Below, piece by piece: positions 1 to 64,000 of a stretch of 64,000 bases of DNA. Where the stretch lies: the NCBI GenBank assembly GCA_016935355.1, contig JAFGRC010000158.1, positions 796-64,795 on the forward strand. The letters run 5' to 3'. The notes beneath the pieces are model-generated. The model had not been told where the DNA came from. It made no database searches and saw only the letters and a program-made list of their open reading frames with translations. Numbering within the stretch: the stretch's first letter is position 1; each line of letters opens with the position of its first letter. This DNA comes from Bacteroidales bacterium (GTDB lineage: Bacteria > Bacteroidota > Bacteroidia > Bacteroidales > UBA10428). Both the position numbers and the translations under genes were made by a program.

Positions 1-2
1 CC

Positions 3-1985
3 GTGACCGATGATAATGGTGAAGTTGCGCAGATCTCCACCAGTGTTCCGGAACCCGATCCGATCGTTATCAGTGAGACGATCACCGATGTTTCATGCTA
101 TAATGGTGATAACGGATCCATTGATATAATGGTAACGGGAGGGACGGTGAAAGGTGATTATAAATATTACTGGACATCGCTCGACGGTTCCGGGATTGAA
201 CCACTCGATCAGAATCAGAGCGGCCTAACTGAGGGTAATTATAATCTCGAGGTGAAGGATGACAACCTGTGTACGGCATCAGAGATCTATTATGTACCCC
301 AGGCAGATAAAATAATCTATGCCGGTTCCCTTGTTATGGATATCACCATTCCCCCCGGTGATAACGGAGCTGTTAACCTGTCTGTTTCAGGCGGTAATGG
401 TCCGTACGATTATAGCTGGACCGGTCCTTCAGGTTTTGCTGCCGCGACACAGGATATTTCAGGTCTGGAAACAGCAGGACTGTACCACATTTCCATAACC
501 GACAGCAAGGATTGTACATCGGATACAAGTTTTGCCGTGATTGACAACTTTACCATGATTGCACAGATCACTGCTAAGACTGATGTGACCTGCTACGGAT
601 TGAACAATGGAACAGCGACGGTTACGGTATATAACGGCCAGGGACCTTTCACTTACAGCTGGAGTGATATCGGTGTTATATTCAATGCATTTCGTTCAGG
701 TATGGCTCCGGGTAATTACGAGGTGGTTGTCACCGATGCCCTTTTCAACACAGCCATTGATTCAGTTAAGATCCACGGCCCTGTCAGTGACCTGATCCTT
801 ACCCTGAATTCATACGACCTGCGTTGTTATCAGGATAATTCCGGTGTGGTCGACCTTTCAGTAACGGGAGGTACCCTGCCATACAGCTTTGCATGGAGTA
901 ACGGTTATACAGGAGAAGACCTGGTTAATGTTGCCAAAGATCTGTATACCGTGGAAGTTACGGATGCAAATGGTTGTTTTGCCCTGAGCAGTACTGATGT
1001 TGATGAGCCTCCTCCCATAGCGCTGGATATCGACCTCTTTGGAGAAAACTATTGTCCTGGCGACAAACTGGTTATGGCAACAGCTGATGCAAGCGGAGGC
1101 TGGGGCTCTTTTGAGTATCTGTGGAATGATCCCGGTGCTCAGGTGACTGAAACGGCTTATGATCTTGGGGCCGGAAACTATACCGTGATTGTAACGGATC
1201 AGAACGGTTGTAAAAAATCTGAATCGGCCCTGGTTACAGCGCCCAATGCATTTGTCACTACACAAATTGATTATGTTGAGCCTGCGTGTGCCGGAAATGC
1301 TGACGGGTCGATCGTCCCATGGATTACAGGAGGGACGGGAGGTTATGATTACGTATGGTCAAACAATGTTTTTCAGCGGATCAATACGAACATCCCGGCC
1401 GGAACCTACACGCTGACCATCACAGATGACAACAACTGCATATTTGTACAGCAATATATGCTGAACGAACCCGATACTGTAAAAATAACATCAGTCGAAA
1501 CCACCGACCTGACCAGCTCGGGTCATCCCGACGGGGCGATAGAGATTGCAGCGGTAGGAGGTACAGGTGCCCTGTTTTATTCCGTCGACAACGGTGTGAA
1601 TTATGGTTCTGAGCCGGATTTTACATCACTTGCCGAAGGTAGCTATACCGTGAAGGTCAGAGATGACAACAATTGCGAATCTGATGCATATCCGGTTGCG
1701 CTTGTGAAATCCGAAACATGCCGGATGGTAATCTACGATGCCTTCAGTCCGAATAACGATGGCTACAATGAAGTCTGGCATATCGGTAATATTGACAATT
1801 ACCCGCTATGCACGGTTAAAATATACAATACCTGGGGGACTATGGTATTCAGTTCCGAAGGTTATGGAACACCATGGGATGGCACTTATGACGGGAAAGA
1901 GCTACCGTCAGCCACCTATTACTATGTGATTGATCCGGGGGATGGTTCCGGCATTCTTACCGGTGCGGTATCCATTGTGAAATAA
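3..1985 (+). CDS. Cell-surface protein with SprB-type repeats and a T9SS type-B (gliding-motility-associated) C-terminal sorting domain; 5' end cut by the window edge
   Basis: The frame is open from the window edge. Repeated ~75-80 aa Cys-containing modules occur ('DVSCYNGDNGSIDI', 'DVTCYGLNNGTATV', 'DLRCYQDNSGVVDL', 'EPACAGNADGSIVP'). The C-terminus 'VIYDAFSPNNDGYNEVWHI...ATYYYVI' resembles the type-B CTD. Confidence 0.8.
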   Translation: MTDDNGEVAQISTSVPEPDPIVISETITDVSCYNGDNGSIDIMVTGGTVKGDYKYYWTSLDGSGIEPLDQNQSGLTEGNYNLEVKDDNLCTASEIYYVPQADKIIYAGSLVMDITIPPGDNGAVNLSVSGGNGPYDYSWTGPSGFAAATQDISGLETAGLYHISITDSKDCTSDTSFAVIDNFTMIAQITAKTDVTCYGLNNGTATVTVYNGQGPFTYSWSDIGVIFNAFRSGMAPGNYEVVVTDALFNTAIDSVKIHGPVSDLILTLNSYDLRCYQDNSGVVDLSVTGGTLPYSFAWSNGYTGEDLVNVAKDLYTVEVTDANGCFALSSTDVDEPPPIALDIDLFGENYCPGDKLVMATADASGGWGSFEYLWNDPGAQVTETAYDLGAGNYTVIVTDQNGCKKSESALVTAPNAFVTTQIDYVEPACAGNADGSIVPWITGGTGGYDYVWSNNVFQRINTNIPAGTYTLTITDDNNCIFVQQYMLNEPDTVKITSVETTDLTSSGHPDGAIEIAAVGGTGALFYSVDNGVNYGSEPDFTSLAEGSYTVKVRDDNNCESDAYPVALVKSETCRMVIYDAFSPNNDGYNEVWHIGNIDNYPLCTVKIYNTWGTMVFSSEGYGTPWDGTYDGKELPSATYYYVIDPGDGSGILTGAVSIVK

Positions 1986-2003
1986 ACAGTCAAAGAAACC
2001 CGT

Positions 2004-2924
2004 ATGAAAGTGAATTCTTACAGACAGCGCATCATTCCGTTCATTACAGTTGCCTTTCTTCTGGCTGTTATGCACGTCACAGGCCATGCGCAGCAAATCC
2101 CCAATTTCAGCATGTACAATAAGAACCACTATCTGGTCAATCCTGCTGCAAGCGCCATCAGTGAACGCATCCCCGTTTCCTTATCGTACCGTAAAATATG
2201 GGCTGGAATTGAGCAGTCGCCATCGGTTCAGTACGTGTCAACCAGCATGCTGGTGGCAAAAGATATGGGTGTCGGGGCAAGATTGTTCAATTACCAGGCC
2301 GGACCGTTGAGAAAAACCGGAATTGAAGGTACTTACAGCTATCATCTGGCACTCGGACAGAGTGGAATGAAGCTTTCATTCGGGCTTTCACTCCTGTTGT
2401 ATCAGTTCCATCTGAATAAATCCGATCTTTTTATTGAAGACATTGACGATCAGGTGTTTTTCGGCGATGAGCAAATGTTTGTTCCGGATGCCGGGATCGG
2501 CACATACCTGTATCATGATGATTTTTATGTTGGAGTTTCCGTTCCCCAGTTGTTTCAGCGGAACATTGACCTGAAATCGGATGTAATCCTGCAACAGAAA
2601 CAAGTAAGACACTATTATCTGCACGGTGGTTACCTTTTTGATGCGGGAAGTGATTTTCAGCTGGAACCGTCTATATTGCTGAAATTTATTGAAGCAGGCG
2701 TTTTTCAGGCCGATATCAATACTCTTGTAACTTACAGGGAAATGGTGAGCCTGGGCGTTTCTTTCAGAACGTCAGATGCTGTGGCCTTTCAGCTTGGTTA
2801 CCGCACTCCGGATCTTTTTGTCGGTTATGCATATGACCTGGTGATATCCGGTTTGCGAAACAACTCATTCGGTTCACATGAGATTTTATTCTCATACACT
2901 TTTGATAATTTTATCCGGCCATAA
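2004..2924 (+). CDS. PorP/SprF-family type IX secretion system outer-membrane protein
   Basis: 306 aa with a signal peptide and the N-terminal 'QQIPNFSMYNKNHYLVNPAAS' motif typical of PorP/SprF. It lies 18 nt downstream of a type-B CTD cargo gene, which is the canonical pairing. Confidence 0.8.
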   Translation: MKVNSYRQRIIPFITVAFLLAVMHVTGHAQQIPNFSMYNKNHYLVNPAASAISERIPVSLSYRKIWAGIEQSPSVQYVSTSMLVAKDMGVGARLFNYQAGPLRKTGIEGTYSYHLALGQSGMKLSFGLSLLLYQFHLNKSDLFIEDIDDQVFFGDEQMFVPDAGIGTYLYHDDFYVGVSVPQLFQRNIDLKSDVILQQKQVRHYYLHGGYLFDAGSDFQLEPSILLKFIEAGVFQADINTLVTYREMVSLGVSFRTSDAVAFQLGYRTPDLFVGYAYDLVISGLRNNSFGSHEILFSYTFDNFIRP

Positions 2925-3048
2925 TAATGTTTTGCCGACAGGACTAAAGCCCTGCCTGGACTTATGCCGATTAATGCCTTAATCACTCCATCACATCTTC
3001 ATCACCTCACCACTTTTTATTATGTTTGTCCCCTAAACACATTTTGTC

Positions 3049-4317
3049 ATGAATATTCTTGTGCTCGGTTCAGGTGGCAGGGAACACACCCTGGCCTGGA
3101 AGATCTGTCAAAGTAAAAAGCTCTCCAGGTTGTTTATTGCACCCGGTAATGCCGGTACGGCTTTGCTGGGGACAAACCTTGATCTGGCGGTAAATGACTT
3201 TGCAGGTATTGCGGAATTTGCAGGCAACAATGACATTGATATGGTTGTGGTCGGCCCCGAAGACCCTCTGGTTAATGGTATTGCAGACTACTTCGCACAG
3301 CAGCATTCTCTGGCGAACATTCCAGTGATCGGCCCTTCAAAAAATGCTGCCATGCTGGAAGGCAGCAAGGAATTTGCCAAAGCTTTCATGATGCGTCACA
3401 ACATACCTACTGCCGGATATAAAACGGTAACCGGACAAAACATGGAAGAAGGACTTGATTTTTTGTCGGCCATGAAACCCCCGTATGTTTTGAAGGCGGA
3501 TGGACTGGCAGCAGGAAAGGGCGTTCTGATCATAAACCGCATTGAAGATGCCCGCAATGAATTGAACCAGATGCTATCGGGTAAATTTGGCAATGCCAGC
3601 AAAACGGTCGTGATTGAGGAGCATCTGAGCGGGACTGAACTTTCTGTTTTCATCATAACTGATGGCAAATCCTATAAGATATTACCGGAAGCAAAAGATT
3701 ATAAAAGGATTGGCAAGGGAGATACCGGTCCGAATACCGGGGGCATGGGTGCCGTATCACCGGTTCCGTTCGCCAATTCCGTTTTTATGAAAAAAGTAGA
3801 GGAGCAAATTATCGTACCCACCATAACAGGTCTTCAGAAAGAGAACATAGAATACAAAGGATTTATTTTTTTCGGACTCATGAATTGCGGGGGGAATCCT
3901 TACGTTATTGAATACAACGCCCGGCTCGGGGATCCAGAGTCAGAGGTAACCCTTCCGCGCCTCGAGAACGATATCATTGATCTCTTTGATGCTGTTGCAA
4001 CCCAAACACTTGCTGAACAAAATATTTCCATCAGTGAACGTACAGTGGCAACCGTAATGCTTGTTTCAGGCGGTTATCCGGGTGCATATGAAAAAGGGAA
4101 GATGATCCGCAACCTTGACAAGGTACGTGAAAGCCTGATCTTTCATGCCGGGACAAGAACCGATGGCAATGCGGTTGTAACGAACGGTGGCCGGGTTTTG
4201 GCCGTGAGTTCTTTTGGATCAGATATCCGGGAAGCCCTTTCGAAAAGTTACCGCAATGCGGAAATTATCGATTTTGAAAAGAAATATTTTCGTCCCGACA
4301 TCGGGTTTGATCTTTAA
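3049..4317 (+). CDS. purD: Phosphoribosylamine--glycine ligase
   Basis: 422 aa. It has 'MNILVLGSGGREHTLAWK', an ATP-grasp core ('YVLKADGLAAGKGV') and 'EYNARLGDPE', all hallmark PurD motifs. Confidence 0.95.
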   Translation: MNILVLGSGGREHTLAWKICQSKKLSRLFIAPGNAGTALLGTNLDLAVNDFAGIAEFAGNNDIDMVVVGPEDPLVNGIADYFAQQHSLANIPVIGPSKNAAMLEGSKEFAKAFMMRHNIPTAGYKTVTGQNMEEGLDFLSAMKPPYVLKADGLAAGKGVLIINRIEDARNELNQMLSGKFGNASKTVVIEEHLSGTELSVFIITDGKSYKILPEAKDYKRIGKGDTGPNTGGMGAVSPVPFANSVFMKKVEEQIIVPTITGLQKENIEYKGFIFFGLMNCGGNPYVIEYNARLGDPESEVTLPRLENDIIDLFDAVATQTLAEQNISISERTVATVMLVSGGYPGAYEKGKMIRNLDKVRESLIFHAGTRTDGNAVVTNGGRVLAVSSFGSDIREALSKSYRNAEIIDFEKKYFRPDIGFDL

Positions 4318-4362
4318 ATGCTTATTCAATATCTGCAAAAACTAGCAACTTAAAGAATTTTT

Positions 4363-5355
4363 ATGACACTGATCAGGAAGTTTTATGCTAAATATAAGCT
4401 TGTATTTTTTGCGGTTCCGGTCACTGCTTTGATACTCGGATCCGTACAGATGATAACGGATCCGCCGCTGCTTCTTCTGGAAAGGTTTGTTCCGGGGTCC
4501 GGGTGGATCGAGGTTACCCTGGCCTGCGTATATGCCGCAATCGTCATCAACGGGATGAAGGATCCAAATAAAGTTGAACAATGGCGTAAAATTACATGGC
4601 TCATATTTTCAGTGGTTTTTTTCTCTCAGTTGTTGTTGGGACTGGTTGTTGATGCCCGGTTCCTGATGACCGGTAAACTGCATTTACCGGTACCGGCCAT
4701 TGTTATCGGTGGTCCGTTATACCGCATGCAACTTTCCATCATGCCCCTGCTTTTCATTAGTACGGTGGTGCTAACCGGTCCGGCATGGTGCAGCCATCTT
4801 TGCTATTTTGGTGCATTCGACAACCTGGCAGCTTCTGGTAAAGGCATGCGCAACAGGCCCATTAAAAATAAAATGGCTATAAAGAATGTATTTATATTTT
4901 TGTTGATCACCGTTGCCCTGCTTTTTAATCTGTTTGGTGTCAACAGTTTTATTGCGACGGCTTCCGGAATATTTGCCGGAGTTGCAGGTGTTGTGATCCT
5001 GCTGGTTTTTTCCTGGAAAAATAAAATAATGATACATTGTACGGTCTACTGTCCGCTTGGAACTCTTGTAAATTACATAAAACATGTATCTCCTTTCAGG
5101 ATGCACATCACTGAAGCATGTACCGAATGTATGGCCTGTACTTTGAAATGCAAATATGATGCACTGAACCTGAAAGATATCAGAGCCAGAAAACCCGGTA
5201 TCACATGCACTTATTGTGGTGATTGCATACCCGCCTGCAGCCGTGAGGCCATCATATACCGGTTTTGGAGTATGCCTCCGCAAACGGCAAGGAATCTGTA
5301 CCTTGTACTTACAATAAGTTTACATGCCAGTTTCTTATTCCTGGCCAGGATATGA
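4363..5355 (+). CDS. Polytopic membrane protein with two C-terminal 4Fe-4S ferredoxin-type motifs (NapH/MauN-like)
   Basis: Multiple hydrophobic helices. Two cysteine clusters are present: 'CTECMACTLKC' and 'CTYCGDCIPAC'. Confidence 0.6.
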   Translation: MTLIRKFYAKYKLVFFAVPVTALILGSVQMITDPPLLLLERFVPGSGWIEVTLACVYAAIVINGMKDPNKVEQWRKITWLIFSVVFFSQLLLGLVVDARFLMTGKLHLPVPAIVIGGPLYRMQLSIMPLLFISTVVLTGPAWCSHLCYFGAFDNLAASGKGMRNRPIKNKMAIKNVFIFLLITVALLFNLFGVNSFIATASGIFAGVAGVVILLVFSWKNKIMIHCTVYCPLGTLVNYIKHVSPFRMHITEACTECMACTLKCKYDALNLKDIRARKPGITCTYCGDCIPACSREAIIYRFWSMPPQTARNLYLVLTISLHASFLFLARI

Positions 5356-5646
5356 CCGTAGTCCGTTCCGGTTCCGTGCAGCCTTAAACCTGTAAGCAAA
5401 AAATCGGAACAACAAAAAAGAGCACGTGAACACCATCTTTCTGTATTTCCTCTTTGGCCTATTCTTTTGCAGTCCTGCCATTTTTTATGTCGTTTGTTTA
5501 TAAAGGAGATTTTTATAAGTTTGGTATCTGAAAATAATCAATTGACATAAAACCCTTAGTATACTAAATAATTGTCACAAACAGAATGAATCAGATTATT
5601 TGGGTTTCCCGCTTTACCGGGAACCATAAATATTAAAATCAAACGC

Positions 5647-6369
5647 ATGAAAAAGTATTTGATGCCAATTGCTTTGGCAGTCCTGATTGCATGCAACGCC
5701 CGCTCACAAAGTGTTCCGGAGGGATACATGCTTCAGTATGAACAGAATTTCAGCAGTACCAAAGCGCTTGCTGACTTCAGCTTCAGCAACCCCGGGGCAT
5801 GGAGCATTTCTTCAAGCGGTAACAGATACTATCTGCAATTTAAAAACGATACGGCATACAAACCTGCAGTTGTGTCGCCGCGAATCATTGGCATTCTTAA
5901 TAATTATATTTTCGGGGATTTCATAATGGAAGTGGATCTTATGCCTTTGGGAAGTGACAGCAATATCAGTGAGATCTGCATTTTATTAAGTATTAAGGAC
6001 TCTTTACAATATTATTATATTCAGCTTGCCGATATATCCGATGAAAATATGCATGGGATCTTTCTGGTGAACAGGTCGCCCCGCGTAAAGATCGCACCGG
6101 ACAGCACGGACACGTGGATTTCTCCGGGTTTTAACAAGAGTGAATGGTATAAGATCCGTATTGAAAGAGATATCGTGCGGCGGACTATTAAAGTTTTTTA
6201 TAAGGACATGAAGAACCCCATACTGGAATCCAGGGACTATGAACTCGTAATGGGGCATGTTGGTTTCGGGGCATTCTCGGGTTCAGGTTGTATTGATAAT
6301 GTCAAAATTTGGGCGCCTACCCATATTCCTGAAAAAACAACAATTTTCAACGGAGCAGGTGTGCCCTGA
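5647..6369 (+). CDS. Secreted protein, possibly concanavalin-A-like/DUF1080-like fold
   Basis: Signal peptide 'MKKYLMPIALAVLIACNA'. The beta-rich sequence ends 'GHVGFGAFSGSGCIDNVKIW', reminiscent of DUF1080/LamG-type domains. The functional call is weak. Confidence 0.45.
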   Translation: MKKYLMPIALAVLIACNARSQSVPEGYMLQYEQNFSSTKALADFSFSNPGAWSISSSGNRYYLQFKNDTAYKPAVVSPRIIGILNNYIFGDFIMEVDLMPLGSDSNISEICILLSIKDSLQYYYIQLADISDENMHGIFLVNRSPRVKIAPDSTDTWISPGFNKSEWYKIRIERDIVRRTIKVFYKDMKNPILESRDYELVMGHVGFGAFSGSGCIDNVKIWAPTHIPEKTTIFNGAGVP

Positions 6370-6470
6370 ACAAATAACCGATACTTTTAATTCTTTTCAC
6401 TTAGCGCAGCACTATCATGTAACAGATTTTCCGTATTTTTATGACGGGCATGAACTGAATTACTTCCATT

Positions 6471-7199
6471 ATGATTTGCAGAAACGTACTCAGGTATTTT
6501 TTTCTTTTTTGTCTTTTGTTTTTACTTACACCACAGCAATTGACCACACAGCAGTCTGTTATCCAAATACCGGAGCTTCCGGATGAAGAGACTGAATTGT
6601 TGTTAAACAACATTAAAGATACCGGTATAAATTCTGAGGCTTTTTTTTATGCATACGGCGGATACCGTTTGCTGGAGCAGGAGGGACTTGTTGCCAATAA
6701 CGGAATACTGACCGTAATTGATTATTCCCTTCCCTCTTCCGCGGAGCGCCTGTTCATTATCGATATTAAAAATCGCAAGCTCCTCTGGAAGTCGCTGGTC
6801 GCCCATGGAAAAAACACAGGAGAAAATTATGCATCCCGGTTCTCAAACCGGCCGGGTTCATATCAGAGCAGCCTGGGCTTCTTTATAACAGGTGACACCT
6901 ATTACGGACAAAATGGCTATTCACTGATACTTGACGGACTGGATACAATGTATAATGAACTGGCAAAGACAAGGGCCATTGTCATTCATGGTGCCGTTTA
7001 TGTATCTGATGCATTTATTGAAAATAACGGCAGGCTTGGAAGGAGTTTCGGATGTCCGGCCCTGCCGGTGCAATCCTGCAGGGAAATGATAGATCTGATT
7101 AAAAGTGGCAGTATTATTTTCAGCTATTACCCGGATCAGGAATACTTTGAAAATTCCAGGATTATCAAAGGTTTTATTCGTCCGGCAAACACAACATAA
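6471..7199 (+). CDS. Murein L,D-transpeptidase catalytic-domain family protein (YkuD_2-like)
   Basis: Signal peptide. It has 'VAHGKNTG', 'IVIHGA.YV' and the catalytic-Cys context 'GRSFGCPALP'. Confidence 0.7.
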   Translation: MICRNVLRYFFLFCLLFLLTPQQLTTQQSVIQIPELPDEETELLLNNIKDTGINSEAFFYAYGGYRLLEQEGLVANNGILTVIDYSLPSSAERLFIIDIKNRKLLWKSLVAHGKNTGENYASRFSNRPGSYQSSLGFFITGDTYYGQNGYSLILDGLDTMYNELAKTRAIVIHGAVYVSDAFIENNGRLGRSFGCPALPVQSCREMIDLIKSGSIIFSYYPDQEYFENSRIIKGFIRPANTT

Positions 7200-7237
7200 A
7201 ACGGATCTGCTGCGTGAATCACTTTACTGACAATTTA

Positions 7238-8965
7238 TTAAACTGAAACCAGTTTCAGAAAATCTTCAATTTCTTTTTTATCCAGCCCGTAAATATCCTT
7301 ATAGTAATACAGGTCCCCCCGCTCATCTCCTTCACACGTGATGTACCTGATCTGTAACGGTATGGTATTTATCAGATCGATTTTATGTGTGATACCACGG
7401 TGTATCAATTCCTTTATATCGGTATATTCCGGTTGCAGCTGTTGTACAAGATAATCCGCCAGCTCGTCAAGGTTCTGAACCCTGACACAGCCGTGCGAAA
7501 AAGCCCTTATATCCTTGGAGAACAAACTTTTGCTCGGAGTATCATGCAAATAAACCGAATAAGGATTTTCGAAAACCAGCTTAACCTCACCGAGCGCATT
7601 GCCGGACCCGGGATTTTGGCGGATGTAATAATTGAACTCGTCTGAAGATACAGCATCCCAGTCGATTTCCTCATAGTTTACTGCATTCATGTTTTCATCA
7701 AGAACCTTAAAGTTGTTTCGTTTGAGATAATCCGCATCCGATTTAATCCTGGGTAGAATTTCATTCCGGGCTATTCTTTTGGGCACGTTCCACTCCGGAT
7801 TGATCACGATCTGCTGAATGCTGCCGTCGATTCTGGGAGTCGGACTGTAAGTAGTGCCAACGCATACCTGGTAAACATTCTCAATTTTGTTTTCTTTTAT
7901 GACCTTCAGATTGTAGGAAGGTATGTTTATAAAAATCAGTTGCGATGCAGGTTGTTGCTGCTTCCTCAGCCGGTCAAGATTCAATGCCAGTATCCTGAAT
8001 CTGTATAACGTTGACTGGCTCAATGCCTCAAGCGTATTGTTACCCGGTATACCATCAGGCTCCAGTCCGTGATATCTCTGAAAGCTCTTCAAAGCATTGC
8101 ACAAGCTCACATACCCGGTATCGTTGACCATATAACCCAGCCTTTCCAGCACTTCACCGATCCCGTTCCAGAGCGAAACACTGTCCTTCTTCAATTCATA
8201 AACCTCAACCCAGTTGTCGGATAATTCAACCCGTTGGATAAACTTTTCAGTTGCCTGCCGGAGGCGGACATATTCAATGAAGTCAGGCTGACACGAAAGG
8301 ATGCTTTCCCTGAAATTCGAACCCGATAATGCTGCAGCCAGTGTTTCGGGTAACGACATAATATAAGGATCAGAAAACAAGCAGGAATCGATCGACCTGT
8401 AACCAGAATGCAAATGCATCATGAACTTTAAAGCAGCATCTGTTAGTAACAGTTCAATATCCTTTCTGATTTGCATGTATTCCTTTTTCAGATCGGGCTT
8501 TTGAAGTTTCTGTTGCAGACTGCTGATAATTCCTGTATGATAATGTTCCGGTTCGAGTCCGTAAAAACGGGCATTTTCAATCATCCCCAGGAGCATCACG
8601 CCCTCCTCATTCAAATCATTATAAGTGGTGAAAGCCGGATGAAAGTCACGCAAGAAATAAAAGCGTCCGGTTAGCCGCTCCATATGCAGCCTCTCTCCTT
8701 CAATTTCAATGTGAAAAGTATCATCCGCTTGTTTGAGAGATTCTTTTAAATGCACTGTGAATTCCGGTAAAATAATTTGATCCTCAATTGAATGTTCTTC
8801 ATCATAACGTTTGTTATAATTCGTTCCGGTAATAAACATGACCATTATAAGAATTGACATTACGGTCGTCCTGACAATTTTCCCTGCAAGTGTCAGGTCA
8901 TGGTACCCGTAAAAGGGGGAAATTGTATGAATTCCCTGATTGGTTTTGCGCTCGCCGGTGGTCAT
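7238..8965 (-). CDS. L,D-transpeptidase family protein (YcbB-like) with peptidoglycan-binding domain
   Basis: PG-binding motif 'FQRYHGLEPDGIPGNNTLEAL'. YkuD catalytic motif 'YLHDTPSKSLFSKDIRAFSHGCVRVQN'. Confidence 0.8.
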   Translation of the reverse strand: MTTGERKTNQGIHTISPFYGYHDLTLAGKIVRTTVMSILIMVMFITGTNYNKRYDEEHSIEDQIILPEFTVHLKESLKQADDTFHIEIEGERLHMERLTGRFYFLRDFHPAFTTYNDLNEEGVMLLGMIENARFYGLEPEHYHTGIISSLQQKLQKPDLKKEYMQIRKDIELLLTDAALKFMMHLHSGYRSIDSCLFSDPYIMSLPETLAAALSGSNFRESILSCQPDFIEYVRLRQATEKFIQRVELSDNWVEVYELKKDSVSLWNGIGEVLERLGYMVNDTGYVSLCNALKSFQRYHGLEPDGIPGNNTLEALSQSTLYRFRILALNLDRLRKQQQPASQLIFINIPSYNLKVIKENKIENVYQVCVGTTYSPTPRIDGSIQQIVINPEWNVPKRIARNEILPRIKSDADYLKRNNFKVLDENMNAVNYEEIDWDAVSSDEFNYYIRQNPGSGNALGEVKLVFENPYSVYLHDTPSKSLFSKDIRAFSHGCVRVQNLDELADYLVQQLQPEYTDIKELIHRGITHKIDLINTIPLQIRYITCEGDERGDLYYYKDIYGLDKKEIEDFLKLVSV

Positions 8966-9218
8966 GATTTTTACTATTAACGTTTTGTTTCATATACGCA
9001 GGAACCTTAATGGAATCGGCATATATTACACCAACTTACAGCAGTATTTGACCTATAGGAATATTTCCCTGATTAAATTATAATGATCTGTATATTAGTA
9101 TTTTATGATTCTAACAAATCATTATTGAAGTTCATGGTATGCGGTTGTGCAGATTAAACACACCTGATTTCACCCTGGTGATCCGGATGAGTGCCAGAAG
9201 ATCAGCTCTCAGGGATCA

Positions 9219-9908
9219 TCATTTCATACTTGTAAGTAAGGTATAACCGGCGAGCTTACCGTCATTGCCGTAAGACTCACTCTTAACCAGCCCGATATTT
9301 TCCGCGTACCATTCCACACCCTTTGTCTGGATCGTCCCCATTATCTTTGTAACAATGTTATAGGAAATTTTATAACATTCAAAGCTGCCTGCAGGAGTCG
9401 TAAGATTTTCCACAGCTTCCACCTTCCGGTCCGAAACACTGATTGTAAGGTTCATAATGGTCATTCCACCCGATGTAAGCGAGATTGTCATTTCCCCGCC
9501 TTTCAGTTCATCACCTGCTTTCAGATTGGACGGCAACTCGAGGTTGCCGCCTTTTATGGTCATTTCCATATCTTCAAAAGCCTCCATGGATTCCTGGTTC
9601 AGGTAATTCTTCATATCAAGATAATATACCCCGTTTTCACACTTTGCCTTGACCTGGGCTGAACCCTGACTTTTTCCCTTGGCGTCAAAAGTCTCGATAT
9701 CAATTGTAGCTTCATTAGTGTTCGCTCCGGACCGCATTCCGGATATTTTCTGAACTGTGGACCCCACAAGGTTATCGTTGCGGTCATATTGCCTGTATTC
9801 CAGCTGTGCATTTTCACTTTCCGGAAAATACATGAAGGAACAATCCTGCGCATTAATTTCATTCAGGGAAAAAGAAACCAGCGCCAAAAAGAACACAATT
9901 TCTCTCAT
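9219..9908 (-). CDS. Secreted hypothetical protein
   Basis: 229-aa ORF with a signal peptide ('MREIVFFLALVSFSLNEINAQ') and beta-rich composition. I recognise no family. Confidence 0.55.
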   Translation of the reverse strand: MREIVFFLALVSFSLNEINAQDCSFMYFPESENAQLEYRQYDRNDNLVGSTVQKISGMRSGANTNEATIDIETFDAKGKSQGSAQVKAKCENGVYYLDMKNYLNQESMEAFEDMEMTIKGGNLELPSNLKAGDELKGGEMTISLTSGGMTIMNLTISVSDRKVEAVENLTTPAGSFECYKISYNIVTKIMGTIQTKGVEWYAENIGLVKSESYGNDGKLAGYTLLTSMK

Positions 9909-9941
9909 CGTAAAAAGCTTGTTAAATAAATTAAAATATTC

Positions 9942-10559
9942 TTATTCAAAGATTTTCATAGTGTCGGCAAGATTGGTCTTATTTTTTGGTTTAATTTTTG
10001 CTGTGGGCTTGCCCACTACAATAAAAGCCAGTAGTTTTTCAGGAGCTTCAATATGAAGCATTTTTTCAATTTCCTCACGTGCGATCAGGGGTCCGCTCAG
10101 CCAGCATGCTCCATAACCCATGTCAACCGCCGCCAGTAACAAATTCTGGATGCTGGCACCTGCACTTTGTATATCAGGATAATTGCGCATTTTGTTGATT
10201 TCATCATGAGAAAGTTCTGTTCCGCTTTCCATAACGGTCTGGTATGGCTTAACAACGAGAGCAAGCAAAACAGGAGCGTCTTTGAAAAAAGTGGAAAACC
10301 AGGTAACCTGCTTCTTGACATTTTTTGCGGCAATAGATTTTGATGAGGGTAATGCCTCAATTTTCGCAGCCACAACACCGGCCATATTCTTCATGAGATC
10401 GCGGTTCAGGACAGCAATGTACCTCCACGGCTGAAAATTATTGACACTGGGAGCCAGTCCGGCCAGTCTCACCATTTCCCGTATATGAAGCGGATCTACT
10501 TTTTCATCCTTAAACACCCTTATACTTGTTCTTGCTTCAATAGCTGACCGTAGTTCCAT
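9942..10559 (-). CDS. Nitroreductase family protein
   Basis: 205 aa. 'RTSIRVFKDEKV' and 'APSVNNFQPWRY' are typical N-terminal nitroreductase motifs. Confidence 0.8.
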   Translation of the reverse strand: MELRSAIEARTSIRVFKDEKVDPLHIREMVRLAGLAPSVNNFQPWRYIAVLNRDLMKNMAGVVAAKIEALPSSKSIAAKNVKKQVTWFSTFFKDAPVLLALVVKPYQTVMESGTELSHDEINKMRNYPDIQSAGASIQNLLLAAVDMGYGACWLSGPLIAREEIEKMLHIEAPEKLLAFIVVGKPTAKIKPKNKTNLADTMKIFE

Positions 10560-10812
10560 ACTGTACTAAATTTTATCCAATATTAAATATTTTCAGCCAA
10601 AAATGAAACTGTGCTCTTTGAATTCATGTAAACTTCATTAAAGAATTTAAATTGTAAACGAAATGTGAACAAAAACACAAACACAAGCGTAAGAATAGTT
10701 ATATATTGGTGGAATTGCTGCTGATTGATACTGTAAAAGTAAAATTTACAAAGTTCAGCCGGATCAGAATGAATTCCGGCTTCATTATGAAATACAGGCT
10801 AATTCATTTTCT

Positions 10813-11661
10813 ATGAATGTTTCGGATCAGGATTATCAACTGTTTATATATACATTGAAGACCTTTTCAAAATATGACTTCAGTCTGTATTCCGAAAAAT
10901 CAATGAAGCGAAGGTTGATTAAGGTTATGACTGATAATCAAATGAATATTACAACACTGGTTTCCAGACTAAAAAATGACCAGGCATTCGTTGACAGAGT
11001 CGTGAATGAAATTACCGTAAATACAACCGAGCTATTTCGGGACCCGCAGGTATGGCATACACTTCGCTTTTCAGTTTTACCGAACTTCAGGAACAATTCC
11101 GTGATCAATATATGGCATGCCGGTTGTTCAACCGGCCAGGAAGTTTATTCCATGCTGATTCTGCTGAAAGAACTTAACATGCTGGAAAAAACAAAAATCT
11201 ATGCCACCGATATCAATTCAGATGTACTGAAAGTTGCAAAAACAGGAGAATACAGGTACCGCTTTAACCTGGCTTATCTGGATAATTTTGATAAAGTGAT
11301 AAAAGAAAATCCCTTTAACTATGAAGAATACAATGACGTACCCTATGAAAATTACTTCACAATTGACAAGTCAGCTGACTCCATAAAAATGAATGATTAT
11401 CTGAAAGAAAAACCGGTCTTCAAAAAACACGATCTTGTTACAGAAGACAATACCCATTATATAAAATTTGACCTGATCCTTTGCCGGAATGTGATTATAT
11501 ATTTCAGCTATGAATTGCAATGCAGGGTGTTTGATTTGTTTTATAAAAATCTGTACGATACAGGATGTCTTGTTCTGGGATTGCATGAGAGTATTCTGGG
11601 TACTTATTCGGTGAATTTTCACAAGAAGGGACATGTTTATGTTAAAACTCAAATGTCTTGA
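10813..11661 (+). CDS. CheR-type protein-glutamate O-methyltransferase
   Basis: CheR N-domain, then 'VNTTELFRDPQVW' and the SAM-binding signature 'IWHAGCSTGQEVYSMLILL'. Also 'DLILCRNVIIYF'. Confidence 0.85.
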   Translation: MNVSDQDYQLFIYTLKTFSKYDFSLYSEKSMKRRLIKVMTDNQMNITTLVSRLKNDQAFVDRVVNEITVNTTELFRDPQVWHTLRFSVLPNFRNNSVINIWHAGCSTGQEVYSMLILLKELNMLEKTKIYATDINSDVLKVAKTGEYRYRFNLAYLDNFDKVIKENPFNYEEYNDVPYENYFTIDKSADSIKMNDYLKEKPVFKKHDLVTEDNTHYIKFDLILCRNVIIYFSYELQCRVFDLFYKNLYDTGCLVLGLHESILGTYSVNFHKKGHVYVKTQMS

Positions 11662-11752
11662 TGATTATTACATCAATGAAAAACAACAGATTATATTCAA
11701 CAGTAAGATATATCTTAATGAACATATGACGGTTCTTTAAATATTAAGAAAA

Positions 11753-13930
11753 ATGATATCGAAAAACATCAACTTTTTTAAAGGTAAAATACTGCTTCTG
11801 ATTATATTACTGGCCGTTTATACCGCTTCAATACTTTTGGTAAATGCGCTGTTCAGCATTCCGGAAAGCAGGTCAGCTGAGTACGGTAACCGGATTGAAG
11901 CGACCGGGAAAGACATATTGCGGCTTAAAATCATTCAAAGCGACCTGATGTTACATTACAGGCAGGAAATCAATTCATTTGAATCACAAGCTGATCAGAA
12001 TGCAAATGAAGCTGACGCAACCATGCAAAGGGTTACAAACGAAATCAATGATCTGTCCGGCATCCCTCAATTCCGCAAAGATACTGTATTAAAAAGCCTG
12101 CATGCTTTAGTTGCAGCAAACTTCTCCGCGTATTCCCGCAATTTCAGCGCTTTGTTCAGGGCTGTCCGCGAGAGAGGAAACCTGAATACCGGCCTCATCT
12201 CACAGTGGTTGAATCTGAGCAATCAGATGGATGTTCTTTCTTCGGGTTATAACGGATACACCAGCAATCAACTTTCACGGATCCGGCAATTGGAAATAAA
12301 TTACCTGCAAAGCTTCCAGTCCGGATACCTTGAAACCATATCCGGTATACTTGAAGAAGACATGAGCTTAATTGATTTTGAGCGTACCGGTGTGGCACGG
12401 GAAACTTTCTATGATTATATAACTCTGACAAACAGGCTTATTGAAGTGAACAAACGCATTCAAACACCGGGTGATGAAGGATTATTAACACAACTTTCTC
12501 TTGCTTTCGACGACACATTGAATGATTATAACCGGCTGGTGTCTGCCTTTCAGGAGGATACTGACCGTTCAGCATTTCTTTCAAGATTGACCGGATATTT
12601 GCTGGTGCTGATCATCTTTTCGGCTTGCGTGGTCTGGCTGATGAATGCATCAGTAAAACTGATCGTACAGCCTTTAAGTAAAGCCATTGCTTTTTCCGAC
12701 CAGATTTCCCGCGGCATTTTGCCTGAGAAGGAATTGGAGTTGAAGACCGGTAGCGAATTGGGAATTCTGGCCGGTAAACTGAATCAGGTTGTCTCCAAAA
12801 TGAAGGACAAGCTTTATTTTATTAAAGCCCTGAATGAAAAGAAATTTGATGTTTCATTAACACATATTGATGATCAGGACAAGCTGGGTAATGAATTGCT
12901 GTCGGTGCAGAAAAAGATGGTGGAAACAACTGAAGAACAGGCAAAAAATAACGCAGAGAACATGCGCAGGCGTTATATAAACGAAGGACTGGCACGGTTT
13001 GCCGAGATCCTGAGGATGAACAACAACGATATACATACCCTGGGGGATAACTTCATTCAGAATACTGTCAGGTATCTGAATGCCATACAGGGAGGATTGT
13101 TTTTGCTTAACGAAAACCATAATGAAAAAGCAACACTCAGTCTGGTTGCAGCTTTTGCATATGACAGGAAAAAGTATCTGGAAAAAACAATCGAAATCGG
13201 AGAAGGCCTGATCGGAACCTGCGCAATTGAAAAAAGTACCCTGAATCTGACAGAAATCCCGGAAAGCTATATATCCATCACTTCCGGACTGGGAGATACG
13301 CCTCCCGATAACCTTTTACTGGTTCCGGCTTTACATGAAGATGAGCTTATTGGAGTAATTGAAATAGCCGCCCTAAAAAAATTTCAGGATTTTGAGATCA
13401 CCTTCGTTAACGAAGTGTCCAAAAGTCTGGCGGCCACAATTGTTTATGCCCGCAACAATGAACGGACAACGCAGTTGCTTGCAAAATCACAGCAGCAGGC
13501 TCTTGAAATGGCCGAACAGGAAGAGGAAATGCGTCAAAATATGGAAGAGCTGAAAGCGACCCAGGAAGAATCAACCAGACGGGAAGAAGAGTACAAGGGT
13601 ATGGTGGATGCCATCGGGAATTCGGTGTTTATTGTTGAATATGATCTGCAGGGATGCATTCGCAGTGCAAATGAGAAATTATGCACGTTCCTTGGTAAAA
13701 AGTCTGATGAAATAAGCGGTAAAACTCATCATCAGGTGTTTAAAGGAAATCTGGATCCCGATGAAAGCTTCTGGAAAACGTTATGTGAAAAAACCTGCAA
13801 AACCGCACAGGAAACAATCACATCGGGGAAAAGGAAAGAAATTCTGAAGGAACATTTTGCAGCCGTGTATAAATCGGATGGCGTCCCGGTAAAATTCATG
13901 AATTTCATCATTAAGGTTTCATGTGTATAA
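11753..13930 (+). CDS. Membrane sensor: TM, ~270-aa extracytoplasmic region, TM, HAMP, GAF, Glu-rich coiled coil, PAS; no enzymatic output domain
   Basis: Two hydrophobic helices ('ILLLIILLAVYTASILLV', 'LTGYLLVLIIFSACVVWL'). HAMP-like 'IVQPLSKAIAFSDQISRG...LGILAGKLNQVVSKM'. GAF with 'LIGTCAIEKSTLNLTEIPESYISITSGLGD'. Coiled coil 'EEEMRQNMEELKATQEE'. C-terminal PAS-like ~110 aa. Confidence 0.75.
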   Translation: MISKNINFFKGKILLLIILLAVYTASILLVNALFSIPESRSAEYGNRIEATGKDILRLKIIQSDLMLHYRQEINSFESQADQNANEADATMQRVTNEINDLSGIPQFRKDTVLKSLHALVAANFSAYSRNFSALFRAVRERGNLNTGLISQWLNLSNQMDVLSSGYNGYTSNQLSRIRQLEINYLQSFQSGYLETISGILEEDMSLIDFERTGVARETFYDYITLTNRLIEVNKRIQTPGDEGLLTQLSLAFDDTLNDYNRLVSAFQEDTDRSAFLSRLTGYLLVLIIFSACVVWLMNASVKLIVQPLSKAIAFSDQISRGILPEKELELKTGSELGILAGKLNQVVSKMKDKLYFIKALNEKKFDVSLTHIDDQDKLGNELLSVQKKMVETTEEQAKNNAENMRRRYINEGLARFAEILRMNNNDIHTLGDNFIQNTVRYLNAIQGGLFLLNENHNEKATLSLVAAFAYDRKKYLEKTIEIGEGLIGTCAIEKSTLNLTEIPESYISITSGLGDTPPDNLLLVPALHEDELIGVIEIAALKKFQDFEITFVNEVSKSLAATIVYARNNERTTQLLAKSQQQALEMAEQEEEMRQNMEELKATQEESTRREEEYKGMVDAIGNSVFIVEYDLQGCIRSANEKLCTFLGKKSDEISGKTHHQVFKGNLDPDESFWKTLCEKTCKTAQETITSGKRKEILKEHFAAVYKSDGVPVKFMNFIIKVSCV

Positions 13931-13962
13931 ATTTTGTTTATTATGGTCACATGTAACTCGCG

Positions 13963-14013
13963 ATGAATTTTATTCATACTTGTATATGAATTTAGCATGA
14001 TAAAATTCATGCT
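13963..14013. promoter_or_regulatory. Cluster of overlapping inverted repeats built on ATGAAT/ATTCAT half-sites, inside the che-like cluster
   Basis: ATGAATtttATTCAT at 13963-13977. ATGAATTT(9)AAATTCAT at 13986-14010. AGCATGA(6)TCATGCT at 13994-14013. All lie in the 133-nt gap before the second cheR. Confidence 0.25.
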
Positions 14014-14063
14014 CGTTTCATAACAACATATAATACTGGTTTCTGATACAATTTTGAATTGAT

Positions 14064-14882
14064 ATGAACGAGCTTGGTATTATCCACATCAAAGAAATTG
14101 AACGGACCATAAAAAGCATGCATGAGTATGATTTTTCCGGTTATGCAATGACTTCTTTCAAATACAGGCTCGAAAGACTTATGATGAAATATAACATACA
14201 GGAACCGGAACATCTGATTAAGAAAATACAGGATGAGCCGGATTTCTTTGATAATTTTTTATTCGACATCAGCATTCCCTCAACGGAAATGTTCAGGGAT
14301 CCATCTTTGTGGAGATGGTTGCGTGAAGAGTATTTCACAGAATCCATAGGCAAAAACCCGGGGAAATTTAAAATATGGCTACCGCTTTGTGTGTCGGGAG
14401 GAGAATTGTATTCACTTGCTATTCTATTAAGTGAATTGGAATTGCTTGAACAGGTGCAGATTATAGCGACCAGTATCAGTGCAACCAGTATTGACATCAT
14501 TAAAACCGGACAATATGATCTGAAAAAGATTGCCGTATCAGAAGAGAATTACAACCGGGCAAACGGAATAAAAGAGTTATCAACATATTACACCATTGAT
14601 CGTTACTATGCTTACCTTGACACCTCGTTAATTAAGAACGTTGAATTTAATAAAGTAAATATTATTTTTGATCACTCACCACAAAATGTTAAGCTGATCT
14701 TGTTCAGGAACAGCCTGATATATTATAATCCAAGTCTGCAGGAAAGCATTCTAGGGTTACTGCACAGTTCACTTTCTGCCGGCGGGCATTTGATTGTTGG
14801 AATAAAGGAAATCAATTCATTTCGGGACTTTGAAATCGTCAATGAAGCGGAAAGTGTATATAAAAAAAAGCCAGGCAGGTGA
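14064..14882 (+). CDS. CheR-like methyltransferase paralog with a divergent SAM-binding signature
   Basis: The CheR N-domain and 'STEMFRDPSLW' are conserved. The signature reads 'IWLPLCVSGGELYSLAILL' instead of the '...AGCSTG(E/Q)E...' seen in the first paralog. Confidence 0.75.
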   Translation: MNELGIIHIKEIERTIKSMHEYDFSGYAMTSFKYRLERLMMKYNIQEPEHLIKKIQDEPDFFDNFLFDISIPSTEMFRDPSLWRWLREEYFTESIGKNPGKFKIWLPLCVSGGELYSLAILLSELELLEQVQIIATSISATSIDIIKTGQYDLKKIAVSEENYNRANGIKELSTYYTIDRYYAYLDTSLIKNVEFNKVNIIFDHSPQNVKLILFRNSLIYYNPSLQESILGLLHSSLSAGGHLIVGIKEINSFRDFEIVNEAESVYKKKPGR

Positions 14883-14886
14883 AGTT

Positions 14887-15447
14887 ATGAAATATAAAGC
14901 AGTGATAATAGGTGGATCCGCGGGCAGTTTTCAGGTTGTGACCAAAATCCTGAGTGCCTTGCCGGTTTATTTTCCGTTGCCGATGTTGCTGTGTTTCCAC
15001 AGGTTAAAGCATGTCCGTTCCGGTTTTGTTGAAGCATTGTCGCTTAAATCCCAGATCCCCGTTCTTGAACCGTTCGACAAAGAGCAGCTCAAACCCGGGA
15101 AGGCCTATCTGGCTCCGGCAAATTATCATATGTATGTTGAGCTGGCAAACCGTATTGCCTTATCTACAGAAGATACGGTAAACCATTCAAGACCATCGAT
15201 TGATTTAGCCTTTATCACTGCAGCCAATGCCTACCGTGATAAACTGATCGGGATAATACTCTCAGGGGCCAATAAAGACGGGGCCTTTGGACTAAAAAAA
15301 GTGCATGATAACGGAGGATTGACAGTCGTACAGGATCCCAACGAATGTGAAGTAAAAATGATGACCCAGTCTGCTTTGCAACTTACAAAGGTGGATTTCG
15401 TATATACCACTAACCAGATCATAAACCTGCTGTTACAATTGAAATAA
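14887..15447 (+). CDS. CheB-type protein-glutamate methylesterase, catalytic domain only (no receiver domain)
   Basis: 'AVIIGGSAGSFQ' (Ser motif), 'CFHRLKH' (His region) and 'LSGANKDGAFGLKKV' (Asp motif). ATG at 14887 lies 4 nt after the cheR2 stop. At 186 aa there is no room for a REC domain. Confidence 0.8.
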   Translation: MKYKAVIIGGSAGSFQVVTKILSALPVYFPLPMLLCFHRLKHVRSGFVEALSLKSQIPVLEPFDKEQLKPGKAYLAPANYHMYVELANRIALSTEDTVNHSRPSIDLAFITAANAYRDKLIGIILSGANKDGAFGLKKVHDNGGLTVVQDPNECEVKMMTQSALQLTKVDFVYTTNQIINLLLQLK

Positions 15448-15450
15448 GAT

Positions 15451-16236
15451 ATGTTTAATTTGTTTAAATACAGAAAATTGGGGATAATCATACTGATCGT
15501 GATGATCATATCATTTTTGCTTTCTCTGGTGACATTATGGAATTCTCTGCTTGCAAATGAAACACATCAAGAAGGATGGATCGCGTTGTTCATAGTTTTG
15601 TTATTCGGCAGCGGAATATCCCTGTTTCTGATCCTGCACACACTTACAAACCTGGAGAAATTTGATCTTTATGTACAGCGCCTTCTTGAAAATGAAAAAA
15701 CCCTGATGGAAGTACCAGACAAAGATGAAAAAGAAAATCCTGAAAATGAAGCATCAACGGATATAAATGATGTTGAAAAATCTGTGAAAAAAATATTGAC
15801 CGGTATTGATCCAAAGTCCACAGCGGAGTTGGGCGATCAGCTGCTCAGAAATCTTTCAAAAGAGCTTGATTTTGTTCAGGGCATCATGTATATCAAAGAG
15901 CAGAAAAGTAAAAAATTCATTCCTTCAGGAACATATGCACTTAACAGTCAGGAACCGGAGCCTTTCATCATTGGTGACGGTATTGCCGGGGAAGCCGCAG
16001 AAGGAAAAACCATGATCCGGATCACAGATATTCCCGAAAATTATTTCAATGCTTCTTCAGGATTGGGCGATTCCAAACCTAAACACCTCTTATTCGTACC
16101 TGTCGTGTACAAGAATCAATGTATCGCATTGATTGAAGCCGGATCTTTTAAGAAACCCGACAGGCAAACGGAAAAAGTATTATACGGTTTATCCGTTGAA
16201 ACCGGTAAAACTTTGCATAAATTATTAAATATCTGA
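15451..16236 (+). CDS. Membrane-anchored stand-alone GAF-domain protein
   Basis: Two N-terminal TM helices, an acidic linker, then a GAF with 'ITDIPENYFNASSGLGDSKPKHLLFVPV'. This GAF is paralogous to those of the two flanking sensors. Confidence 0.7.
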   Translation: MFNLFKYRKLGIIILIVMIISFLLSLVTLWNSLLANETHQEGWIALFIVLLFGSGISLFLILHTLTNLEKFDLYVQRLLENEKTLMEVPDKDEKENPENEASTDINDVEKSVKKILTGIDPKSTAELGDQLLRNLSKELDFVQGIMYIKEQKSKKFIPSGTYALNSQEPEPFIIGDGIAGEAAEGKTMIRITDIPENYFNASSGLGDSKPKHLLFVPVVYKNQCIALIEAGSFKKPDRQTEKVLYGLSVETGKTLHKLLNI

Positions 16237-18857
16237 TGAAAAGAATCAGGCTATATCGAATTATTCCAAACGTATTGAATTCCAATGCCGTATTAATGGC
16301 TTTTGCTGCAGGCCTGACCTTTCTTCTGGTTACCTGGATATTTGAATTCATTCATACCAGGACACAAGTTACTTTTTACGGTATCTTAGAGATCCATAAA
16401 AACAATCCTTTGTTATTGATATTCGATTCTCTTCCAGTTTTTTATGTAGTCGTTGTATATGTTTTTGAGCGCCGCATTAATAAGGAAAAAATCCTGTCTG
16501 AGTCAAGGTTCACCGAGCTTGAAGAACGCATGAACGCAATGGCAGATTTCGCACAACAGATCGGTCAGGGGAATTACCAGGCAAATCTTAACATTAAAAA
16601 TGATCATGATATTCTGGCTGAATCACTTGTACACATGCGGGACAACCTGATTGAAACCACAAGGAAAGAATCTGACCAAAGCTGGATTGCTGCGGGTAAG
16701 GACAGCATATCCAATTTGCTTCGTATGCATAATAAGATCGATGAACTGGCCAAAAATATTATCAGGGATCTTGTGAATTACATCAAAGCTGTTCAGGGTG
16801 CCATGTATATTTATAACGAAGATAAAAAAACGCTGACCAATATTGCAACATATGCATACAACCGGAACAAGCATGTTTCTCAGGAAATAAATGTCGGTTA
16901 TGGACTGATCGGGGAATGCGCATACGAAATGGACTATATATACCGGACTGAAATTCCCGATGATTATTTTACCATAAATTCCGGCATTCTGGGACAGCAA
17001 AAGCCACAGAGTATGCTGCTGATCCCTTTGATCACGGATGAAAAGCTTCAGGGTGTGATGGAGTTTGCTTCACTCGAAGACCGGATTCCTGAACTTACCA
17101 TACAATTACTGAATGAACTCGGAGAAATCATTGCCCGCACCATTTTCAATCTTAAAGTTACGCAACGGACGGAGAAACTGCTCACGGAATCACAGCAAAT
17201 GACACTTGAATTACAGGAGAATGAGGAAGAATTGCGCCAGAATGCCGAAGAAATGAGGGCTACTCAGGAAGAATTACAGAAGTCAAATGAGCAGCTTGAA
17301 AGTAAGATACTTGAAGTTGAAAATGCTCAGAAAAGGCAATATTCATTGCTGGAAAATGCTTCAGAGATCATATCCATTTATGATGAGAACATGTCCATGA
17401 AGTATGTGAGTCCATCCGTAATCAAAATACTGGGATTCACACCTGAGGAAATGATGCACGGAAAGGATATTGACAGGCTCACAAGAAAAGGGGAAGGAAG
17501 CATGCGCAGCATGTTTACCGAATTGATTGAAGATCCCGAAAAACCAGTTACCATCCAGTACACTTACATGAAGCAGAATGGACAGAAAATATTTCTGGAA
17601 ACCACCGGAAGAAACCTGCTCCATGATGCTGCCATTGGCGGGATCATATTAAATTCCACTGACATAACTGAACGGAAGCGGGCTGAACGGGAAGAAAGAT
17701 TAAAAAGCAAAATGCAGGCTTTATCGGAAAATTCACTGGATCTGATCATTCGCCTGAGCACCGTGGGACAATTCTTTTATGCAAATCCGGTTGTTAAGAA
17801 TTTTATCGGGATCGATCCTTCCGAACTGATAAACAAAACGCTGCAGGAAATAAGCTGCAATGAAAAACTGCTTCAATATTTTAAAGAAACTATTGAAACC
17901 ATCAAATCCAATCCCGATAAGACCTCGGCTGAATTAACCATTCCCGGTGTGATTGACGGTGCAGAAAGTGACAGGATCATGCAATTTGCAGCCATTCCTG
18001 AATTTAACGAAAGTGAGCTGGAAACCATTCTTTTCGTAGGCCATGATATCACTGAAGCCAAGCAAATAGAACTTGAAATACAGGATAAAAACAGAAAGAT
18101 AGAAGATTCCATTAATTACGCCCAGCGCATTCAAAGTTCCATACTTCCTGAGATCAGGCAGGTCAGGGAACTTTTGCCAAAATCATTTATTTACTATAAA
18201 CCAAGGGATGTTGTCAGCGGTGATTTCCCATGGTTTTTCTCGCATGGCAATGATGTGTATATTGCAGCCGTTGATTGTACCGGACATGGTGTGCCGGGTG
18301 CCCTGCTTTCTTTTGTTGGATATTTTCTCCTGAATAATATTGTGGATCATGACCGGAAGTTATCTGCTTCTGAAATATGTGACATGCTGCATCGCGGCGT
18401 TCGGAAAACCCTTAAGCAGGAAAGTCAGGATGCGGAAGCACGGGACGGAATGGATATCGCTTTTTGTAAAATAAGTCATACAGAAAAAGAAGTACAGTAT
18501 GCAGGAGCGCACAGACCGCTTTATCTGCTGCGTAATGGTGAACTGACCGAATTCAAGGGTAACCGTAAAGCCATCGGCGGCATACCCCACAGGAAAAAAG
18601 AGGAGGAAGATTTTACAAATTATGTCATCAAATACAAGCGAGGAGATAAAATTTTCTTCTTTTCCGATGGATTACCTGATCAGCTTGGTGGTCCGGAAAG
18701 CAAAAAATACTCACCAAAGCGCATTCGTGAAATGATCCTTGAAAATAAAGATCTTCCCATTGAAGAATACAACCGTCTATTTTCCAATGATTTTGAACAA
18801 TGGAGAGGAGACGGAAAACAAATAGATGACGTACTTTTAATTGGAATCGAATTTTAA
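16236..18857 (+). CDS. Membrane sensor phosphatase: TMs, HAMP-like, GAF, Glu-rich coiled coil, 2x PAS, PP2C/SpoIIE Ser/Thr phosphatase (SiaA/RsbU-like)
   Basis: GAF with 'RTEIPDDYFTINSGILGQ'. Coiled coil 'ENEEELRQNAEEMRATQEELQKSNEQLE'. PAS blocks. SpoIIE motifs 'AQRIQSSILP', 'VSGDFPWF', 'DCTGHGVPGALLS', 'FFFSDGLPDQ', 'QIDDVLLIGIEF'. The start overlaps the upstream stop (TGATG). Confidence 0.85.
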   Translation: MKRIRLYRIIPNVLNSNAVLMAFAAGLTFLLVTWIFEFIHTRTQVTFYGILEIHKNNPLLLIFDSLPVFYVVVVYVFERRINKEKILSESRFTELEERMNAMADFAQQIGQGNYQANLNIKNDHDILAESLVHMRDNLIETTRKESDQSWIAAGKDSISNLLRMHNKIDELAKNIIRDLVNYIKAVQGAMYIYNEDKKTLTNIATYAYNRNKHVSQEINVGYGLIGECAYEMDYIYRTEIPDDYFTINSGILGQQKPQSMLLIPLITDEKLQGVMEFASLEDRIPELTIQLLNELGEIIARTIFNLKVTQRTEKLLTESQQMTLELQENEEELRQNAEEMRATQEELQKSNEQLESKILEVENAQKRQYSLLENASEIISIYDENMSMKYVSPSVIKILGFTPEEMMHGKDIDRLTRKGEGSMRSMFTELIEDPEKPVTIQYTYMKQNGQKIFLETTGRNLLHDAAIGGIILNSTDITERKRAEREERLKSKMQALSENSLDLIIRLSTVGQFFYANPVVKNFIGIDPSELINKTLQEISCNEKLLQYFKETIETIKSNPDKTSAELTIPGVIDGAESDRIMQFAAIPEFNESELETILFVGHDITEAKQIELEIQDKNRKIEDSINYAQRIQSSILPEIRQVRELLPKSFIYYKPRDVVSGDFPWFFSHGNDVYIAAVDCTGHGVPGALLSFVGYFLLNNIVDHDRKLSASEICDMLHRGVRKTLKQESQDAEARDGMDIAFCKISHTEKEVQYAGAHRPLYLLRNGELTEFKGNRKAIGGIPHRKKEEEDFTNYVIKYKRGDKIFFFSDGLPDQLGGPESKKYSPKRIREMILENKDLPIEEYNRLFSNDFEQWRGDGKQIDDVLLIGIEF

Positions 18858-18880
18858 TAATATAGTAAAACCAAGCGAAT

Positions 18881-19462
18881 ATGGACAAAAAACCAGATGT
18901 TAAAGGCTTTCTTGAGTTTGTATACGAGTTTTATAAAACCATGAAAGCTCACGAAATAACCCTGGTATATGAGGGTGAAATTACGCATCAGATTACTAAA
19001 GCTTTTACATCGCTCACGGAATCAAACATGTCTAAAGATGATGAACCCAATTCAGTGCAGCGGCGGGTATTTCATGTAATGGTCGAATGCCTGCAAAATA
19101 TAAGCAAACACGCTGATGATTTTACTTCACATGATTATTTGTTTTCGGGGAGGGGCATATTCCTGGTAAGCAAAGGTGAAAATGAATACAGTGTTACAAC
19201 CGGCAATGCTGTGGAAAACGACAAGATCGGATACCTGACCGATTTGTTGGAGAGCATCAACACAATGGGGAAGGAAGAGCTTAAAGAGCTTTACAAAAAA
19301 CAGATGAAAGAAGGGAGGCTTTCGGAAAAAGGCGGTGCCGGACTGGGATTCATCGACATTAAAAGAAAAACCAACAGAGAGCTGGAATATCACTTTTTAC
19401 CCATTACAAATGATACTTCGTTTTTTCTGTTAACATCAACCATTTCAAGATCTGATATTTAA
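18881..19462 (+). CDS. SiaB/RsbW-like HATPase-fold Ser/Thr protein kinase
   Basis: 193 aa. N-box-like 'VMVECLQNISKHAD' and G-rich lid 'SEKGGAGLGFIDIKRK'. It sits between a PP2C phosphatase and a DUF1987 gene, as in siaABC. Confidence 0.7.
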   Translation: MDKKPDVKGFLEFVYEFYKTMKAHEITLVYEGEITHQITKAFTSLTESNMSKDDEPNSVQRRVFHVMVECLQNISKHADDFTSHDYLFSGRGIFLVSKGENEYSVTTGNAVENDKIGYLTDLLESINTMGKEELKELYKKQMKEGRLSEKGGAGLGFIDIKRKTNRELEYHFLPITNDTSFFLLTSTISRSDI

Positions 19463-19466
19463 AATT

Positions 19467-19850
19467 ATGAGAGATATGGAAACAATTAAAATTCAAGGTA
19501 CGGAAGATACACCAAGAATTATACTGGATGCTGAAAATGATATTTTGGAAATTTCCGGACGATCATTACCGGAGGATGTGGCAGCATTTTATGAACCGGT
19601 GTTGAACTGGCTGAAAGACTATGGTGAAAATCCAAAAGATAAAACCATATTCAACTTTAAGCTGACGTACTTCAATACGGCTTCTTCCAAACTTCTCCTT
19701 GACATCCTGATGATTCTGGAAGAGCTGAAAGAAAAAGGGAATGATATACTGATCAGATGGCATTATCCTGAGGAAGATGAGGACATGGAAGAAGCCGGTG
19801 ATGAATATGCGGATATCGTGGATGTCCCATTTGAAAAAGTATCTTATTGA
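19467..19850 (+). CDS. DUF1987 / SiaC-like regulatory phosphoprotein
   Basis: 127 aa. 'IKIQGTEDTPRIILDAENDILEISGRSLPEDVAAFYEPVLNWL' and 'FNFKLTYFNTASSKLLLDIL' match the DUF1987 pattern. The tail is acidic. Confidence 0.75.
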   Translation: MRDMETIKIQGTEDTPRIILDAENDILEISGRSLPEDVAAFYEPVLNWLKDYGENPKDKTIFNFKLTYFNTASSKLLLDILMILEELKEKGNDILIRWHYPEEDEDMEEAGDEYADIVDVPFEKVSY

Positions 19851-19911
19851 TCCGGGTCATATCATCTTTTTCAATCCGGTTGTTTACTTCCTAAATAAAT
19901 CTGCCGTCTGA

Positions 19912-22900
19912 ATGAGCGAAGAGATTCTGAGAGCGTTAATGCAACTTTTTGCAATCATTGCAAAACAGGATGAAGGCGTTGAATCGACTCAGGAAGAGTA
20001 CGTAAAAAATTTTTTACATCAACAACTTAATGATGATGCCGTTAAAGAATACTTTGCGCTTTTTCAGCAATATGCCGGTCTGAATGGCCAGGATAATGAT
20101 GTTGAAAATGAAGAAGATAAAGGATCCCGTAAATTAACTTCCGTAAAGGATTCTGTACGTATACTCGGCCTATGCAAAAAAATCAACAAAACCTTAACCC
20201 AGAAACAGAAAATTGTTGTTCTTGTCAGACTGTTTGAAATAGTAAATGCGGATCGTAAGTTCACCGGCCAGCGCATGCAAATCATCAATACTGTTGCAGA
20301 TGTATTCAAAGTCAACAAAGAAGAATTTTCCAGCATTGAATCGTTTGTAGTCCACAATGAACTTGAATATCTTAACGATGTCAATGTTTTGATTATTAAT
20401 GATAAGAACATTGCATACAGACATGCAAAGAAAATTAGTACGAAACAGCTTGACGGGAATATATACATACTGCGAATAAACAGTGTCGATCTTTATTTTC
20501 TAAAATATTCAGGTACTGAAGATTTATTTCTGAACGGATTACCGGTAAGGAACGACCGCGTCTATCTTTTTGCCAACGGGAGTGCGGTCAGGTTGCCCAA
20601 GGCATCGCCCGTTTATTACAGTGATGTGGTCTCCCATTTTCTTGCCGATCTTGTTACGAACCAGATCTCCTATGTCGCCAGGAATCTGCAGTTCACCTTC
20701 CCGAACGGAAATATTGGATTGCACGATATCAGCTTTTCCGAAACACACGGTCGTCTAATCGGAATAATGGGAGCCAGTGGTGCCGGCAAGACAACATTGC
20801 TGAATGTGCTCTGTGGAGTTGAAGAGCCCTCAAGGGGGGAAGTCTGGATCAACGGAATAAACCTGCACAAAGAAAGGCAAAAGCTTGAAGGAGTAATTGG
20901 TCTTGTACCCCAGGATGACCTGCTTATTGAAGAGCTTACAATATATCAGAACCTTTACTACAACGCTAAACTTTGTTTCAAAGACAAATCGGAACAGGAC
21001 ATTGATCAATTGGTTATCAAGACATTACAAAACCTGGGACTGTATGATAAGAAAGATTTAAAGGTAGGTTCCCCGTTGAAAAAAATTATCAGCGGCGGTC
21101 AGCGAAAAAGGCTTAACATTGCCCTGGAGCTTATTCGCGAACCTTCTATATTATTTATTGATGAGCCGACATCGGGCCTTTCATCACGTGATTCCGAAAA
21201 TGTGATGGACCTGCTTCGCGAACTTGCACTTAAGGGCAAGCTTATTTTCGTTGTCATTCATCAGCCTTCCTCAGAGATCTACAAGATGTTCGACAAAATG
21301 ATCATTCTTGATGCTGGGGGATATCTGATTTATTACGGAAATCCGGTTGAGGCCGTTATGTATTTTAAGCGCAAGGACGCCCAGATCAACAGTGAATTCG
21401 GAGAATGTCCCACATGCGGTAACGTTAATCCGGAATTGATCTTCAATATCATTGAAGCCAAAGTAGTCGATGAATTCGGTAATTATACGGACACCCGAAA
21501 GGTTACTCCGGTCCGGTGGGAAGAACATTATAAAGACTCTTTTCAGTACTCAGAAATAAAACCTGTTACAGATTCTCCTCCGAAAAACCTTAAAATTCCG
21601 GACTGGATTAGTCAGTTGAAAATATATACACTGCGTGATTTTTTATCAAAAATCAGCAACCGGCAGTACGTATCACTGAGTTTGCTCGAAGCCCCGATTC
21701 TGGCTTTTATTCTTTCAATTATCATCCGGTATATCGAAGATCCCAAATCCTCCCAATATATTTTCAGACTGAATGAAAATATACCCATATTTGTTTTCAT
21801 GGCCCTGATCGTAGCGCTTTTCCTGGGATTGACCGTCAGCGCCGAGGAGATTTTCAGGGACCGGAAGATTCTGAAAAGGGAAGCCTTCCTGAACCTGAGC
21901 CGTTCCAGTTACCTCGTATCCAAAGTATTCATCTTGTTTGGCATATCAGCGATTCAGGCTTTTCTTTTTGTCGTGATAGCCAATAGTATTCTCGGGATCC
22001 GGAATATGGGTCTTTACTACTGGCTGGCACTATTCTCAACGGCTGCTTTTGCCAATATGCTCGGACTTAACATTTCAGCTTCCTTCAATTCCGCTGTGAC
22101 CATATACATCCTGATACCATTGGTTATGATACCGATGATGATACTTAGCGGGGCAATGTTTAGTTTTGACAAGCTGAACCGCAATTTCAGCAGGGTCGAT
22201 AAGGTTCCTCTGATTGCTGAGTGCATGGTTACAAAATGGTCTTATGAAGCCCTTATGGTAAACCAGTATAAGAACAACAGGTTCCTGAAATCAAAACTTT
22301 ATGAGATTGATAAAGAAGAAAGCCAGGCTGATTATAAAAAAGTTTACTGGCTTCCGGAGCTTTATGAGCGTCTGGAAAGAATAAATATGGAACTGGCCAG
22401 CAAGAACAGCATTGAACTGTCCGCAAATGACGTGATCCTGATTTCCAACGAAATCATAAAAGAATCTTCTTTAAACAAAGAAGTGGCTGCTTTCAATAAT
22501 ATTGATGACCTGAATCCTGTAAATTTTGACCTGCAGACTTCGGATGCCGTGTTTGAATATCTGCAGGCGCTCGATCAATACTATGGAGAAAAATTCCAGA
22601 AAATCATCCGCGTTAAGGAGAACTACATTAATTACTGGCTTGAAAATGACCCTGAAACATACAATAATACCAGAGACCAGTACCACAATGAGGGAGTTTC
22701 CGACATAGTCAGGAAAGTATATGAAAAAAACAAAATTCTTGAATTTAACCACCAGCTTATCCAGCATTATGACCCTATTTACGACGATCCATATGTGGTA
22801 AACCGGTTAACGGTCAGGACACACTTTTATGCTCCTGAGAAGCCTTTTCTGGGCAGGACATATGATACCTTCTGGTATAATATTATTGTAATCTGGCTGT

Positions 22901-22986
22901 TGACTTCCATTCTTTATCTTTCATTGTATTATTCATGGTTGAAAAAGATAACCGGTCTTTTTGAGCGATTTAAACGCAAAAGTTGA
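19912..22986 (+). CDS. Fusion protein: TerB-like N-terminal domain, beta-rich linker domain, ABC ATPase, ABC-2-type permease, long C-terminal extension with a terminal TM
   Basis: TerB-like 'ILRALMQLFAIIAKQDEGV...' duplicated with 'VVLVRLFEIVNADRKFTGQ'. Walker A 'GIMGASGAGKTTLLN', signature 'ISGGQRKRLNIA', Walker B 'ILFIDEPTSGLS' and H-loop 'VVIHQPS'. About 6 TM helices follow. Confidence 0.8.
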   Translation: MSEEILRALMQLFAIIAKQDEGVESTQEEYVKNFLHQQLNDDAVKEYFALFQQYAGLNGQDNDVENEEDKGSRKLTSVKDSVRILGLCKKINKTLTQKQKIVVLVRLFEIVNADRKFTGQRMQIINTVADVFKVNKEEFSSIESFVVHNELEYLNDVNVLIINDKNIAYRHAKKISTKQLDGNIYILRINSVDLYFLKYSGTEDLFLNGLPVRNDRVYLFANGSAVRLPKASPVYYSDVVSHFLADLVTNQISYVARNLQFTFPNGNIGLHDISFSETHGRLIGIMGASGAGKTTLLNVLCGVEEPSRGEVWINGINLHKERQKLEGVIGLVPQDDLLIEELTIYQNLYYNAKLCFKDKSEQDIDQLVIKTLQNLGLYDKKDLKVGSPLKKIISGGQRKRLNIALELIREPSILFIDEPTSGLSSRDSENVMDLLRELALKGKLIFVVIHQPSSEIYKMFDKMIILDAGGYLIYYGNPVEAVMYFKRKDAQINSEFGECPTCGNVNPELIFNIIEAKVVDEFGNYTDTRKVTPVRWEEHYKDSFQYSEIKPVTDSPPKNLKIPDWISQLKIYTLRDFLSKISNRQYVSLSLLEAPILAFILSIIIRYIEDPKSSQYIFRLNENIPIFVFMALIVALFLGLTVSAEEIFRDRKILKREAFLNLSRSSYLVSKVFILFGISAIQAFLFVVIANSILGIRNMGLYYWLALFSTAAFANMLGLNISASFNSAVTIYILIPLVMIPMMILSGAMFSFDKLNRNFSRVDKVPLIAECMVTKWSYEALMVNQYKNNRFLKSKLYEIDKEESQADYKKVYWLPELYERLERINMELASKNSIELSANDVILISNEIIKESSLNKEVAAFNNIDDLNPVNFDLQTSDAVFEYLQALDQYYGEKFQKIIRVKENYINYWLENDPETYNNTRDQYHNEGVSDIVRKVYEKNKILEFNHQLIQHYDPIYDDPYVVNRLTVRTHFYAPEKPFLGRTYDTFWYNIIVIWLLTSILYLSLYYSWLKKITGLFERFKRKS

Positions 22987-23059
22987 ATATTATTAATAAC
23001 TAATTTTTAATATGCACATTTCAATCATTATTTTTACAGAAATAAACAAAATATTGACC

Positions 23060-23959
23060 ATGCTGAAAAAAATACTGTATTTCTACATTCTGTTACTCTT
23101 TGTAGTCGCCTGCAAATCAGGCGATCAGGGCAGGGATACCGGCCTGGCCATTCCTGATTCAGTATTAAATGAGGGACTGGAAATTTCCCAGGATGTCATG
23201 CAGAATATTGTACAGAACATTTCCTCACCTGTTGAGATGGCTGCTTTAATAAAAGAGCTCGGTGTTGATTTTTCAAACAGGTATATTTCCACGACCGACA
23301 GGGTCGACAATCTTTCAACCAGCTTTCAACAGGCCCTGAACCTTGGCATATATGGAGCTGATCTCGGTTATCTGAACATGTATAACAAAACTTCATCCGT
23401 GATCGACTATATATCGGCAATAAAGACGCTTGCCGATGCGATCAAGGTAGGTCAGTTCTTTGATTTTACAACACTGAAAAGACTCGCCACCAACAGCAAG
23501 AACCTCGATTCCCTGATGTATATCTCGGTGCATAGTTTCAACCAGATGGACCAATATCTCCATAATAACAACCGTACAAACCTGAGCGCTCTTATTATCA
23601 CGGGTGTGTGGATTGAAGGTTTATATCTGGGCACACAGGTTTACCAGAGTGCACCAAACGAAATTCTGGCAGAAAGGATAGGCGAACAAAAGCTGACGCT
23701 TGAACAACTGATGCTTATCCTTGAGAACTATACAAGGGAAAGGCAATATGAAAACCTGTTGAACGAGCTTAAGCTCATAAAGAATATATACCAGGGTGTA
23801 ACCATCAGTATTGAAAAAGGAGAACCTGAAATGATCGAAGAAAACGGTATGCTGACCATAGTTCAAAACGACAAAAGCATTATCGATATTACACCTGAGC
23901 AGCTTACTGAAATCGCTGAAACCACTGAGCAAGTCCGTAACAGAATAATCACCCTATAG
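23060..23959 (+). CDS. Hypothetical lipoprotein
   Basis: Lipobox-like 'LLLFVVACKSGD' after the ATG at 23060. The upstream in-frame start at 23012 is less likely. I recognise no family. Confidence 0.55.
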   Translation: MLKKILYFYILLLFVVACKSGDQGRDTGLAIPDSVLNEGLEISQDVMQNIVQNISSPVEMAALIKELGVDFSNRYISTTDRVDNLSTSFQQALNLGIYGADLGYLNMYNKTSSVIDYISAIKTLADAIKVGQFFDFTTLKRLATNSKNLDSLMYISVHSFNQMDQYLHNNNRTNLSALIITGVWIEGLYLGTQVYQSAPNEILAERIGEQKLTLEQLMLILENYTRERQYENLLNELKLIKNIYQGVTISIEKGEPEMIEENGMLTIVQNDKSIIDITPEQLTEIAETTEQVRNRIITL

Positions 23960-23960
23960 C

Positions 23961-24407
23961 ATGACATACAAGAAATTTATCGCAGTTTGTACAACGTACA
24001 TATTTTCTGCATGTATGCTGATCCATGCGCAGGACATTTCCCAGCTTACAGCGCAATGTGCAGCAAATGCAGGTGATGTAATGTATTTGAAAGACTTTGT
24101 TGTAAAACTTGACCCGGGCACCCCTGGCGGTGCTCCACCGACAGCAAGATATGCCCTTCTTCTGAGTAAAAATGTTGTCTACAGGTTCTCGATCTGTACC
24201 GCTCCCAATTCCGAAGGTGAAGCAGTGCTGCAATTGTTTGACATGAATACGATGCTCGGAAGCACTTTTGTCACTTCCACAGGAAAAGATTACCCGTACT
24301 TTGACTTCAAATGTCAGAAGACCGGGGTGTACCATGTTTTTATTTCCTTTAAGGAAGGCAAAGCCGGCGAGGGAGTGGGCATCATGTCATACGTCAAGAA
24401 ACTGTAA
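23961..24407 (+). CDS. Small secreted hypothetical protein
   Basis: 148 aa with signal peptide 'FIAVCTTYIFSACMLIHAQ'. It starts 1 nt after the previous stop, suggesting co-transcription. Confidence 0.5.
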   Translation: MTYKKFIAVCTTYIFSACMLIHAQDISQLTAQCAANAGDVMYLKDFVVKLDPGTPGGAPPTARYALLLSKNVVYRFSICTAPNSEGEAVLQLFDMNTMLGSTFVTSTGKDYPYFDFKCQKTGVYHVFISFKEGKAGEGVGIMSYVKKL

Positions 24408-24440
24408 GAAATCCCTGTTGTTTCGCTTCGACTTCTTTTT

Positions 24441-25424
24441 TTATCCAAAAAGCTTCACAATTATTATACTGAGAAAATAAAGCATTAAAAGTGCATTGTT
24501 CGCCCAGTTCTGTCTGCAATGTGCAAAATAATATGCCAGGAGAAAGGAAACGGGCACAGCGGTAAAACAGATCATTTCAACACCTGAAGCAGGGACTGCA
24601 AAGAATATTACAATTGTAACAATAAACATCCAGAAAAAGCTGATAAAGATTTTTCTATATTGTATTTTTATATTATCAACTACCCTGATCATGCGTACAC
24701 TACTGATCAGGATCAGCAACGCAACATACCCGGCAAAAACCTTTGAACCCATACCTGCGTCCGCAAACTGTTCAACTTTAAAAGCATCAGACATGTCATC
24801 TGCAAAATTTGCAATACTCGCATCAGCAAGAAAATAAGCTGCAAAAAGGAACAGGAAAGGGAGTAACAGTCCTATCAGCGAAAACACCCATTCACGCCAT
24901 ACAAAAGGCCGTATAATATTCATGGCTATGAGGAGAAAGGGATAAAACAGGATGGCAGGAACATAAAAAAAACCGGCCAGTGAAATTAAAAATCCGGCAT
25001 CCAGAAAATTATACGACAGGGATTCTTTTTTATATGCGGAAAAGATCCTGAATAACAGCAGTATGAGTAAAGAAGAGGCGATGAGTGCAGGCATGAATCT
25101 TGTACCTGAAGGCAATGTGGAACACAACAGCATATAAAATAATGCAGGGATTTGAGTGCGGGTAGTAATAAAGAAATGTATGGCATTTAACTGCAGGAGC
25201 ATAAAACCATTGATCATTACAATGATCATAGCAGTTACGTTGGCAAGAACCGTGAAATCCTCATTCAGTCTGATGACATATTTGCCGAATATTCCCGCAG
25301 CGGCATAATCTGCTGCTGATGGTTCCAGCGGGTTCAATAAGTCAGGTATCCAGCACAAAACAACAAGTACAGGAATAACGACAGATATACTGAGCCGATT
25401 ACTGTTGAAATATTTTAGTAACAT
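24441..25424 (-). CDS. Polytopic integral membrane protein of unknown function
   Basis: 327 aa with about 9 hydrophobic helices throughout. No catalytic motif recognised. Confidence 0.6.
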   Translation of the reverse strand: MLLKYFNSNRLSISVVIPVLVVLCWIPDLLNPLEPSAADYAAAGIFGKYVIRLNEDFTVLANVTAMIIVMINGFMLLQLNAIHFFITTRTQIPALFYMLLCSTLPSGTRFMPALIASSLLILLLFRIFSAYKKESLSYNFLDAGFLISLAGFFYVPAILFYPFLLIAMNIIRPFVWREWVFSLIGLLLPFLFLFAAYFLADASIANFADDMSDAFKVEQFADAGMGSKVFAGYVALLILISSVRMIRVVDNIKIQYRKIFISFFWMFIVTIVIFFAVPASGVEMICFTAVPVSFLLAYYFAHCRQNWANNALLMLYFLSIIIVKLFG

Positions 25425-25465
25425 GTACTGGTATCAAATTACTGAACAAGGCATCCCCGACAGCA

Positions 25466-25792
25466 TTAAAACAATCCCTCCAGTTTGTTAACCAGATTGG
25501 CCTTGGGAACTGCACCCACCTGTTTGTCAGCTATGTTTCCATCTTTAAAGAACAGTACCGTCGGAATGTTCCGGATGCCGTATCTGGCAGGAGTGGATGG
25601 ATTGTTGTCGACATCCATTTTACCAATAATTACCCGATCCCCGTAATCTTCACCAATTTCACCAATAATGGGCCCGATGATTCTGCAAGGGCCACACCAT
25701 TCAGCCCAAAAATCCACTATTACAGGCTTATCAGCACTTAAAACAATTTCATCAAAATTTTCGTCGGTTAATTCAATTGCCATGATACTCAA
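25466..25792 (-). CDS. trxA: Thioredoxin
   Basis: 108 aa. Active site 'DFWAEWCGPCR' and 'GIRNIPTVLFFKDG'. Confidence 0.95.
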   Translation of the reverse strand: MSIMAIELTDENFDEIVLSADKPVIVDFWAEWCGPCRIIGPIIGEIGEDYGDRVIIGKMDVDNNPSTPARYGIRNIPTVLFFKDGNIADKQVGAVPKANLVNKLEGLF

Positions 25793-25854
25793 TATTAAAA
25801 TTATTTATATAAAGGATGTTTCTTGTTTGTTTCGCATTTATTACTTACCCTGTG

Positions 25855-28800
25855 CTAATACAGTCTGTATTCCAGTTCCCTGTTTTCGGTCAGGTAATCA
25901 AACAGCTCATTTGAAAGGGCAATTTTTTTGTACCGGCTGAACATTTCCACACTGACGTTTTCAGTCTGGTCATACACCAGAACTTTCATATTCGCGTTCC
26001 CTTTTTCTTTGCCAACAAATTCGCTGATCTCAGATACCAGTTCGTCATTAAGTCTTTCAATTGGTATTCTGATCTGTATGTTATGGATCAGTTCATCCCT
26101 CACTGAGCTCAGCATGAATATTTCTTTTATTTTAAATTCCAGCTCCACGGGTTTTTTCCATGTATTATCCTGAATTACTCCTTTCAGCAACAAAGAATAG
26201 CCTTCATACATGTATTTCCTGAAGTTTTCATAATCCTTGTTAAATAATGTGAAGGTGTAATAATCGGTGTAATCTTCAATGGTAAATGAACCATATGGTT
26301 TGCCGTTTTTTGTCGTTGCATGCTTTACTTTGGTGACCATGCCTGCAGTTTTAAGTTCTTTATCCCTTAATGGCACAAGGTCACGCAGTTCAGCAAGAGA
26401 TACATCGCAGAACTGCTGCATTTCAATTTTAAAATGATCCAGGGGATGGGCTGACAGGTAGATTCCGATCACTTCTTTTTCCTGATTCAGGGTGACCAGC
26501 GGAGACCATTCTTCCGTTTCAGGTGGCTTTGGCTTCAGCACTTCAATTGTATCAAGGTCTCCGAAAAGTGTAGGTGTAGACACATTCTGGCTCTGAACCT
26601 TATTTCCATACCGGATCAGCTGCTCAATAAAGCTTGAACCGTTTTCCTGACTGTCAAAGTACTGATAGCGCTTAAAATCATGGAAACTGTCAAAACCTCC
26701 GCTCACAGCAAGTGCCTCCAGACAACGCTTATTTACAATCGTCAGGTTCACCCTTTCAACAAGGTCGTATATGTTATTAAAGAGTCCTCCCTGCTTTCGG
26801 ACTTCTATGATATGCTCTACCGCAGATTCTCCCACACCCTTAATCGCTGCAAGTCCAAAACGTATATTTCCATCAGTGTTAACGGTAAATCTGGCATAAC
26901 TTTCATTTACGTCAGGCACCAGTACGTTGAGTCCCATTCGCTTGCATTCATCCATGAAGAAACCGATCTTTTTGATATCGTTAATATTCCGGCTCAGGAC
27001 CGCTGCCATGAATTCTGCAGGATAATGTGCTTTCAGATAGGCTGTCTGATAAGAAATATAAGCATAACATGTCGAATGCGACTTGTTAAAGGCATAATGT
27101 GCAAATGATTCCCAATCCTTCCATATTTTTCGTACTATATTCGGATCATGTCCGTTTTTAACGCAACCTTCTTCAAATTGTGCCTGTAAATCAGTCATCA
27201 TGGCGACTATCTTCTTTCCCATAGCCTTTCGCAGTGAATCTGCCTTACCCTTGCTGAATCCTGCAAGCAACTGGGAAAGCAGCATGACCTGCTCCTGATA
27301 AACGGTTATGCCATAGGTATCTTTAAGATAAGCCTCCATTTCAGGTATGTCGTATGCAATCTCCTCTTTACCGTGCTTCCGGTTTATATAGCTCGGGATG
27401 TAATCCATTGGACCCGGCCGGTATAACGCATTCATTGCGATGAGATCTTCAAAACGGTTGGGTTTCAGCGATTTCAAATACTTTTTCATGCCTTCGGATT
27501 CAAACTGGAATAAACCCGTAGTTTCGCCTCTGCTGTATAATTCATAAGTTAACTGATCATCCAGAGGGACTGAATTGATGTCGATCTCTATATTTTTTGA
27601 GATTTTAATGTTTTCAAGCGTATCCTTAATAATGGAAAGCGTTTTCAGTCCCAAAAAATCCATTTTAAGCATTCCGACAGATTCAATATGTGCCCCCTCA
27701 TATTGAGTTACATTCAGTTCCGCATCTTTGCTCCGGCAAATCGGAATATATTCCTCCAGATTGTCCCTTCCTATGATAATGCCGCAGGCATGAACACCGG
27801 TCTGACGTACCGAACCTTCGAGCACTTCTGCATATTTAAGTGTAGTTGCAATAAGTTCATTTGAAGATGTTTTTTCTTCCTGCAAAGCCGGTACTTTCTC
27901 ATATGCATCGTTGAAAGTAGTTCCCGGTGTGTCCGGGATCAGTTTTGCAAGCCGGTCAGCTTCAGCCAGATCCAGCCTTTGTACACGGGCAACATCGCGA
28001 ATCGCCATTTTAGGAGCCATTGTTCCGAATGTTATGACATGCGCAACCCGGTCAGCACCATACTTTTTCACCACGTACTGAAGCACTTTTTCCCGCCCGT
28101 CTTCGTCAAAATCAATATCAATATCGGGCATTGAAACGCGGTCGGGATTTAAAAATCGTTCAAACAGAAGATCGTACTGGATCGGATCAATATCAGTGAT
28201 CTTTAAACAGTATGCCACTACCGAACCGGCAGCTGAACCCCGGCCGGGACCAACAGAAACACCCATTTCACGCGCTGCTCTGATAACATCCCATACGATC
28301 AGAAAGTAACCCGGATACCCCATTTTGCTGATGGTCTCAAGTTCAAAATCAATTCTTTCCCTGATTCTTTCGTTTATTTGAGGATAACGGACATTTGCGC
28401 CCTGATAAGTAAGAAAATGCAAATATTCATGTGCGTCCCTGAATCCCTCAGGTATTGGAAAATCAGGCATAATAGGATCGCTGTTCAGCTCATAATACTC
28501 AACTTTCTCCTCTACTTCACGGGTATTGGCAATGGCTACAGGCACATCTTTAAAAAGCTCTTTCATTTCCTGCTGAGTTTTCAGCCATTCCTGGTGCGTA
28601 TACCGCATTCTGGTCGGATCATCCATGTCCTTACCCGTACTGATGCACAGCAAACGGTCATGCGCAAGGGCATCCTCCTTATTTATAAAATGCACATCAT
28701 TGGTAGCCACGCATTTAATACCTGTTTCGGCCGATAATTCCAGCAGACTTTTATTCACGAAAACCTGGTTTTCATATACTTCGCGATCAATTTCCGGACT

Positions 28801-30084
28801 TCCCGAAGGATGTCTATGAAGTTCGAAATAAAAATCTTCCCCGAAAATTTTTCTGTATTTTTCTGCTGCCTCACGGGCAGCTTCAATACCGTCATGAAGC
28901 AACAGCCAGGGTATTTCACCATGCAGGCAGGCAGTCAATGCAATGAGTCCTGTTTTATGCTGTTTTAATAATTCTTGATCGATCCGGGGCTTATAGTAGT
29001 AACCTTCTGTCCATCCATATGAAACAAGCTTAATCAGATTTTGATAGCCCTGCCTGTTCTTTGCCAGCAATACCAGATGAAAACCACTTGCGTCAATTTT
29101 TTCTGTTTTATCATGCCTCGATCTTCTTGCAACATATACCTCACAACCTAAGATCGGTTTTATGCCCATTCTGGTTGCTTCATTATGAAATTCCTTGACT
29201 CCAAACATGTTCCCGTGGTCCGTAATGGCCAAAGCCGACATGTTGTCGTTTTTCACTTTTTCCAGTAATGTTTGAATATCCGAAGCACCGTCAAGTATTG
29301 AATACTGTGTGTGGACATGAAGATGTGTAAAAGAAAAACGATCCGTTTCTGCCTCTGATTGTTCGGATCCAATCTCAATGTTGGTTGTTTCTGCTGATTT
29401 TTTTTCAGGCGGGGTATACTGATCATGAATCGTGACAGGAGGTACTATTTCGGGAAAATTCTGTTTAAACTGATGCACATCATCTTGTTTCATGCGCAGA
29501 TCCACTCCTGATATGAGTTCCAATCGTACCATTTCAAGAAAGCACCTTGCTGTTGCGGCAACATCAGCCACAGCGTTATGTGCTTCCTCAAAATTCTCCC
29601 CGAATAACCTGGAATACAACTCTGATAATGTCGGCCATTTGAATTTGCCTCCCTTTCCTCCCGGGATTGCACAATAATCGGTTGATCCCTCCTTTGTACA
29701 GAAAGCCGGAACTTCAAACAACCTTGTGGGAATTGCAGTGCGAACAAATTCAGCACCAACTATTTTTAAATCGAAATCGATATTATGACCAACAATGAGT
29801 GTGGCTTTCTTCAGGGTCTCAGTAAAATATTCCAGGACGGCCTTCAGTTCCTGTCCTTCTTTCAGTGCCCTTTCCGTTGAAATGCCATGTATCTTTTCAG
29901 CTGCAAACGGGATGGTAAAACCTTCAGGTTTTATTATATAGCTACTTGCTTCAATGAAACTGCCCTTATGATCATAACACATCCATGCAAGCTGAACCAG
30001 TCGTGGCCAATTATTTACATCTGTTACGGGAGCATTGTAGATGCCGGGTAAACCTGTAGTTTCAGTGTCAAAAATCAGGAACAT
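25855..30084 (-). CDS. dnaE: DNA polymerase III alpha subunit with an N-terminal DnaQ-like 3'-5' exonuclease domain
   Basis: 1409 aa. Exo motifs: 'IFDTETTGL', 'VGHNIDFDLKIV', 'HNAVADVAATARCF'. Then PHP 'FTHLHVHTQYSILDGA', polymerase core 'GLLKMDFLGLKTL' and a C-terminal OB region. Confidence 0.95.
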   Translation of the reverse strand: MFLIFDTETTGLPGIYNAPVTDVNNWPRLVQLAWMCYDHKGSFIEASSYIIKPEGFTIPFAAEKIHGISTERALKEGQELKAVLEYFTETLKKATLIVGHNIDFDLKIVGAEFVRTAIPTRLFEVPAFCTKEGSTDYCAIPGGKGGKFKWPTLSELYSRLFGENFEEAHNAVADVAATARCFLEMVRLELISGVDLRMKQDDVHQFKQNFPEIVPPVTIHDQYTPPEKKSAETTNIEIGSEQSEAETDRFSFTHLHVHTQYSILDGASDIQTLLEKVKNDNMSALAITDHGNMFGVKEFHNEATRMGIKPILGCEVYVARRSRHDKTEKIDASGFHLVLLAKNRQGYQNLIKLVSYGWTEGYYYKPRIDQELLKQHKTGLIALTACLHGEIPWLLLHDGIEAAREAAEKYRKIFGEDFYFELHRHPSGSPEIDREVYENQVFVNKSLLELSAETGIKCVATNDVHFINKEDALAHDRLLCISTGKDMDDPTRMRYTHQEWLKTQQEMKELFKDVPVAIANTREVEEKVEYYELNSDPIMPDFPIPEGFRDAHEYLHFLTYQGANVRYPQINERIRERIDFELETISKMGYPGYFLIVWDVIRAAREMGVSVGPGRGSAAGSVVAYCLKITDIDPIQYDLLFERFLNPDRVSMPDIDIDFDEDGREKVLQYVVKKYGADRVAHVITFGTMAPKMAIRDVARVQRLDLAEADRLAKLIPDTPGTTFNDAYEKVPALQEEKTSSNELIATTLKYAEVLEGSVRQTGVHACGIIIGRDNLEEYIPICRSKDAELNVTQYEGAHIESVGMLKMDFLGLKTLSIIKDTLENIKISKNIEIDINSVPLDDQLTYELYSRGETTGLFQFESEGMKKYLKSLKPNRFEDLIAMNALYRPGPMDYIPSYINRKHGKEEIAYDIPEMEAYLKDTYGITVYQEQVMLLSQLLAGFSKGKADSLRKAMGKKIVAMMTDLQAQFEEGCVKNGHDPNIVRKIWKDWESFAHYAFNKSHSTCYAYISYQTAYLKAHYPAEFMAAVLSRNINDIKKIGFFMDECKRMGLNVLVPDVNESYARFTVNTDGNIRFGLAAIKGVGESAVEHIIEVRKQGGLFNNIYDLVERVNLTIVNKRCLEALAVSGGFDSFHDFKRYQYFDSQENGSSFIEQLIRYGNKVQSQNVSTPTLFGDLDTIEVLKPKPPETEEWSPLVTLNQEKEVIGIYLSAHPLDHFKIEMQQFCDVSLAELRDLVPLRDKELKTAGMVTKVKHATTKNGKPYGSFTIEDYTDYYTFTLFNKDYENFRKYMYEGYSLLLKGVIQDNTWKKPVELEFKIKEIFMLSSVRDELIHNIQIRIPIERLNDELVSEISEFVGKEKGNANMKVLVYDQTENVSVEMFSRYKKIALSNELFDYLTENRELEYRLY

Positions 30085-30247
30085 ATCAATCGTACGTCAG
30101 AATCATCCAACAAATTAAAATACAGTCATTTGATTTTTGCAGGAATCATTTGCCAAAGTATTGTAAAAATAAGGCAGTGAAGGATATGTTTGATGCAATG
30201 TTAATAAAAAAAGGAAAATTAATCTATTTTAAGCAGGAACGTCACAA

Positions 30248-30790
30248 TTACAGCGCGGATAAAGAAGAATTAAATAAAATTTCTTCTATTTGCCGTCTGA
30301 ACAATATTCTGGTTTCTTCAGGAGTCTGTGCTATCCCTGAAGAAATTGTCGGATTACCTTCCATTGGGCAAAATAAAAAGGTAGGAATACTCTGAATACC
30401 GAAAACAGATGCCAGCTCCTGCTCAACATCTACATCAACCTTATATATGTTGATCCTGCCGGCATATTCACCTGCCAGTTCTTCCAGTATGGGATCCGAT
30501 ATCTTACAGGGAGGACACCAGTCAGCATAAAAATCCACAATGCAGGGTAATTCGCCTTCATATACCCACTCTGCAGTGTTCTTTTCATAATCCATGATGA
30601 ATTTCAAAAATTCTGCTTTTGTTATATGGATCGGAGCAACGTTCTGATCACCCTCCGCATTCTGTATCATTGCAACCGACCCGTTTGATGAATCGGCTGG
30701 ATTTTGTAATGCCGGTTCACCTTTTTGTCCCTTACAACTTTGTAATGTCATCAGGGTAATGCTTAATATTAAAATGATCAACTTGTTCAT
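30248..30790 (-). CDS. Thioredoxin-fold lipoprotein (exported thiol:disulfide oxidoreductase-like)
   Basis: Lipoprotein signal 'LSITLMTLQSCKG'. Active site 'DFYADWCPPCK'. Confidence 0.8.
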   Translation of the reverse strand: MNKLIILILSITLMTLQSCKGQKGEPALQNPADSSNGSVAMIQNAEGDQNVAPIHITKAEFLKFIMDYEKNTAEWVYEGELPCIVDFYADWCPPCKISDPILEELAGEYAGRINIYKVDVDVEQELASVFGIQSIPTFLFCPMEGNPTISSGIAQTPEETRILFRRQIEEILFNSSLSAL

Positions 30791-31007
30791 GGTCTTTTAT
30801 TAAATTGGTTCTTGATTATTGTATATACAAAGAAACTAATAATTTGGATAAAAGTTTATAGAAATTACGTAAAATTCTATATATTTATATATCTATTTTA
30901 TTATATATATTCAAAAATGATGCCAGTCTGTTAATACCAGTTCTTTATTGGCAACGATATCTCAGATGCTTCCGGTATCTGATCCGAGAGCTAACGAAGT
31001 ATTCGCT

Positions 31008-31664
31008 TCAAGGGCCGGTCTTTCTTTTAAAACTGACAGGTTGACCGGTTGCGTTCATCTCAATTACATCCATCAGAATGAGATTTACCAGAATATGCTC
31101 CGCCTGTTCCGGACTGATCCTGGCTATTTTCAAAAATTTTGAAAAAGAGATCTCATCATGATCTTCCAGGTAATCAACAAGTGCTTTCTCTTCCTTATTA
31201 TAACTCAGAAATGCGCTCCTCTTCTTACTTGTGTTCTTCCATACGGACACCATTACCCGGTCTGCCTGCATATTCTGATCTCCTACCCGCATATATGCAA
31301 TCCATTTGCCTTTTTCATCCTGTGCATAATGTGGCCGCAATGTACTTTGGGGTATTTCAACCTCAAGTACCCATTTGCCTTCTACAAACCACTTCTTTAT
31401 GCGAAATGAAACCTCCGGATGACAATAGATTCGTGCAGCGGTTTCAACCATGTATGCTTCCTCATCACTTTGTATCCCGCTGATCTTGCCATTATCCTTA
31501 ACGCCGATCAATAATTTACCTCCGGTGGTATTGGAAAAAGCCGATAACGTCCGGGCAATTTTTTTTGCATCACTGATTTCAAATTTAAAATCAAGCTGTT
31601 GTCCCTCCCCTGAAAGAATCAGTTTCCTGATATACCGGAGCGATTTATGGGGATCAGGTTTCAT
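31008..31664 (-). CDS. AlbA_2 (Schlafen-related) putative DNA-binding domain protein with a C-terminal winged-helix-like region
   Basis: 'GEGQQLDFKFEISDAKKIARTLSAFSNTTGGKLLIGVKDNGKISG' is the typical AlbA_2 core. Confidence 0.6.
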   Translation of the reverse strand: MKPDPHKSLRYIRKLILSGEGQQLDFKFEISDAKKIARTLSAFSNTTGGKLLIGVKDNGKISGIQSDEEAYMVETAARIYCHPEVSFRIKKWFVEGKWVLEVEIPQSTLRPHYAQDEKGKWIAYMRVGDQNMQADRVMVSVWKNTSKKRSAFLSYNKEEKALVDYLEDHDEISFSKFLKIARISPEQAEHILVNLILMDVIEMNATGQPVSFKRKTGP

Positions 31665-32096
31665 GATGATTTGCTATAGACCGGACACTTAAAGCAGGTT
31701 CGGAAAAGATGATATTCAAAGAGCAAACGCACAGGAATATTCAGCTTTTCTTTACCGTCAGAATTCACCTGCGAATCATTTAATCTGAATATCTTTCAGG
31801 TCAATTCTTTCCAAAAATAATTCATTTTTGCTTTTTTATGAAAACAAATGATCGGTTCAAACTGATATTGCACGGAATCTTACAACACGAATAAAATTCA
31901 TTCTTTCCGGTTGATACTTTAAAAAAACGCAACAACAATTAAACCTATGCATTAAAAATCCGTAGAAGTCTGAAAGTATGATCAGTATTGCGAAAACAAG
32001 TATATCAAAAGGAAATCCATCCAGTGGTAATTTATATTTCAGTATGTAATATTATACCGTATCCGGATTGATTTTTGCCAAATTAAATCGAAACCA

Positions 32097-33674
32097 ATGA
32101 AAAGCATGAAGCTGGTATCTTTTATAATTATAACGGTCATCTTATTGATGATTCAAATGGCAGATAATGGCAGATCTCTGGTTTATGGAATACCAAATCG
32201 CCAGGTAAATCAGCCTGATTATAACCAGACCTTGTATCGGGAGCATTTGGCAAGGGGCGACCGGTATCTTTCAGAAAAGAATTATGCTGAAGCAATGCTT
32301 GAATATGAGAAGGCCTCCGCAATAATGCCTTATGAAGATGAACCCCGGCTGAAAATGCAAAGCATCGAGGCTACATTAGGCATTAACGAACTGGCAGAGG
32401 TAAAGAGGAAAGTCGAGCTGGCCAGGAAACAGGAAGCTGAAATGCTTCAGAAAGCACAGGAGGCTGAAACATCAAACAAGCAGGCAGCTTCAAGGGACAA
32501 TGCAGCTTATGATCAGTTTGTCCGGGACAGGGAAGCGCAATCCAAAAGAGACAGCCTAAGAAAGGTAATATTCGATACATACTCAGAAGAGCTCCAGAAG
32601 GCTGAACAGGGAACGGATATGCTGCTGCGCTCACAGGTATACCGGAAAATAGCCGACGCTTTCAATAAAGTCAGGGATGAAGAAATTGCCCTGAATTATT
32701 ATAATAAAGCGCTGGCAATCGAAGAAAAATACGGTCAGCCGGCAAATGTCTCCAGGTTATATGAAGAGATTGCCGATGTTTATTGCAATACCGGACATTT
32801 TCAAAATTCCATCAACAGTTACCAGAAGTCCCTTGAACTTAAGCAAAAAGAAGGAGATCAGGCAGGTGCTTCAGCCGTCATGTCAGATCTGGCGAATATT
32901 TATGAAACAACTTATGATTATTCAAAAGCAATTGACTATCTGGAACAGTCAAAAGAAATAAAAGAAAATATTGAAGATGAACATGGTCTGAAAGATGTAA
33001 TGGACAACCTGGGGGATGTGTATTACAAGCAGAAAGTCCTGACCAACTCCATTCTTTCCTATGAAAGAACCGTTGAAATCATCCGCAACCTGGAAATGGA
33101 AGACGCTCTTGGACCGGTATACAATAAGCTTGGTGTTGCCCATTATGAAATGGGTAATTATTCTGAAGCAGAAAAGTTTTTTAAAGTATCCATGCAAAAT
33201 CTCTATGAGTCCGTAAATCGAAAAGAGGCATCCATGAGCCTGAACAACCTTGGCAACCTTCTTTTCATCAACAACAAATACAATGATGCAATTTCATATT
33301 ATGAACGCTCCCTGGCGACAAAAATTGAAGCCGGCTATGACTATGGTAAAGCTGTTACATTATTCAATATCGGTAATGCATACAGAAGGTCAGGGAATCA
33401 GGAGGAAGCATTGAAATATTATAAACAAAGTCTTCACATAGCTGACAGTCTCAGCATCGTCTCACTTTCAGCCAAGAACCTTAAAGCTCTTGTGGCTGCA
33501 TTTGAGGCTTCGAAGAATTTCGAACAGGCTGCAGGAGTTCAGGCAAGACTCGATTCAATTGGCCTGATTTCTATAAGTATTGAGATACCCATTTCGGAAA
33601 ATGAAATGGATCTTGAGATGGAAAAAACCCAGGAAATTTTGTCAATGTTGAATGAAGAAGCGCTGAAAAGATAA
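32097..33674 (+). CDS. Tetratricopeptide-repeat protein with an N-terminal signal anchor; possibly truncated by an in-frame TAA
   Basis: N-terminal TM 'LVSFIIITVILLMIQ'. There is a coiled-coil region and many TPR units ('YYNKALAIEEKYG', 'SYQKSLELKQKEGD', 'YYERSLATKIEAG', 'YYKQSLHIADS'). Confidence 0.8.
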   Translation: MKSMKLVSFIIITVILLMIQMADNGRSLVYGIPNRQVNQPDYNQTLYREHLARGDRYLSEKNYAEAMLEYEKASAIMPYEDEPRLKMQSIEATLGINELAEVKRKVELARKQEAEMLQKAQEAETSNKQAASRDNAAYDQFVRDREAQSKRDSLRKVIFDTYSEELQKAEQGTDMLLRSQVYRKIADAFNKVRDEEIALNYYNKALAIEEKYGQPANVSRLYEEIADVYCNTGHFQNSINSYQKSLELKQKEGDQAGASAVMSDLANIYETTYDYSKAIDYLEQSKEIKENIEDEHGLKDVMDNLGDVYYKQKVLTNSILSYERTVEIIRNLEMEDALGPVYNKLGVAHYEMGNYSEAEKFFKVSMQNLYESVNRKEASMSLNNLGNLLFINNKYNDAISYYERSLATKIEAGYDYGKAVTLFNIGNAYRRSGNQEEALKYYKQSLHIADSLSIVSLSAKNLKALVAAFEASKNFEQAAGVQARLDSIGLISISIEIPISENEMDLEMEKTQEILSMLNEEALKR

Positions 33675-33860
33675 GACCTCTCGGAATCGGAAGCGAACAG
33701 AAAGGTTACGGATCTCTATATCAGCAACCTGAACAAAAAGTATGCAAGCGAACAAAACAAGAATAAATATCTCATTTTCATCTCTATTGGTCTTGGTGTT
33801 TTACTTGCAGTTGTTATGGTGTATTTCAGGATGCTATTAAAAAAAAGAAAACCGGCCTGA
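33675..33860 (+). other. In-frame continuation of the TPR ORF beyond its TAA stop, encoding a TM helix plus a basic tail
   Basis: Same frame as 32097-33674. Translation: 'DLSESEANRKVTDLYISNLNKKYASEQNKNKYLIFISIGLGVLLAVVMVYFRMLLKKRKPA*'. There is no internal start before the TM. Confidence 0.4.
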
Positions 33861-33989
33861 GTAAGGTGACCTGGATACGTGTAAAGAAGTATCCTGTGGT
33901 TCCATGCTACATACATTTAATTACTCAACAATTCCAAGTGCAAACACGCAGTGTAATTTCCCTGTCTTGTACTAAATCAGTGCATTTTG

Positions 33990-34063
33990 TGGAGAATAGG
34001 GGAGTCGAACCCCTGACCTATTGCATGCCATGCAATCGCTCTAGCCAACTGAGCTAATTCCCC
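33990..34063 (-). tRNA. tRNA-Ala (anticodon GGC)
   Basis: The reverse complement is GGGGAATTAGCTCAGTTGGCTAGAGCGATTGCATGGCATGCAATAGGTCAGGGGTTCGACTCCCCTATTCTCCA. It folds as a 74-nt cloverleaf with anticodon loop AT-GGC-AT, a G3:U70 pair (Ala identity) and a TTCGA T-loop. CCA is not encoded. Confidence 0.95.
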
Positions 34064-34065
34064 TA

Positions 34066-34160
34066 CTTGGGTGTGGGTGTGGGTGTGGGTGTGGAAGAGC
34101 AAGAGACTTGGGTGTGGGTATTTGGGTGTGGGTGTGGGTGTGGGTGTGGGTGTGGGTGTG
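34066..34160. repeat. Hexanucleotide tandem array (GGGTGT)n in two blocks, about 12 units
   Basis: Block 1 at 34069-34094 has 4.3 units. The spacer 'aagagcaagaga' follows. Block 2 at 34110-34160 has GGGTGT, GGGTAT, ttt, then 6 GGGTGT units. 'cttgggtgtgggt' opens both blocks. Confidence 0.95.
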
Positions 34161-34210
34161 AAAATAAAAAGAATGCGGGCAAAAGTATTAAAATATTTTC
34201 AGGTTTTCAA

Positions 34211-34218
34211 TAATTTTG
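34211..34218 (+). promoter_or_regulatory. Candidate Bacteroidota -7 promoter box (TAnnTTTG)
   Basis: TAATTTTG lies 20 nt upstream of the tonB-like ATG at 34238. I did not find a clear -33 element. Confidence 0.3.
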
Positions 34219-34237
34219 TATTCTGAAAGCGTATAAA

Positions 34238-34924
34238 ATGGAGACCAAAAAATCAAAAAAGGCAAGTCTCGAAAACAAGAGGTTCATATTTTTTGAAATC
34301 GGACTGATTGTTGCTTTATTGCTGACTTTGCTGGCTTTTGAATGGAAAAGCCGTCCTTCAGAAACAACCATGTTTTACGGGAGAACGGGCGATTATATCG
34401 ATGAAGAACAAATTCCGATCACGCGGCAGCAAAAAGAGGAGCCCCCTCCGCCGCCACCGCCAATAAACCCCTTTGAGCTTAATATTGTGGACAATGAAAC
34501 AATTCTGGACATACAACCTGAATTTGATAACGTAGAGGCACATATAAATCAGGAATATGATTTTTCCGATTTATCCATGTTGCCTGAGGAAAGTGTCACT
34601 GAAGAAGCCTTTTTTCTCGTCGAGGAAATGCCCAGGTTTATGGGGAGGGATGCCAACACTTTCAGCAGCTGGATACAGCGCAATATGATATATCCGCAAA
34701 GTGCGGTCCAGAACCGTATCAGCGGCAGGATCCAGGTATATTTTGAGATCAGTTCAACTGGTGAAGTGGTAAATGTAAAAATGTTGAAAGGACTCAATCC
34801 GGAACTCGATAAAGAGGTTATTCGCGTAATACTATCGTCAAATGGTTTATGGACACCGGGACAGCAGCGCGGCAGACCGGTGAAGGTACAGTTTAATTTT
34901 CCGATAAATTTTATTCTGAACTAG
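34238..34924 (+). CDS. tonB: Energy transducer TonB
   Basis: N-terminal TM 'FIFFEIGLIVALLLTLLAF', Pro-rich 'EEPPPPPPPINP', and a TonB C-terminal domain 'YPQSAVQNRISGRIQVYFEISSTGEV...GRPVKVQFNFPINF'. Confidence 0.85.
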   Translation: METKKSKKASLENKRFIFFEIGLIVALLLTLLAFEWKSRPSETTMFYGRTGDYIDEEQIPITRQQKEEPPPPPPPINPFELNIVDNETILDIQPEFDNVEAHINQEYDFSDLSMLPEESVTEEAFFLVEEMPRFMGRDANTFSSWIQRNMIYPQSAVQNRISGRIQVYFEISSTGEVVNVKMLKGLNPELDKEVIRVILSSNGLWTPGQQRGRPVKVQFNFPINFILN

Positions 34925-35065
34925 ATCGGATGAAGGTTGTTTCCTTAATTTATTTCAACAAAGTATAAAATTATCAGGTATTTTGTAACTTTTTTTGAAA
35001 TCTTCCGAATATCTAATAAATGAACTCTTTTATAAGAGGTTTTATTGCTATTTAAACCAAACAAT

Positions 35066-36241
35066 ATGGTCATGAAGTGGTATTCATTTCTTTTTACCCT
35101 TTTAATACTGTCCGGTTGCGCATCATCAAAAAAGCTTTTGCAAAAAGGTGACTACGATTCTCTGATAGACAAATCCGTTAAAAACCTTATTAAAAATCCG
35201 GATAGTGAAGACGATGCCGAAATGCTTGACAAGGCCTATAACCTTGCCAATGAAAGAGATCAGGAACGGGTCAGGTACCTGAAACTGGAAGGCAATCCGG
35301 ATACCTGGGATGAAATATTCAGTCTTTATAACAGCATGAAATACAGGCAGACAACTGTCAGGAAAGTGTTGCCTTTACACATTAACGGAAGGACAGTTGA
35401 GTATGAATTTGTGGATTATGATGCAGAAATCGTTGCGGCCAAGAGGAATGCTTCCGAATTTTTTTATGCACATGGTAAAAAACTGATGGAAAACAATAAT
35501 AAAGAATCCTACCGGCAAGCCTATAACGAACTGACAAGGGCCAGGGAATATTCCGGAGGATCATATCCGGATCTGGACGGTCTGATCGATGAGTGCAGGT
35601 ATAAAGGCATGAGCAGGGTTCTTCTTAGTGTTGTAAACCGCACCATCATTAACCTGCCACAGGAATTTTCCGACGGACTGGTCGCTGTTAATGCTACTGA
35701 GCTGAACAGTCAATGGGTTGAATACTATACACGCAACTATGATAAGCAAACGGATTACGATTATTACGTTGATATCATCCTTCAGGCGATCAATGTCTCA
35801 CCTGATCTGGTGAAGAGCACCGACTATATCGAAAAAAAGACCATTGAAGACGGCTTTGAATATGTGCTGGATGACAGGGGAAATGTAATGAAGGATACTG
35901 CCGGAAATGATATTAAAATAGCAAAGTATAAAGAAGTTCAGTGTGCTGTTGTCGAGCAACTGCAACAAAAGGACTGTAATATAACCGGAGAAATTGAGTT
36001 CAATTCTGCCAATCCGCAATCCCTGCTAAAAAAACAGCCCATTGCAGCAGTCACGCATTTTGAGTATGTCTCTGCACGGGCAATAGGTGATCTGACAGCC
36101 CTTTCACCGGAAAAGAAAAGTCTGGTTGACATTGAGCCAATTCCTTTTCCTGACGACATTCAAATGATCGTGGATTGCACGGAAGCGTTGAAAAATTCCA
36201 TCCATGATGCGATACGTTATAACCGCAATCTTCTGAGATAA
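35066..36241 (+). CDS. Hypothetical lipoprotein
   Basis: Lipobox 'LLILSGCASSKK'. The start could be the ATG at 35066 or 35072; the track's TTG at 35045 is less likely. No family recognised. Confidence 0.6.
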   Translation: MVMKWYSFLFTLLILSGCASSKKLLQKGDYDSLIDKSVKNLIKNPDSEDDAEMLDKAYNLANERDQERVRYLKLEGNPDTWDEIFSLYNSMKYRQTTVRKVLPLHINGRTVEYEFVDYDAEIVAAKRNASEFFYAHGKKLMENNNKESYRQAYNELTRAREYSGGSYPDLDGLIDECRYKGMSRVLLSVVNRTIINLPQEFSDGLVAVNATELNSQWVEYYTRNYDKQTDYDYYVDIILQAINVSPDLVKSTDYIEKKTIEDGFEYVLDDRGNVMKDTAGNDIKIAKYKEVQCAVVEQLQQKDCNITGEIEFNSANPQSLLKKQPIAAVTHFEYVSARAIGDLTALSPEKKSLVDIEPIPFPDDIQMIVDCTEALKNSIHDAIRYNRNLLR

Positions 36242-36348
36242 TTAATGTGCCCGTACTTTAGCAGTAAGAATTAATGTCAATAATTTCCTAGTTTTGTTGT
36301 TGTTTTGAAGACTGAACATGGCAATACAGACAAGGGGGATTTAATATT

Positions 36349-37524
36349 TTGGATATCTTACCGGAAAAAGCTGTTTTGATTGGTGTAGCTGTTAATGATC
36401 AATCTTTACCTCAAATAGAAGACAATCTAAATGAGCTGGAACTGCTAACTGAAACCGCCGGTGCAGTGCCGGTCAGGAAGTTCATACAGAAGCTCGAAAC
36501 CCTCAACTCACGGACATTTATCGGAAAAGGCAAACTGGAAGAGATTCATGATTTTATCCGGAACAAAAGCATTGATCTGGCCATTTTCGATGATGAATTA
36601 TCTCCCAGCCAGATCAGAAATATTGAAAAAGAGTTGGAAATCAGGGTAATTGACCGGACCAATCTGATTCTGGACATTTTTGCCAGCAGGGCAAAAACCG
36701 CCTATGCCAAAACCTAGGTTGAACTGGCACAATATGAATATCTTTTACCGCGACTTTCAGGTATGTGGACACATCTTGAACGGCAGCGGGGTGGGATTGG
36801 TTTGAGGGGGCCCGGTGAAACAGAAATCGAAACCGACCGCCGCATCATCCGAACGAAAATAGCCAGCCTGAAAAATCATTTGCAGAAGATTGACAAGCAA
36901 ATGATAACCCAGCGTAAAAACAGGAAAAAGCTGGTGAGAGTGTCACTTGTGGGATATACAAACGTGGGCAAATCAACGATTATGAATCTGATCAGCAAAT
37001 CGGATATTTTTGCAGAAAATAAGCTTTTCGCTACCCTTGACACAACCATACGTAAGGTAGTGATTGGCAATCTTCCATTCCTGTTGTCAGATACAGTTGG
37101 TTTTATTCGCAAGCTTCCCCATCATCTTGTTGAATCATTCAAATCAACTCTTGATGAAGTCAGGGAAGCGGATCTTCTGCTGCATGTTGTGGATATTTCC
37201 CATAACGGATTTGAAGAACAGATTGACGTGGTAAACGAGACGCTAATGGATATTGACGCTTCCGATAAACCTGTACTGATCGTCTTCAATAAGATCGATG
37301 CATATGCCTATATTGAGAAAGATGATGATGACCTCACTCCCCGTACAAAACAAAACCTGAACCTGAAAGAATTGAAGAACAGCTGGATGGCTAAGAACAA
37401 CAGTCCCTGCATTTTTATTTCTGCCTTACAGAAACAAAACCTGGAGGAACTTCAAAGGATGTTATACGGAATGGTAAAGGACATTCATATCCGCAGATAT
37501 CCGTATGATAATTTTCTCTATTAA
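36349..37524 (+). pseudogene. hflX: GTPase HflX interrupted by a single in-frame TAG (36715-36717)
   Basis: The two track ORFs (36349-36717 and 36763-37524) share one frame. Read-through gives '...[51 protein letters not shown]...'. The stop sits where HflX proteins have the conserved Gln of 'QVELAQL'. The G-domain 'LVGYTNVGKSTIMN' and 'DTVGFI' are intact downstream. Confidence 0.85.
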
Positions 37525-38510
37525 ATAAGTCCTTTATCCAGTAAATGCCGGGCTATTTGCACGGCATTGGTAGCAGCACCCTTTCGAAGATTGTCGGATA
37601 CAACCCACATGTTCAACGTCTTAGGTTGTGATTCATCACGTCTTAATCTTCCCACGAATACTTCATCGCGATCCTGTGCATTTATGGGCATGGGATAAAC
37701 GTTATTCCCCGGATCGTCCAATACAATCACGCCCGGGGTGTTTTCAAGAATTTCAACCACTTCCGTTATTTCATATTCCTTTTCGAACTCAACATTGACC
37801 GATTCCGAATGTCCTCCGATAACAGGGATCCTGACGGTCGTTGCAGTAATCCCGATGGTATAATCATTAAGGATCTTCCGGGTTTCATGCACCATTTTCA
37901 TTTCTTCCTTTGTATACCCGTTATCCAGAAAAACATCAATATGTGGCAGCGCATTGAGATCAATTCTATGAGGATAGGCCATTTCACCTTTGATTCCATT
38001 CCTTTCACTCATGAGCTGATCAACTGCCTTTTTCCCGGTTCCGGTAACGGACTGGTACGTAGAAACCACGATTCGTTTGATTTTGTATGTTTCATGCAGT
38101 CTGAACAGGGCAACCACCATCTGTATGGTAGAGCAGTTCGGATTTGCAATGATCTTGTCATTTTCCGTCAGGACGTGTGCATTGACTTCCGGCACAACCA
38201 GCTTAATTTCCGGGTCCATTCGCCATGCTGATGAATTGTCGATTACCGTTGTTCCGGCTTCGGCAAATTTAGGAGCCCATTCTTTTGATGTGGCTCCTCC
38301 GGCTGAAAATATTGCGATGCGGGGCTTCATACCAACAGCAGTTTCGAGTCCCACAACCGTGTATTCATTTCCTTTGAAAGCAATTTTTTTGCCAACTGAT
38401 TTTTCCGATGCAACGGGGATAAAAGTTGTTACAGGAAAATCATACTCTTCAAGCACTTTGATCATTTGTGCACCGACAAGTCCGGTAGCCCCGACAACTG
38501 CAACTTTCAT
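37521..38510 (-). CDS. asd: Aspartate-semialdehyde dehydrogenase
   Basis: 'MKVAVVGATGLVG' (start taken at 38510), 'IIANPNCSTIQMV' (catalytic Cys) and 'SVTGTGKKA'. Confidence 0.95.
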   Translation of the reverse strand: MKVAVVGATGLVGAQMIKVLEEYDFPVTTFIPVASEKSVGKKIAFKGNEYTVVGLETAVGMKPRIAIFSAGGATSKEWAPKFAEAGTTVIDNSSAWRMDPEIKLVVPEVNAHVLTENDKIIANPNCSTIQMVVALFRLHETYKIKRIVVSTYQSVTGTGKKAVDQLMSERNGIKGEMAYPHRIDLNALPHIDVFLDNGYTKEEMKMVHETRKILNDYTIGITATTVRIPVIGGHSESVNVEFEKEYEITEVVEILENTPGVIVLDDPGNNVYPMPINAQDRDEVFVGRLRRDESQPKTLNMWVVSDNLRKGAATNAVQIARHLLDKGLI

Positions 38511-38646
38511 AACAATGGGTAATTTAATGAACAACTCGTTTTTTTTTGAAAAAAAGGCTGAGATGAAAAGCCCCCTTGAATAATAATGAATTAATATTTA
38601 ATTTAGTACACACGTTCAGGTGCAAAATTCGCAAAAATAATGATAT

Positions 38647-40425
38647 ATGAAAACCTCTCATTTTATTTTTTTACCGGTGCTGTTATTTCAGCTGCAGCAT
38701 GCCGTACCCATTTTATGCAATGAAAATATCACGAACGGTATATTAAAAACCAGTAGCGAAGATCTTACAAAACCCTGTCAGGTTATCATCAGTGAAATTA
38801 TGGCCGATCCGTATCCATGTGTATTACTGCCTGATGCAGAGTATGTTGAATTATACAACAGGAGTGATCAGGCCGTAGATTTAACAGGATGGTATATCGT
38901 GATTGGCAACAGAAGCAAATCATTTCCTTATGCAATCATGGATCCCGGTTGCCGTGCCATACTTTGTGATTCGGAACGGGCAGAAGATCTGGGTCAATAC
39001 GGGAATACCATCCCGGTTAACGGACTGCCTTCCATTTTAAACGGAGGCCAGACTCTAATATTAAAAAACCAGCACGGTACTATCATACATTCGGTATCAT
39101 TCTCAAACAAATGGTACGCATCATCCTTTAAAAAAGAAGGAGGCTGGTCACTTGAAATCATCGACCCGGATAATCCCTGTGGAAAAGGCGAGAACTGGTA
39201 TGAATCAGACGATTACAGAGGAGGCACACCCGGTACAGAAAATTCAGTTTATGCTGAAAATCCTGATATTCTTCAACCTGTACTTTTACGGGCAACTTAT
39301 GTCACCCCCAATACCGTCAGACTGCACTTTAATGAGAGCATGGACAGTGCTTCCATGATGAACCGTTACAACTATTCAGCAAACCATGGATTGTTGCATC
39401 CTGAAGTCGTAGCGCCCATTCCCCCGGATTATGCATCCGTCATACTCAGTTTTTCAGCAGATTTTAGTCCGGATACAAAATATAGGATCATTACACTGGA
39501 TTCTCTAAACGATTGTGCAGGAAATCCCCTTGAAAAAAATGCCATGGTCGATTTTGCACTTCCACAGGAGGTGGATAGTTTCGATATTGTTGTAAATGAG
39601 GTTTTGTTTGATTCCAATGATCATATTGATGAATTTATTGAATTGTATAACAGGTCTTTAAAAGTAATAGACCTGACTGCTCTTTCGGTTGGTCTGCTTG
39701 ATCCGTTTGGACTGAAAATTAATAAATTGATTTCATTGAAGGATCATGCCCACCTGCTTTTCCCTGACGGGTATCTGGTCATAACGCCCGATAAAACGAA
39801 CCTGCCGGACATAACCCTGACCAAATGGCAGCAAAATATCGCTGAAGTACAGGATTTGTTTTCACTTCCTGACGAAGAAGGCATTATTGGTTTATATGAC
39901 AGGCAAATGCATTGTATCGACCGGATGACATACTCCCGGCATATGCACATTGATCTGCTGAATTCGGTTGAAGGTGCATCTCTTGAGAGGATCCGCGCAG
40001 AAGGTAATTCACAGGATATTGGCAACTGGCATTCCGCCTCGGAAACATCTGGATTTGCTACCCCGGGTTACCGGAATTCACAGCAGCTTTTACACAACCC
40101 GGAGACAGGAGATCTGCTGATCATCCCCGGGATCTTTTCTCCCGATAATGACGGATGTGATGATTACGTCACTATTTGTCTGAACAATAATGAGTCCGGA
40201 TTTATTGCCAATATTATCATATTTGATGCATACGGACGGGAGGTTAACACGCTTGCATCGAATACATTGTTTGGTCCGGGAAGTTGTCTTACCTGGGATG
40301 GCAGGGACAACAACAACAGAATTGCCGGAATGGGAATATATTTATTATATGTTGAAATGTTTGATGCCGATAAAAATTTGAAAATCATTAAAAGGGCAAT
40401 AACACTGGTAAAAACTTTGAATTGA
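38647..40425 (+). CDS. Lamin-tail-domain (LTD) secreted protein with a T9SS type-B-like C-terminal domain
   Basis: Two LTD-like blocks ('VIISEIMADP...EYVELYNRSDQAVDLTGW' and 'IVVNEVLFDSNDHIDEFIELYNRSLKVIDL'). C-terminus 'IFSPDNDGCDDYV...GIYLLYVEMFD'. Confidence 0.7.
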   Translation: MKTSHFIFLPVLLFQLQHAVPILCNENITNGILKTSSEDLTKPCQVIISEIMADPYPCVLLPDAEYVELYNRSDQAVDLTGWYIVIGNRSKSFPYAIMDPGCRAILCDSERAEDLGQYGNTIPVNGLPSILNGGQTLILKNQHGTIIHSVSFSNKWYASSFKKEGGWSLEIIDPDNPCGKGENWYESDDYRGGTPGTENSVYAENPDILQPVLLRATYVTPNTVRLHFNESMDSASMMNRYNYSANHGLLHPEVVAPIPPDYASVILSFSADFSPDTKYRIITLDSLNDCAGNPLEKNAMVDFALPQEVDSFDIVVNEVLFDSNDHIDEFIELYNRSLKVIDLTALSVGLLDPFGLKINKLISLKDHAHLLFPDGYLVITPDKTNLPDITLTKWQQNIAEVQDLFSLPDEEGIIGLYDRQMHCIDRMTYSRHMHIDLLNSVEGASLERIRAEGNSQDIGNWHSASETSGFATPGYRNSQQLLHNPETGDLLIIPGIFSPDNDGCDDYVTICLNNNESGFIANIIIFDAYGREVNTLASNTLFGPGSCLTWDGRDNNNRIAGMGIYLLYVEMFDADKNLKIIKRAITLVKTLN

Positions 40426-40536
40426 AAAGCTATAAATAGTGATTTTGTTAAGAACTTTTTACCATTATCACAATAAGATATTGTTTCATGAATTTATTTT
40501 GAACATCAATTACAATTTCTTCTCAATATCAAAGCG

Positions 40537-41088
40537 ATGTATATTGAGCATGAATACCAGGATAACGCATTAATATTATTCCAGGGACCGGTCACTGTGA
40601 ACCTGATTTCTTATATGGGGAATTATATTCAGTCCTTTTTGGACCACAAAGCTAAATTCCTTCAACAGGTATTCAGGATATTCGTCGAACTTACACAGAA
40701 CGTATCCTATTATTCGGCAGATACTCAAAAAAGCAGAAATGTTATTGACTGCGGTAAAGGCTGGTTTTCACTTCAGGATCTTACCGGTTATTATAAGCTG
40801 ACAACCGGAAATTTGATAAAATCAGATGACGGACCCAAATTGACTGTTTATTGTAATGAGATCAATTCATTACCGCATGAAGAACTGCGTAAACTCAAAC
40901 GGGAGGTGCAGTCTAAAGCACTTATGCAGGATGTCAGTGCCCGGGTGGGAATGATCCAGATCAGCCTTGCCAGTCAAAACAAGCTTGATTTCAGGATAGA
41001 AGAAGTAAACAAAACGCATTCATTCTTTATCCTTTCGGCGTATTTAAATAAATCACAGAAGTTTCGCAGCGAAATACTCCCGGTTTAG
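40537..41088 (+). CDS. Orphan SiaB-like (HATPase-fold) paralog with a degenerate G-rich lid
   Basis: The N-terminal half aligns by eye with the 18881 protein ('LILFQGPVT...[18 protein letters not shown]' vs 'ITLVYEGEIT...VFHVMVECLQNISKHAD'). 'GGAGLG' is replaced by 'SARVGM'. Confidence 0.5.
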
Positions 41089-41793
41089 TCTGGCGATATG
41101 AGTGAGAGAGATCCCTTTCGGACATTCGGCTTCACAGGCTCCGGTATTTGTACAATTGCCAAAGCCCAGCTCATCCATTCTGGCAACCATTTTCCGTACC
41201 CGTTCCTTTGCCTCGACAATACCCTGAGGCAATACAGCCAGCTGTGATATTTTTGAAGCGACAAACAGCATGGCTGAAGCATTTTTGCATGCTGCAACAC
41301 ATGCTCCGCATCCAATGCATGCTGCAGCATCCATGGAAATCTCTGCTTTTACCTTCGGAACGGCAATGGTGTTCGCTTCGGGAGCACTGCCCGTATGCAC
41401 AGAAATGTAGCCTCCAGCCATGATGATTTCATCAAATGCGGAACGGTCAACAACCAGGTCTTTAATTACAGGAAATGGTTTTGCACGCCAGGGCTCAACG
41501 ATAATTGTATCCCCGTCCCTGAACCTGCGCATATGCAACTGGCATGTAGTAATTGCTGAATCGGGGCCATGCGGTCTGCCGTTAATATACAACCCGCATG
41601 ATCCGCAAATACCCTCCCTGCAATCATGATCGTAACAAATTGGCTTCTCAAACCTGTCGATCAACCGGTTGTTCAAAATATCCAGCATCTCCAGAAAGGA
41701 ACAATCAGGTGATATACCTGTCACCTGATATGTTTCAAATTTTCCCTTTGCTTGTGAATCCTGCTGCCTCCAGATCTTCAAAATGAAGTCCAT
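41053..41793 (-). CDS. sdhB: Succinate dehydrogenase/fumarate reductase iron-sulfur subunit
   Basis: 2Fe-2S '[10 protein letters not shown]', 4Fe-4S '[11 protein letters not shown]' and 3Fe-4S '[12 protein letters not shown]'. Confidence 0.9.
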
Positions 41794-41848
41794 ATTATTT
41801 CCGTTTTATATGATTTCCCTGGATACGGCTCCTGTAATCCATGTTATG

Positions 41849-43789
41849 TCAATGCTTGTAATCACGTGTCTGAATTTTTATGTTTTCATAACTCAGCGAT
41901 TCTTCATGCAATGCCGGTTCATGGTCAGGTCCCCTGCATTCCCACACGGCAACATGCATAAAATCATTATCGTTGCGCATTGCTTCACCGTCTTCAGTCT
42001 GGTATTCGGTTCTGAAATGACCCCCGCAGGATTCCTCCCTGGATAATGCATCACGCACCATTAACGCACCAATCTCAATGAAATCAGCAACACGTCCGGC
42101 TTTTTCCAGCTCCGGATTGAGTTCATGGTCATTGCCCGGTATCCTGATATCGCTCCAGAACTCCTCTTTAAGCGCTTTAAATTCCTGTATGGTTTTTTCA
42201 AGATCCTGTCTGTTTCTTTCCATACCAGCCGTTTCCCACAACAACAGGCCAAACTTCCGGTGTATCGTGTCAACAGATGTTTTTCCCCTGATCTGCATCA
42301 TTTTGGTAATTTTTTCCTTTACACTCTTTTCGGCCATTTCAAAAGCATGGTGTTCAAGAGGAATCTTTGGCGTTAAAATGTCATCAGCAAGATAATTCTG
42401 GATGGTATAAGGTAAAATGAAATATCCGTCGGCAAGACCCTGCATCAAAGCCGAGGCTCCCAGCCGATTGGCCCCGTGATCAGAAAAATTGCATTCTCCA
42501 ATGGAATATAGCCCCGGAATGGTGGTCATCAGTTCATAATCAACCCATAAACCACCCATGCAATAATGAATAGCAGGATAAATCATCATGGGATTCTGAT
42601 ACGGATCCTCATCCACAAGCTTATCATACATCTGAAAAAGATTACCATACCGCTCTCTGATCGTATCAATCCCAAGTCTCTTAACCGCATCTGAGAAGTC
42701 AAGATATACTGCCAGGCCGCTTCCGACTCCATATCCTGCATCACATCTTTCTTTCGCTGCCCTGGAGGCAACATCCCTCGGCACCAGGTTGCCAAAAGCA
42801 GGGTATCTTCTTTCGAGATAGTAATCCCTTTCAGATTCAGGTATATCCCTGTGGCTTTTTATGCGATTTCTGATGGCTTCCGCATCCTCCTTTTTCTTGG
42901 GTACCCATATCCGGCCATCGTTTCGAAGGCTTTCACTCATTAACGTCAATTTCGACTGATAATCACCATGAACGGGTATGCATGTGGGATGTATCTGAAC
43001 AAATGAAGGATTGGCAAAGTATGCCCCTTTTTTATATGCCTGCCAGATTGCACTGCCATTAGATCCCATGGCCATGGTTGACAGGAAAAAAGCCCTTCCG
43101 TAGCCCCCTGTGGCCAGGACTACTGCATGACCAAAATGCCTTTCGATATTTCCTGTCAGCAGATTGCGTGTGACAATACCGCGTGCCTTACCATCTATAA
43201 TCACGATGTCAAGCATTTCCATCCGTATGTATAAGGCAACCGTTCCTTTGTTTATTTGACGCATCATTGCACCATACGCTCCCAGCAACAACTGCTGTCC
43301 GGTCTGTCCCCGTGCATAAAAGGTACGTGATACCTGTGCCCCGCCAAAAGAGCGGTTTTCAAGCAACCCTCCGTAATCCCTTGCAAAAGGCACACCCTGT
43401 GCAACACACTGGTCAATGATGCTGCCACTGACTTCAGCAAGCCTGTAAACATTAGACTCCCGCGAGCGATAATCTCCTCCTTTTATCGTATCATAAAAAA
43501 GCCGGTATACACTGTCCCCGTCATTTGTGTAATTTTTAGCAGCATTGATGCCTCCCTGGGCTGCAATGCTGTGTGCCCTTCGCGGACTGTCCTGATAGCA
43601 AAAGACCTTTACATTAAATCCCAGTTCTCCCAGGCTTGCCGCTGCTGAAGCCCCTGCGAGTCCGGTACCGACAACAATAATATCAAGCTTTCTTTTGTTT
43701 GCAGGATTTACCAGCTTCTGCGTTGCCTTATAATGTGCCCATTTCTCTTCTAGTGGTCCCTTCGGAATTTTTGTATTGATTTTTTCCAT
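41849..43789 (-). CDS. sdhA: Succinate dehydrogenase/fumarate reductase flavoprotein subunit
   Basis: '[15 protein letters not shown]', FAD-attachment region '[14 protein letters not shown]', 'HPTCIP' and '[10 protein letters not shown]'. Confidence 0.95.
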
Positions 43790-43808
43790 AGAGATGGTTT
43801 TCGGAATA

Positions 43809-44480
43809 TTATACCAGGAAATATATATAGATGGGGATCAGGATAAAACCTACGGAAACCAATAATGTGTAAAGCCAACCAAGTGATTTGATCACAGGCG
43901 TATAAACTTTGTGGTCCAGTCCCAGGGTCTGAAAAGCCGAGTGAAATCCATGAAGCAAATGAAATGCCAGGAACAGGAAACAGCCAATATAGAACCATAC
44001 AAATCCGGGAATTTTAAATTTTTCGATCACGAGGATGCCAAGATCATGATAAGCTTTTCCATCGTAAATCACAATAGGAACTTCTCCGAATATCTTTGAC
44101 TTAAAATAAAAATTACTCAGGTGAATTACCAGAAAAACTGCAATTATTGCTGCGGTATGGATCATGAATTTTGAGAAAAATGATGTTTGTGAGTAATTCT
44201 CTATTTTGTATCTCACAGGTCTTGCCATCCAGTTCTGGATCTGAAGGTAAATACCGTAAAATATATGCAATATGAGACCTGCAAATAAGAAGATTTCAAT
44301 TACTTTTATGATCAGGTTGTTACTCATAAAATGAGCTGCCTTATTGAAAACCTCCCGTGTATCGTACAGGATCAGACATAAATTAATCCCCAGGTGTACC
44401 GGCAGGAAGGCAATGAGAAACAGGCCAGCGAGAGACATAATTAGCTTTTTGCCGATTGATGAGTTAAAGATGATACTCAT
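43809..44480 (-). CDS. sdhC: Succinate dehydrogenase/fumarate reductase cytochrome b subunit (b558 family)
   Basis: 223 aa with 5 TM helices and conserved His residues. It is first in the sdhC-A-B order on the minus strand. Confidence 0.8.
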
Positions 44481-44706
44481 ATAAAAGAAAAATTGTATCG
44501 AAACCTCCGTGTTATTGAAACCACTGACAAATATGTATATAATTTTTCACAACATGAAGGCAGGATATGTGACGATAAAGAACAAAATTATTTTTATATA
44601 AAAAATCAAAGAACTGCAAAACTGTTAACAAATTTAACTTTCCGGCCATATATTTACAAAGCTTTATGAATGTTTAACATATGTTTCTACAAATCTTCAA
44701 CAAAAT

Positions 44707-45990
44707 ATGAAAATCCAAAAGATACCTTATCAATTGTTTGAAACCAACAGAAAAAGACTTTATGCCCTGCTTGAAAAATGCTCACTTGTCATTCTGCATT
44801 CAAACGATGAGATGAACCGTACAGCGGATCAGTTCTTCCCTTTCAGGCAAAATTCAGATCTGTTTTATTTCTGTGGCATCGATCAGGAAAGAACCATACT
44901 TTTGCTTGCACCTGATCATCGCGATCAGAATATGCGGGAAATCCTCTTTATCAGAAAAGCGGACAAAAACCTTGAAATCTGGGAAGGTCAGAAGCTGACC
45001 ATTGAAGATGCACAGGCAAGTTCAGGCATAAAAAACGTAAAGTATATTGATGATTTTGAATCCATACTGGCAGGACAGATGATATATGCCAACCAGGTAT
45101 ACCTGAATACACCTGAACAACCAAAGTTTATTCCCGAAATTCCCTGTCGAAATGCGCGCTATGCAAATGAATTGAAAAGCAAATATCCGGCCCATACTTA
45201 TTACAGGCTTGCCCCTTTAATGCGCAAACTGCGCACAATCAAAAGTGATATTGAGATCAACCTGATCCGCGAAGCATGCAGCATTACAAAAGATGCTTTT
45301 AAAAGGGTACTTGAATTCCTGAAGCCAGGTGTCATGGAATATGAAGTGGAAGCTGAAATCATTCATGAGTTTATCGTTAAAGGTGCCAATGGTCATGCTT
45401 TTCAGCCCATTGTCGCATCCGGGATAAATGCCTGCTCCCTGCATTATGATGCAAACAATAAACAATGTCAGGATGGCGAACTTTTACTGCTCGATTTTGG
45501 TGCTGATTTTAGAAATTATACTGCTGATTGCTCAAGAACCTTTCCGGTAAACGGACGTTTCACGGACAGGCAAAGAACCGTATATGAAACGGTGCTGGAT
45601 GTCTTTAAATTCGCCCGTTCTTTAATTAAACCGGGTGCATGCATCAACAGTGTTCACGATGAGGTGTGCAAGCGTTTTGAGAAAGAACATGTAAAACTGG
45701 GGTTGTACACCCGGCAGGATCTGGATCACCAGGATAATAAATCCCCGCTTTATCAGAAGTATTATATGCATGGTACTTCGCATTTCATGGGACTGGATGT
45801 GCATGATCCGGGAGATAAGGATGCTGTATTCAAACCGGGAATGGTACTTACCTGTGAACCCGGGATATACATACCTGAAGAAAAACTGGGCATTCGGATT
45901 GAAAATGATATTTTGATCACAGGGAACGGGAATGAGGACCTGATGGAGGATATTCCCATTGAAGTAAAAGACTTGGAAAGACTGCTATGA
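44707..45990 (+). CDS. pepP: Xaa-Pro aminopeptidase (M24B, aminopeptidase P family)
   Basis: AMP_N 'FRQNSDLFYFCGIDQE'. Metal ligands in 'LLDFGADFRNYTADCSRTFP', 'HGTSHFMGLDVHD', 'TCEPGIY' and 'GIRIENDI'. Confidence 0.85.
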   Translation: MKIQKIPYQLFETNRKRLYALLEKCSLVILHSNDEMNRTADQFFPFRQNSDLFYFCGIDQERTILLLAPDHRDQNMREILFIRKADKNLEIWEGQKLTIEDAQASSGIKNVKYIDDFESILAGQMIYANQVYLNTPEQPKFIPEIPCRNARYANELKSKYPAHTYYRLAPLMRKLRTIKSDIEINLIREACSITKDAFKRVLEFLKPGVMEYEVEAEIIHEFIVKGANGHAFQPIVASGINACSLHYDANNKQCQDGELLLLDFGADFRNYTADCSRTFPVNGRFTDRQRTVYETVLDVFKFARSLIKPGACINSVHDEVCKRFEKEHVKLGLYTRQDLDHQDNKSPLYQKYYMHGTSHFMGLDVHDPGDKDAVFKPGMVLTCEPGIYIPEEKLGIRIENDILITGNGNEDLMEDIPIEVKDLERLL

Positions 45991-46799
45991 AAACACAAAA
46001 TTTGAAATTCGACCCGATTAACATGCGTTATGCGGACACCGGAACGGGTACACCTGTGGTATTGCTCCATGGTTATCTTGAGTCCCTGAAAATCTGGTAT
46101 CCTTTTGCGGACATACTATCGGAAAACAACAGGGTGATTTGTCCCGATCTGCCCGGCCACGGCTATTCCGGAATTATACAGTCCGTTCATACAATGGAAC
46201 TCATGGCCTCCTACATTAAAAAGCTACTTGACAGGCTTTCTGTTGACAGTTGTATCCTTGCCGGACATTCCATGGGAGGATACGTTGCGCTGGCTTTTGC
46301 AGAAAAATACCCGGAATATCTGAAAGGGCTGGTATTGTTTCATTCAGTTCCTTTTGCCGACACCGACGATAAGAAAATAAACCGTGACAGGGAAATTGAC
46401 CTGGTATGGGGGGGTAAGAAAAAGCTTCTGATAACCTCGAACATACCTAAAGGATTTTCTGACACGAATCTCGTCCGTTTAAAAACGCAAATATCAAAAG
46501 CAAAGAAAATAGGCCGGAACACACCTGACGCAGGAATCGTAGCCCTGCTGAAAGGGATGAAATGCAGACCCGACCGCACCGCTGTTATTTCAGAATGCCC
46601 TGTACCTATTATGTGGATCCTTGGACGCAAAGACAACTACATCAATTTCGACCAGGTGCATCAAAGAGCTGTGTCCCTGGGAAAAAACCTGCAAATGGTT
46701 ACGCTTGAAAATTCCGGTCATATGGGATTCATTGAAGAACCTGAAAGATCCCTTGAAGTTTTGAAAGAATTTATTGATCAATGCGTTTCAGGATCATAA
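45987..46799 (+). CDS. Alpha/beta-fold hydrolase
   Basis: 'VVLLHGYLES' and nucleophile elbow 'AGHSMGGYVA', with a C-terminal 'GHMGFIEEP' His. ATGA overlap with pepP. Confidence 0.8.
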   Translation: MKTQNLKFDPINMRYADTGTGTPVVLLHGYLESLKIWYPFADILSENNRVICPDLPGHGYSGIIQSVHTMELMASYIKKLLDRLSVDSCILAGHSMGGYVALAFAEKYPEYLKGLVLFHSVPFADTDDKKINRDREIDLVWGGKKKLLITSNIPKGFSDTNLVRLKTQISKAKKIGRNTPDAGIVALLKGMKCRPDRTAVISECPVPIMWILGRKDNYINFDQVHQRAVSLGKNLQMVTLENSGHMGFIEEPERSLEVLKEFIDQCVSGS

Positions 46800-46802
46800 C
46801 AT

Positions 46803-48197
46803 TCAACCACCTAACATATTTTCCAGTTCATCAGGAGCTTTAGGTATGGGTTTGCCGATGACATGATGGCCTTCCCTGGTGACTGCAACGTTATCTTCAA
46901 TCCGTATTCCGCCAAAGCCTCTGAATTTCTCCAATGCCTCATAATTTATAAAATCATTGAAGCGTTTTTCTTCCCGCCATTTGTCGATCAGCGCATCTAT
47001 AAAGTATATGCCGGGTTCAACGGTGACCACATTGCCTTCCAGCAGGCGTTTGGCCATCCGCAGATAAGCTGTGCCAAATTGCTCCGATCTTTTAAATTCA
47101 CGATCATAACCCACATAATCCTCTCCCAGATCTTCCATATCATGCACATCCAGTCCGATCATATGTCCCAGTCCATGCGGAAAAAACAATGCATGGGCGC
47201 CAAGCTGAACAACATCATCCGTGTTACCTTTTAAAAGTCCAATGTCCTTTAATCCTTCAGCAATGGTTCTTGCAGCCTTAAAATGGATATCCCGGTAGGA
47301 AATTTCAGGTCTGATTGCAGCTATCGCTTCTACCTGGGCATTCAGGACGATGTTATAGACATCTTTTTGAATCCTCGTAAATTTGCCTCCCACCGGATAG
47401 GTCCGGGTGATGTCCGTGGCATAATGCATTTCCGATTCAGCTCCGGCATCAATTAAAAGAAGCTGTCCGCTTTGCAGCAAATGCCCATAAGAATTATTGT
47501 GCAAAATTTCACCGTGAATTGTACAGATGACCGGATAAGCCATTCTGCAATTATGCTGCAGTACTGTTCCTTCCAGTGCACCTGCCACATTGTATTCATG
47601 ATTTCCGGGCTTAATGACCTGAACAGCCTGGTAATATGCCTTACAGGTTACATCGGACATGGTTTTTTCCATTTCCTGTAACTCAGCATGATCCTTAACA
47701 GAACGCTGAGATACAATAGCTCTGATGAGTTGTGCCGATGCATTCCGGTCAACCTCTTCATATTTCATTCCACCATAACGGGCAAGCTGCAACCTCCTTT
47801 GTTCACGGTAGGGAGGTAAATAATGCAGCTTTCTGCCAAGGGATCTGGCTTTGCCGACATCCTGCTCAAGCTGCCGGAAAGGCCTGATCTGGTGCACACC
47901 CGACCTTTCAGAACGGATGCTGAGTATTTCTGCTTCACCCATCCATATAATATCTTCTATTGAAGCATCATTTCCGTATATAATTTCGTCTCCCGACTCA
48001 GCATCAATTATAGCTGCCAGATCAGGTATGTCCAGTCCGAAATAATACAAAAAAGTACTGTCCTGTCTGAAAGGATAGTAATTTGCCTTATAATTCATGG
48101 ATGTTTCCGGGTTCCCGGGAAGAAGGATTATTCCCTTACCCATGAACTTCTTCAGGGACGCTCTGCGTTCAATGTAAATTCTGGAAGGAAACATCAT
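46803..48197 (-). CDS. Second M24B aminopeptidase P family protein (Xaa-Pro peptidase)
   Basis: 'FRQDSTFLYYFGLD', 'LIDAGAESEMHYATDITRTYP', 'HGLGHMIGLDVHD', 'TVEPGIY' and 'GIRIEDNV'. Confidence 0.85.
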   Translation of the reverse strand: MMFPSRIYIERRASLKKFMGKGIILLPGNPETSMNYKANYYPFRQDSTFLYYFGLDIPDLAAIIDAESGDEIIYGNDASIEDIIWMGEAEILSIRSERSGVHQIRPFRQLEQDVGKARSLGRKLHYLPPYREQRRLQLARYGGMKYEEVDRNASAQLIRAIVSQRSVKDHAELQEMEKTMSDVTCKAYYQAVQVIKPGNHEYNVAGALEGTVLQHNCRMAYPVICTIHGEILHNNSYGHLLQSGQLLLIDAGAESEMHYATDITRTYPVGGKFTRIQKDVYNIVLNAQVEAIAAIRPEISYRDIHFKAARTIAEGLKDIGLLKGNTDDVVQLGAHALFFPHGLGHMIGLDVHDMEDLGEDYVGYDREFKRSEQFGTAYLRMAKRLLEGNVVTVEPGIYFIDALIDKWREEKRFNDFINYEALEKFRGFGGIRIEDNVAVTREGHHVIGKPIPKAPDELENMLGG

Positions 48198-48413
48198 AAT
48201 TTAATTTAGGTTAGACCAAATGCTTTAAGAATTTTTGACTATACAAAATCACAGGACTAAATTAAATTCTATTTTTATTTTTATGTAAGGAAAAGCACTT
48301 TATTTTGTTTTCGGTTCATGGATCAGCTATTTCTCTTTCACACTGTATGCCTGCGAATAGGCATGCTGTCAGATAAAAATTCTTACCTTCGCATTCATAG
48401 CCAATGATCACCT

Positions 48414-49136
48414 ATGCCTTACAGACGACTGCCCAATACGGATCTGGCCAGGTTCAGAGCTTTGAGGATTGCTTACGAAAAAGGCAAGGAACTGCCGCCG
48501 TTTAAGCTTGCATTTTCGCAGGAGACCCTTCAAAGATTAAACTCCAGTCTTCCGGGGTTTGAGAAAATCCTGCTTGAGTGTCGCCAGGCATTCAATAAAC
48601 AGGTAAACAGCAGTAAGGAATACAAAAAGAGCCTTCAAAAAGTAAAATTGTACATGTCCCATTTTATCCAGGTTGTTAACATGGCCATTGCCCGGGGAGA
48701 CTTGCGTTCAACCGACCGTGAATATTTTGGCTTCAGTCATGATCAGAAAAAGGTACCTGCATTTCAAACCGAAACCAGTGTAATAAAATGGGGTGAAAAA
48801 CTCATTCAGGGTGAATCAAGGCGGCTCATGAATGGACTGACACCTGTCTCAAATCCCACAATAGCACTGGTTAAGGTAAAATACGAGACTTTTTTGGAAA
48901 CATACATATTTCAAAAAATGCTGCAAAAGAATTTACAACGTTGTCAGACAAAGCTTTCAGAATTAAGAATAACAGCCGATGATATCATTGTAACAATCTG
49001 GAATGAAGTGGAAGATTACTACAAAGATCTGCCCGAAGAACACAAAAGGAATAATTCCAGGATTTATGGTGTGGTATATTTTTATCGCAGAAATGAGCTT
49101 AGGAAAAAAAATGAAAACCCTGCATTACCGGTCTGA
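48414..49136 (+). CDS. Hypothetical cytoplasmic protein
   Basis: A 240-aa ORF with coding-like composition and no signal peptide. No family recognised. Confidence 0.5.
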   Translation: MPYRRLPNTDLARFRALRIAYEKGKELPPFKLAFSQETLQRLNSSLPGFEKILLECRQAFNKQVNSSKEYKKSLQKVKLYMSHFIQVVNMAIARGDLRSTDREYFGFSHDQKKVPAFQTETSVIKWGEKLIQGESRRLMNGLTPVSNPTIALVKVKYETFLETYIFQKMLQKNLQRCQTKLSELRITADDIIVTIWNEVEDYYKDLPEEHKRNNSRIYGVVYFYRRNELRKKNENPALPV

Positions 49137-50075
49137 ACTTTTCTTTGCTTTTTCAAACCTGAAGGTAGCGTATATCAGTGCCGTAGCAAGAATCGAGCTG
49201 ATTATCAATATATAAGGACTTTCGCCACTGGTTCCGATACGGTCAAGCATGGTTTCTCCCATTTCTTCTGATGAGAAGTGATAATAAATCACTGCCAGAC
49301 CATTGTTAATGAAATGCCCTGCTACCGGCACCCATATCGTACCGCTCCACACAAAGAGGTACCCGAAATAAATACCAAGGATAAAACGGGGTAAAAAACC
49401 AAAGAACTGAAAATGAAAAAAGCTGAAAATAAATGCCCCCAAAAGCACTCCCCAATGGTGACTCCGGGTCCATTCTGAAAAAAGCCGCTGAAAAACACCC
49501 CTGAATAGGAATTCTTCACCTACAGCAGGCAATATTGCGATCATGATCAGGTTCAAGGCAAGGTCCTTAAATTTATCTCCATCGAGAAACAGTTTTGTCA
49601 GCCGGCATGCACTTTCCTCCAGTGCAATAATTTCTTTTTCTACATTGCCAAGCCAATCCGGTAAATCAAGTTGCGAATTGAACACTGTCAGAACATTCAG
49701 GATTGGTATTGCCAGTATGATTGACCCCAACACCATCAAAACCGTTAGCATATAAGGTTTAATGTTGGCTTTAATATAACTGAATGTATCGCGGCTGAAT
49801 AACCAGGCCACAAAGATTGCGGGAACGATAAACACAAAGACCGACTGTACGATCTGAAAATACTTTATCACTGCCAGGTTTTCTTGACCCGGATTACTGA
49901 TGGCTTCAAGGATACCGGTCAGGGTAAGGCCAAATATCGGTATCGCCAGCACTGCTGATAACACTGAACTTATGAACATCAACAGAAATACGATGAGGCA
50001 AACAAGAAGAATTTTTGCCATAGGTGACATTCCGTGAAAAGACTGACGAAAACCTTGTGTGTATTCTGTTGTCAT
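49125..50075 (-). CDS. CPBP-family intramembrane glutamic endopeptidase (CAAX protease-like)
   Basis: Polytopic. Motifs 'EEFLFRGVFQ', 'FSFFHF' and 'HFINN'. Confidence 0.8.
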   Translation of the reverse strand: MTTEYTQGFRQSFHGMSPMAKILLVCLIVFLLMFISSVLSAVLAIPIFGLTLTGILEAISNPGQENLAVIKYFQIVQSVFVFIVPAIFVAWLFSRDTFSYIKANIKPYMLTVLMVLGSIILAIPILNVLTVFNSQLDLPDWLGNVEKEIIALEESACRLTKLFLDGDKFKDLALNLIMIAILPAVGEEFLFRGVFQRLFSEWTRSHHWGVLLGAFIFSFFHFQFFGFLPRFILGIYFGYLFVWSGTIWVPVAGHFINNGLAVIYYHFSSEEMGETMLDRIGTSGESPYILIISSILATALIYATFRFEKAKKSSDR

Positions 50076-50221
50076 GCAGTTGTTTCTTAAACCCGTAAAA
50101 ATAATAAAAATTAAATCAAAGCGATTCCGGTTTTTAGCGCTTCATTCACATCCATACTCAATTTGAATTTCATTAAAATCTTAAATTTCCTATCTTTGGG
50201 CACTTCACAAAATATTGGTAA

Positions 50222-51205
50222 TTGGTTCATATAGGGACTATATCGCTCAGACCGGAACCGCTTTTGCTCGCGCCGATGGAAGATATCACCGACAGGTCAT
50301 TCCGTTCCATATGCAGGCAAATGGGAGCTGACATGGTTTATACCGAATTCGTCCCTTCGGACGGCCTGATCAGGAATATCAACCGAAGTCACAACAAGCT
50401 GATTCTTACGGACGAGGAAAGGCCGGTCGGTATTCAATTATACGGCCATTTGATCGAAAGCATGGTAGATGCAGCCAAAATTGCTGAAGAAGCAAAACCG
50501 GACCTGATCGATATTAACTTTGGCTGCCCTGTGCGAAAGATATCCAGGCGCGGTGCAGGTGCGGGTATGCTATGCAACATCCCGCTCATGGTAAGCATGA
50601 CCGAAGCTATTGTGCGTTCCGTCAACATCCCCGTAACCGTAAAAACCCGCATCGGCTGGGATGAAAAAAATAAAAATATTGTTGAAATTGCTGAACGTTT
50701 ACAGGATACCGGAATCAGAGCCATTACAATTCATGGAAGAACCCGTGAGCAATTTTATAAGGGCAATGTGGACTGGAACATGATCGCCGCTGTTAAAAAC
50801 AATCCGCGTATGAAAATTCCGGTTATCGGAAATGGTGATATTATCAGCCCGCAAACCGCAAAGGAAGCATTTGACAAATTTGGGGTGGACGGCTTAATGA
50901 TCGGACGGGCAGCAATAGGAAAGCCCTGGATCTTTCGCGAGATCAGACAATACCTCGATACCGGAGAATTACCTCCTCCGTTAACAGTTCAGGAAAAGGT
51001 TGAACTGGCCAGATTTCAATTCAGAAAATCAATTGAAGTAAAAGGTGAAAAAAGGGGTATTCTGGAAATGCGCCGGCATTTTTCAGCTTATTTCAAGGCG
51101 TTACCCAATTTTAAGGATATCCGCATCAGGCTGGTGACATCCCTGGATGTTCACGAAATAAATACAATACTGGACCGGATAAAGATCACGTATCCGAATT
51201 ATTGA
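50222..51205 (+). CDS. dusB: tRNA-dihydrouridine synthase
   Basis: 'LLAPMEDITDRSFR', 'DINFGCPVRK' (catalytic Cys), 'ITIHGRTREQ' and 'NGDI'. The TTG start from the track is uncertain. Confidence 0.88.
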   Translation: MVHIGTISLRPEPLLLAPMEDITDRSFRSICRQMGADMVYTEFVPSDGLIRNINRSHNKLILTDEERPVGIQLYGHLIESMVDAAKIAEEAKPDLIDINFGCPVRKISRRGAGAGMLCNIPLMVSMTEAIVRSVNIPVTVKTRIGWDEKNKNIVEIAERLQDTGIRAITIHGRTREQFYKGNVDWNMIAAVKNNPRMKIPVIGNGDIISPQTAKEAFDKFGVDGLMIGRAAIGKPWIFREIRQYLDTGELPPPLTVQEKVELARFQFRKSIEVKGEKRGILEMRRHFSAYFKALPNFKDIRIRLVTSLDVHEINTILDRIKITYPNY

Positions 51206-52772
51206 TAGGATTTTTATGCTGATAGTCAAGTGTATAGTGTAATCCCCTGCTTTCCTTGCGTTGTTGGGCTTCCTTTATGATCAGGTAACCGACATTGATC
51301 ATATTGCGCAATTCACAAAGCTTTATGGATAATTTGGACTTAACAAACAGTTCCTCCGTCTCATTATATATTATTGCAAGCCTGTCCATGGCCCTTTTTA
51401 ACCGGAGGTTTGAACGGACAATACCCACATAGTAGCTGAATATTTGCTGAACTTCCTTGAAATTCTGTGTGATCAGCACCATTTCTTCCGTATGCGCGGT
51501 CCCTTCATCATTCCAGTCAGGTATCTTTTCCTGAATTCCATAGTCGTTTACTGCTTGTAAGCTGTGTAGGGCTGATCGGTCAGCATAGACCATTGATTCC
51601 AGAAGCGAATTGCTTGCAAGACGGTTGGCGCCATGTAAACCGGAATAAATGGTTTCACCGGCAGCATAAAGCCGCTGAATTGAAGTGCAGCCGTTCACGT
51701 CAACCCTGATCCCGCCGCACATATAATGGGCAGCCGGAACAACAGGGATTAAATCGTTTGCCATATCAATACCAAGCGATTTGCATTTTTCAAATATTGT
51801 GGGAAAGTGCTGCTCCAGATCTATGTCCCCAAGATGCCGGCAGTCCAGAAAAACAAACTCATCTCCGCTGGTCTTCATTTCATTATCAACTGCTCTGGCG
51901 ACAATATCGCGCGGAGCAAGTGAACCCCTTTCATCATAACGTTTCATAAAATCTTCGCCCTTATGATTGCGGAACACAGCACCAGAACCCCTCACAGCTT
52001 CAGTAATCAGAAAATTGGGACGTTCACCCGGATTATATAGTGAAGTCGGATGAAACTGTACGAATTCCATATGGTCAATGATCCCTTTTGCACGGTAAAC
52101 CATTGCAACACCATCACCTGTGGCAATCAGAGGATTGGTGGTGATATGATATAAATTTCCAATACCTCCTGTAGCCATCATGGTAATACGCGATAAAAAC
52201 TTATGGATGATGCCGGTCTCCGGGTCCAGTACATATGCCCCGTAACACTCAATATCAGGAAAATAACGTTTGATCAGTTTTCCCATATGATGCTGGGTGA
52301 TAATTTCGATGGCGAAAAAGTTTTCGTAAATGTCAATATTGGGATGTGATCTGACAATTTTGCTTAATGTGTTCTGAATTTCAAAACCGGTATTATCTTT
52401 ATGATGCAATATCCTCTTTTCTGAATGTCCTCCTTCTCTCGCCAGATCGAAGCGACCGGCGGAATCCCTGTCAAAATCCATTCCCCAGTTTATAAGCTGC
52501 TCGATTTGCCTGGGACCGTCCCTGACCACCATCTCTACTATTTCTCTGTTGCATAAACCGTCCCCTGCGATAATCGTGTCTTTGATATGCTTATCAATAT
52601 GATCCGGTTCATACATCACAGTCGCAATCCCCCCCTGAGCGTAACTTGTATTGGTATGGTCCAGAGATGTTTTGGTCACAATGGCAACTTTTCCGTATTC
52701 TGCAACTTTCAGTGCATACGCAAGACCGGCAAGCCCGGAGCCGATTACGAGAAAATCATATAGATGATTCAT
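51186..52772 (-). CDS. nadB: L-aspartate oxidase
   Basis: 'DFLVIGSGLAGL', 'YAQGGIA', 'HPTSL' and 'GANRLASNSLLE'. Confidence 0.95.
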   Translation of the reverse strand: MNHLYDFLVIGSGLAGLAYALKVAEYGKVAIVTKTSLDHTNTSYAQGGIATVMYEPDHIDKHIKDTIIAGDGLCNREIVEMVVRDGPRQIEQLINWGMDFDRDSAGRFDLAREGGHSEKRILHHKDNTGFEIQNTLSKIVRSHPNIDIYENFFAIEIITQHHMGKLIKRYFPDIECYGAYVLDPETGIIHKFLSRITMMATGGIGNLYHITTNPLIATGDGVAMVYRAKGIIDHMEFVQFHPTSLYNPGERPNFLITEAVRGSGAVFRNHKGEDFMKRYDERGSLAPRDIVARAVDNEMKTSGDEFVFLDCRHLGDIDLEQHFPTIFEKCKSLGIDMANDLIPVVPAAHYMCGGIRVDVNGCTSIQRLYAAGETIYSGLHGANRLASNSLLESMVYADRSALHSLQAVNDYGIQEKIPDWNDEGTAHTEEMVLITQNFKEVQQIFSYYVGIVRSNLRLKRAMDRLAIIYNETEELFVKSKLSIKLCELRNMINVGYLIIKEAQQRKESRGLHYTLDYQHKNPINNSDT

Positions 52773-52934
52773 AACTTCCAGCTTATTTTCTAACAGTGTT
52801 ATTTAACATTGAAATTCAAAATTAAGAGAAATAAACAAATAAAAGCCTTTATGATATCATATTACCGGTGGCTGTTTGAAAATGACTTAAATTTTCAATT
52901 ACATTTGCCCTTTAATTAAAATAAGCTACATTTC

Positions 52935-54485
52935 ATGATAAAGGAAGATATTTTTAAGAAGATCATTGCCCACAGTAAAGAATACGGTTTTATATTTCCA
53001 TCCAGTGAAATCTATGATGGACTGAGTGCAGTTTATGATTACGGACAAAACGGCACTGAATTAAAAAACAATATACGCCGTTTCTGGTGGGAGGCAATGA
53101 TCAGATTAAATGAAAACATAGTGGGCATTGACGCTGCCATTTTTATGCATCCGAGAACATGGGAAGCTTCCGGACATGTTTCGGCCTTTAACGACCCGCT
53201 CATCGATAACAAAGATTCCAAAAAAAGATATCGTGCAGATCAATTGATCGAAGAATTCCTGCAAAAAACAGAGGATAAAATTCAGAAGGAGGTTGAAAAA
53301 GCAACAGGAAAATTCGGCGCCGGTTTCGATGAGAACATCTTCAGAACAACAAATCCACGTGTCATTGAGCAACAGAACAAATATGATGAGATCCGCAAGA
53401 GATACTTAAAAGCACTTGCTGACGATGACCTGAAAGAATTTTACCGGATTATTGTCGATACAGGAATTGTATGTCCGATTTCCGGATCAAAGAACTGGAC
53501 GGAAATACGCAAATTCAATCTGATGTTCAGCACACAGCTGGGCTCTGTCAGTGAAGAGGCCAACACCATCTACCTGCGTCCCGAAACCGCACAGGGAATT
53601 TTTGTCAATTTTCTGAATGTGTTGAAAACCGGAAGGATGAAAATTCCTTTCGGTATTGCACAGACCGGAAAGGCTTTCAGGAATGAGATCGTAGCAAGGC
53701 AATTCGTCCTTCGGATGCGTGAATTTGAACAAATGGAAATGCAGTTTTTTATTCGTCCCGGTACCGAAATGCAGTGGTATGAGCATTGGAAGGAAAAAAG
53801 AATGAAATGGCACAAGGCCTTTGGATTCGGAGATGAAAAATTCCGCTTTCATGATCATGATAAACTGGCTCACTATGCAAATGCAGCCAGTGATATTGAA
53901 TTTGCATTCCCGATCGGATTCAAGGAAGTTGAAGGAATTCACTCCAGGACAGATTTTGATCTGGCCAATCATGAGAAGTATTCCGGAAAGAAGATCCAGT
54001 ATTTTGATCCTGATACCAATGAAACCTATACGCCTTATGTGGTTGAAACTTCAATCGGGCTCGACCGCATGTTTTTTGCCGTTTTATCCAATGCTTATAC
54101 TGAAGAAAAGGTGGAATGGGAAGGAAGCGCAAAAGAAGAACGTGTAGTGCTGAAACTTCCTCCTGCCCTCTCACCGGTGCAGCTGGCCGTCCTGCCACTT
54201 ACAAGAAAAGACGGACTTCCTCAGAAAGCACGTGAAATAATTGACCGCCTTAAATATGATTTCAACTGTCAGTATGAAGAAAAAGACTCCATCGGACGCC
54301 GATACAGACGGCAGGATGCCATCGGTACGCCCTTTTGTATAACGATCGATCATCAGTCACTGGCGGACGATACAGTTACCATCCGTTACCGTGATACCAT
54401 GCTGCAGGAGAGAATTAGCACTGACCGGCTTCCGGAGATCATGAGGGATAAAGTCAGTATGACTGAGTTGTTGAGAAAGTTATAG
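52935..54485 (+). CDS. glyQS: Glycine--tRNA ligase (homodimeric class II type)
   Basis: 'YGFIFPSSEIYDGL', 'SGHVSAFNDPL', 'YLRPETAQGIFVNF', 'GKAFRNEI' and 'ETSIGLDR'. Confidence 0.95.
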   Translation: MIKEDIFKKIIAHSKEYGFIFPSSEIYDGLSAVYDYGQNGTELKNNIRRFWWEAMIRLNENIVGIDAAIFMHPRTWEASGHVSAFNDPLIDNKDSKKRYRADQLIEEFLQKTEDKIQKEVEKATGKFGAGFDENIFRTTNPRVIEQQNKYDEIRKRYLKALADDDLKEFYRIIVDTGIVCPISGSKNWTEIRKFNLMFSTQLGSVSEEANTIYLRPETAQGIFVNFLNVLKTGRMKIPFGIAQTGKAFRNEIVARQFVLRMREFEQMEMQFFIRPGTEMQWYEHWKEKRMKWHKAFGFGDEKFRFHDHDKLAHYANAASDIEFAFPIGFKEVEGIHSRTDFDLANHEKYSGKKIQYFDPDTNETYTPYVVETSIGLDRMFFAVLSNAYTEEKVEWEGSAKEERVVLKLPPALSPVQLAVLPLTRKDGLPQKAREIIDRLKYDFNCQYEEKDSIGRRYRRQDAIGTPFCITIDHQSLADDTVTIRYRDTMLQERISTDRLPEIMRDKVSMTELLRKL

Positions 54486-54776
54486 CGTTGCATGGTTAAA
54501 GAACACCAAACCTGATTTTTTAATTATGTTGAAATTGATGCGGTCAATTATAAATTGGTGGTATTTTTAATTTGTAATTTTCCTGTTTATATTATTTTAA
54601 TGGTCAATTGGCGTGTTCCGGTTTTTCGGGAGAACTGTTCTGTTTGTTTATTATGTTCAGGCCCGTTACTCCCGTCGTTTCCATAATTTTTCATCGGAAC
54701 AAGGTGAAAGATCATTGAACCAGGTTGTTTTAATAATCATTGAGATCGCAAATTACTATCAGTTTATTACGCATAT

Positions 54777-56072
54777 ATGCATAAAGTGTTGATTATTACA
54801 TATTACTGGCCACCATATGGAGGATCTGCCGTTTTAAGATGGCTGAAGTTTACAAAGTATCTAAGGGAATTCAACTGGGAACCCGTCATCTACACGCCAT
54901 TAAACCCTGAACCACAGGTAATTGACACTTCTCTGCTGAATGATATACCTGAAAATCTTACAGTAATCAAATCAAAAATATGGGAACCTTATACAATATA
55001 TAAATGGTTGACAGGAAGGAAAAAAAGCGAAAAACTTGGTGTTGCCCTGATGTCAGAAAATAAAACACGGAGTGTAATAAGCTGGATATCACTATGGATC
55101 AGAAGTAATTTTTTCATCCCTGATCCCCGTATTTCATGGGTTGGTCCTTCCGTAAGGCTTTTAAAGAACTACCTGCATAATAATCTTGTTGATGTAATCA
55201 TCACAACGGGTCCGCCCCATAGCATGCATCTCATTGGACTCAAGCTTAAAGAATTAACCAATGCAAAATGGCTGGCCGATTTCAGAGATCCCTGGACCAA
55301 TATTGATTTCTATAAGGAGCTTTTGTTAACGAAATGGTCTGACCGGAAACATAAACAGCTTGAAAAAAATGTGCTTACACATGCAGACCATATCATAACC
55401 GTCAGTCCTTCCATGACCACTGAATTTCAAACTATGGGAATCCATAATATTTCCACAATTACAAACGGATTTGATACGTTGCCACATAGAAATTCTTCCC
55501 GAATGGAAAGGGGTTTCACCATGATGCATCTGGGTTCAATGCCTGCCAGCAGAAATCCCGTTAACCTCTGGAAAGTCCTTTCCGAATTAATCAAAGAAAA
55601 TCATTTATTCGCAGATAAACTGGAAGTTATACTCTCCGATAAAACAGATATTAAAATAGTTGAAACGATCAGGCATTTTGACCTGGATAAACACATTAAA
55701 TTGCATCCGTACACACCTCATGAAGAAGCAATGCAAAAGATCCGTGATGCCCATGTTTTGCTGCTGTTTGTCAACAACAGCCCAAATGCACGGGGAATCC
55801 TGACCAATAAGCTTTTTGAATATCTGTCAGCAAAAAGACCCATACTTGCTATCGGACCAGAGGATGGAGATGTGGCGATGATTTTATCAGAGACCCATGC
55901 CGGCAGAATATTTGATTTCAAGGAGCATAAAGCATTGAAACAACACCTTCTTTCATTATTTGATCTATATTCGCATAACAGGTTGCAGATATCGTCCAAG
56001 GGGATTGAAAAATATCACCGTAAAGATCTTACGGGCGATCTGGTTCGATTGCTAAACAGAATGATATCATGA
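54777..56072 (+). CDS. Glycosyltransferase (GT-B fold, GT4-like)
   Basis: 'VLIITYYWPPYGGSA' at the N-terminus. The C-terminal half has 'KLFEYLSAKRPILAI', typical of GT-B enzymes. Confidence 0.65.
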   Translation: MHKVLIITYYWPPYGGSAVLRWLKFTKYLREFNWEPVIYTPLNPEPQVIDTSLLNDIPENLTVIKSKIWEPYTIYKWLTGRKKSEKLGVALMSENKTRSVISWISLWIRSNFFIPDPRISWVGPSVRLLKNYLHNNLVDVIITTGPPHSMHLIGLKLKELTNAKWLADFRDPWTNIDFYKELLLTKWSDRKHKQLEKNVLTHADHIITVSPSMTTEFQTMGIHNISTITNGFDTLPHRNSSRMERGFTMMHLGSMPASRNPVNLWKVLSELIKENHLFADKLEVILSDKTDIKIVETIRHFDLDKHIKLHPYTPHEEAMQKIRDAHVLLLFVNNSPNARGILTNKLFEYLSAKRPILAIGPEDGDVAMILSETHAGRIFDFKEHKALKQHLLSLFDLYSHNRLQISSKGIEKYHRKDLTGDLVRLLNRMIS

Positions 56073-57151
56073 AAAAAATACTTACAATCATCGGGGCACG
56101 GCCCCAGTTTATAAAGGCCGCGGCAGTAAGCCGGATCATCCGGAATGAGAACTCAATACGGGAAGTTATTGTTCACACAGGGCAGCACTTTGATTTTAAC
56201 ATGTCGGATATTTTCTTCACAGAAATGGATATTCCCCGGCCACATTATAACCTTGAAATAAACAGCATGAGCCATGGTGCAATGACAGGTCAAATGCTGG
56301 AAAGAATTGAGCAAGTCCTTATGGATGAGAAACCGGATATGGTAATGGTCTATGGTGACACCAATTCAACGCTGGCCGGGGCCCTTGCTGCCAGTAAGCT
56401 TCATATCAGGGTTGCCCATGTTGAAGCCGGACTCAGATCTTTTAACATGCTCATGCCTGAAGAGATTAACCGGATCCTTACAGACAGAATTTCTTCACTC
56501 CTTTATTGCCCGACTGATACTGCTGTCAACAATCTTGAAAAAGAGGGCTATAAAAATTTTGATTCCAGGGTGCTGCTTGTGGGTGATGTCATGTACGATG
56601 CAGCTATTTTTTATGGAAAACAATCAGCGCAAAAATCAAATGCAATCAACCGTTTAAATCTGCAAAATAAAAGTTTTGTACTGTGTACAGTGCACCGTCA
56701 GGAAAATACAGATGTGCCGGATCGCCTTACTTCCATCATTTCGGCCTTGAATGAAATACACCAGGTATCCGAGGTGATTCTGCCACTTCATCCGAGAACC
56801 CGTAAAATTATACAGGATAGACATATCAGCCTTTCCTTTGATCCGATCGAACCGGTAGGGTATTTTGACATGATCGAATTGTTGAAACATTGCAGTCTCG
56901 TTATTACGGACAGCGGAGGGATGCAGAAAGAAGCCTATTTTTTTAATAAATATTGCGTAACCATGCGCGATCAGACTGAATGGACCGAACTGACCGATTA
57001 CGGCTTTAACCGGTTAACCGGATCCGATACCAAGAGAATAATTGAAGGATTCAGGAATTTTTCCGGCAGAAGTATTGAAAACGCAATTAGCCTTTATGGG
57101 CGTGGAGATGCCGGTGAAAAAATTGTAAAAAGCATAATTGAGTATTTGTAA
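56069..57151 (+). CDS. wecB: UDP-N-acetylglucosamine 2-epimerase (non-hydrolysing)
   Basis: 'GARPQFIK', 'HTGQHFD', 'YGDTNSTLAGALAA', 'HVEAGLRS', 'PEEINR' and 'DSGGMQKEA'. Confidence 0.9.
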   Translation: MKKILTIIGARPQFIKAAAVSRIIRNENSIREVIVHTGQHFDFNMSDIFFTEMDIPRPHYNLEINSMSHGAMTGQMLERIEQVLMDEKPDMVMVYGDTNSTLAGALAASKLHIRVAHVEAGLRSFNMLMPEEINRILTDRISSLLYCPTDTAVNNLEKEGYKNFDSRVLLVGDVMYDAAIFYGKQSAQKSNAINRLNLQNKSFVLCTVHRQENTDVPDRLTSIISALNEIHQVSEVILPLHPRTRKIIQDRHISLSFDPIEPVGYFDMIELLKHCSLVITDSGGMQKEAYFFNKYCVTMRDQTEWTELTDYGFNRLTGSDTKRIIEGFRNFSGRSIENAISLYGRGDAGEKIVKSIIEYL

Positions 57152-58330
57152 ATGAGGGTATTGATGGTTCTTGACCGGGAATTTCCTCCTGATCTTCGGG
57201 TGGAAAATGAAATTGGTACGCTCGCTAAAGCTGGTTATAAGATACATCTTGCCTGTTACACACGAAAAAACAGACCCGCATTTGAAAAATCAGGACATCT
57301 TTACATACACAGAAAATCCATATCGCCATTTATTTATAAATCAGGTATCGCTGTCCTTACGTTACCGTTTTATAAGAATTTCTGGATGAAATTCCTGCGA
57401 TCGATACTCAATCAACAACATTTTGACGCCATTCATATTCACGATTTACCTCTTGTTGGCATTGGCACCTTTTTGAAAAAAGAATTCTCTCTTTATTTAA
57501 TTGCAGATCTTCATGAAAACTGGCCGGCCTTCGTAAAGATTTCAAAACATACACGTACCCTGGCAGGCAGGTTGTTATCTCCGGTTTTACTCTGGCGCAG
57601 CCATGAAAAAAAAGTATTGCCGCAGGCAGATGCCATTATTGTTGTTGTTGATGAGGCAAAAGACCGGTTAATCAGACTGGGAATACCGCTACAACTGATC
57701 ACGGTCGTATCGAACACAATAAATTTAACAGAATTCGGGTTACCCGCAGACAAATCTGAACATAAAGAAATCCTGCTTTTTTATGCAGGTGGGATCAACC
57801 GTCACAGGGGACTTCAAAATGTGATCCATGCAATTCATCGTATGAAAGATCCGGGGCTCAGATTCTGGATTCTGGGCGAAGGCAGTTATCAACATAAATT
57901 GAATCAGCTTGTTGCAAAACTTTCATTGCAGAAAAATATCCTGTTTAAAGGATTTCATCCCTTTCAAAAGATGATGGAAATGCTTCAGGAAGCAGATTTT
58001 GCCATAATCCCCCATTTAAAAAATGAGCATACCGATTTCACGATACCCCATAAGCTTTTTCAATACATGTATTTGAAAAAACCCGTAATTGCAAGCGATT
58101 GCAATCCCGTTAAAAGAATTCTTGAAACAACAGGTTCGGGAATAATATATCCGTCAGATAATATCGGTCGTTTAACGAAAATACTTGACCAGATTGAAAC
58201 GATAAACCGCGAAGCTATGGGCGGAAATGGCAATAATGCCGTGATTGAAAAATATAACTGGAATCAGGATGGTACAATACTATTAAATTTGTATATGAAA
58301 ATCATACCGTTGAAAACAATAAACCCATAA
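57152..58330 (+). CDS. Glycosyltransferase family 4
   Basis: GT-B C-terminal domain with 'KLFQYMYLKKPVIASD'. It is contiguous with wecB (stop then ATG). Confidence 0.75.
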   Translation: MRVLMVLDREFPPDLRVENEIGTLAKAGYKIHLACYTRKNRPAFEKSGHLYIHRKSISPFIYKSGIAVLTLPFYKNFWMKFLRSILNQQHFDAIHIHDLPLVGIGTFLKKEFSLYLIADLHENWPAFVKISKHTRTLAGRLLSPVLLWRSHEKKVLPQADAIIVVVDEAKDRLIRLGIPLQLITVVSNTINLTEFGLPADKSEHKEILLFYAGGINRHRGLQNVIHAIHRMKDPGLRFWILGEGSYQHKLNQLVAKLSLQKNILFKGFHPFQKMMEMLQEADFAIIPHLKNEHTDFTIPHKLFQYMYLKKPVIASDCNPVKRILETTGSGIIYPSDNIGRLTKILDQIETINREAMGGNGNNAVIEKYNWNQDGTILLNLYMKIIPLKTINP

Positions 58331-58335
58331 TAAAT

Positions 58336-60465
58336 ATGCTGCAGGTATTAATCCGCAAAGGTAAAGTCAATACCGAAGAAGTCCCGGCACCTTCTGTTAG
58401 TGAAGGGAAAATACTGATCAGAGTAGTGTACAGTTGCATTTCTGCCGGTACAGAAATGGCAAATGTTGCCGCTACAGGCAAGTCCTTGGTCAGTACCATG
58501 CTAGAACAACCTGAAAAGATCAGAAAAATACTGGGTTTGATTAAATCAGAAGGATTGACCAGGCTTGTGGAACAATACAAATTCATAAAAAGATCCGGAC
58601 AGCCGACCGGATATTCCGTCAGTGGTATTGTAATAGGTGTGGGTGAAAACGCAAAAAATTTTGCCCCAGGTGATGCAGTTGCAGCTGCCGGCGGAGGATA
58701 TGCCTTTCATGCTGAATTCGTTGAGGTACCTGTTAACCTGGTGGTAAAAATCCCTTCCGGTCTTGATTTTAAATATGCTTCTACCGTTGCTATCGGCGCC
58801 ATTGCTTTGCATGGTGTCAGACGCGCTTCGCTGGAAATCGGGGAATACTGTACTGTTATGGGTACCGGCGTTTTGGGACTTATTGCAGTTCAGATACTCT
58901 GCAGGTCCGGAGTCAGGGTTATTGCTGCAGACATTGATCAGGACAGGTTGAAATTAGCCCGCACACTGGGTGCTGAGTATTGCATCAATCCGGTTTCGGA
59001 AGATCCGGTCAGGGCAGTGGAAAACATAACAGAAGGTAAGGGTTCTGATGCCGTCCTTTATGCTGCAGCATCTTCCGACAGTAAGATCCTTTCACAGGCA
59101 TTTCAAATGTGCAGGCGAAAAGGAAAAATGATTCTGATGGGCGTCTCAGGGATGGAAATTGACAGACGGGATATTTATTCCCGGGAAATTGATCTAAAGA
59201 TTTCTACCTCCTATGGTCCCGGTCGTTATGATAAAACCTATGAAGAAGATGGTATAGATTATCCTTATTCATATGTACGCTGGACCGAGGGCCGTAATTT
59301 CTCAGAATACCTGCGCCTGTTAAGCACCAGACAGGTAGATATCGGACCCATGATCGACAAGGTATTTCCTGTTGAACAGGCAGAAAAAGCTTTTGACTCG
59401 CTAAAGGACACCAAAAATAAACCAGTCATGGTAATTCTTGATTATGGATTGCCGGCTGACATCACCCATGTGCCTGTTAGCAGCAAGCTTATCTTGAATG
59501 CGGTAAGATCACATAAGAAAAACCTCATTAACGTAGGAATTATTGGCGTAGGAAATTTTGCCCAGTCAGTCCACCTTCCCAATTTAAAAAAACTGAATGA
59601 TAAATTTTTTATTTATGCGCTTGCCAGTCAATCCGGTGTTAAAGCCAGAAATGTTGGCAATTTCTATAATGCACAATATGTCACAACCAGCTACGATGAC
59701 ATTATTCTTGATGAAAACATCGATCTGGTCATGATTTGCACCCGGCATGGTAATCATGCATCACTTGTTTTAAAAGCGCTTCATGCAGGTAAACATGTTT
59801 TCACAGAAAAACCGCTGGCCACCAGTCTGGATAATTTAAATTTGTTGCAGGACTATTTCGCGACCCATTCCGAAAATGTTCCTCTTTTGATGGTAGGATT
59901 TAACCGACGATTCAGCCCCTATATTCAGGAGATCAAAAAACATACCGATGCACGCATCGGTCCTTTGTTCATTCATTACAGGATGAATGCCGGATTTCAG
60001 CCTGCTGATCACTGGACGCATCAGGATGGTGGCCGTATTGTTGGCGAAGCATGTCATATAATTGATCTTGTAAGTGCCCTGACAAACTGCAGTATTGTAG
60101 AATTTTCCGGAGAAAACATTGAAAGTCATAAAGGAAAATTTCTGTCAATGGACAATAAATCAATTTTACTGAAATATGAGGATGGTTCCCTGGCCACCAT
60201 TGAATATGCCAGTATGGGCAGTAAATCAATGGCAAAAGAATATATGGAAATTCATTTTGACGAGAAGTCAATTGTACTGGACAACTACAGGCAATTAAAA
60301 TCCTTTGGATTTACCATGCAAAATCTGACTTCAAAACAAAGCAATAAAGGACATCTGGAAGAATTGATCGTTCTGTATGACAGCCTTAAGGGCAGAACAA
60401 AGAAGTGGCCTGTTGACCTCAACTGTCTCATTGAAACAACTAAAACAGCTGTTAAATTAGCTTGA
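58336..60465 (+). CDS. Bi-domain oxidoreductase: zinc-type alcohol dehydrogenase-like N-half fused to a Gfo/Idh/MocA C-half
   Basis: MDR-like 'CISAGTE' and Rossmann 'VMGTGVLGLIAVQ'. Second Rossmann 'VGIIGVGNFAQSVHLPNL' and 'VFTEKPLA', typical of Gfo/Idh/MocA. Confidence 0.8.
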   Translation: MLQVLIRKGKVNTEEVPAPSVSEGKILIRVVYSCISAGTEMANVAATGKSLVSTMLEQPEKIRKILGLIKSEGLTRLVEQYKFIKRSGQPTGYSVSGIVIGVGENAKNFAPGDAVAAAGGGYAFHAEFVEVPVNLVVKIPSGLDFKYASTVAIGAIALHGVRRASLEIGEYCTVMGTGVLGLIAVQILCRSGVRVIAADIDQDRLKLARTLGAEYCINPVSEDPVRAVENITEGKGSDAVLYAAASSDSKILSQAFQMCRRKGKMILMGVSGMEIDRRDIYSREIDLKISTSYGPGRYDKTYEEDGIDYPYSYVRWTEGRNFSEYLRLLSTRQVDIGPMIDKVFPVEQAEKAFDSLKDTKNKPVMVILDYGLPADITHVPVSSKLILNAVRSHKKNLINVGIIGVGNFAQSVHLPNLKKLNDKFFIYALASQSGVKARNVGNFYNAQYVTTSYDDIILDENIDLVMICTRHGNHASLVLKALHAGKHVFTEKPLATSLDNLNLLQDYFATHSENVPLLMVGFNRRFSPYIQEIKKHTDARIGPLFIHYRMNAGFQPADHWTHQDGGRIVGEACHIIDLVSALTNCSIVEFSGENIESHKGKFLSMDNKSILLKYEDGSLATIEYASMGSKSMAKEYMEIHFDEKSIVLDNYRQLKSFGFTMQNLTSKQSNKGHLEELIVLYDSLKGRTKKWPVDLNCLIETTKTAVKLA

Positions 60466-60480
60466 AATCGTAATTTATCA

Positions 60481-61362
60481 ATGCATAAGGCTGCATTTGT
60501 CATATTGCACCATGAAACCATCTCAGATACAATTGAATGCATAGATTCTATTGTTTCGAAAATTGTATATCCTAACTGGCAGATCGTTGTCGTTGATAAC
60601 GGCTCTTCCAGCCATCCCCGGGAGATGCTTCAAAAAAGGTATTCCAACGATCCCCGGATTCATATCCTCATCAACAAGAAAAATCTTGGTTTTGCCCGGG
60701 GGAATAATACGGGTTACCATTATGCCAGGGAAATTCTCAAAGCTGATTTCATTATCATCATTAATAACGATACCATTTTGCAGCAGCGTGATTTTGTCAG
60801 TAAAATTTTAGCACGATACAAAGAAAGCAAGTATGACATACTGGGACCGGATATTATCTCAATAAAGAATGGTTCGCACCAAAATCCCAGAAAAGAAGTC
60901 CTGATCAACGCAAATGTTGTAAAAAGCTATATCCGGTATTTTAAAATATCTTTATGGTTGAACTACTTTTGCATTGACAATCTTGTGATCAGGATCAAGA
61001 AATTCTTTTTCCCGGCTTCCAGACTTCCGGTCGCAAACAAAGAGCATATCAATCCTGATAACTCAGAAATGGAACAGGTAAAACTGCATGGAAGTGCTAT
61101 GGTATTTTCTCCGGATTATCTTAAAAGATATGATTATGCTTTCTTTCCGGAAACATTTCTGTATTGCGAGGAATCCATTCTTTATTATATTGCACGCAGA
61201 GATGGACTTATTACAGTGTATTATCCCGGTGTACAGATATATCATAAAGAAGACGCAACCAGTGATTTTCTGACCAGGAAAGGCCTTCTAAGAAGACGTT
61301 TTATTTTAAGGCATAATATTCATTCACACAAGGTTTTTTTAAGAATATTAAAGGAAGAATGA
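60481..61362 (+). CDS. Glycosyltransferase family 2
   Basis: 'AAFVILHHET', 'VVVDNGSS', 'NLGFARGNN' and 'IIINNDT' (DxD-like). Confidence 0.85.
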   Translation: MHKAAFVILHHETISDTIECIDSIVSKIVYPNWQIVVVDNGSSSHPREMLQKRYSNDPRIHILINKKNLGFARGNNTGYHYAREILKADFIIIINNDTILQQRDFVSKILARYKESKYDILGPDIISIKNGSHQNPRKEVLINANVVKSYIRYFKISLWLNYFCIDNLVIRIKKFFFPASRLPVANKEHINPDNSEMEQVKLHGSAMVFSPDYLKRYDYAFFPETFLYCEESILYYIARRDGLITVYYPGVQIYHKEDATSDFLTRKGLLRRRFILRHNIHSHKVFLRILKEE

Positions 61363-61363
61363 A

Positions 61364-62323
61364 ATGACATGCAGGATTTGCAATAATGCAAAAGATAATA
61401 AAACGTATATCGGGCGGGAAATGTATTTTGGATTCAGGGACAAGTTTGAATATTTCCAATGTTCCGAATGCGGTTGCCTTCAAATCTCGGAAATTCCGGA
61501 AAATCTTTCCAAATATTATCCTGAGCATTACGATGCTTATAAACTGCAGGAAAAGATTCATGAATACAAATTAATCCGTTTTTTAAAAAAGAAAAAGCTT
61601 GAAGCCGCTTTCGGAATTAATAGAAATCTGTTCGGTACTGTGCTAAATCTGTTTATGAAGATGGGGTTTATTGAATATTTGATACCGGCCAATATCAATC
61701 TGCATTCCAAAATACTTGATGTGGGGACAGGTCATGGTTCAAGGCTTATTGGACTCAGAAATAAAGGTTTTACAGATCTTACCGGTATTGAACCATTCAT
61801 TAAGGAAGATATCAAGTATGATAATGGAGTGAAAATTTACAAAAAGCATATTTCTGAAGCAACAGGCCAGTATGATCTTGTAATGCTGAATCATTCATTT
61901 GAGCATATGCCGGATCCTCTGCAATCTTTAAAGGATGTATACCGCCTGTTAAAAAGCAATCGTATGGCACTTATCAGGATTCCTGTGGCTGATTCATATG
62001 CCTGGAAACATTACAGAACGAACTGGATCGCTATGGATCCGCCAAGGCACTTCTTCCTGCACACCAATAAAAGTATGAAAATCCTTTGTGAAAAGACAGG
62101 CTTTATAATATCTGATGTAATTTATGATTCAAAGGATTTTCAAATAGCCGCAAGTGAACAACTTAAAAGAGATATACCGCTTCAGGCACCAAATTCCTAT
62201 TATCGCAATCCAAAACTTTCAATTTTCTCAGGATCTGATCTTAAAAGGTTTAAAAAAATGGCTAAAAAGCTGAATGAGAACAAAAAAGGAGACACTGCCT
62301 GTTTTTATTTATATAAGAAATAA
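61364..62323 (+). CDS. Class I SAM-dependent methyltransferase with an N-terminal Cys4 zinc-ribbon
   Basis: 'CRICNN...CSECGC' zinc-ribbon. SAM motif I 'ILDVGTGHGS' and 'DLVMLNHSFEHMPDP'. Confidence 0.8.
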   Translation: MTCRICNNAKDNKTYIGREMYFGFRDKFEYFQCSECGCLQISEIPENLSKYYPEHYDAYKLQEKIHEYKLIRFLKKKKLEAAFGINRNLFGTVLNLFMKMGFIEYLIPANINLHSKILDVGTGHGSRLIGLRNKGFTDLTGIEPFIKEDIKYDNGVKIYKKHISEATGQYDLVMLNHSFEHMPDPLQSLKDVYRLLKSNRMALIRIPVADSYAWKHYRTNWIAMDPPRHFFLHTNKSMKILCEKTGFIISDVIYDSKDFQIAASEQLKRDIPLQAPNSYYRNPKLSIFSGSDLKRFKKMAKKLNENKKGDTACFYLYKK

Positions 62324-62331
62324 CTTGTTAT

Positions 62332-63540
62332 ATGCATTACAAAGCCCGGTCAGGTTTGTCAAACCTTGAAAAATGGATCTCGGAGAATGGCTATTCGGGT
62401 TATGATCCTTATGATGTTAAAGGCAATCCTTTTATCATTAAGCTAACCGGTTTGGGTAACCATAATGTCGCCGTTTCCATTTTCAGGGAAATTGTCTTTG
62501 AACTTTTCTATACCTTCCCTTCGTTGTCAAGAAAGATTTCAGGGATAAAACCGACCGTTAATGCCAAAGCAATGGGATTATTCGCTTCATCCTATTTGGA
62601 TCTTTATTTTCATAATAAGGACAGGCAGTATTATGATAAAGCACTGTATTGTCTGGACTGGCTGAAGAAGAACAACGCTCCGGATGTTCAGGGTTATGGC
62701 TGGGGTTATCCTTTCGACTGGCAATCACAGAGATTGATACCGGCCGGAACACCAAATGGTATTGTCACAACTGCAGTGGGTGATGCTTTCTGGAAACATT
62801 ATAAATTGTCTGGTGATAAAGAGTCCCTGGATTTTTGTACAGGAATATGCACTTTCTTATGTACACTTCCCGTTGATAAAATTAGCAGTGATCAGATCTG
62901 CTTCTCCTATACACCGCTTTTCATCAACCATGTTCACAATCTGAATTTATTTGTTGCAGAATTCCTGATAAAAACGGGCACGGAAATCCGCAATAATGAA
63001 TGGATGTCCATGGGCCATAAAGCTCTTCAATATACGATTTCAAATCAGCTGGAAAATGGAGCTTTTGATTATAATGGGCCCCCTGAAAAGCCTGCCGATC
63101 ATTTCGACAATTACCATACCGGATTTGTACTGCGAATGTTATATTCCATCTGGAAGCTTACTGGAAGAGAGGATGTTTTGGCTTCACTGACGAGATGTTA
63201 TCGACAATACACCTCTCATTTCTTTGAAGACAACAGGATACCCAAACTGATGCCTGATAAAAAGTACCGGATCGACATTCATTCATGTGCTGAAAGCATC
63301 AACTGCCTTTCCGTTTTGGGTAATGTTTTCCCTGAAGGTCTTGAGCTTGCGGAAAATATTCTTGAATGGACCGTCCACAATCTTCAGGATGAATCAGGTT
63401 ATTTTTATTATGGTATTGTAAAAAGCCGGTTCACAGGAACAACATTTAAATCGAAAATACCTTATATTCGCTGGGGTCAGGCCTGGATGTTTAGAGCACT
63501 AAGCAGTTACCTGATCTCATCCGATCAAAAAAAATCCTGA
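62332..63540 (+). CDS. Hypothetical protein, possibly (alpha/alpha)6-toroid polysaccharide-modifying enzyme
   Basis: 402 aa, Trp/Tyr-rich ('GYGWGYPFDWQS', 'YIRWGQAWMFRAL'). It is embedded in a polysaccharide locus. The fold assignment is a guess. Confidence 0.45.
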   Translation: MHYKARSGLSNLEKWISENGYSGYDPYDVKGNPFIIKLTGLGNHNVAVSIFREIVFELFYTFPSLSRKISGIKPTVNAKAMGLFASSYLDLYFHNKDRQYYDKALYCLDWLKKNNAPDVQGYGWGYPFDWQSQRLIPAGTPNGIVTTAVGDAFWKHYKLSGDKESLDFCTGICTFLCTLPVDKISSDQICFSYTPLFINHVHNLNLFVAEFLIKTGTEIRNNEWMSMGHKALQYTISNQLENGAFDYNGPPEKPADHFDNYHTGFVLRMLYSIWKLTGREDVLASLTRCYRQYTSHFFEDNRIPKLMPDKKYRIDIHSCAESINCLSVLGNVFPEGLELAENILEWTVHNLQDESGYFYYGIVKSRFTGTTFKSKIPYIRWGQAWMFRALSSYLISSDQKKS

Positions 63541-63541
63541 G

Positions 63542-64000
63542 ATGCTGGATGTACTCAGATCAACGTTAAAAAACACATTCATTTACAGTATCGGGACTTT
63601 CTCTTCGCGACTGGCCGGTTTTATTCTCATACCCCTTTATACGAGCCATTTTAGTGTTGACGAATACGGCGCGCTCGGCATTATGGAAATTTCAGCCCAG
63701 ATGCTGCTTTCCATGATGGGCTTCAGCCTTTATAATGCATTTTTCCGTTGGTATTGGGATAAGGATTACATAAACAAGCAAAAATCCATCCTGTTTACCA
63801 TTTTGGTTTTTCTTGTTTTTCAGTTGGGGTTGTTCCTGATTTTAGGCCTGTCGTTTCAACAGGAACTCTCTCAACTGCTTTTTGATTCCGCACAATCTTC
63901 CTACCTGATCAAACTGTTATTGCTCGTTTGCGGGTTTGAGACCATTGGAGTTCTAATTTCCACATTATTGAGACTAAAAGAAAAAGCTGTATTATATACA
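63542..64000 (+). CDS. Wzx-like oligosaccharide/polysaccharide flippase, 3' end cut by the window edge
   Basis: My own translation from ATG 63542 gives 'MLDVLRSTLKNTFIYSIGTFSSRLAGFILIPLYTSHFSVDEYGALGIMEIS...'. The frame is open to the window end and hydrophobic helices continue. It is not in the supplied track. Confidence 0.7.
   Translation, partial: MLDVLRSTLKNTFIYSIGTFSSRLAGFILIPLYTSHFSVDEYGALGIMEISAQMLLSMMGFSLYNAFFRWYWDKDYINKQKSILFTILVFLVFQLGLFLILGLSFQQELSQLLFDSAQSSYLIKLLLLVCGFETIGVLISTLLRLKEKAVLYT

Follow-up and report, generated by a model that had tools for sequence, protein, structure and literature searches.

The window analysed here, a stretch of 64,000 nucleotides from a Bacteroidales contig, carries a run of 11 genes at 10813-24407, all on the forward strand according to ORF analysis (Table 1). 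They follow one another in the order CheR1, Sens2 (TM-GAF-coil-PAS), CheR2, CheB, a TM-GAF protein, a SiaA-like PP2C phosphatase, SiaB, SiaC, a TerB-ABC fusion, a lipoprotein and a small secreted protein, with intergenic gaps of 91, 133, 4, 3, -1, 23, 4, 61, 73 and 1 nt when ATG 14887 is taken as the start of CheB and Met-17 (23060) as that of the lipoprotein. The gaps of 4, 3 and -1 nt shared with the GAF and PP2C genes indicate translational coupling. Domains of the 11 proteins were assigned with Pfam and NCBIfam profiles, which place GAF domains in three module proteins and PAS domains in two. The initial annotation had counted twelve genes, although its own list also has 11; its ORFs, gap sizes and transmembrane placements were reproduced, and its CheR, CheB, GAF, PAS, SpoIIE, SiaB, SiaC, TerB and ABC calls all found matching profiles, whereas its HAMP calls were matched weakly (HAMP_2 E=0.023, besides similarity to the NarQ TM2-HAMP region at 1.6e-6). 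MCPsignal, CheW, Hpt, Response_reg, HisKA and GGDEF profiles matched no window ORF of at least 130 aa, and tblastn with Bacteroidales MCP, CheA, CheW, CheY, STAS and CheD queries gave no match in the window at E<=0.01, in agreement with the previous statement that no ORF there encodes an MCP, CheA, CheW, receiver or GGDEF protein.

Table 1. Genes and candidate methyl-accepting helices of the module, with their positions in the window and the basis of each assignment.
Feature	Position	Strand	Basis
CheR1, CheR-type glutamate methyltransferase	10813..11661	+	PF01739 3.8e-37 + CheR_N
Sens2, accessory membrane sensor	11753..13930	+	Pfam/NCBIfam + TM prediction
Candidate methyl-accepting S-helix of Sens2	13448..13600	+	conservation, EELKAT, heptad ladder
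CheR2, divergent CheR paralogue	14064..14882	+	PF01739 1.5e-23
CheB methylesterase/deamidase, catalytic domain only	14887..15447	+	PF01339 2.8e-47, no REC domain
Two-TM GAF protein	15451..16236	+	GAF_2 7.5e-9; TM 4-36, 41-68
SiaA-like sensor phosphatase	16236..18857	+	Pfam/NCBIfam; SpoIIE 3.7e-17
Candidate methyl-accepting S-helix of SiaA-like phosphatase	17148..17315	+	heptad E/Q pairs, EEMRAT
SiaB-family Ser/Thr kinase (DUF6272)	18881..19462	+	PF19788 1.1e-40
SiaC-family regulatory phosphoprotein (DUF1987)	19467..19850	+	PF09345 8e-42
TerB-ABC fusion, candidate output	19912..22986	+	TerB + ABC_tran + ABC2_membrane
Predicted lipoprotein	23060..23959 (ORF opens 23012)	+	lipobox LFVVAC
Small protein, N-terminal signal-like segment	23961..24407	+	sequence

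CheR1 matches Bacillus subtilis CheR (5FTW) over its full length (1.5e-29), retains the SAM motifs IWHAGCSTGQE, ATD and CRNVIIYF with the SAM-ribose Asp present in 58/58 orthologues, and is predicted to be an active methyltransferase. In CheR2 this Asp is lost, the position being occupied by S, Y, C, V, T or A in all 61 orthologues, and the Cys, Ser and Glu positions of motif I are degenerate; CheR2 still has the TEMFRD and RNxLIYYN motifs. Judged by these residues, CheR2 is probably a pseudo-methyltransferase without activity and may act as an adaptor. CheB can be aligned to 3SFT and 1CHD, its Ser11/His38/Asp131 triad is kept in 67-68 of 68 orthologues, and its identity across Bacteroidales MAGs is 78-94%.

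The SiaA-like phosphatase consists of two TM segments, a linker, GAF (168-303), an S-helix with a Glu/Gln ladder (305-360), two PAS domains and PP2C (660-873). The PP2C domain matches Pseudomonas aeruginosa SiaA (6K4E, 3e-32), and its metal-binding Asp motifs are kept in 58-59 of 59 orthologues. SiaB, the best-conserved gene of the set (about 87-92% identity), scores 168 bits with SiaB_fam_kinase NF038262 (cutoff 85) and matches chain A of 6KKO (4e-11), while SiaC matches chain C (3e-16). Thr71 of SiaC, within YFNTASS, is equivalent to Thr68 of P. aeruginosa SiaC and invariant in 53/53 orthologues; the protein has an acidic C-terminal tail. The window SiaA, SiaB and SiaC score under the NCBIfam equivalog cutoffs. 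The SiaABC-like switch suggested by the initial annotation is thus borne out: its homology is established by sequence comparison, and the phosphatase and kinase activities are presumed.

The TerB-ABC protein comprises TerB (8-142), a beta-rich region (~170-230), an ABC ATPase and an ABC-2 permease, and ends in an extension that contains a last TM segment; its gene is syntenic in 46 loci. The beta-rich region has no Pfam match, its best PDB profile match is the Mek1 FHA domain (E=0.89), and its AF2 model has a pLDDT of 46. The lipoprotein and the small protein, likewise without Pfam matches, are encoded by genes co-conserved with the ABC gene.

Sens2 contains TM 5-37, a periplasmic domain of ~235 aa, TM 273-306, a HAMP-like segment, GAF (426-563), an S-helix (566-616) and PAS (612-715), and the profile search found no output domain in it; its gene does not occur between those of CheR1 and CheR2 in L050, L056, L057, L062, L063, L069 and L070. 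The S-helix, NNERTxxLL...SQQQAxEMAEQEEEMRQNMEELKATQEESxRREEE, does not vary among 37 orthologues, and no other 20-aa window of this fast-evolving protein is as well conserved (0.93, with a protein mean of 0.53); its EE pairs occupy residues 591/592, 598/599, 605/606 and 612/613. The corresponding helix of the SiaA-like phosphatase, NLKxNQRTEKLL...NEE(E/Q)LRQNAEEMRATQEELxKSNE(Q/H/K)LE, carries its E/Q pairs at f and g of the heptads (331/332, 338/339, 345/346 and 352/353), with position 332 alternating between E (33 of 59 orthologues) and Q (21). In both coil-bearing sensors the ladder sits just after GAF and spans four consecutive heptads, with [EQ][EQ] at f,g and a polar residue (N/N/T/S) at d. 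EELKAT in Sens2 and EEMRAT in the phosphatase fit the MCP methylation consensus EExxA(S/T), the full consensus occurring at only one site per protein. Neither an [EQ][EQ]xx[AS][ST] site nor a heptad E/Q ladder is present in other module proteins, and among window ORFs of at least 200 aa the ladder occurs in none but these two. The Glu/Gln ladder could, to judge by its sequence, accept methyl groups. The earlier view of the HAMP-GAF proteins as methyl-accepting elements would agree with such ladders in Sens2 and the phosphatase. The TM-GAF protein, which evolves fast (median identity 35%) and is present in every locus, has no coil.

The gene set is syntenic in ~68 species-level Bacteroidales genomes, many of them uncultured, so the co-occurrence of cheR, cheB, GAF, SpoIIE, siaB and siaC expected from the initial annotation holds, and the attachment of CheR/CheB to GAF sensors and a SiaABC-type switch is supported as genetic wiring. 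All ten core genes were found in 40 of the 68 related loci, 39 of which share an identical order; most loci with fewer core genes are cut by contig ends. Such recurrence argues against a chance grouping, and the order is retained across wide divergence (protein identities from about 35% to about 87%), including the more distant L077.

We propose a CheA-independent module in which a SiaABC-type switch is combined with CheR/CheB-tuned S-helices and SiaC regulates the protein encoded next to it, a reading that we hold, as a whole, to have an even chance of being correct. The SiaA-like phosphatase and the SiaB-family kinase would set the phospho-state of SiaC Thr71. CheR1 and CheB would reversibly methylate and demethylate or deamidate Glu/Gln pairs on the post-GAF S-helices of the phosphatase and Sens2, as suggested by the conserved motif, by the neighbouring genes and by the RsbM precedent, and this modification would tune the passage of signals from the GAF and TM regions to the PAS-PP2C output. 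One phospho-form of SiaC may then, to judge by adjacency alone, bind and regulate the TerB-ABC exporter, whose partners would be the lipoprotein and the small secreted protein. If this is true, a Ser/Thr switch gains a covalent set-point or memory comparable to that of chemoreceptors and of RsbM acting on RsbK.

It seems to us quite improbable that CheR1, CheR2 and CheB carry out ordinary adaptation of canonical MCP/CheA arrays encoded elsewhere, with a placement that reflects co-regulation or ancestry and no common substrate. CheA is well represented in gut/rumen Bacteroidales and Marinilabiliaceae, CheB proteins without a receiver domain are also known from genuine CheA pathways, for instance those of the F3 class (PMC9239204), and in a sister Bacteroidales lineage the module directly follows a full MCP-STAS-CheY-CheA-CheW-CheW-CheR-HATPase-CheD-CheB operon. 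This last arrangement qualifies the earlier statement that CheA, CheW and MCP are missing, which is correct for the window and for 67 of the 68 related loci, where CheA, CheW and CheD were not found within 10 kb on either side. The composite operons L071, L078 and L079, however, possess an MCP and a second complete CheR, CheD and CheB-REC set besides CheR1, CheR2 and CheB, which would be redundant for the same MCP, suggesting that each enzyme set has a substrate of its own. The module CheRs also diverge from the composite operon's canonical CheR, to which they are 28% and 24% identical, and the close spacing noted above ties the enzymes to GAF and PP2C genes. Very improbable, in our view, is a scheme in which the S-helix is only a transmission element and CheR1/CheB modify SiaC, SiaB, TM-GAF or TerB-ABC. 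The ladder motif is widespread, and 61 of 80 metagenomic loci that carry it have no CheR/CheB within their available DNA, so the coil could be conserved for signal transmission alone; moreover, the coil-free TM-GAF protein belongs to the invariant core and the SiaC tail is acidic. Against this, the consensus site and ladder are confined to the two sensors, and stand-alone CheB or CheR genes adjoin GAF-coil proteins whose ladder is followed by ~30 aa and which lack a PP2C, SiaC or ABC partner (although the L148 locus also has a PP2C). CheB adjoins a GAF-coil-PAS3 protein in L142 and is convergent with a dCache-GAF-coil protein in L153, whereas L148 has two HAMP-GAF-coil proteins, each beside a CheR, together with CheB and PP2C. 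In RsbK, methylation falls on exactly such a helix (PMC4574943). In P0208, CheB, REC and SpoIIE form one polypeptide.

The run might also be divided into two or three independent same-strand units, namely CheR/CheB with their sensors, the SiaABC genes, and the ABC gene with those of the lipoprotein and the small protein, so that the exporter is not the output; we regard this as unlikely. The gaps of 61 nt before the ABC gene and 73 nt before the lipoprotein gene agree with such a division, as do L060, L064 and L068, where a hybrid histidine kinase takes the place of the ABC transporter after SiaC, and L071, where SiaC and the ABC gene are both absent. The earlier proposal of TerB-ABC as the output keeps the support of adjacency and synteny but is weakened by those relatives in which the ABC gene is absent or replaced. 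On the other hand, the ten-gene order conserved in 39 loci speaks against independent units, and the exchange of the post-SiaC gene for another signalling protein fits the idea that SiaC regulates its neighbour (PMC8457831).

The proposed CheA-independent module shares with P. aeruginosa SiaABCD (6K4E, 6KKO, 7E6G) a membrane PP2C, a SiaB kinase, a DUF1987 protein with the same acceptor Thr and the gene order A-B-C. DUF1987 proteins have been proposed to modulate the product of an adjacent gene, and the SiaABCD output is likewise thought to be a neighbouring gene product (PMC8457831). That neighbour is the diguanylate cyclase SiaD in P. aeruginosa, whereas the module has no SiaD and is followed by the TerB-ABC exporter; its phosphatase further differs by GAF, an S-helix and two PAS domains, and CheR/CheB and two GAF proteins are additional. 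In the Che1-RpoS link reported for Shewanella oneidensis (PMC9855816), chemotaxis-type parts similarly steer a partner switch and not motility. The composite operons with STAS and HATPase genes resemble the Che1 class. Che1-type systems require CheA phosphotransfer, whereas the window module lacks CheA, CheW and a receiver domain.

With the adaptation of Tar and Tsr in E. coli and Salmonella, the module has in common the enzyme families, with the catalytic residues of CheR1 and CheB intact, and a candidate substrate with heptad Glu/Gln pairs, one EExxA(S/T) match and E/Q alternation among orthologues. This substrate, however, has no MCP signalling domain, CheA and CheW are lacking, phospho-feedback is absent because CheB has no receiver domain, and the ladder helix is probably a parallel dimeric coil, unlike the antiparallel four-helix bundle usual for CheR/CheB.

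A sigma-B module formed by RsbK, RsbM and RsbY in B. cereus was reportedly described by Chen et al. in 2012. There, the S-helix that follows the GAF domain of RsbK is methylated by the CheR-type RsbM, and RsbK in turn controls a cascade of the PP2C RsbY and a partner switch; RsbM is an orphan without a cognate methylesterase (PMC4574943). The initial annotation knew of no characterised system with such wiring; RsbM/RsbK provides a precedent, and the principle is thus already known. In both cases a CheR-type gene lies beside a membrane sensor with HAMP, GAF and S-helix, CheA and CheW are absent, and S-helix methylation sets, or here would set, signalling through a PP2C and a phosphorylation-based switch, a likeness seen in the described domain architecture. 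RsbK, in contrast, is a hybrid histidine kinase (HK-CA-REC) acting on a separate REC-PP2C, whereas the module phosphatase unites PP2C and candidate sensor in one protein and no His-Asp step is involved; the operon also encodes a dedicated CheB that lacks a receiver domain, and a second CheR that is degenerate; and the switch is of the SiaB/SiaC type instead of RsbW/RsbV with a sigma factor. We therefore favour reading the module as a novel and reversible form of the methylatable signalling helix of RsbK/RsbM, not as an entirely new type of system.

The module under study comprises eleven ORFs, bordered upstream by a nitroreductase gene and downstream by genes for a DUF6427 protein and DnaE, all on the minus strand. 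The initial annotation had counted twelve genes here; the gap lengths that it gave are matched exactly, with CheB starting at an ATG and the lipoprotein at Met-17. All of its enzyme and domain calls, HAMP set aside, were upheld by Pfam and NCBIfam, which recognize CheR1, CheR2, a 186-aa CheB, three GAF proteins, a GAF-PAS-PAS-SpoIIE protein, a DUF6272 SiaB-family kinase, a DUF1987 SiaC protein and a TerB-ABC-ABC2 fusion. The transmembrane segments were also found at the positions it had proposed, and the HAMP calls have only weak backing. A scan of the region for sigma-70 promoters and terminators performed no better than on shuffled sequence, and such a scan is uninformative for Bacteroidota. 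An anti-phage defence role was rejected, as the PADLOC matches were to a generic ABC ATPase only.

The window is attributed to Bacteroidota because of its SprB, PorP/SprF and CHU_C genes, and the nearest relatives of its CheB are all labelled as Bacteroidales MAGs. At its start, the window encodes a type IX secretion substrate with SprB-repeat and CHU_C domains and then PorP/SprF, which marks the source as a Bacteroidota genome that possesses a type IX secretion system. Two further genes deserve mention: the DNA polymerase III alpha subunit (1409 aa) carries an N-terminal RNase_T-type exonuclease fused to the PHP, polymerase core, HHH and OB regions, and a Schlafen/AlbA_2-domain protein, whose C-terminus is weakly PCI-like, is encoded alone between thioredoxin and TPR protein genes.

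Locations of the module, of its candidate methyl-accepting ladders, of other genes in the window and of related loci
Sequence	Feature	Location	Strand	Ladder sequence
Window	SprB-repeat/CHU_C substrate and PorP/SprF genes	3-2924	+	
Window	Module	10813-24407	+	
Window	CheB start (ATG)	14887	+	
Window	Lipoprotein start (Met-17)	23060	+	
Window	DNA polymerase III alpha	25855-30084	-	
Window	Schlafen/AlbA_2-domain protein	31008-31664	-	
Window	Orphan DUF6272 gene	40537-41088	+	
Sens2	Ladder; full motif match EELKAT	598 (motif)		SQQQAxEMAEQEEEMRQNMEELKATQEESxRREEE
SiaA-like phosphatase	Ladder; full motif match EEMRAT	338 (motif)		NEE(E/Q)LRQNAEEMRATQEELxKSNE(Q/H/K)LE
L001	Separate TerB ORF and ABC protein	15034-18110		
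L071	Composite array, sister Bacteroidales/Marinilabiliaceae lineage	1-14819		
L078	Composite array, same lineage	6857-22157		
L079	Composite array, same lineage	6921-22070		

A PP2C phosphatase, a SiaB-type kinase and a DUF1987 protein are encoded together in the module, and each of them matches the corresponding component of the Pseudomonas aeruginosa switch: the PP2C domain of the phosphatase matches SiaA (6K4E, 3e-32), the kinase matches SiaB (6KKO chain A, 4e-11; its NF038262 score exceeds the cutoff) and the small DUF1987 protein matches SiaC (6KKO chain C, 3e-16). The scores against the NCBIfam equivalog models remain under their cutoffs (165 vs 700 for SiaA, 75 vs 225 for SiaB and 87 vs 150 for SiaC). 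Thr71 of the module SiaC aligns with the acceptor Thr68 of P. aeruginosa SiaC and is invariant in all 53 orthologues, as are the PP2C Asp motifs among orthologues of the SiaA-like phosphatase. The diguanylate cyclase target SiaD has no counterpart in the window, where no GGDEF domain was found. The window also contains a second, orphan DUF6272 (SiaB-family) gene (4.5e-27), located between genes for an LTD/CHU_C surface protein and fumarate reductase, with no adjoining SiaC or PP2C gene; its product shares 26% identity with the module kinase and has DVSARVG in place of GGAGLG.

Components of a chemoreceptor pathway had been reported missing from the window, and indeed none of its ORFs of at least 130 aa contains an MCPsignal, CheW, Hpt, HisKA, Response_reg or GGDEF domain; tblastn of the window with Bacteroidales MCP, CheA, CheW, CheY, STAS and CheD proteins likewise gave no match. 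A scan of species-representative genomes yielded 68 related Bacteroidales/Bacteroidota loci, 67 of which have no MCP signalling domain, CheW or CheA within 10 kb on either side. All ten core genes are present in 40 of the 68 loci, in the same order in 39, and most of the others are broken by contig ends. Median identities decrease from SiaB (87%), CheB (83%) and SiaC (81%) through the ABC protein, SiaA and CheR1 (71% each) to CheR2 (59%) and the TM-GAF protein (35%); Sens2, the accessory TM-GAF-coil-PAS sensor that lacks an output domain, is at ~40%. Judged from these identities, the enzymes of the module are strongly constrained and its sensors fast-diverging. Sens2 is dispensable; seven of the loci have no Sens2 gene separating CheR1 from CheR2. 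In three loci (L060, L064 and L068), SiaC is followed by a PAS-PAS-HisKA-HATPase-REC kinase in place of the ABC exporter. In L001, a relative from a long-read assembly, a separate 108-aa TerB ORF precedes an 862-aa ABC protein; this split may be genuine or may stem from a frameshift in the assembly.

In Sens2 and the phosphatase alike, the GAF domain leads straight into an S-helix signature (N-x-R/K-T-x-x-L-L). Behind it come four heptads, hereafter called the ladder, in which position a is L/M, position d is polar (N/N/T/S) and positions f and g hold Glu/Gln pairs. The motif [EQ][EQ]xx[AS][ST], which has a background rate of 0.38 sites per 1000 aa, finds one full match in each sensor, and no comparable ladder was found in the other ORFs of the window. 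The methylation consensus of chemoreceptors is reportedly EExxA(S/T), from the work of Terwilliger and Koshland, and both EELKAT of Sens2 and EEMRAT of the phosphatase agree with it. In Sens2, the ladder segment is the conservation peak of the protein (0.93 vs a mean column conservation of 0.53) and is invariant in 37 orthologues. Position 332 of the phosphatase is Glu in 33 orthologues and Gln in 21; chemoreceptor methylation sites are genetically encoded as either Glu or Gln. We consider the ladder, on these sequence features, a candidate methyl acceptor. A profile search with the coil alignment for further architectures was dropped, as it returned only fragments of 34–111 aa, and the three inspected sit among fragmented gene calls and look like products of frameshifts.

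The enzymes that would act on this helix differ in the state of their catalytic residues. Both methyltransferases match PF01739 (3.8e-37 for CheR1 and 1.5e-23 for CheR2), with a weak CheR_N domain (PF03705) in each. CheR1 aligns over its full length with Bacillus subtilis CheR (5FTW) and keeps all SAM motifs, including CSTGQE. The acidic residue after strand beta-2 that contacts the SAM ribose, which we take to be Asp154 of Salmonella CheR, is Asp in all 58 CheR1 orthologues; the same position is Asp or Glu in none of the 61 CheR2 orthologues, being occupied by S, Y, C, V, T or A instead. CheR2 also has a degenerate motif I and retains the FRD and RNxxIY motifs and the basic N-terminal helix; by these residues it is a probable pseudo-enzyme. 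CheB matches PF01339 at 2.8e-47, and its catalytic triad is conserved among orthologues (Ser11 in 67 of 68, His38 and Asp131 in all 68). Its 186 residues represent the catalytic domain only, with no N-terminal receiver domain, the domain that CheA phosphorylates in canonical CheB proteins. The nearest relatives of this CheB are mostly stand-alone proteins of ~190 aa. Fusions also occur among its close relatives, namely CheB-REC-SpoIIE, CheB-REC-HisKA-HATPase and CheR-CheB (P0208, 608 aa; P0273, 589 aa; P0239/P0282).

The TerB-ABC transporter is the likely target of the switch; modulation of adjacent proteins has been proposed for DUF1987 proteins (PMC8457831). Between TerB and the ATPase of the transporter lies a stretch that looks beta-rich. 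A Pfam search of the N-terminal region gave no hit for FHA, its best PDB profile match, to the Mek1 FHA domain, is non-significant (E=0.89), and a single-sequence AlphaFold model of it (pLDDT 46.5) is too poor for a fold search; an FHA-like domain in this region would be speculation.

The CheR and CheB proteins might instead serve chemoreceptors, and on this point the relationship of the module to genuine Che operons is informative. In three composite operons from a sister lineage (L071, L078 and L079), the module lies downstream of DUF4154-MCP-STAS-CheY-CheA-CheW-CheW-CheR-HATPase-CheD-CheB(REC), with which it shares the strand, and the gaps are small. The module part consists of a TM-GAF-coil-PAS-PAS sensor, CheR1, CheR2, CheB, a TM protein (with GAF seen in L071) and a SiaA-like PP2C; a SiaB-like gene was seen in L071, from which the SiaC and ABC genes are absent, and the canonical CheR was not called in L079. 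That a single operon should contain two full sets of modification enzymes argues for two substrates. These operons tie the module to Che pathways evolutionarily, and perhaps functionally as well. Members of the CheA family are numerous in metagenomes from gut and rumen.

Scanning metagenomes for the ladder identified 80 loci, including 15 of the module type, one composite and three with other CheB/CheR links. At L142, CheB precedes a GAF-coil-PAS3 protein; at L153, a dCache-GAF-coil gene is convergent with CheB; and L148 encodes two HAMP-GAF-coil proteins that end ~30 aa past the ladder, with a CheR beside each, as well as CheB and PP2C. The remaining 61 loci have no CheR or CheB within the DNA in reach, and the ladder coil is thus widespread and not tied to methylation exclusively. 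Since the genes of chemoreceptors often lie far from cheRB as well, these 61 loci neither prove nor disprove action in trans. In five loci (L095, L097, L100, L103 and L109), coil ORFs of ~560–573 aa that end 33–40 aa after the ladder adjoin an opposite-strand SiaC-like gene, with no CheR, CheB or PP2C gene within reach, which looks like another tie of ladder sensors to SiaC-type switches. Four other loci (L105, L131, L132 and L145) encode ladder sensors of 921–928 aa, extending ~282 aa past the ladder, and have a tblastn match to PP2C on the opposite strand ~4 kb from the coil.

Our tentative reading, which we hold with rather less than even confidence, is that the module encodes a full, reversible Glu-methylation unit, in which an active CheR works with a pseudo-CheR as adaptor and a CheB that has no receiver domain. 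Operating without CheA, CheW or MCP, this unit would have as its substrate the parallel S-helix present in GAF sensors, the sensor-fused PP2C among them; a Ser/Thr switch would thus gain a chemotaxis-like memory and gate an ABC exporter, and the enzymes may also serve in trans the many GAF-coil sensors of a large family with the same QEEEMRQNMEELxATQEE ladder. Glu methylation is regarded as a hallmark of chemoreceptor arrays, and our literature search turned up a single exception that has been studied, RsbK of Bacillus cereus, whose methylation is one-way. If the proposal is true, a large group of Bacteroidales, non-flagellated and for the most part uncultured, has carried the complete reversible adaptation chemistry of CheR/CheB over to another receptor scaffold, the GAF-S-helix sensor, and to another output chemistry, the PP2C/SiaB/SiaC partner switch. 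It would further assign a function to many stand-alone CheB and CheR genes of genomes seemingly without chemotaxis, provide a searchable candidate methyl-accepting motif and add transporters and histidine kinases to the diguanylate cyclases as targets of SiaC-type switches.

Most of our literature search turned up no work that joins CheR/CheB with SiaABC or GAF; the RsbK-RsbM-RsbY system of B. cereus was then found as a precedent. The initial observation is confirmed and its interpretation partly supported; it knew of no characterized system with such wiring, and RsbK-RsbM-RsbY had established the principle (PMC4574943). There, the S-helix behind the GAF domain in RsbK, a CHASE3-HAMP-GAF-S-helix-HK-CA-REC protein, is modified by the RsbM methyltransferase, for which no cognate methylesterase exists; this methylation represses sigma-B activation through RsbY, a PP2C, and the RsbV/RsbW switch (PMC4574943). 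Kinases of the RsbK-like kind are distributed over ten phyla (PMC4574943; PMC12848376), and RsbK is genomically associated with CheR, with mention of a "CheR homologue" (PMC12848376). Like RsbK/RsbM, the module combines a CheR-type gene with an adjoining sensor in which an S-helix follows GAF, and we infer that methylation of this helix would be the key step. RsbK, a hybrid histidine kinase with HisKA-HATPase-REC, passes its signal to a REC-PP2C protein, whereas the module lacks HisKA, HATPase and REC, has its PP2C fused to the sensor and involves no His-Asp step, with a transporter as the likely target. It further differs from RsbK/RsbM in possessing a degenerate second CheR, a SiaB/SiaC-type switch and a dedicated receiver-less CheB, which would make the modification of the S-helix reversible.

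Follow-up and report, generated by a model that had tools for sequence, protein, structure and literature searches.

A conserved Glu-Glu ladder helix in a kinase-less GAF-PAS sensor of a Bacteroidales bacterium as a candidate substrate of adjacent CheR and CheB enzymes

The chemotaxis enzymes CheR and CheB normally act on a four-helix bundle. The MAC class, in which a Glu-Glu heptad coil is linked to CheB/CheR, was reportedly proposed by Wuichet and Zhulin in 2010. MAC proteins are described as combining receptor and kinase functions and were experimentally uncharacterised as of 2022 (bioRxiv 10.1101/2022.05.07.491037); MAC1 and MAC2 are also treated in MiST3 (PMC6943060). In B. cereus, RsbK is methylated on its signalling helix by the CheR homologue RsbM (PMC4574943, PMC12848376; Chen et al. 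2012 cited there), and its domains are ordered as membrane sensor, HAMP, GAF and signalling helix (PMC4574943). The SiaABCD system of Pseudomonas aeruginosa (PMC7647112, PMC8457831) comprises a SiaA PP2C phosphatase, a SiaB kinase, a SiaC phosphoprotein and a SiaD diguanylate cyclase. Our literature search found no paper describing a system that links CheR/CheB to SiaABC, and nothing on MAC and CheB-CheR fusion proteins beyond the 2022 preprint.

The window analysed here, a stretch of 64,000 nucleotides from a Bacteroidales bacterium, contains an operon in which elements of these systems are combined. The gene of the sensor, P0002, lies between two cheR genes, cheR1 on its 5' and cheR2 on its 3' side; the former is the cheR gene that the preliminary description had correctly placed directly before the sensor. 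The genes are the following:

10813-11661, + strand: cheR1, canonical CheR methyltransferase of 282 aa (Pfam CheR 3.8e-37, plus CheR_N)
11753-13930, + strand: P0002 receptor, 725 aa, with TM, helical extracytoplasmic domain, TM, HAMP-like region, GAF, EE-ladder long helix and PAS
14064-14882, + strand: cheR2, divergent CheR paralog of 272 aa with degenerate SAM-binding motifs (Pfam CheR 1.5e-23)
14887-15447, + strand: cheB, receiver-less methylesterase (Pfam CheB_methylest 2.8e-47)
15451-16236, + strand: TM and GAF protein of 261 aa lacking the motif, kept in the cluster of other genomes
16236-18857, + strand: P0004 receptor-phosphatase, 873 aa, with TM, GAF, EE motif, PAS, PAS and SiaA-like PP2C (Pfam GAF, PAS, SpoIIE)
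18881-19462, + strand: SiaB-family protein kinase (NCBIfam SiaB_fam_kinase 1.3e-49 and Pfam DUF6272, both above cut-off)
19467-19850, + strand: SiaC-family phosphoprotein (Pfam SiaC 8e-42, above cut-off; NCBIfam 1.2e-24, below equivalog cut-off)
19912-22986, + strand: TerB / ABC ATPase / ABC-2 permease fusion, syntenic with the cluster

In P0002, a Pfam scan identified GAF (426-563) and PAS (around 612-715) alone and no output domain, in agreement with the earlier reading of the protein. P0004 matches the NCBIfam SiaA model at 2.1e-48, below the equivalog cut-off, and the SiaA, SiaB and SiaC assignments are at the level of families rather than equivalogs, for three genes that are encoded together. 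The gene order cheR1-P0002-cheR2-cheB recurs as cheR-sensor-cheR-cheB in the one ortholog checked (L001, on a 984-kb contig), where the TerB/ABC fusion also follows the cluster; this fusion is a possible output of the switch.

The SAM-binding motifs of cheR1 match those of B. subtilis CheR (5FTW), namely WHAGCSTGQEVYS, ATDIN and CRNVIIYF. The corresponding segments of cheR2 read WLPLCVSGGELYS, ATS in place of ATD, and FRNSLIYY, and CheR2 orthologs likewise do not have the canonical SAM motifs. The ATG of cheB is found 4 nt past the cheR2 stop, in a reading frame open from a TTG at 14830, and its GGSAGS, FHR and NKDG segments are consistent with a Ser/His/Asp triad. The two CheR and one CheB of this operon are the only ones in the whole genome (94% complete), in which no MCPsignal domain, no CheW-like domain and no CheA could be identified.

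The helix that connects GAF and PAS in P0002, and its counterpart in P0004, contain these elements:

13388-13618, + strand: signalling helix from GAF to PAS, residues 546-622 (helix by DSSP on the AlphaFold2 model, pLDDT 66-87)
13460-13603, + strand: motif block of 48 aa, ERTTQLLAKSQQQALEMAEQEEEMRQNMEELKATQEESTRREEEYKGM, residues 570-617, with 13511-13573 as its core
13544-13561, + strand: hexad EELKAT, E598-T603 (consensus from PMC1079850)
13523-13528, 13565-13570 and 13586-13591, + strand: further EE rungs, E591/E592, E605/E606 and E612/E613
17163-17306, + strand: second copy of the motif, in P0004, QRTEKLLTESQQMTLELQENEEELRQNAEEMRATQEELQKSNEQLESK, with EEMRAT at 17247-17264

The core translates as AEQEEEMRQNMEELKATQEES, residues 587-607, exactly as first described, and the hexad lies at residues 598-603. 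The proposed match to the enterobacterial methylation-site pattern EExxA[S/T] stands for EELKAT; the other three EE pairs lack the Ala-Thr. In the motif core, P0004 and P0002 share 14 of 19 residues. The AlphaFold2 model of P0002 (mean pLDDT 80) predicts helices at 2-70 and 244-319, GAF strands between 446 and 540, a single unbroken helix at 546-622 and the PAS domain at 626-721. On the long helix the EE pairs 591/592, 598/599, 605/606 and 612/613 follow each other at an exact seven-residue spacing, the same as that of the Tsr sites 297/304/311 and the FrzCD sites 168/175/182. The pairs, one to each heptad, would fall at heptad positions b and c and form a solvent-exposed ladder between about residues 587 and 613.

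P0002 resembles the chemoreceptors Tsr, Tar and FrzCD in its Glu-Glu-X-X-Ala-Thr hexad and in the spacing of sites on one helix face, and further in its adjacent CheR and CheB genes and its many paralogs with variable sensor domains. Unlike chemoreceptors, it lacks the MCPsignal domain (PF00015) with its hairpin four-helix bundle, CheA and CheW are missing, and its helix probably pairs in parallel, as a dimeric two-helix coil between GAF and PAS. Neither Pfam nor a PDB profile search detected significant homology of the motif to the MCP adaptation region, and no solved structure gave a significant match in the latter search.

The likeness to RsbK comprises the membrane sensor, the HAMP-like region, GAF and helix 546-622, the flanking cheR1 and cheR2, and a pathway that ends in a PP2C-driven partner switch. 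It extends to RsbK-like kinases of the Bacteroidota, in which an EE-ladder coil, ASEEELRVQQEELEQTNEELSER, occupies the corresponding position and which are encoded beside the nearest CheR/CheB paralogs; here the helices were compared visually and with an HMM, which scored weakly, these Bacteroidota coils standing for RsbK. The next-closest receiver-less CheB proteins (36-44% identity) are found in CheR-CheB pairs, and in nine of ten loci inspected such pairs directly adjoin kinases of the architecture CHASE3-HAMP-GAF-EE-ladder-HisKA-HATPase-REC. Unlike in RsbK, the helix leads to PAS in P0002 and to PAS-PAS-PP2C in P0004, without HisKA, HATPase or REC; there is a dedicated CheB demethylase; many paralogous receptors are served by one enzyme set; and the switch is of the SiaB/SiaC rather than the RsbV/RsbW/sigma-B type.

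With MAC proteins, judged by published descriptions, P0002 shares a Glu-Glu heptad coil linked to CheB/CheR without MCP, CheA or CheW, and it resembles MAC2 (the definition of which was taken from a secondary source) in being associated with CheB and CheR that are encoded by separate genes. In the phylum, CheB-CheR fusion proteins contain five to eight heptads of NEEL[QE][ST][ST]. An hhalign comparison of the motif profile with 14 MAC1-type coils aligned the EE pairs in register at 87% probability (E 4e-6), which indicates similarity rather than proven homology, as low-complexity coils can converge. Unlike MAC proteins, P0002 lacks a kinase, as do most motif proteins, and where an enzymatic output is present it is PP2C.

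The downstream part of the cluster resembles SiaABCD in its SiaA PP2C, SiaB kinase and SiaC phosphoprotein. It differs in that no SiaD diguanylate cyclase is present, the TerB-ABC transporter following instead, in that the phosphatase P0004 carries GAF, EE helix and PAS, and in the presence of CheR and CheB within the cluster.

The motif block is the most conserved stretch of P0002: in alignments of 120 orthologs (53-76% identity), no other part of the protein shows as long a series of invariant columns. E598, E599 and L600 are present in all 120 proteins and A602 and T603 in 119, and the segment SQQQAxEMAEQEEEMRQNMEELKATQEES-x-RREEE is near-invariant; hexad and heptad register are thus conserved, contrary to the outcome that would have refuted the reading in the preliminary description. 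Far beyond these orthologs, 3,437 clusters of a 1.84-billion-protein library match the motif at E <= 1e-3, with up to nine copies in one protein. Among 520 motif instances from 149 distant representatives, conservation at the polar positions is 92-97% (EEE 94/96/94, R 93, Q 95, N 92, EE 97/96, Q 94), whereas the hydrophobic core positions exchange Leu and Met freely and are less conserved than the solvent-facing residues. This preference for the polar face over the core suggests that the exposed face is recognised by a common partner, beyond its part in coil formation.

Five paralogs in the genome carry the motif (alignment A1): P0002, P0004 and three unlinked proteins. Their mutual similarity starts at or after the HAMP region, the extracytoplasmic parts being dissimilar. 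Several motif paralogs per genome, often dispersed or in tandem arrays, together with one enzyme set, is also the situation elsewhere. HisKA and HATPase domains are absent from P0002, P0004 and the ten motif representatives scanned, and a PP2C phosphatase output is found in P0004 and in nine of the 149 representatives. CheR is encoded within 10 kb at 11 of 79 motif loci; motif loci are thus rarely near CheR, which makes for a weak neighbourhood argument, but the pattern resembles that of dispersed MCP genes.

When 401 genomes were sampled evenly from the phylum, those with close CheB orthologs (at least 55% identity) proved to be precisely the five that have strong motif matches (five of five, against none of the other 396; Fisher p ~1e-11, without phylogenetic correction and representing about three lineages). 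A second set consisted of 50 other motif genomes, reached through MAG contigs and chosen for a motif gene without CheR within 10 kb; CheR was present in all 50 and a close CheB ortholog in 48. Cultivable carriers of the system include Perlabentimonas gracilis and isolates of Draconibacterium and Marinifilum. Genome-level co-occurrence with any CheR was dropped as a criterion, being non-discriminating (229 of 401 genomes encode CheR). Absence of MCPs as a general trait of motif genomes was likewise rejected: 42 of the 50 have classical MCPs, comparable to MAC species, about 80% of which have ordinary chemotaxis systems, and CheR presence by itself is therefore not diagnostic. The MCP-less motif carriers are a subset, formed by G000, G111, G311, G359 and six MAGs; in G111, G311 and G359, complete genomes from another family, the system is present and both MCP and CheW are absent.

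The co-occurrence of motif and CheB is partly built in, because the CheB cluster also contains the motif protein P0004. A SiaA-like protein of full length likewise occurs in these five of the 401 genomes, and genomes of the sample that lack the CheB ortholog also lack the entire GAF-coil module and the SiaA-like protein. Co-inheritance therefore also fits a coil that serves hetero-oligomerisation with the phosphatase. More broadly, the motif might be an unmodified S-helix with an interaction surface, its polar face binding P0004, the TM-GAF protein or SiaB/SiaC, or the receptors might hetero-dimerise through it, while CheR and CheB methylate another element. That the helix, starting with E570-R571-T572, links GAF to PAS in the manner of an S-helix is in line with this, as is the inheritance of the motif with the entire cluster and not with CheB alone; as most motif proteins lack their own output, they need contact with some partner. 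Some enterobacterial receptor methylation sites encode Gln, and in this family the EE positions hold Gln in place of Glu in just 1-2% of the 520 instances, which speaks against methylation and for a surface of this kind. It would, however, leave CheR and CheB without a candidate substrate in MCP-less genomes, since inspection of the sequences revealed no other Glu-rich element common to all paralogs. Moreover, the sister CheR-CheB pairs adjoin RsbK-type kinases, and it is the same helix that is methylated in B. cereus RsbK; up to nine cassettes per protein also suit modification better than a single docking site. We consider an exclusively unmodified interaction helix rather unlikely, and binding and methylation are in any case compatible, as methylation could tune the interaction, as reported for RsbK.

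T603, in the sequence A-T-Q-E-E, could alternatively be a site on which the SiaB-like kinase and the PP2C act, so that the helix would be phosphorylated and not methylated. The cluster does encode a Ser/Thr kinase and phosphatase, and T603 is 81% conserved across the family. Ile, Ala, Val or Met take its place in about 15% of instances, though, which is less in keeping with an obligatory phospho-site than with the small or neutral residue of the MCP consensus, and the strict link to CheB would go unexplained. The known substrate of SiaB is SiaC (PMC7647112). Phosphorylation of the helix thus seems very improbable.

The bare hexad EExxA[ST] was found 32 times in the ORFs of at least 80 aa of the genome, against 25.6 expected from composition, and by itself is therefore not significant. 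A four-rung EE ladder with exact seven-residue spacing occurs once in the genome, in P0002 (5e-5 expected), and three-rung EE ladders occur six times, all within the five extended-motif paralogs (0.02 expected). A Y_Y_Y histidine kinase on contig C101 with EELQAT was not counted; it lacks the extended motif and gave no match to profile A1. That the hexad is a chance match without specific function in a generic Glu-rich coil preceding PAS, as its chance-rate frequency would allow, is hardly credible given the invariance of the block in 120 orthologs, the 3,437 matching clusters, the excess of EE ladders and the restriction of the strong motif to five of 401 genomes of a phylum in which PAS domains and coiled coils are ubiquitous. 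The initial concern that a coil adjacent to PAS might fit the pattern by coincidence was accordingly not borne out, considering also the association with CheB in both genome sets.

On comparative evidence, it is reasonably likely that the EE-ladder helix of P0002 is the target of the adjacent CheR/CheB methylation enzymes, and the original methyl-accepting interpretation is in this sense supported circumstantially. We read P0002 as a variant sensor of the methyl-accepting coiled-coil or RsbK-like kind that has no kinase and feeds into a PP2C/SiaB/SiaC switch. We propose that CheR1 methylates the EE cassette of P0002, P0004 and the three unlinked paralogs, that CheR2 may act as its accessory, and that the receiver-less CheB demethylates the cassette. 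The likeliest acceptor would be E599 in EELKAT, with E592, E606 and E613 as possible further sites. Neutralisation of charge would make the dimeric helix more or less stable or shift its register. This would change the strength with which sensor input is relayed and ultimately, through a putative P0002-P0004 connection, the activity of the P0004 PP2C on SiaC-P; the SiaB-like kinase would oppose this activity. P0002 and its dispersed paralogs would then act as kinase-less chemoreceptors, with variable sensors and a constant adaptation helix.

More tentatively, the GAF/EE-ladder/PAS proteins may represent a second, kinase-independent class of methyl-accepting receptors. Its many paralogous membrane sensors would have a near-invariant 25-residue cassette in common, adaptation as in chemotaxis would come from a dedicated CheR and a receiver-less CheB, and the target, in place of CheA, would be a partner switch of the Ser/Thr type (PP2C receptor, SiaB kinase and SiaC) controlling an envelope ABC exporter. 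Although CheR and CheB are known from textbooks as enzymes of chemotaxis, a CheR gene is present in about half of the Bacteroidota genomes sampled, and some genomes with CheR have no chemoreceptors; such a receptor class, if real, would explain the role of CheR and CheB in those MCP-less Bacteroidota that have the system. Because the cassette is short, near-invariant and tryptic-friendly, with SQQQALEMAEQEEEMR, QNMEELK and ATQEESTR as handy tryptic peptides, the proposal is directly testable by mass spectrometry, and a demonstration of methylation on it could ground the MAC class experimentally. The motif has no Pfam model, and a curated one would better annotate proteins now labelled only as GAF or PAS. 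If the proposal is true, a methylation "memory" in the style of chemotaxis would operate on a phosphatase/kinase partner switch, and reversible Glu methylation would be a general gain control for signalling helices, well past chemotaxis.

Pfam matches in the 725-residue sensor P0002 are confined to a GAF domain (residues 426-563) and a C-terminal PAS domain. An AlphaFold2 model (53 orthologs as input, mean pLDDT 80) predicts, in the N-terminal part, two transmembrane (TM) helices flanking a helical extracytoplasmic domain, the second of them continuing into a HAMP-like pair, followed by a GAF fold and a single unbroken helix (residues 546-622) which enters the PAS domain. The conserved Glu-Glu motif lies in the middle of this helix, and the preliminary description of a coiled-coil-like linker in a HAMP-GAF-PAS protein without output domain is therefore accurate.

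Features of the sensor and its gene cluster in the window
11753-13930, plus strand: open reading frame of P0002, 725 residues
13511-13573, plus strand: helix segment with translation AEQEEEMRQNMEELKATQEES, P0002 residues 587-607
13544-13561, plus strand: EELKAT hexad, P0002 residues 598-603
14064-14882: CheR2
17163-17306: motif copy in the receptor-phosphatase P0004 (GAF-motif-PAS-PAS-PP2C, SiaA-like)
19912-22986: 1024-residue TerB / ABC ATPase / ABC-2 permease fusion after siaC
Gene order: cheR1, P0002, cheR2, cheB (catalytic domain only), TM-GAF protein, P0004, SiaB-family kinase, SiaC, TerB-ABC transporter

By itself the hexad is no more than chance, as the bare EExxA[ST] pattern was observed 32 times in the ORFs of the genome against 25.6 expected; its context is more than chance. 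Glu-Glu pairs at 591/592, 598/599, 605/606 and 612/613 form a ladder with an exact spacing of seven residues, and such a four-rung ladder is found once in the genome (5e-5 expected). All six three-rung ladders of the genome fall within five paralogs having the extended motif QEEE[ML]RQN[MAI]EE[LM]xAT, one of which is P0004, encoded two genes downstream. Conservation of the hexad among orthologs, a check put forward with the original proposal of a methylation site, is clearly seen: almost no variation occurs in the block S579-QQQAxEMAEQEEEMRQNMEELKATQEES-x-RREEE across the 120 best orthologs (53-76% identical, from Bacteroidales MAGs), and the block is the longest stretch of invariant columns in P0002.

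Searched against a library of 1.84 billion representative proteins, a profile built from the five paralogous segments finds 3,437 clusters, with E <= 1e-10 for 875. In the top matches the cassette is present 2-9 times per protein, either alternating with PAS-sized spacers of ~165 residues or in direct tandems of 40-80 residues (e.g. P0125 and P0137). Proteins P0124-P0160, from other organisms, contain this same 25-residue cassette in repeated form with GAF and PAS domains, and no kinase or cyclase. A 554-residue ORF on contig C168 (locus L017) encodes a sensor-TM-HAMP-GAF paralog that stops ~25 residues past the ladder, without PAS or output domain; coil-terminated proteins of ~430-480 residues also occur in genome G311 and at several MAG loci. 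Over 520 motif instances, polar positions are more conserved than hydrophobic ones (EEE 94/96/94%, R 93, Q 95, N 92, EE 97/96, Q 94), and L and M interchange freely at core positions. In the heptad register that we infer, with hydrophobic residues put at d and a, the EE pairs would occupy b/c and A-T f/g, on the exposed face. Such a conserved exposed polar face suggests recognition by a trans-acting protein, beyond coil packing.

At locus L001, on a 984-kb contig, an ortholog with 59% identity is surrounded by genes in the identical order, and the TerB-ABC fusion lies at 18035-21109; this fusion may be the partner-switch output instead of a SiaD cyclase. The CheR-CheB-GAF-phosphatase-SiaB-SiaC core is kept in G243, of the same taxonomic order, as well as in G111, G311 and G359, which are related at class level. 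In the complete genome G243 (L036, G243:C1:2364001-2384000) it adjoins a classical chemotaxis cluster with a third CheR, two CheW, CheA-like CheW domains, an MCP and a 375-residue CheB, whose ~180 additional N-terminal residues are probably a receiver domain; the order of sensor and cheR1 is unlike that in the window. CheR1 has canonical SAM motifs. In CheR2 the SAM-binding motifs are degenerate relative to those of B. subtilis CheR (ATS replaces ATD, FRNSLIYY replaces CRNVFIYF, and WLPLCVSGGELYS); in other genomes, canonical motifs are absent from CheR2 orthologs and retained by CheR1 orthologs, and the CheR of single-CheR clusters is canonical. Judging from these motifs, the CheR2 paralog may be inactive or serve an accessory role. 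Nine phmmer matches to the SiaC family on different contigs and four SiaB-like kinases in the 2.8-Mb genome suggest several partner-switch modules.

No MCPsignal or CheW-like domains could be identified in this genome (94% complete), whose CheR and CheB genes are confined to the three of this operon. The complete genomes G111, G311 and G359 likewise have no MCPs or CheW. All four possess CheR and CheB without a classical substrate.

Since CheR is too widespread in the phylum to be informative (229 of 401 genomes), the receiver-less CheB of the window was used for a co-occurrence test. Of 401 evenly sampled genomes, just five encode a close ortholog of it (55-61% identity, at least 222 bits). 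The genomes with strong motif matches are precisely these five, and they alone have the full-length receptor-phosphatase and the GAF-coil module (p ~1e-11 for CheB and motif, without phylogenetic correction and with about three lineages represented). Among 185,579 species genomes scanned, more than 530 motif loci were found, nearly all in Bacteroidota (Bacteroidales, Marinilabiliales, Cytophagales and others); CheR lies within 10 kb at 11 of the 79 best loci, and motif genes frequently lie scattered or form tandem arrays of paralogs. [quoted passage not shown] Dispersed motif proteins exist only where the dedicated CheB exists (48 of the 50). As the CheB cluster itself encodes a motif protein, co-inheritance alone cannot separate a substrate from a phosphatase partner. 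The main rival explanation, an interaction or signalling helix that is never methylated, appears rather unlikely to us.

MAC1-type CheB-CheR fusions of the phylum carry 5-8 heptads NEEL[QE][ST][ST] ~200 residues past the CheR domain, and profile-profile comparison aligns this coil with the motif, EE pairs in register (87% probability, E 4e-6). More telling are the next-closest receiver-less CheBs (36-44% identity, 16 motif-less genomes), which belong to CheR-CheB pairs, at nine of ten inspected loci directly beside hybrid kinases of ~1,180 residues (CHASE3-HAMP-GAF-coil-HisKA-HATPase-REC), whose coil is an EE ladder too, e.g. ASEEELRVQQEELEQTNEELSER versus AEQEEEMRQNMEELKATQEESTRR in the window protein. 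At L138, L139 and L165-L171 this ladder lies upstream of the H-box, and a Pfam scan of the L138 and L139 kinases gave CHASE3-(HAMP)-GAF-HisKA-HATPase-REC (three stretches). The arrangement recurs in several Bacteroidota families, usually with small receiver-like and ~400-residue kinase-related genes as neighbours. A 1047-residue ORF on contig C101, a Y_Y_Y-type beta-propeller sensor kinase with coil EELMQQKEELQATLENL directly before HisKA, contains a hexad match of another sort, one that the motif profile does not pick up. The architecture of the neighbour kinases is that of Bacillus cereus RsbK, which, according to PMC4574943 and PMC12848376 (both with reference to Chen et al. 2012), is methylated on its signalling helix by the CheR homolog RsbM and feeds a PP2C partner switch. 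The closest relatives of the window enzymes accompany RsbK-type proteins, and RsbK provides an experimental precedent for methylation of a post-GAF helix.

P0002 is not an MCP, as no MCPsignal, CheA/CheW or homology was detectable. Judged by published description, it resembles the bioinformatically defined MAC class, described as lacking experimental characterisation (bioRxiv 10.1101/2022.05.07.491037); MAC proteins are said to contain a kinase, whereas P0002 has none. With RsbK it has the front half in common, without RsbK's kinase and receiver, and the RsbK system as described has no demethylase, unlike that of P0002 (CheB). Every comparative test run favours the methyl-acceptor interpretation of the preliminary description, and from these sequence comparisons we consider it fairly probable that the P0002 helix is a CheR/CheB substrate.

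In the mechanism that we infer, from methylation onwards, CheR1 would methylate exposed Glu residues of the ladder, with E599 as the best fit to the Glu-Glu-X-X-Ala-Thr consensus, in which the second Glu is the acceptor (PMC1079850), and CheB would remove the methyl groups. Charge neutralisation would change the helix that couples the GAF domain to PAS (P0002) or to PAS-PAS-PP2C (P0004), setting phosphatase activity against the SiaB-like kinase, both acting on SiaC. The output may be the syntenic TerB-ABC transporter. P0002 and the unlinked motif paralogs, whose sensor domains differ, would behave as kinase-less chemoreceptors.
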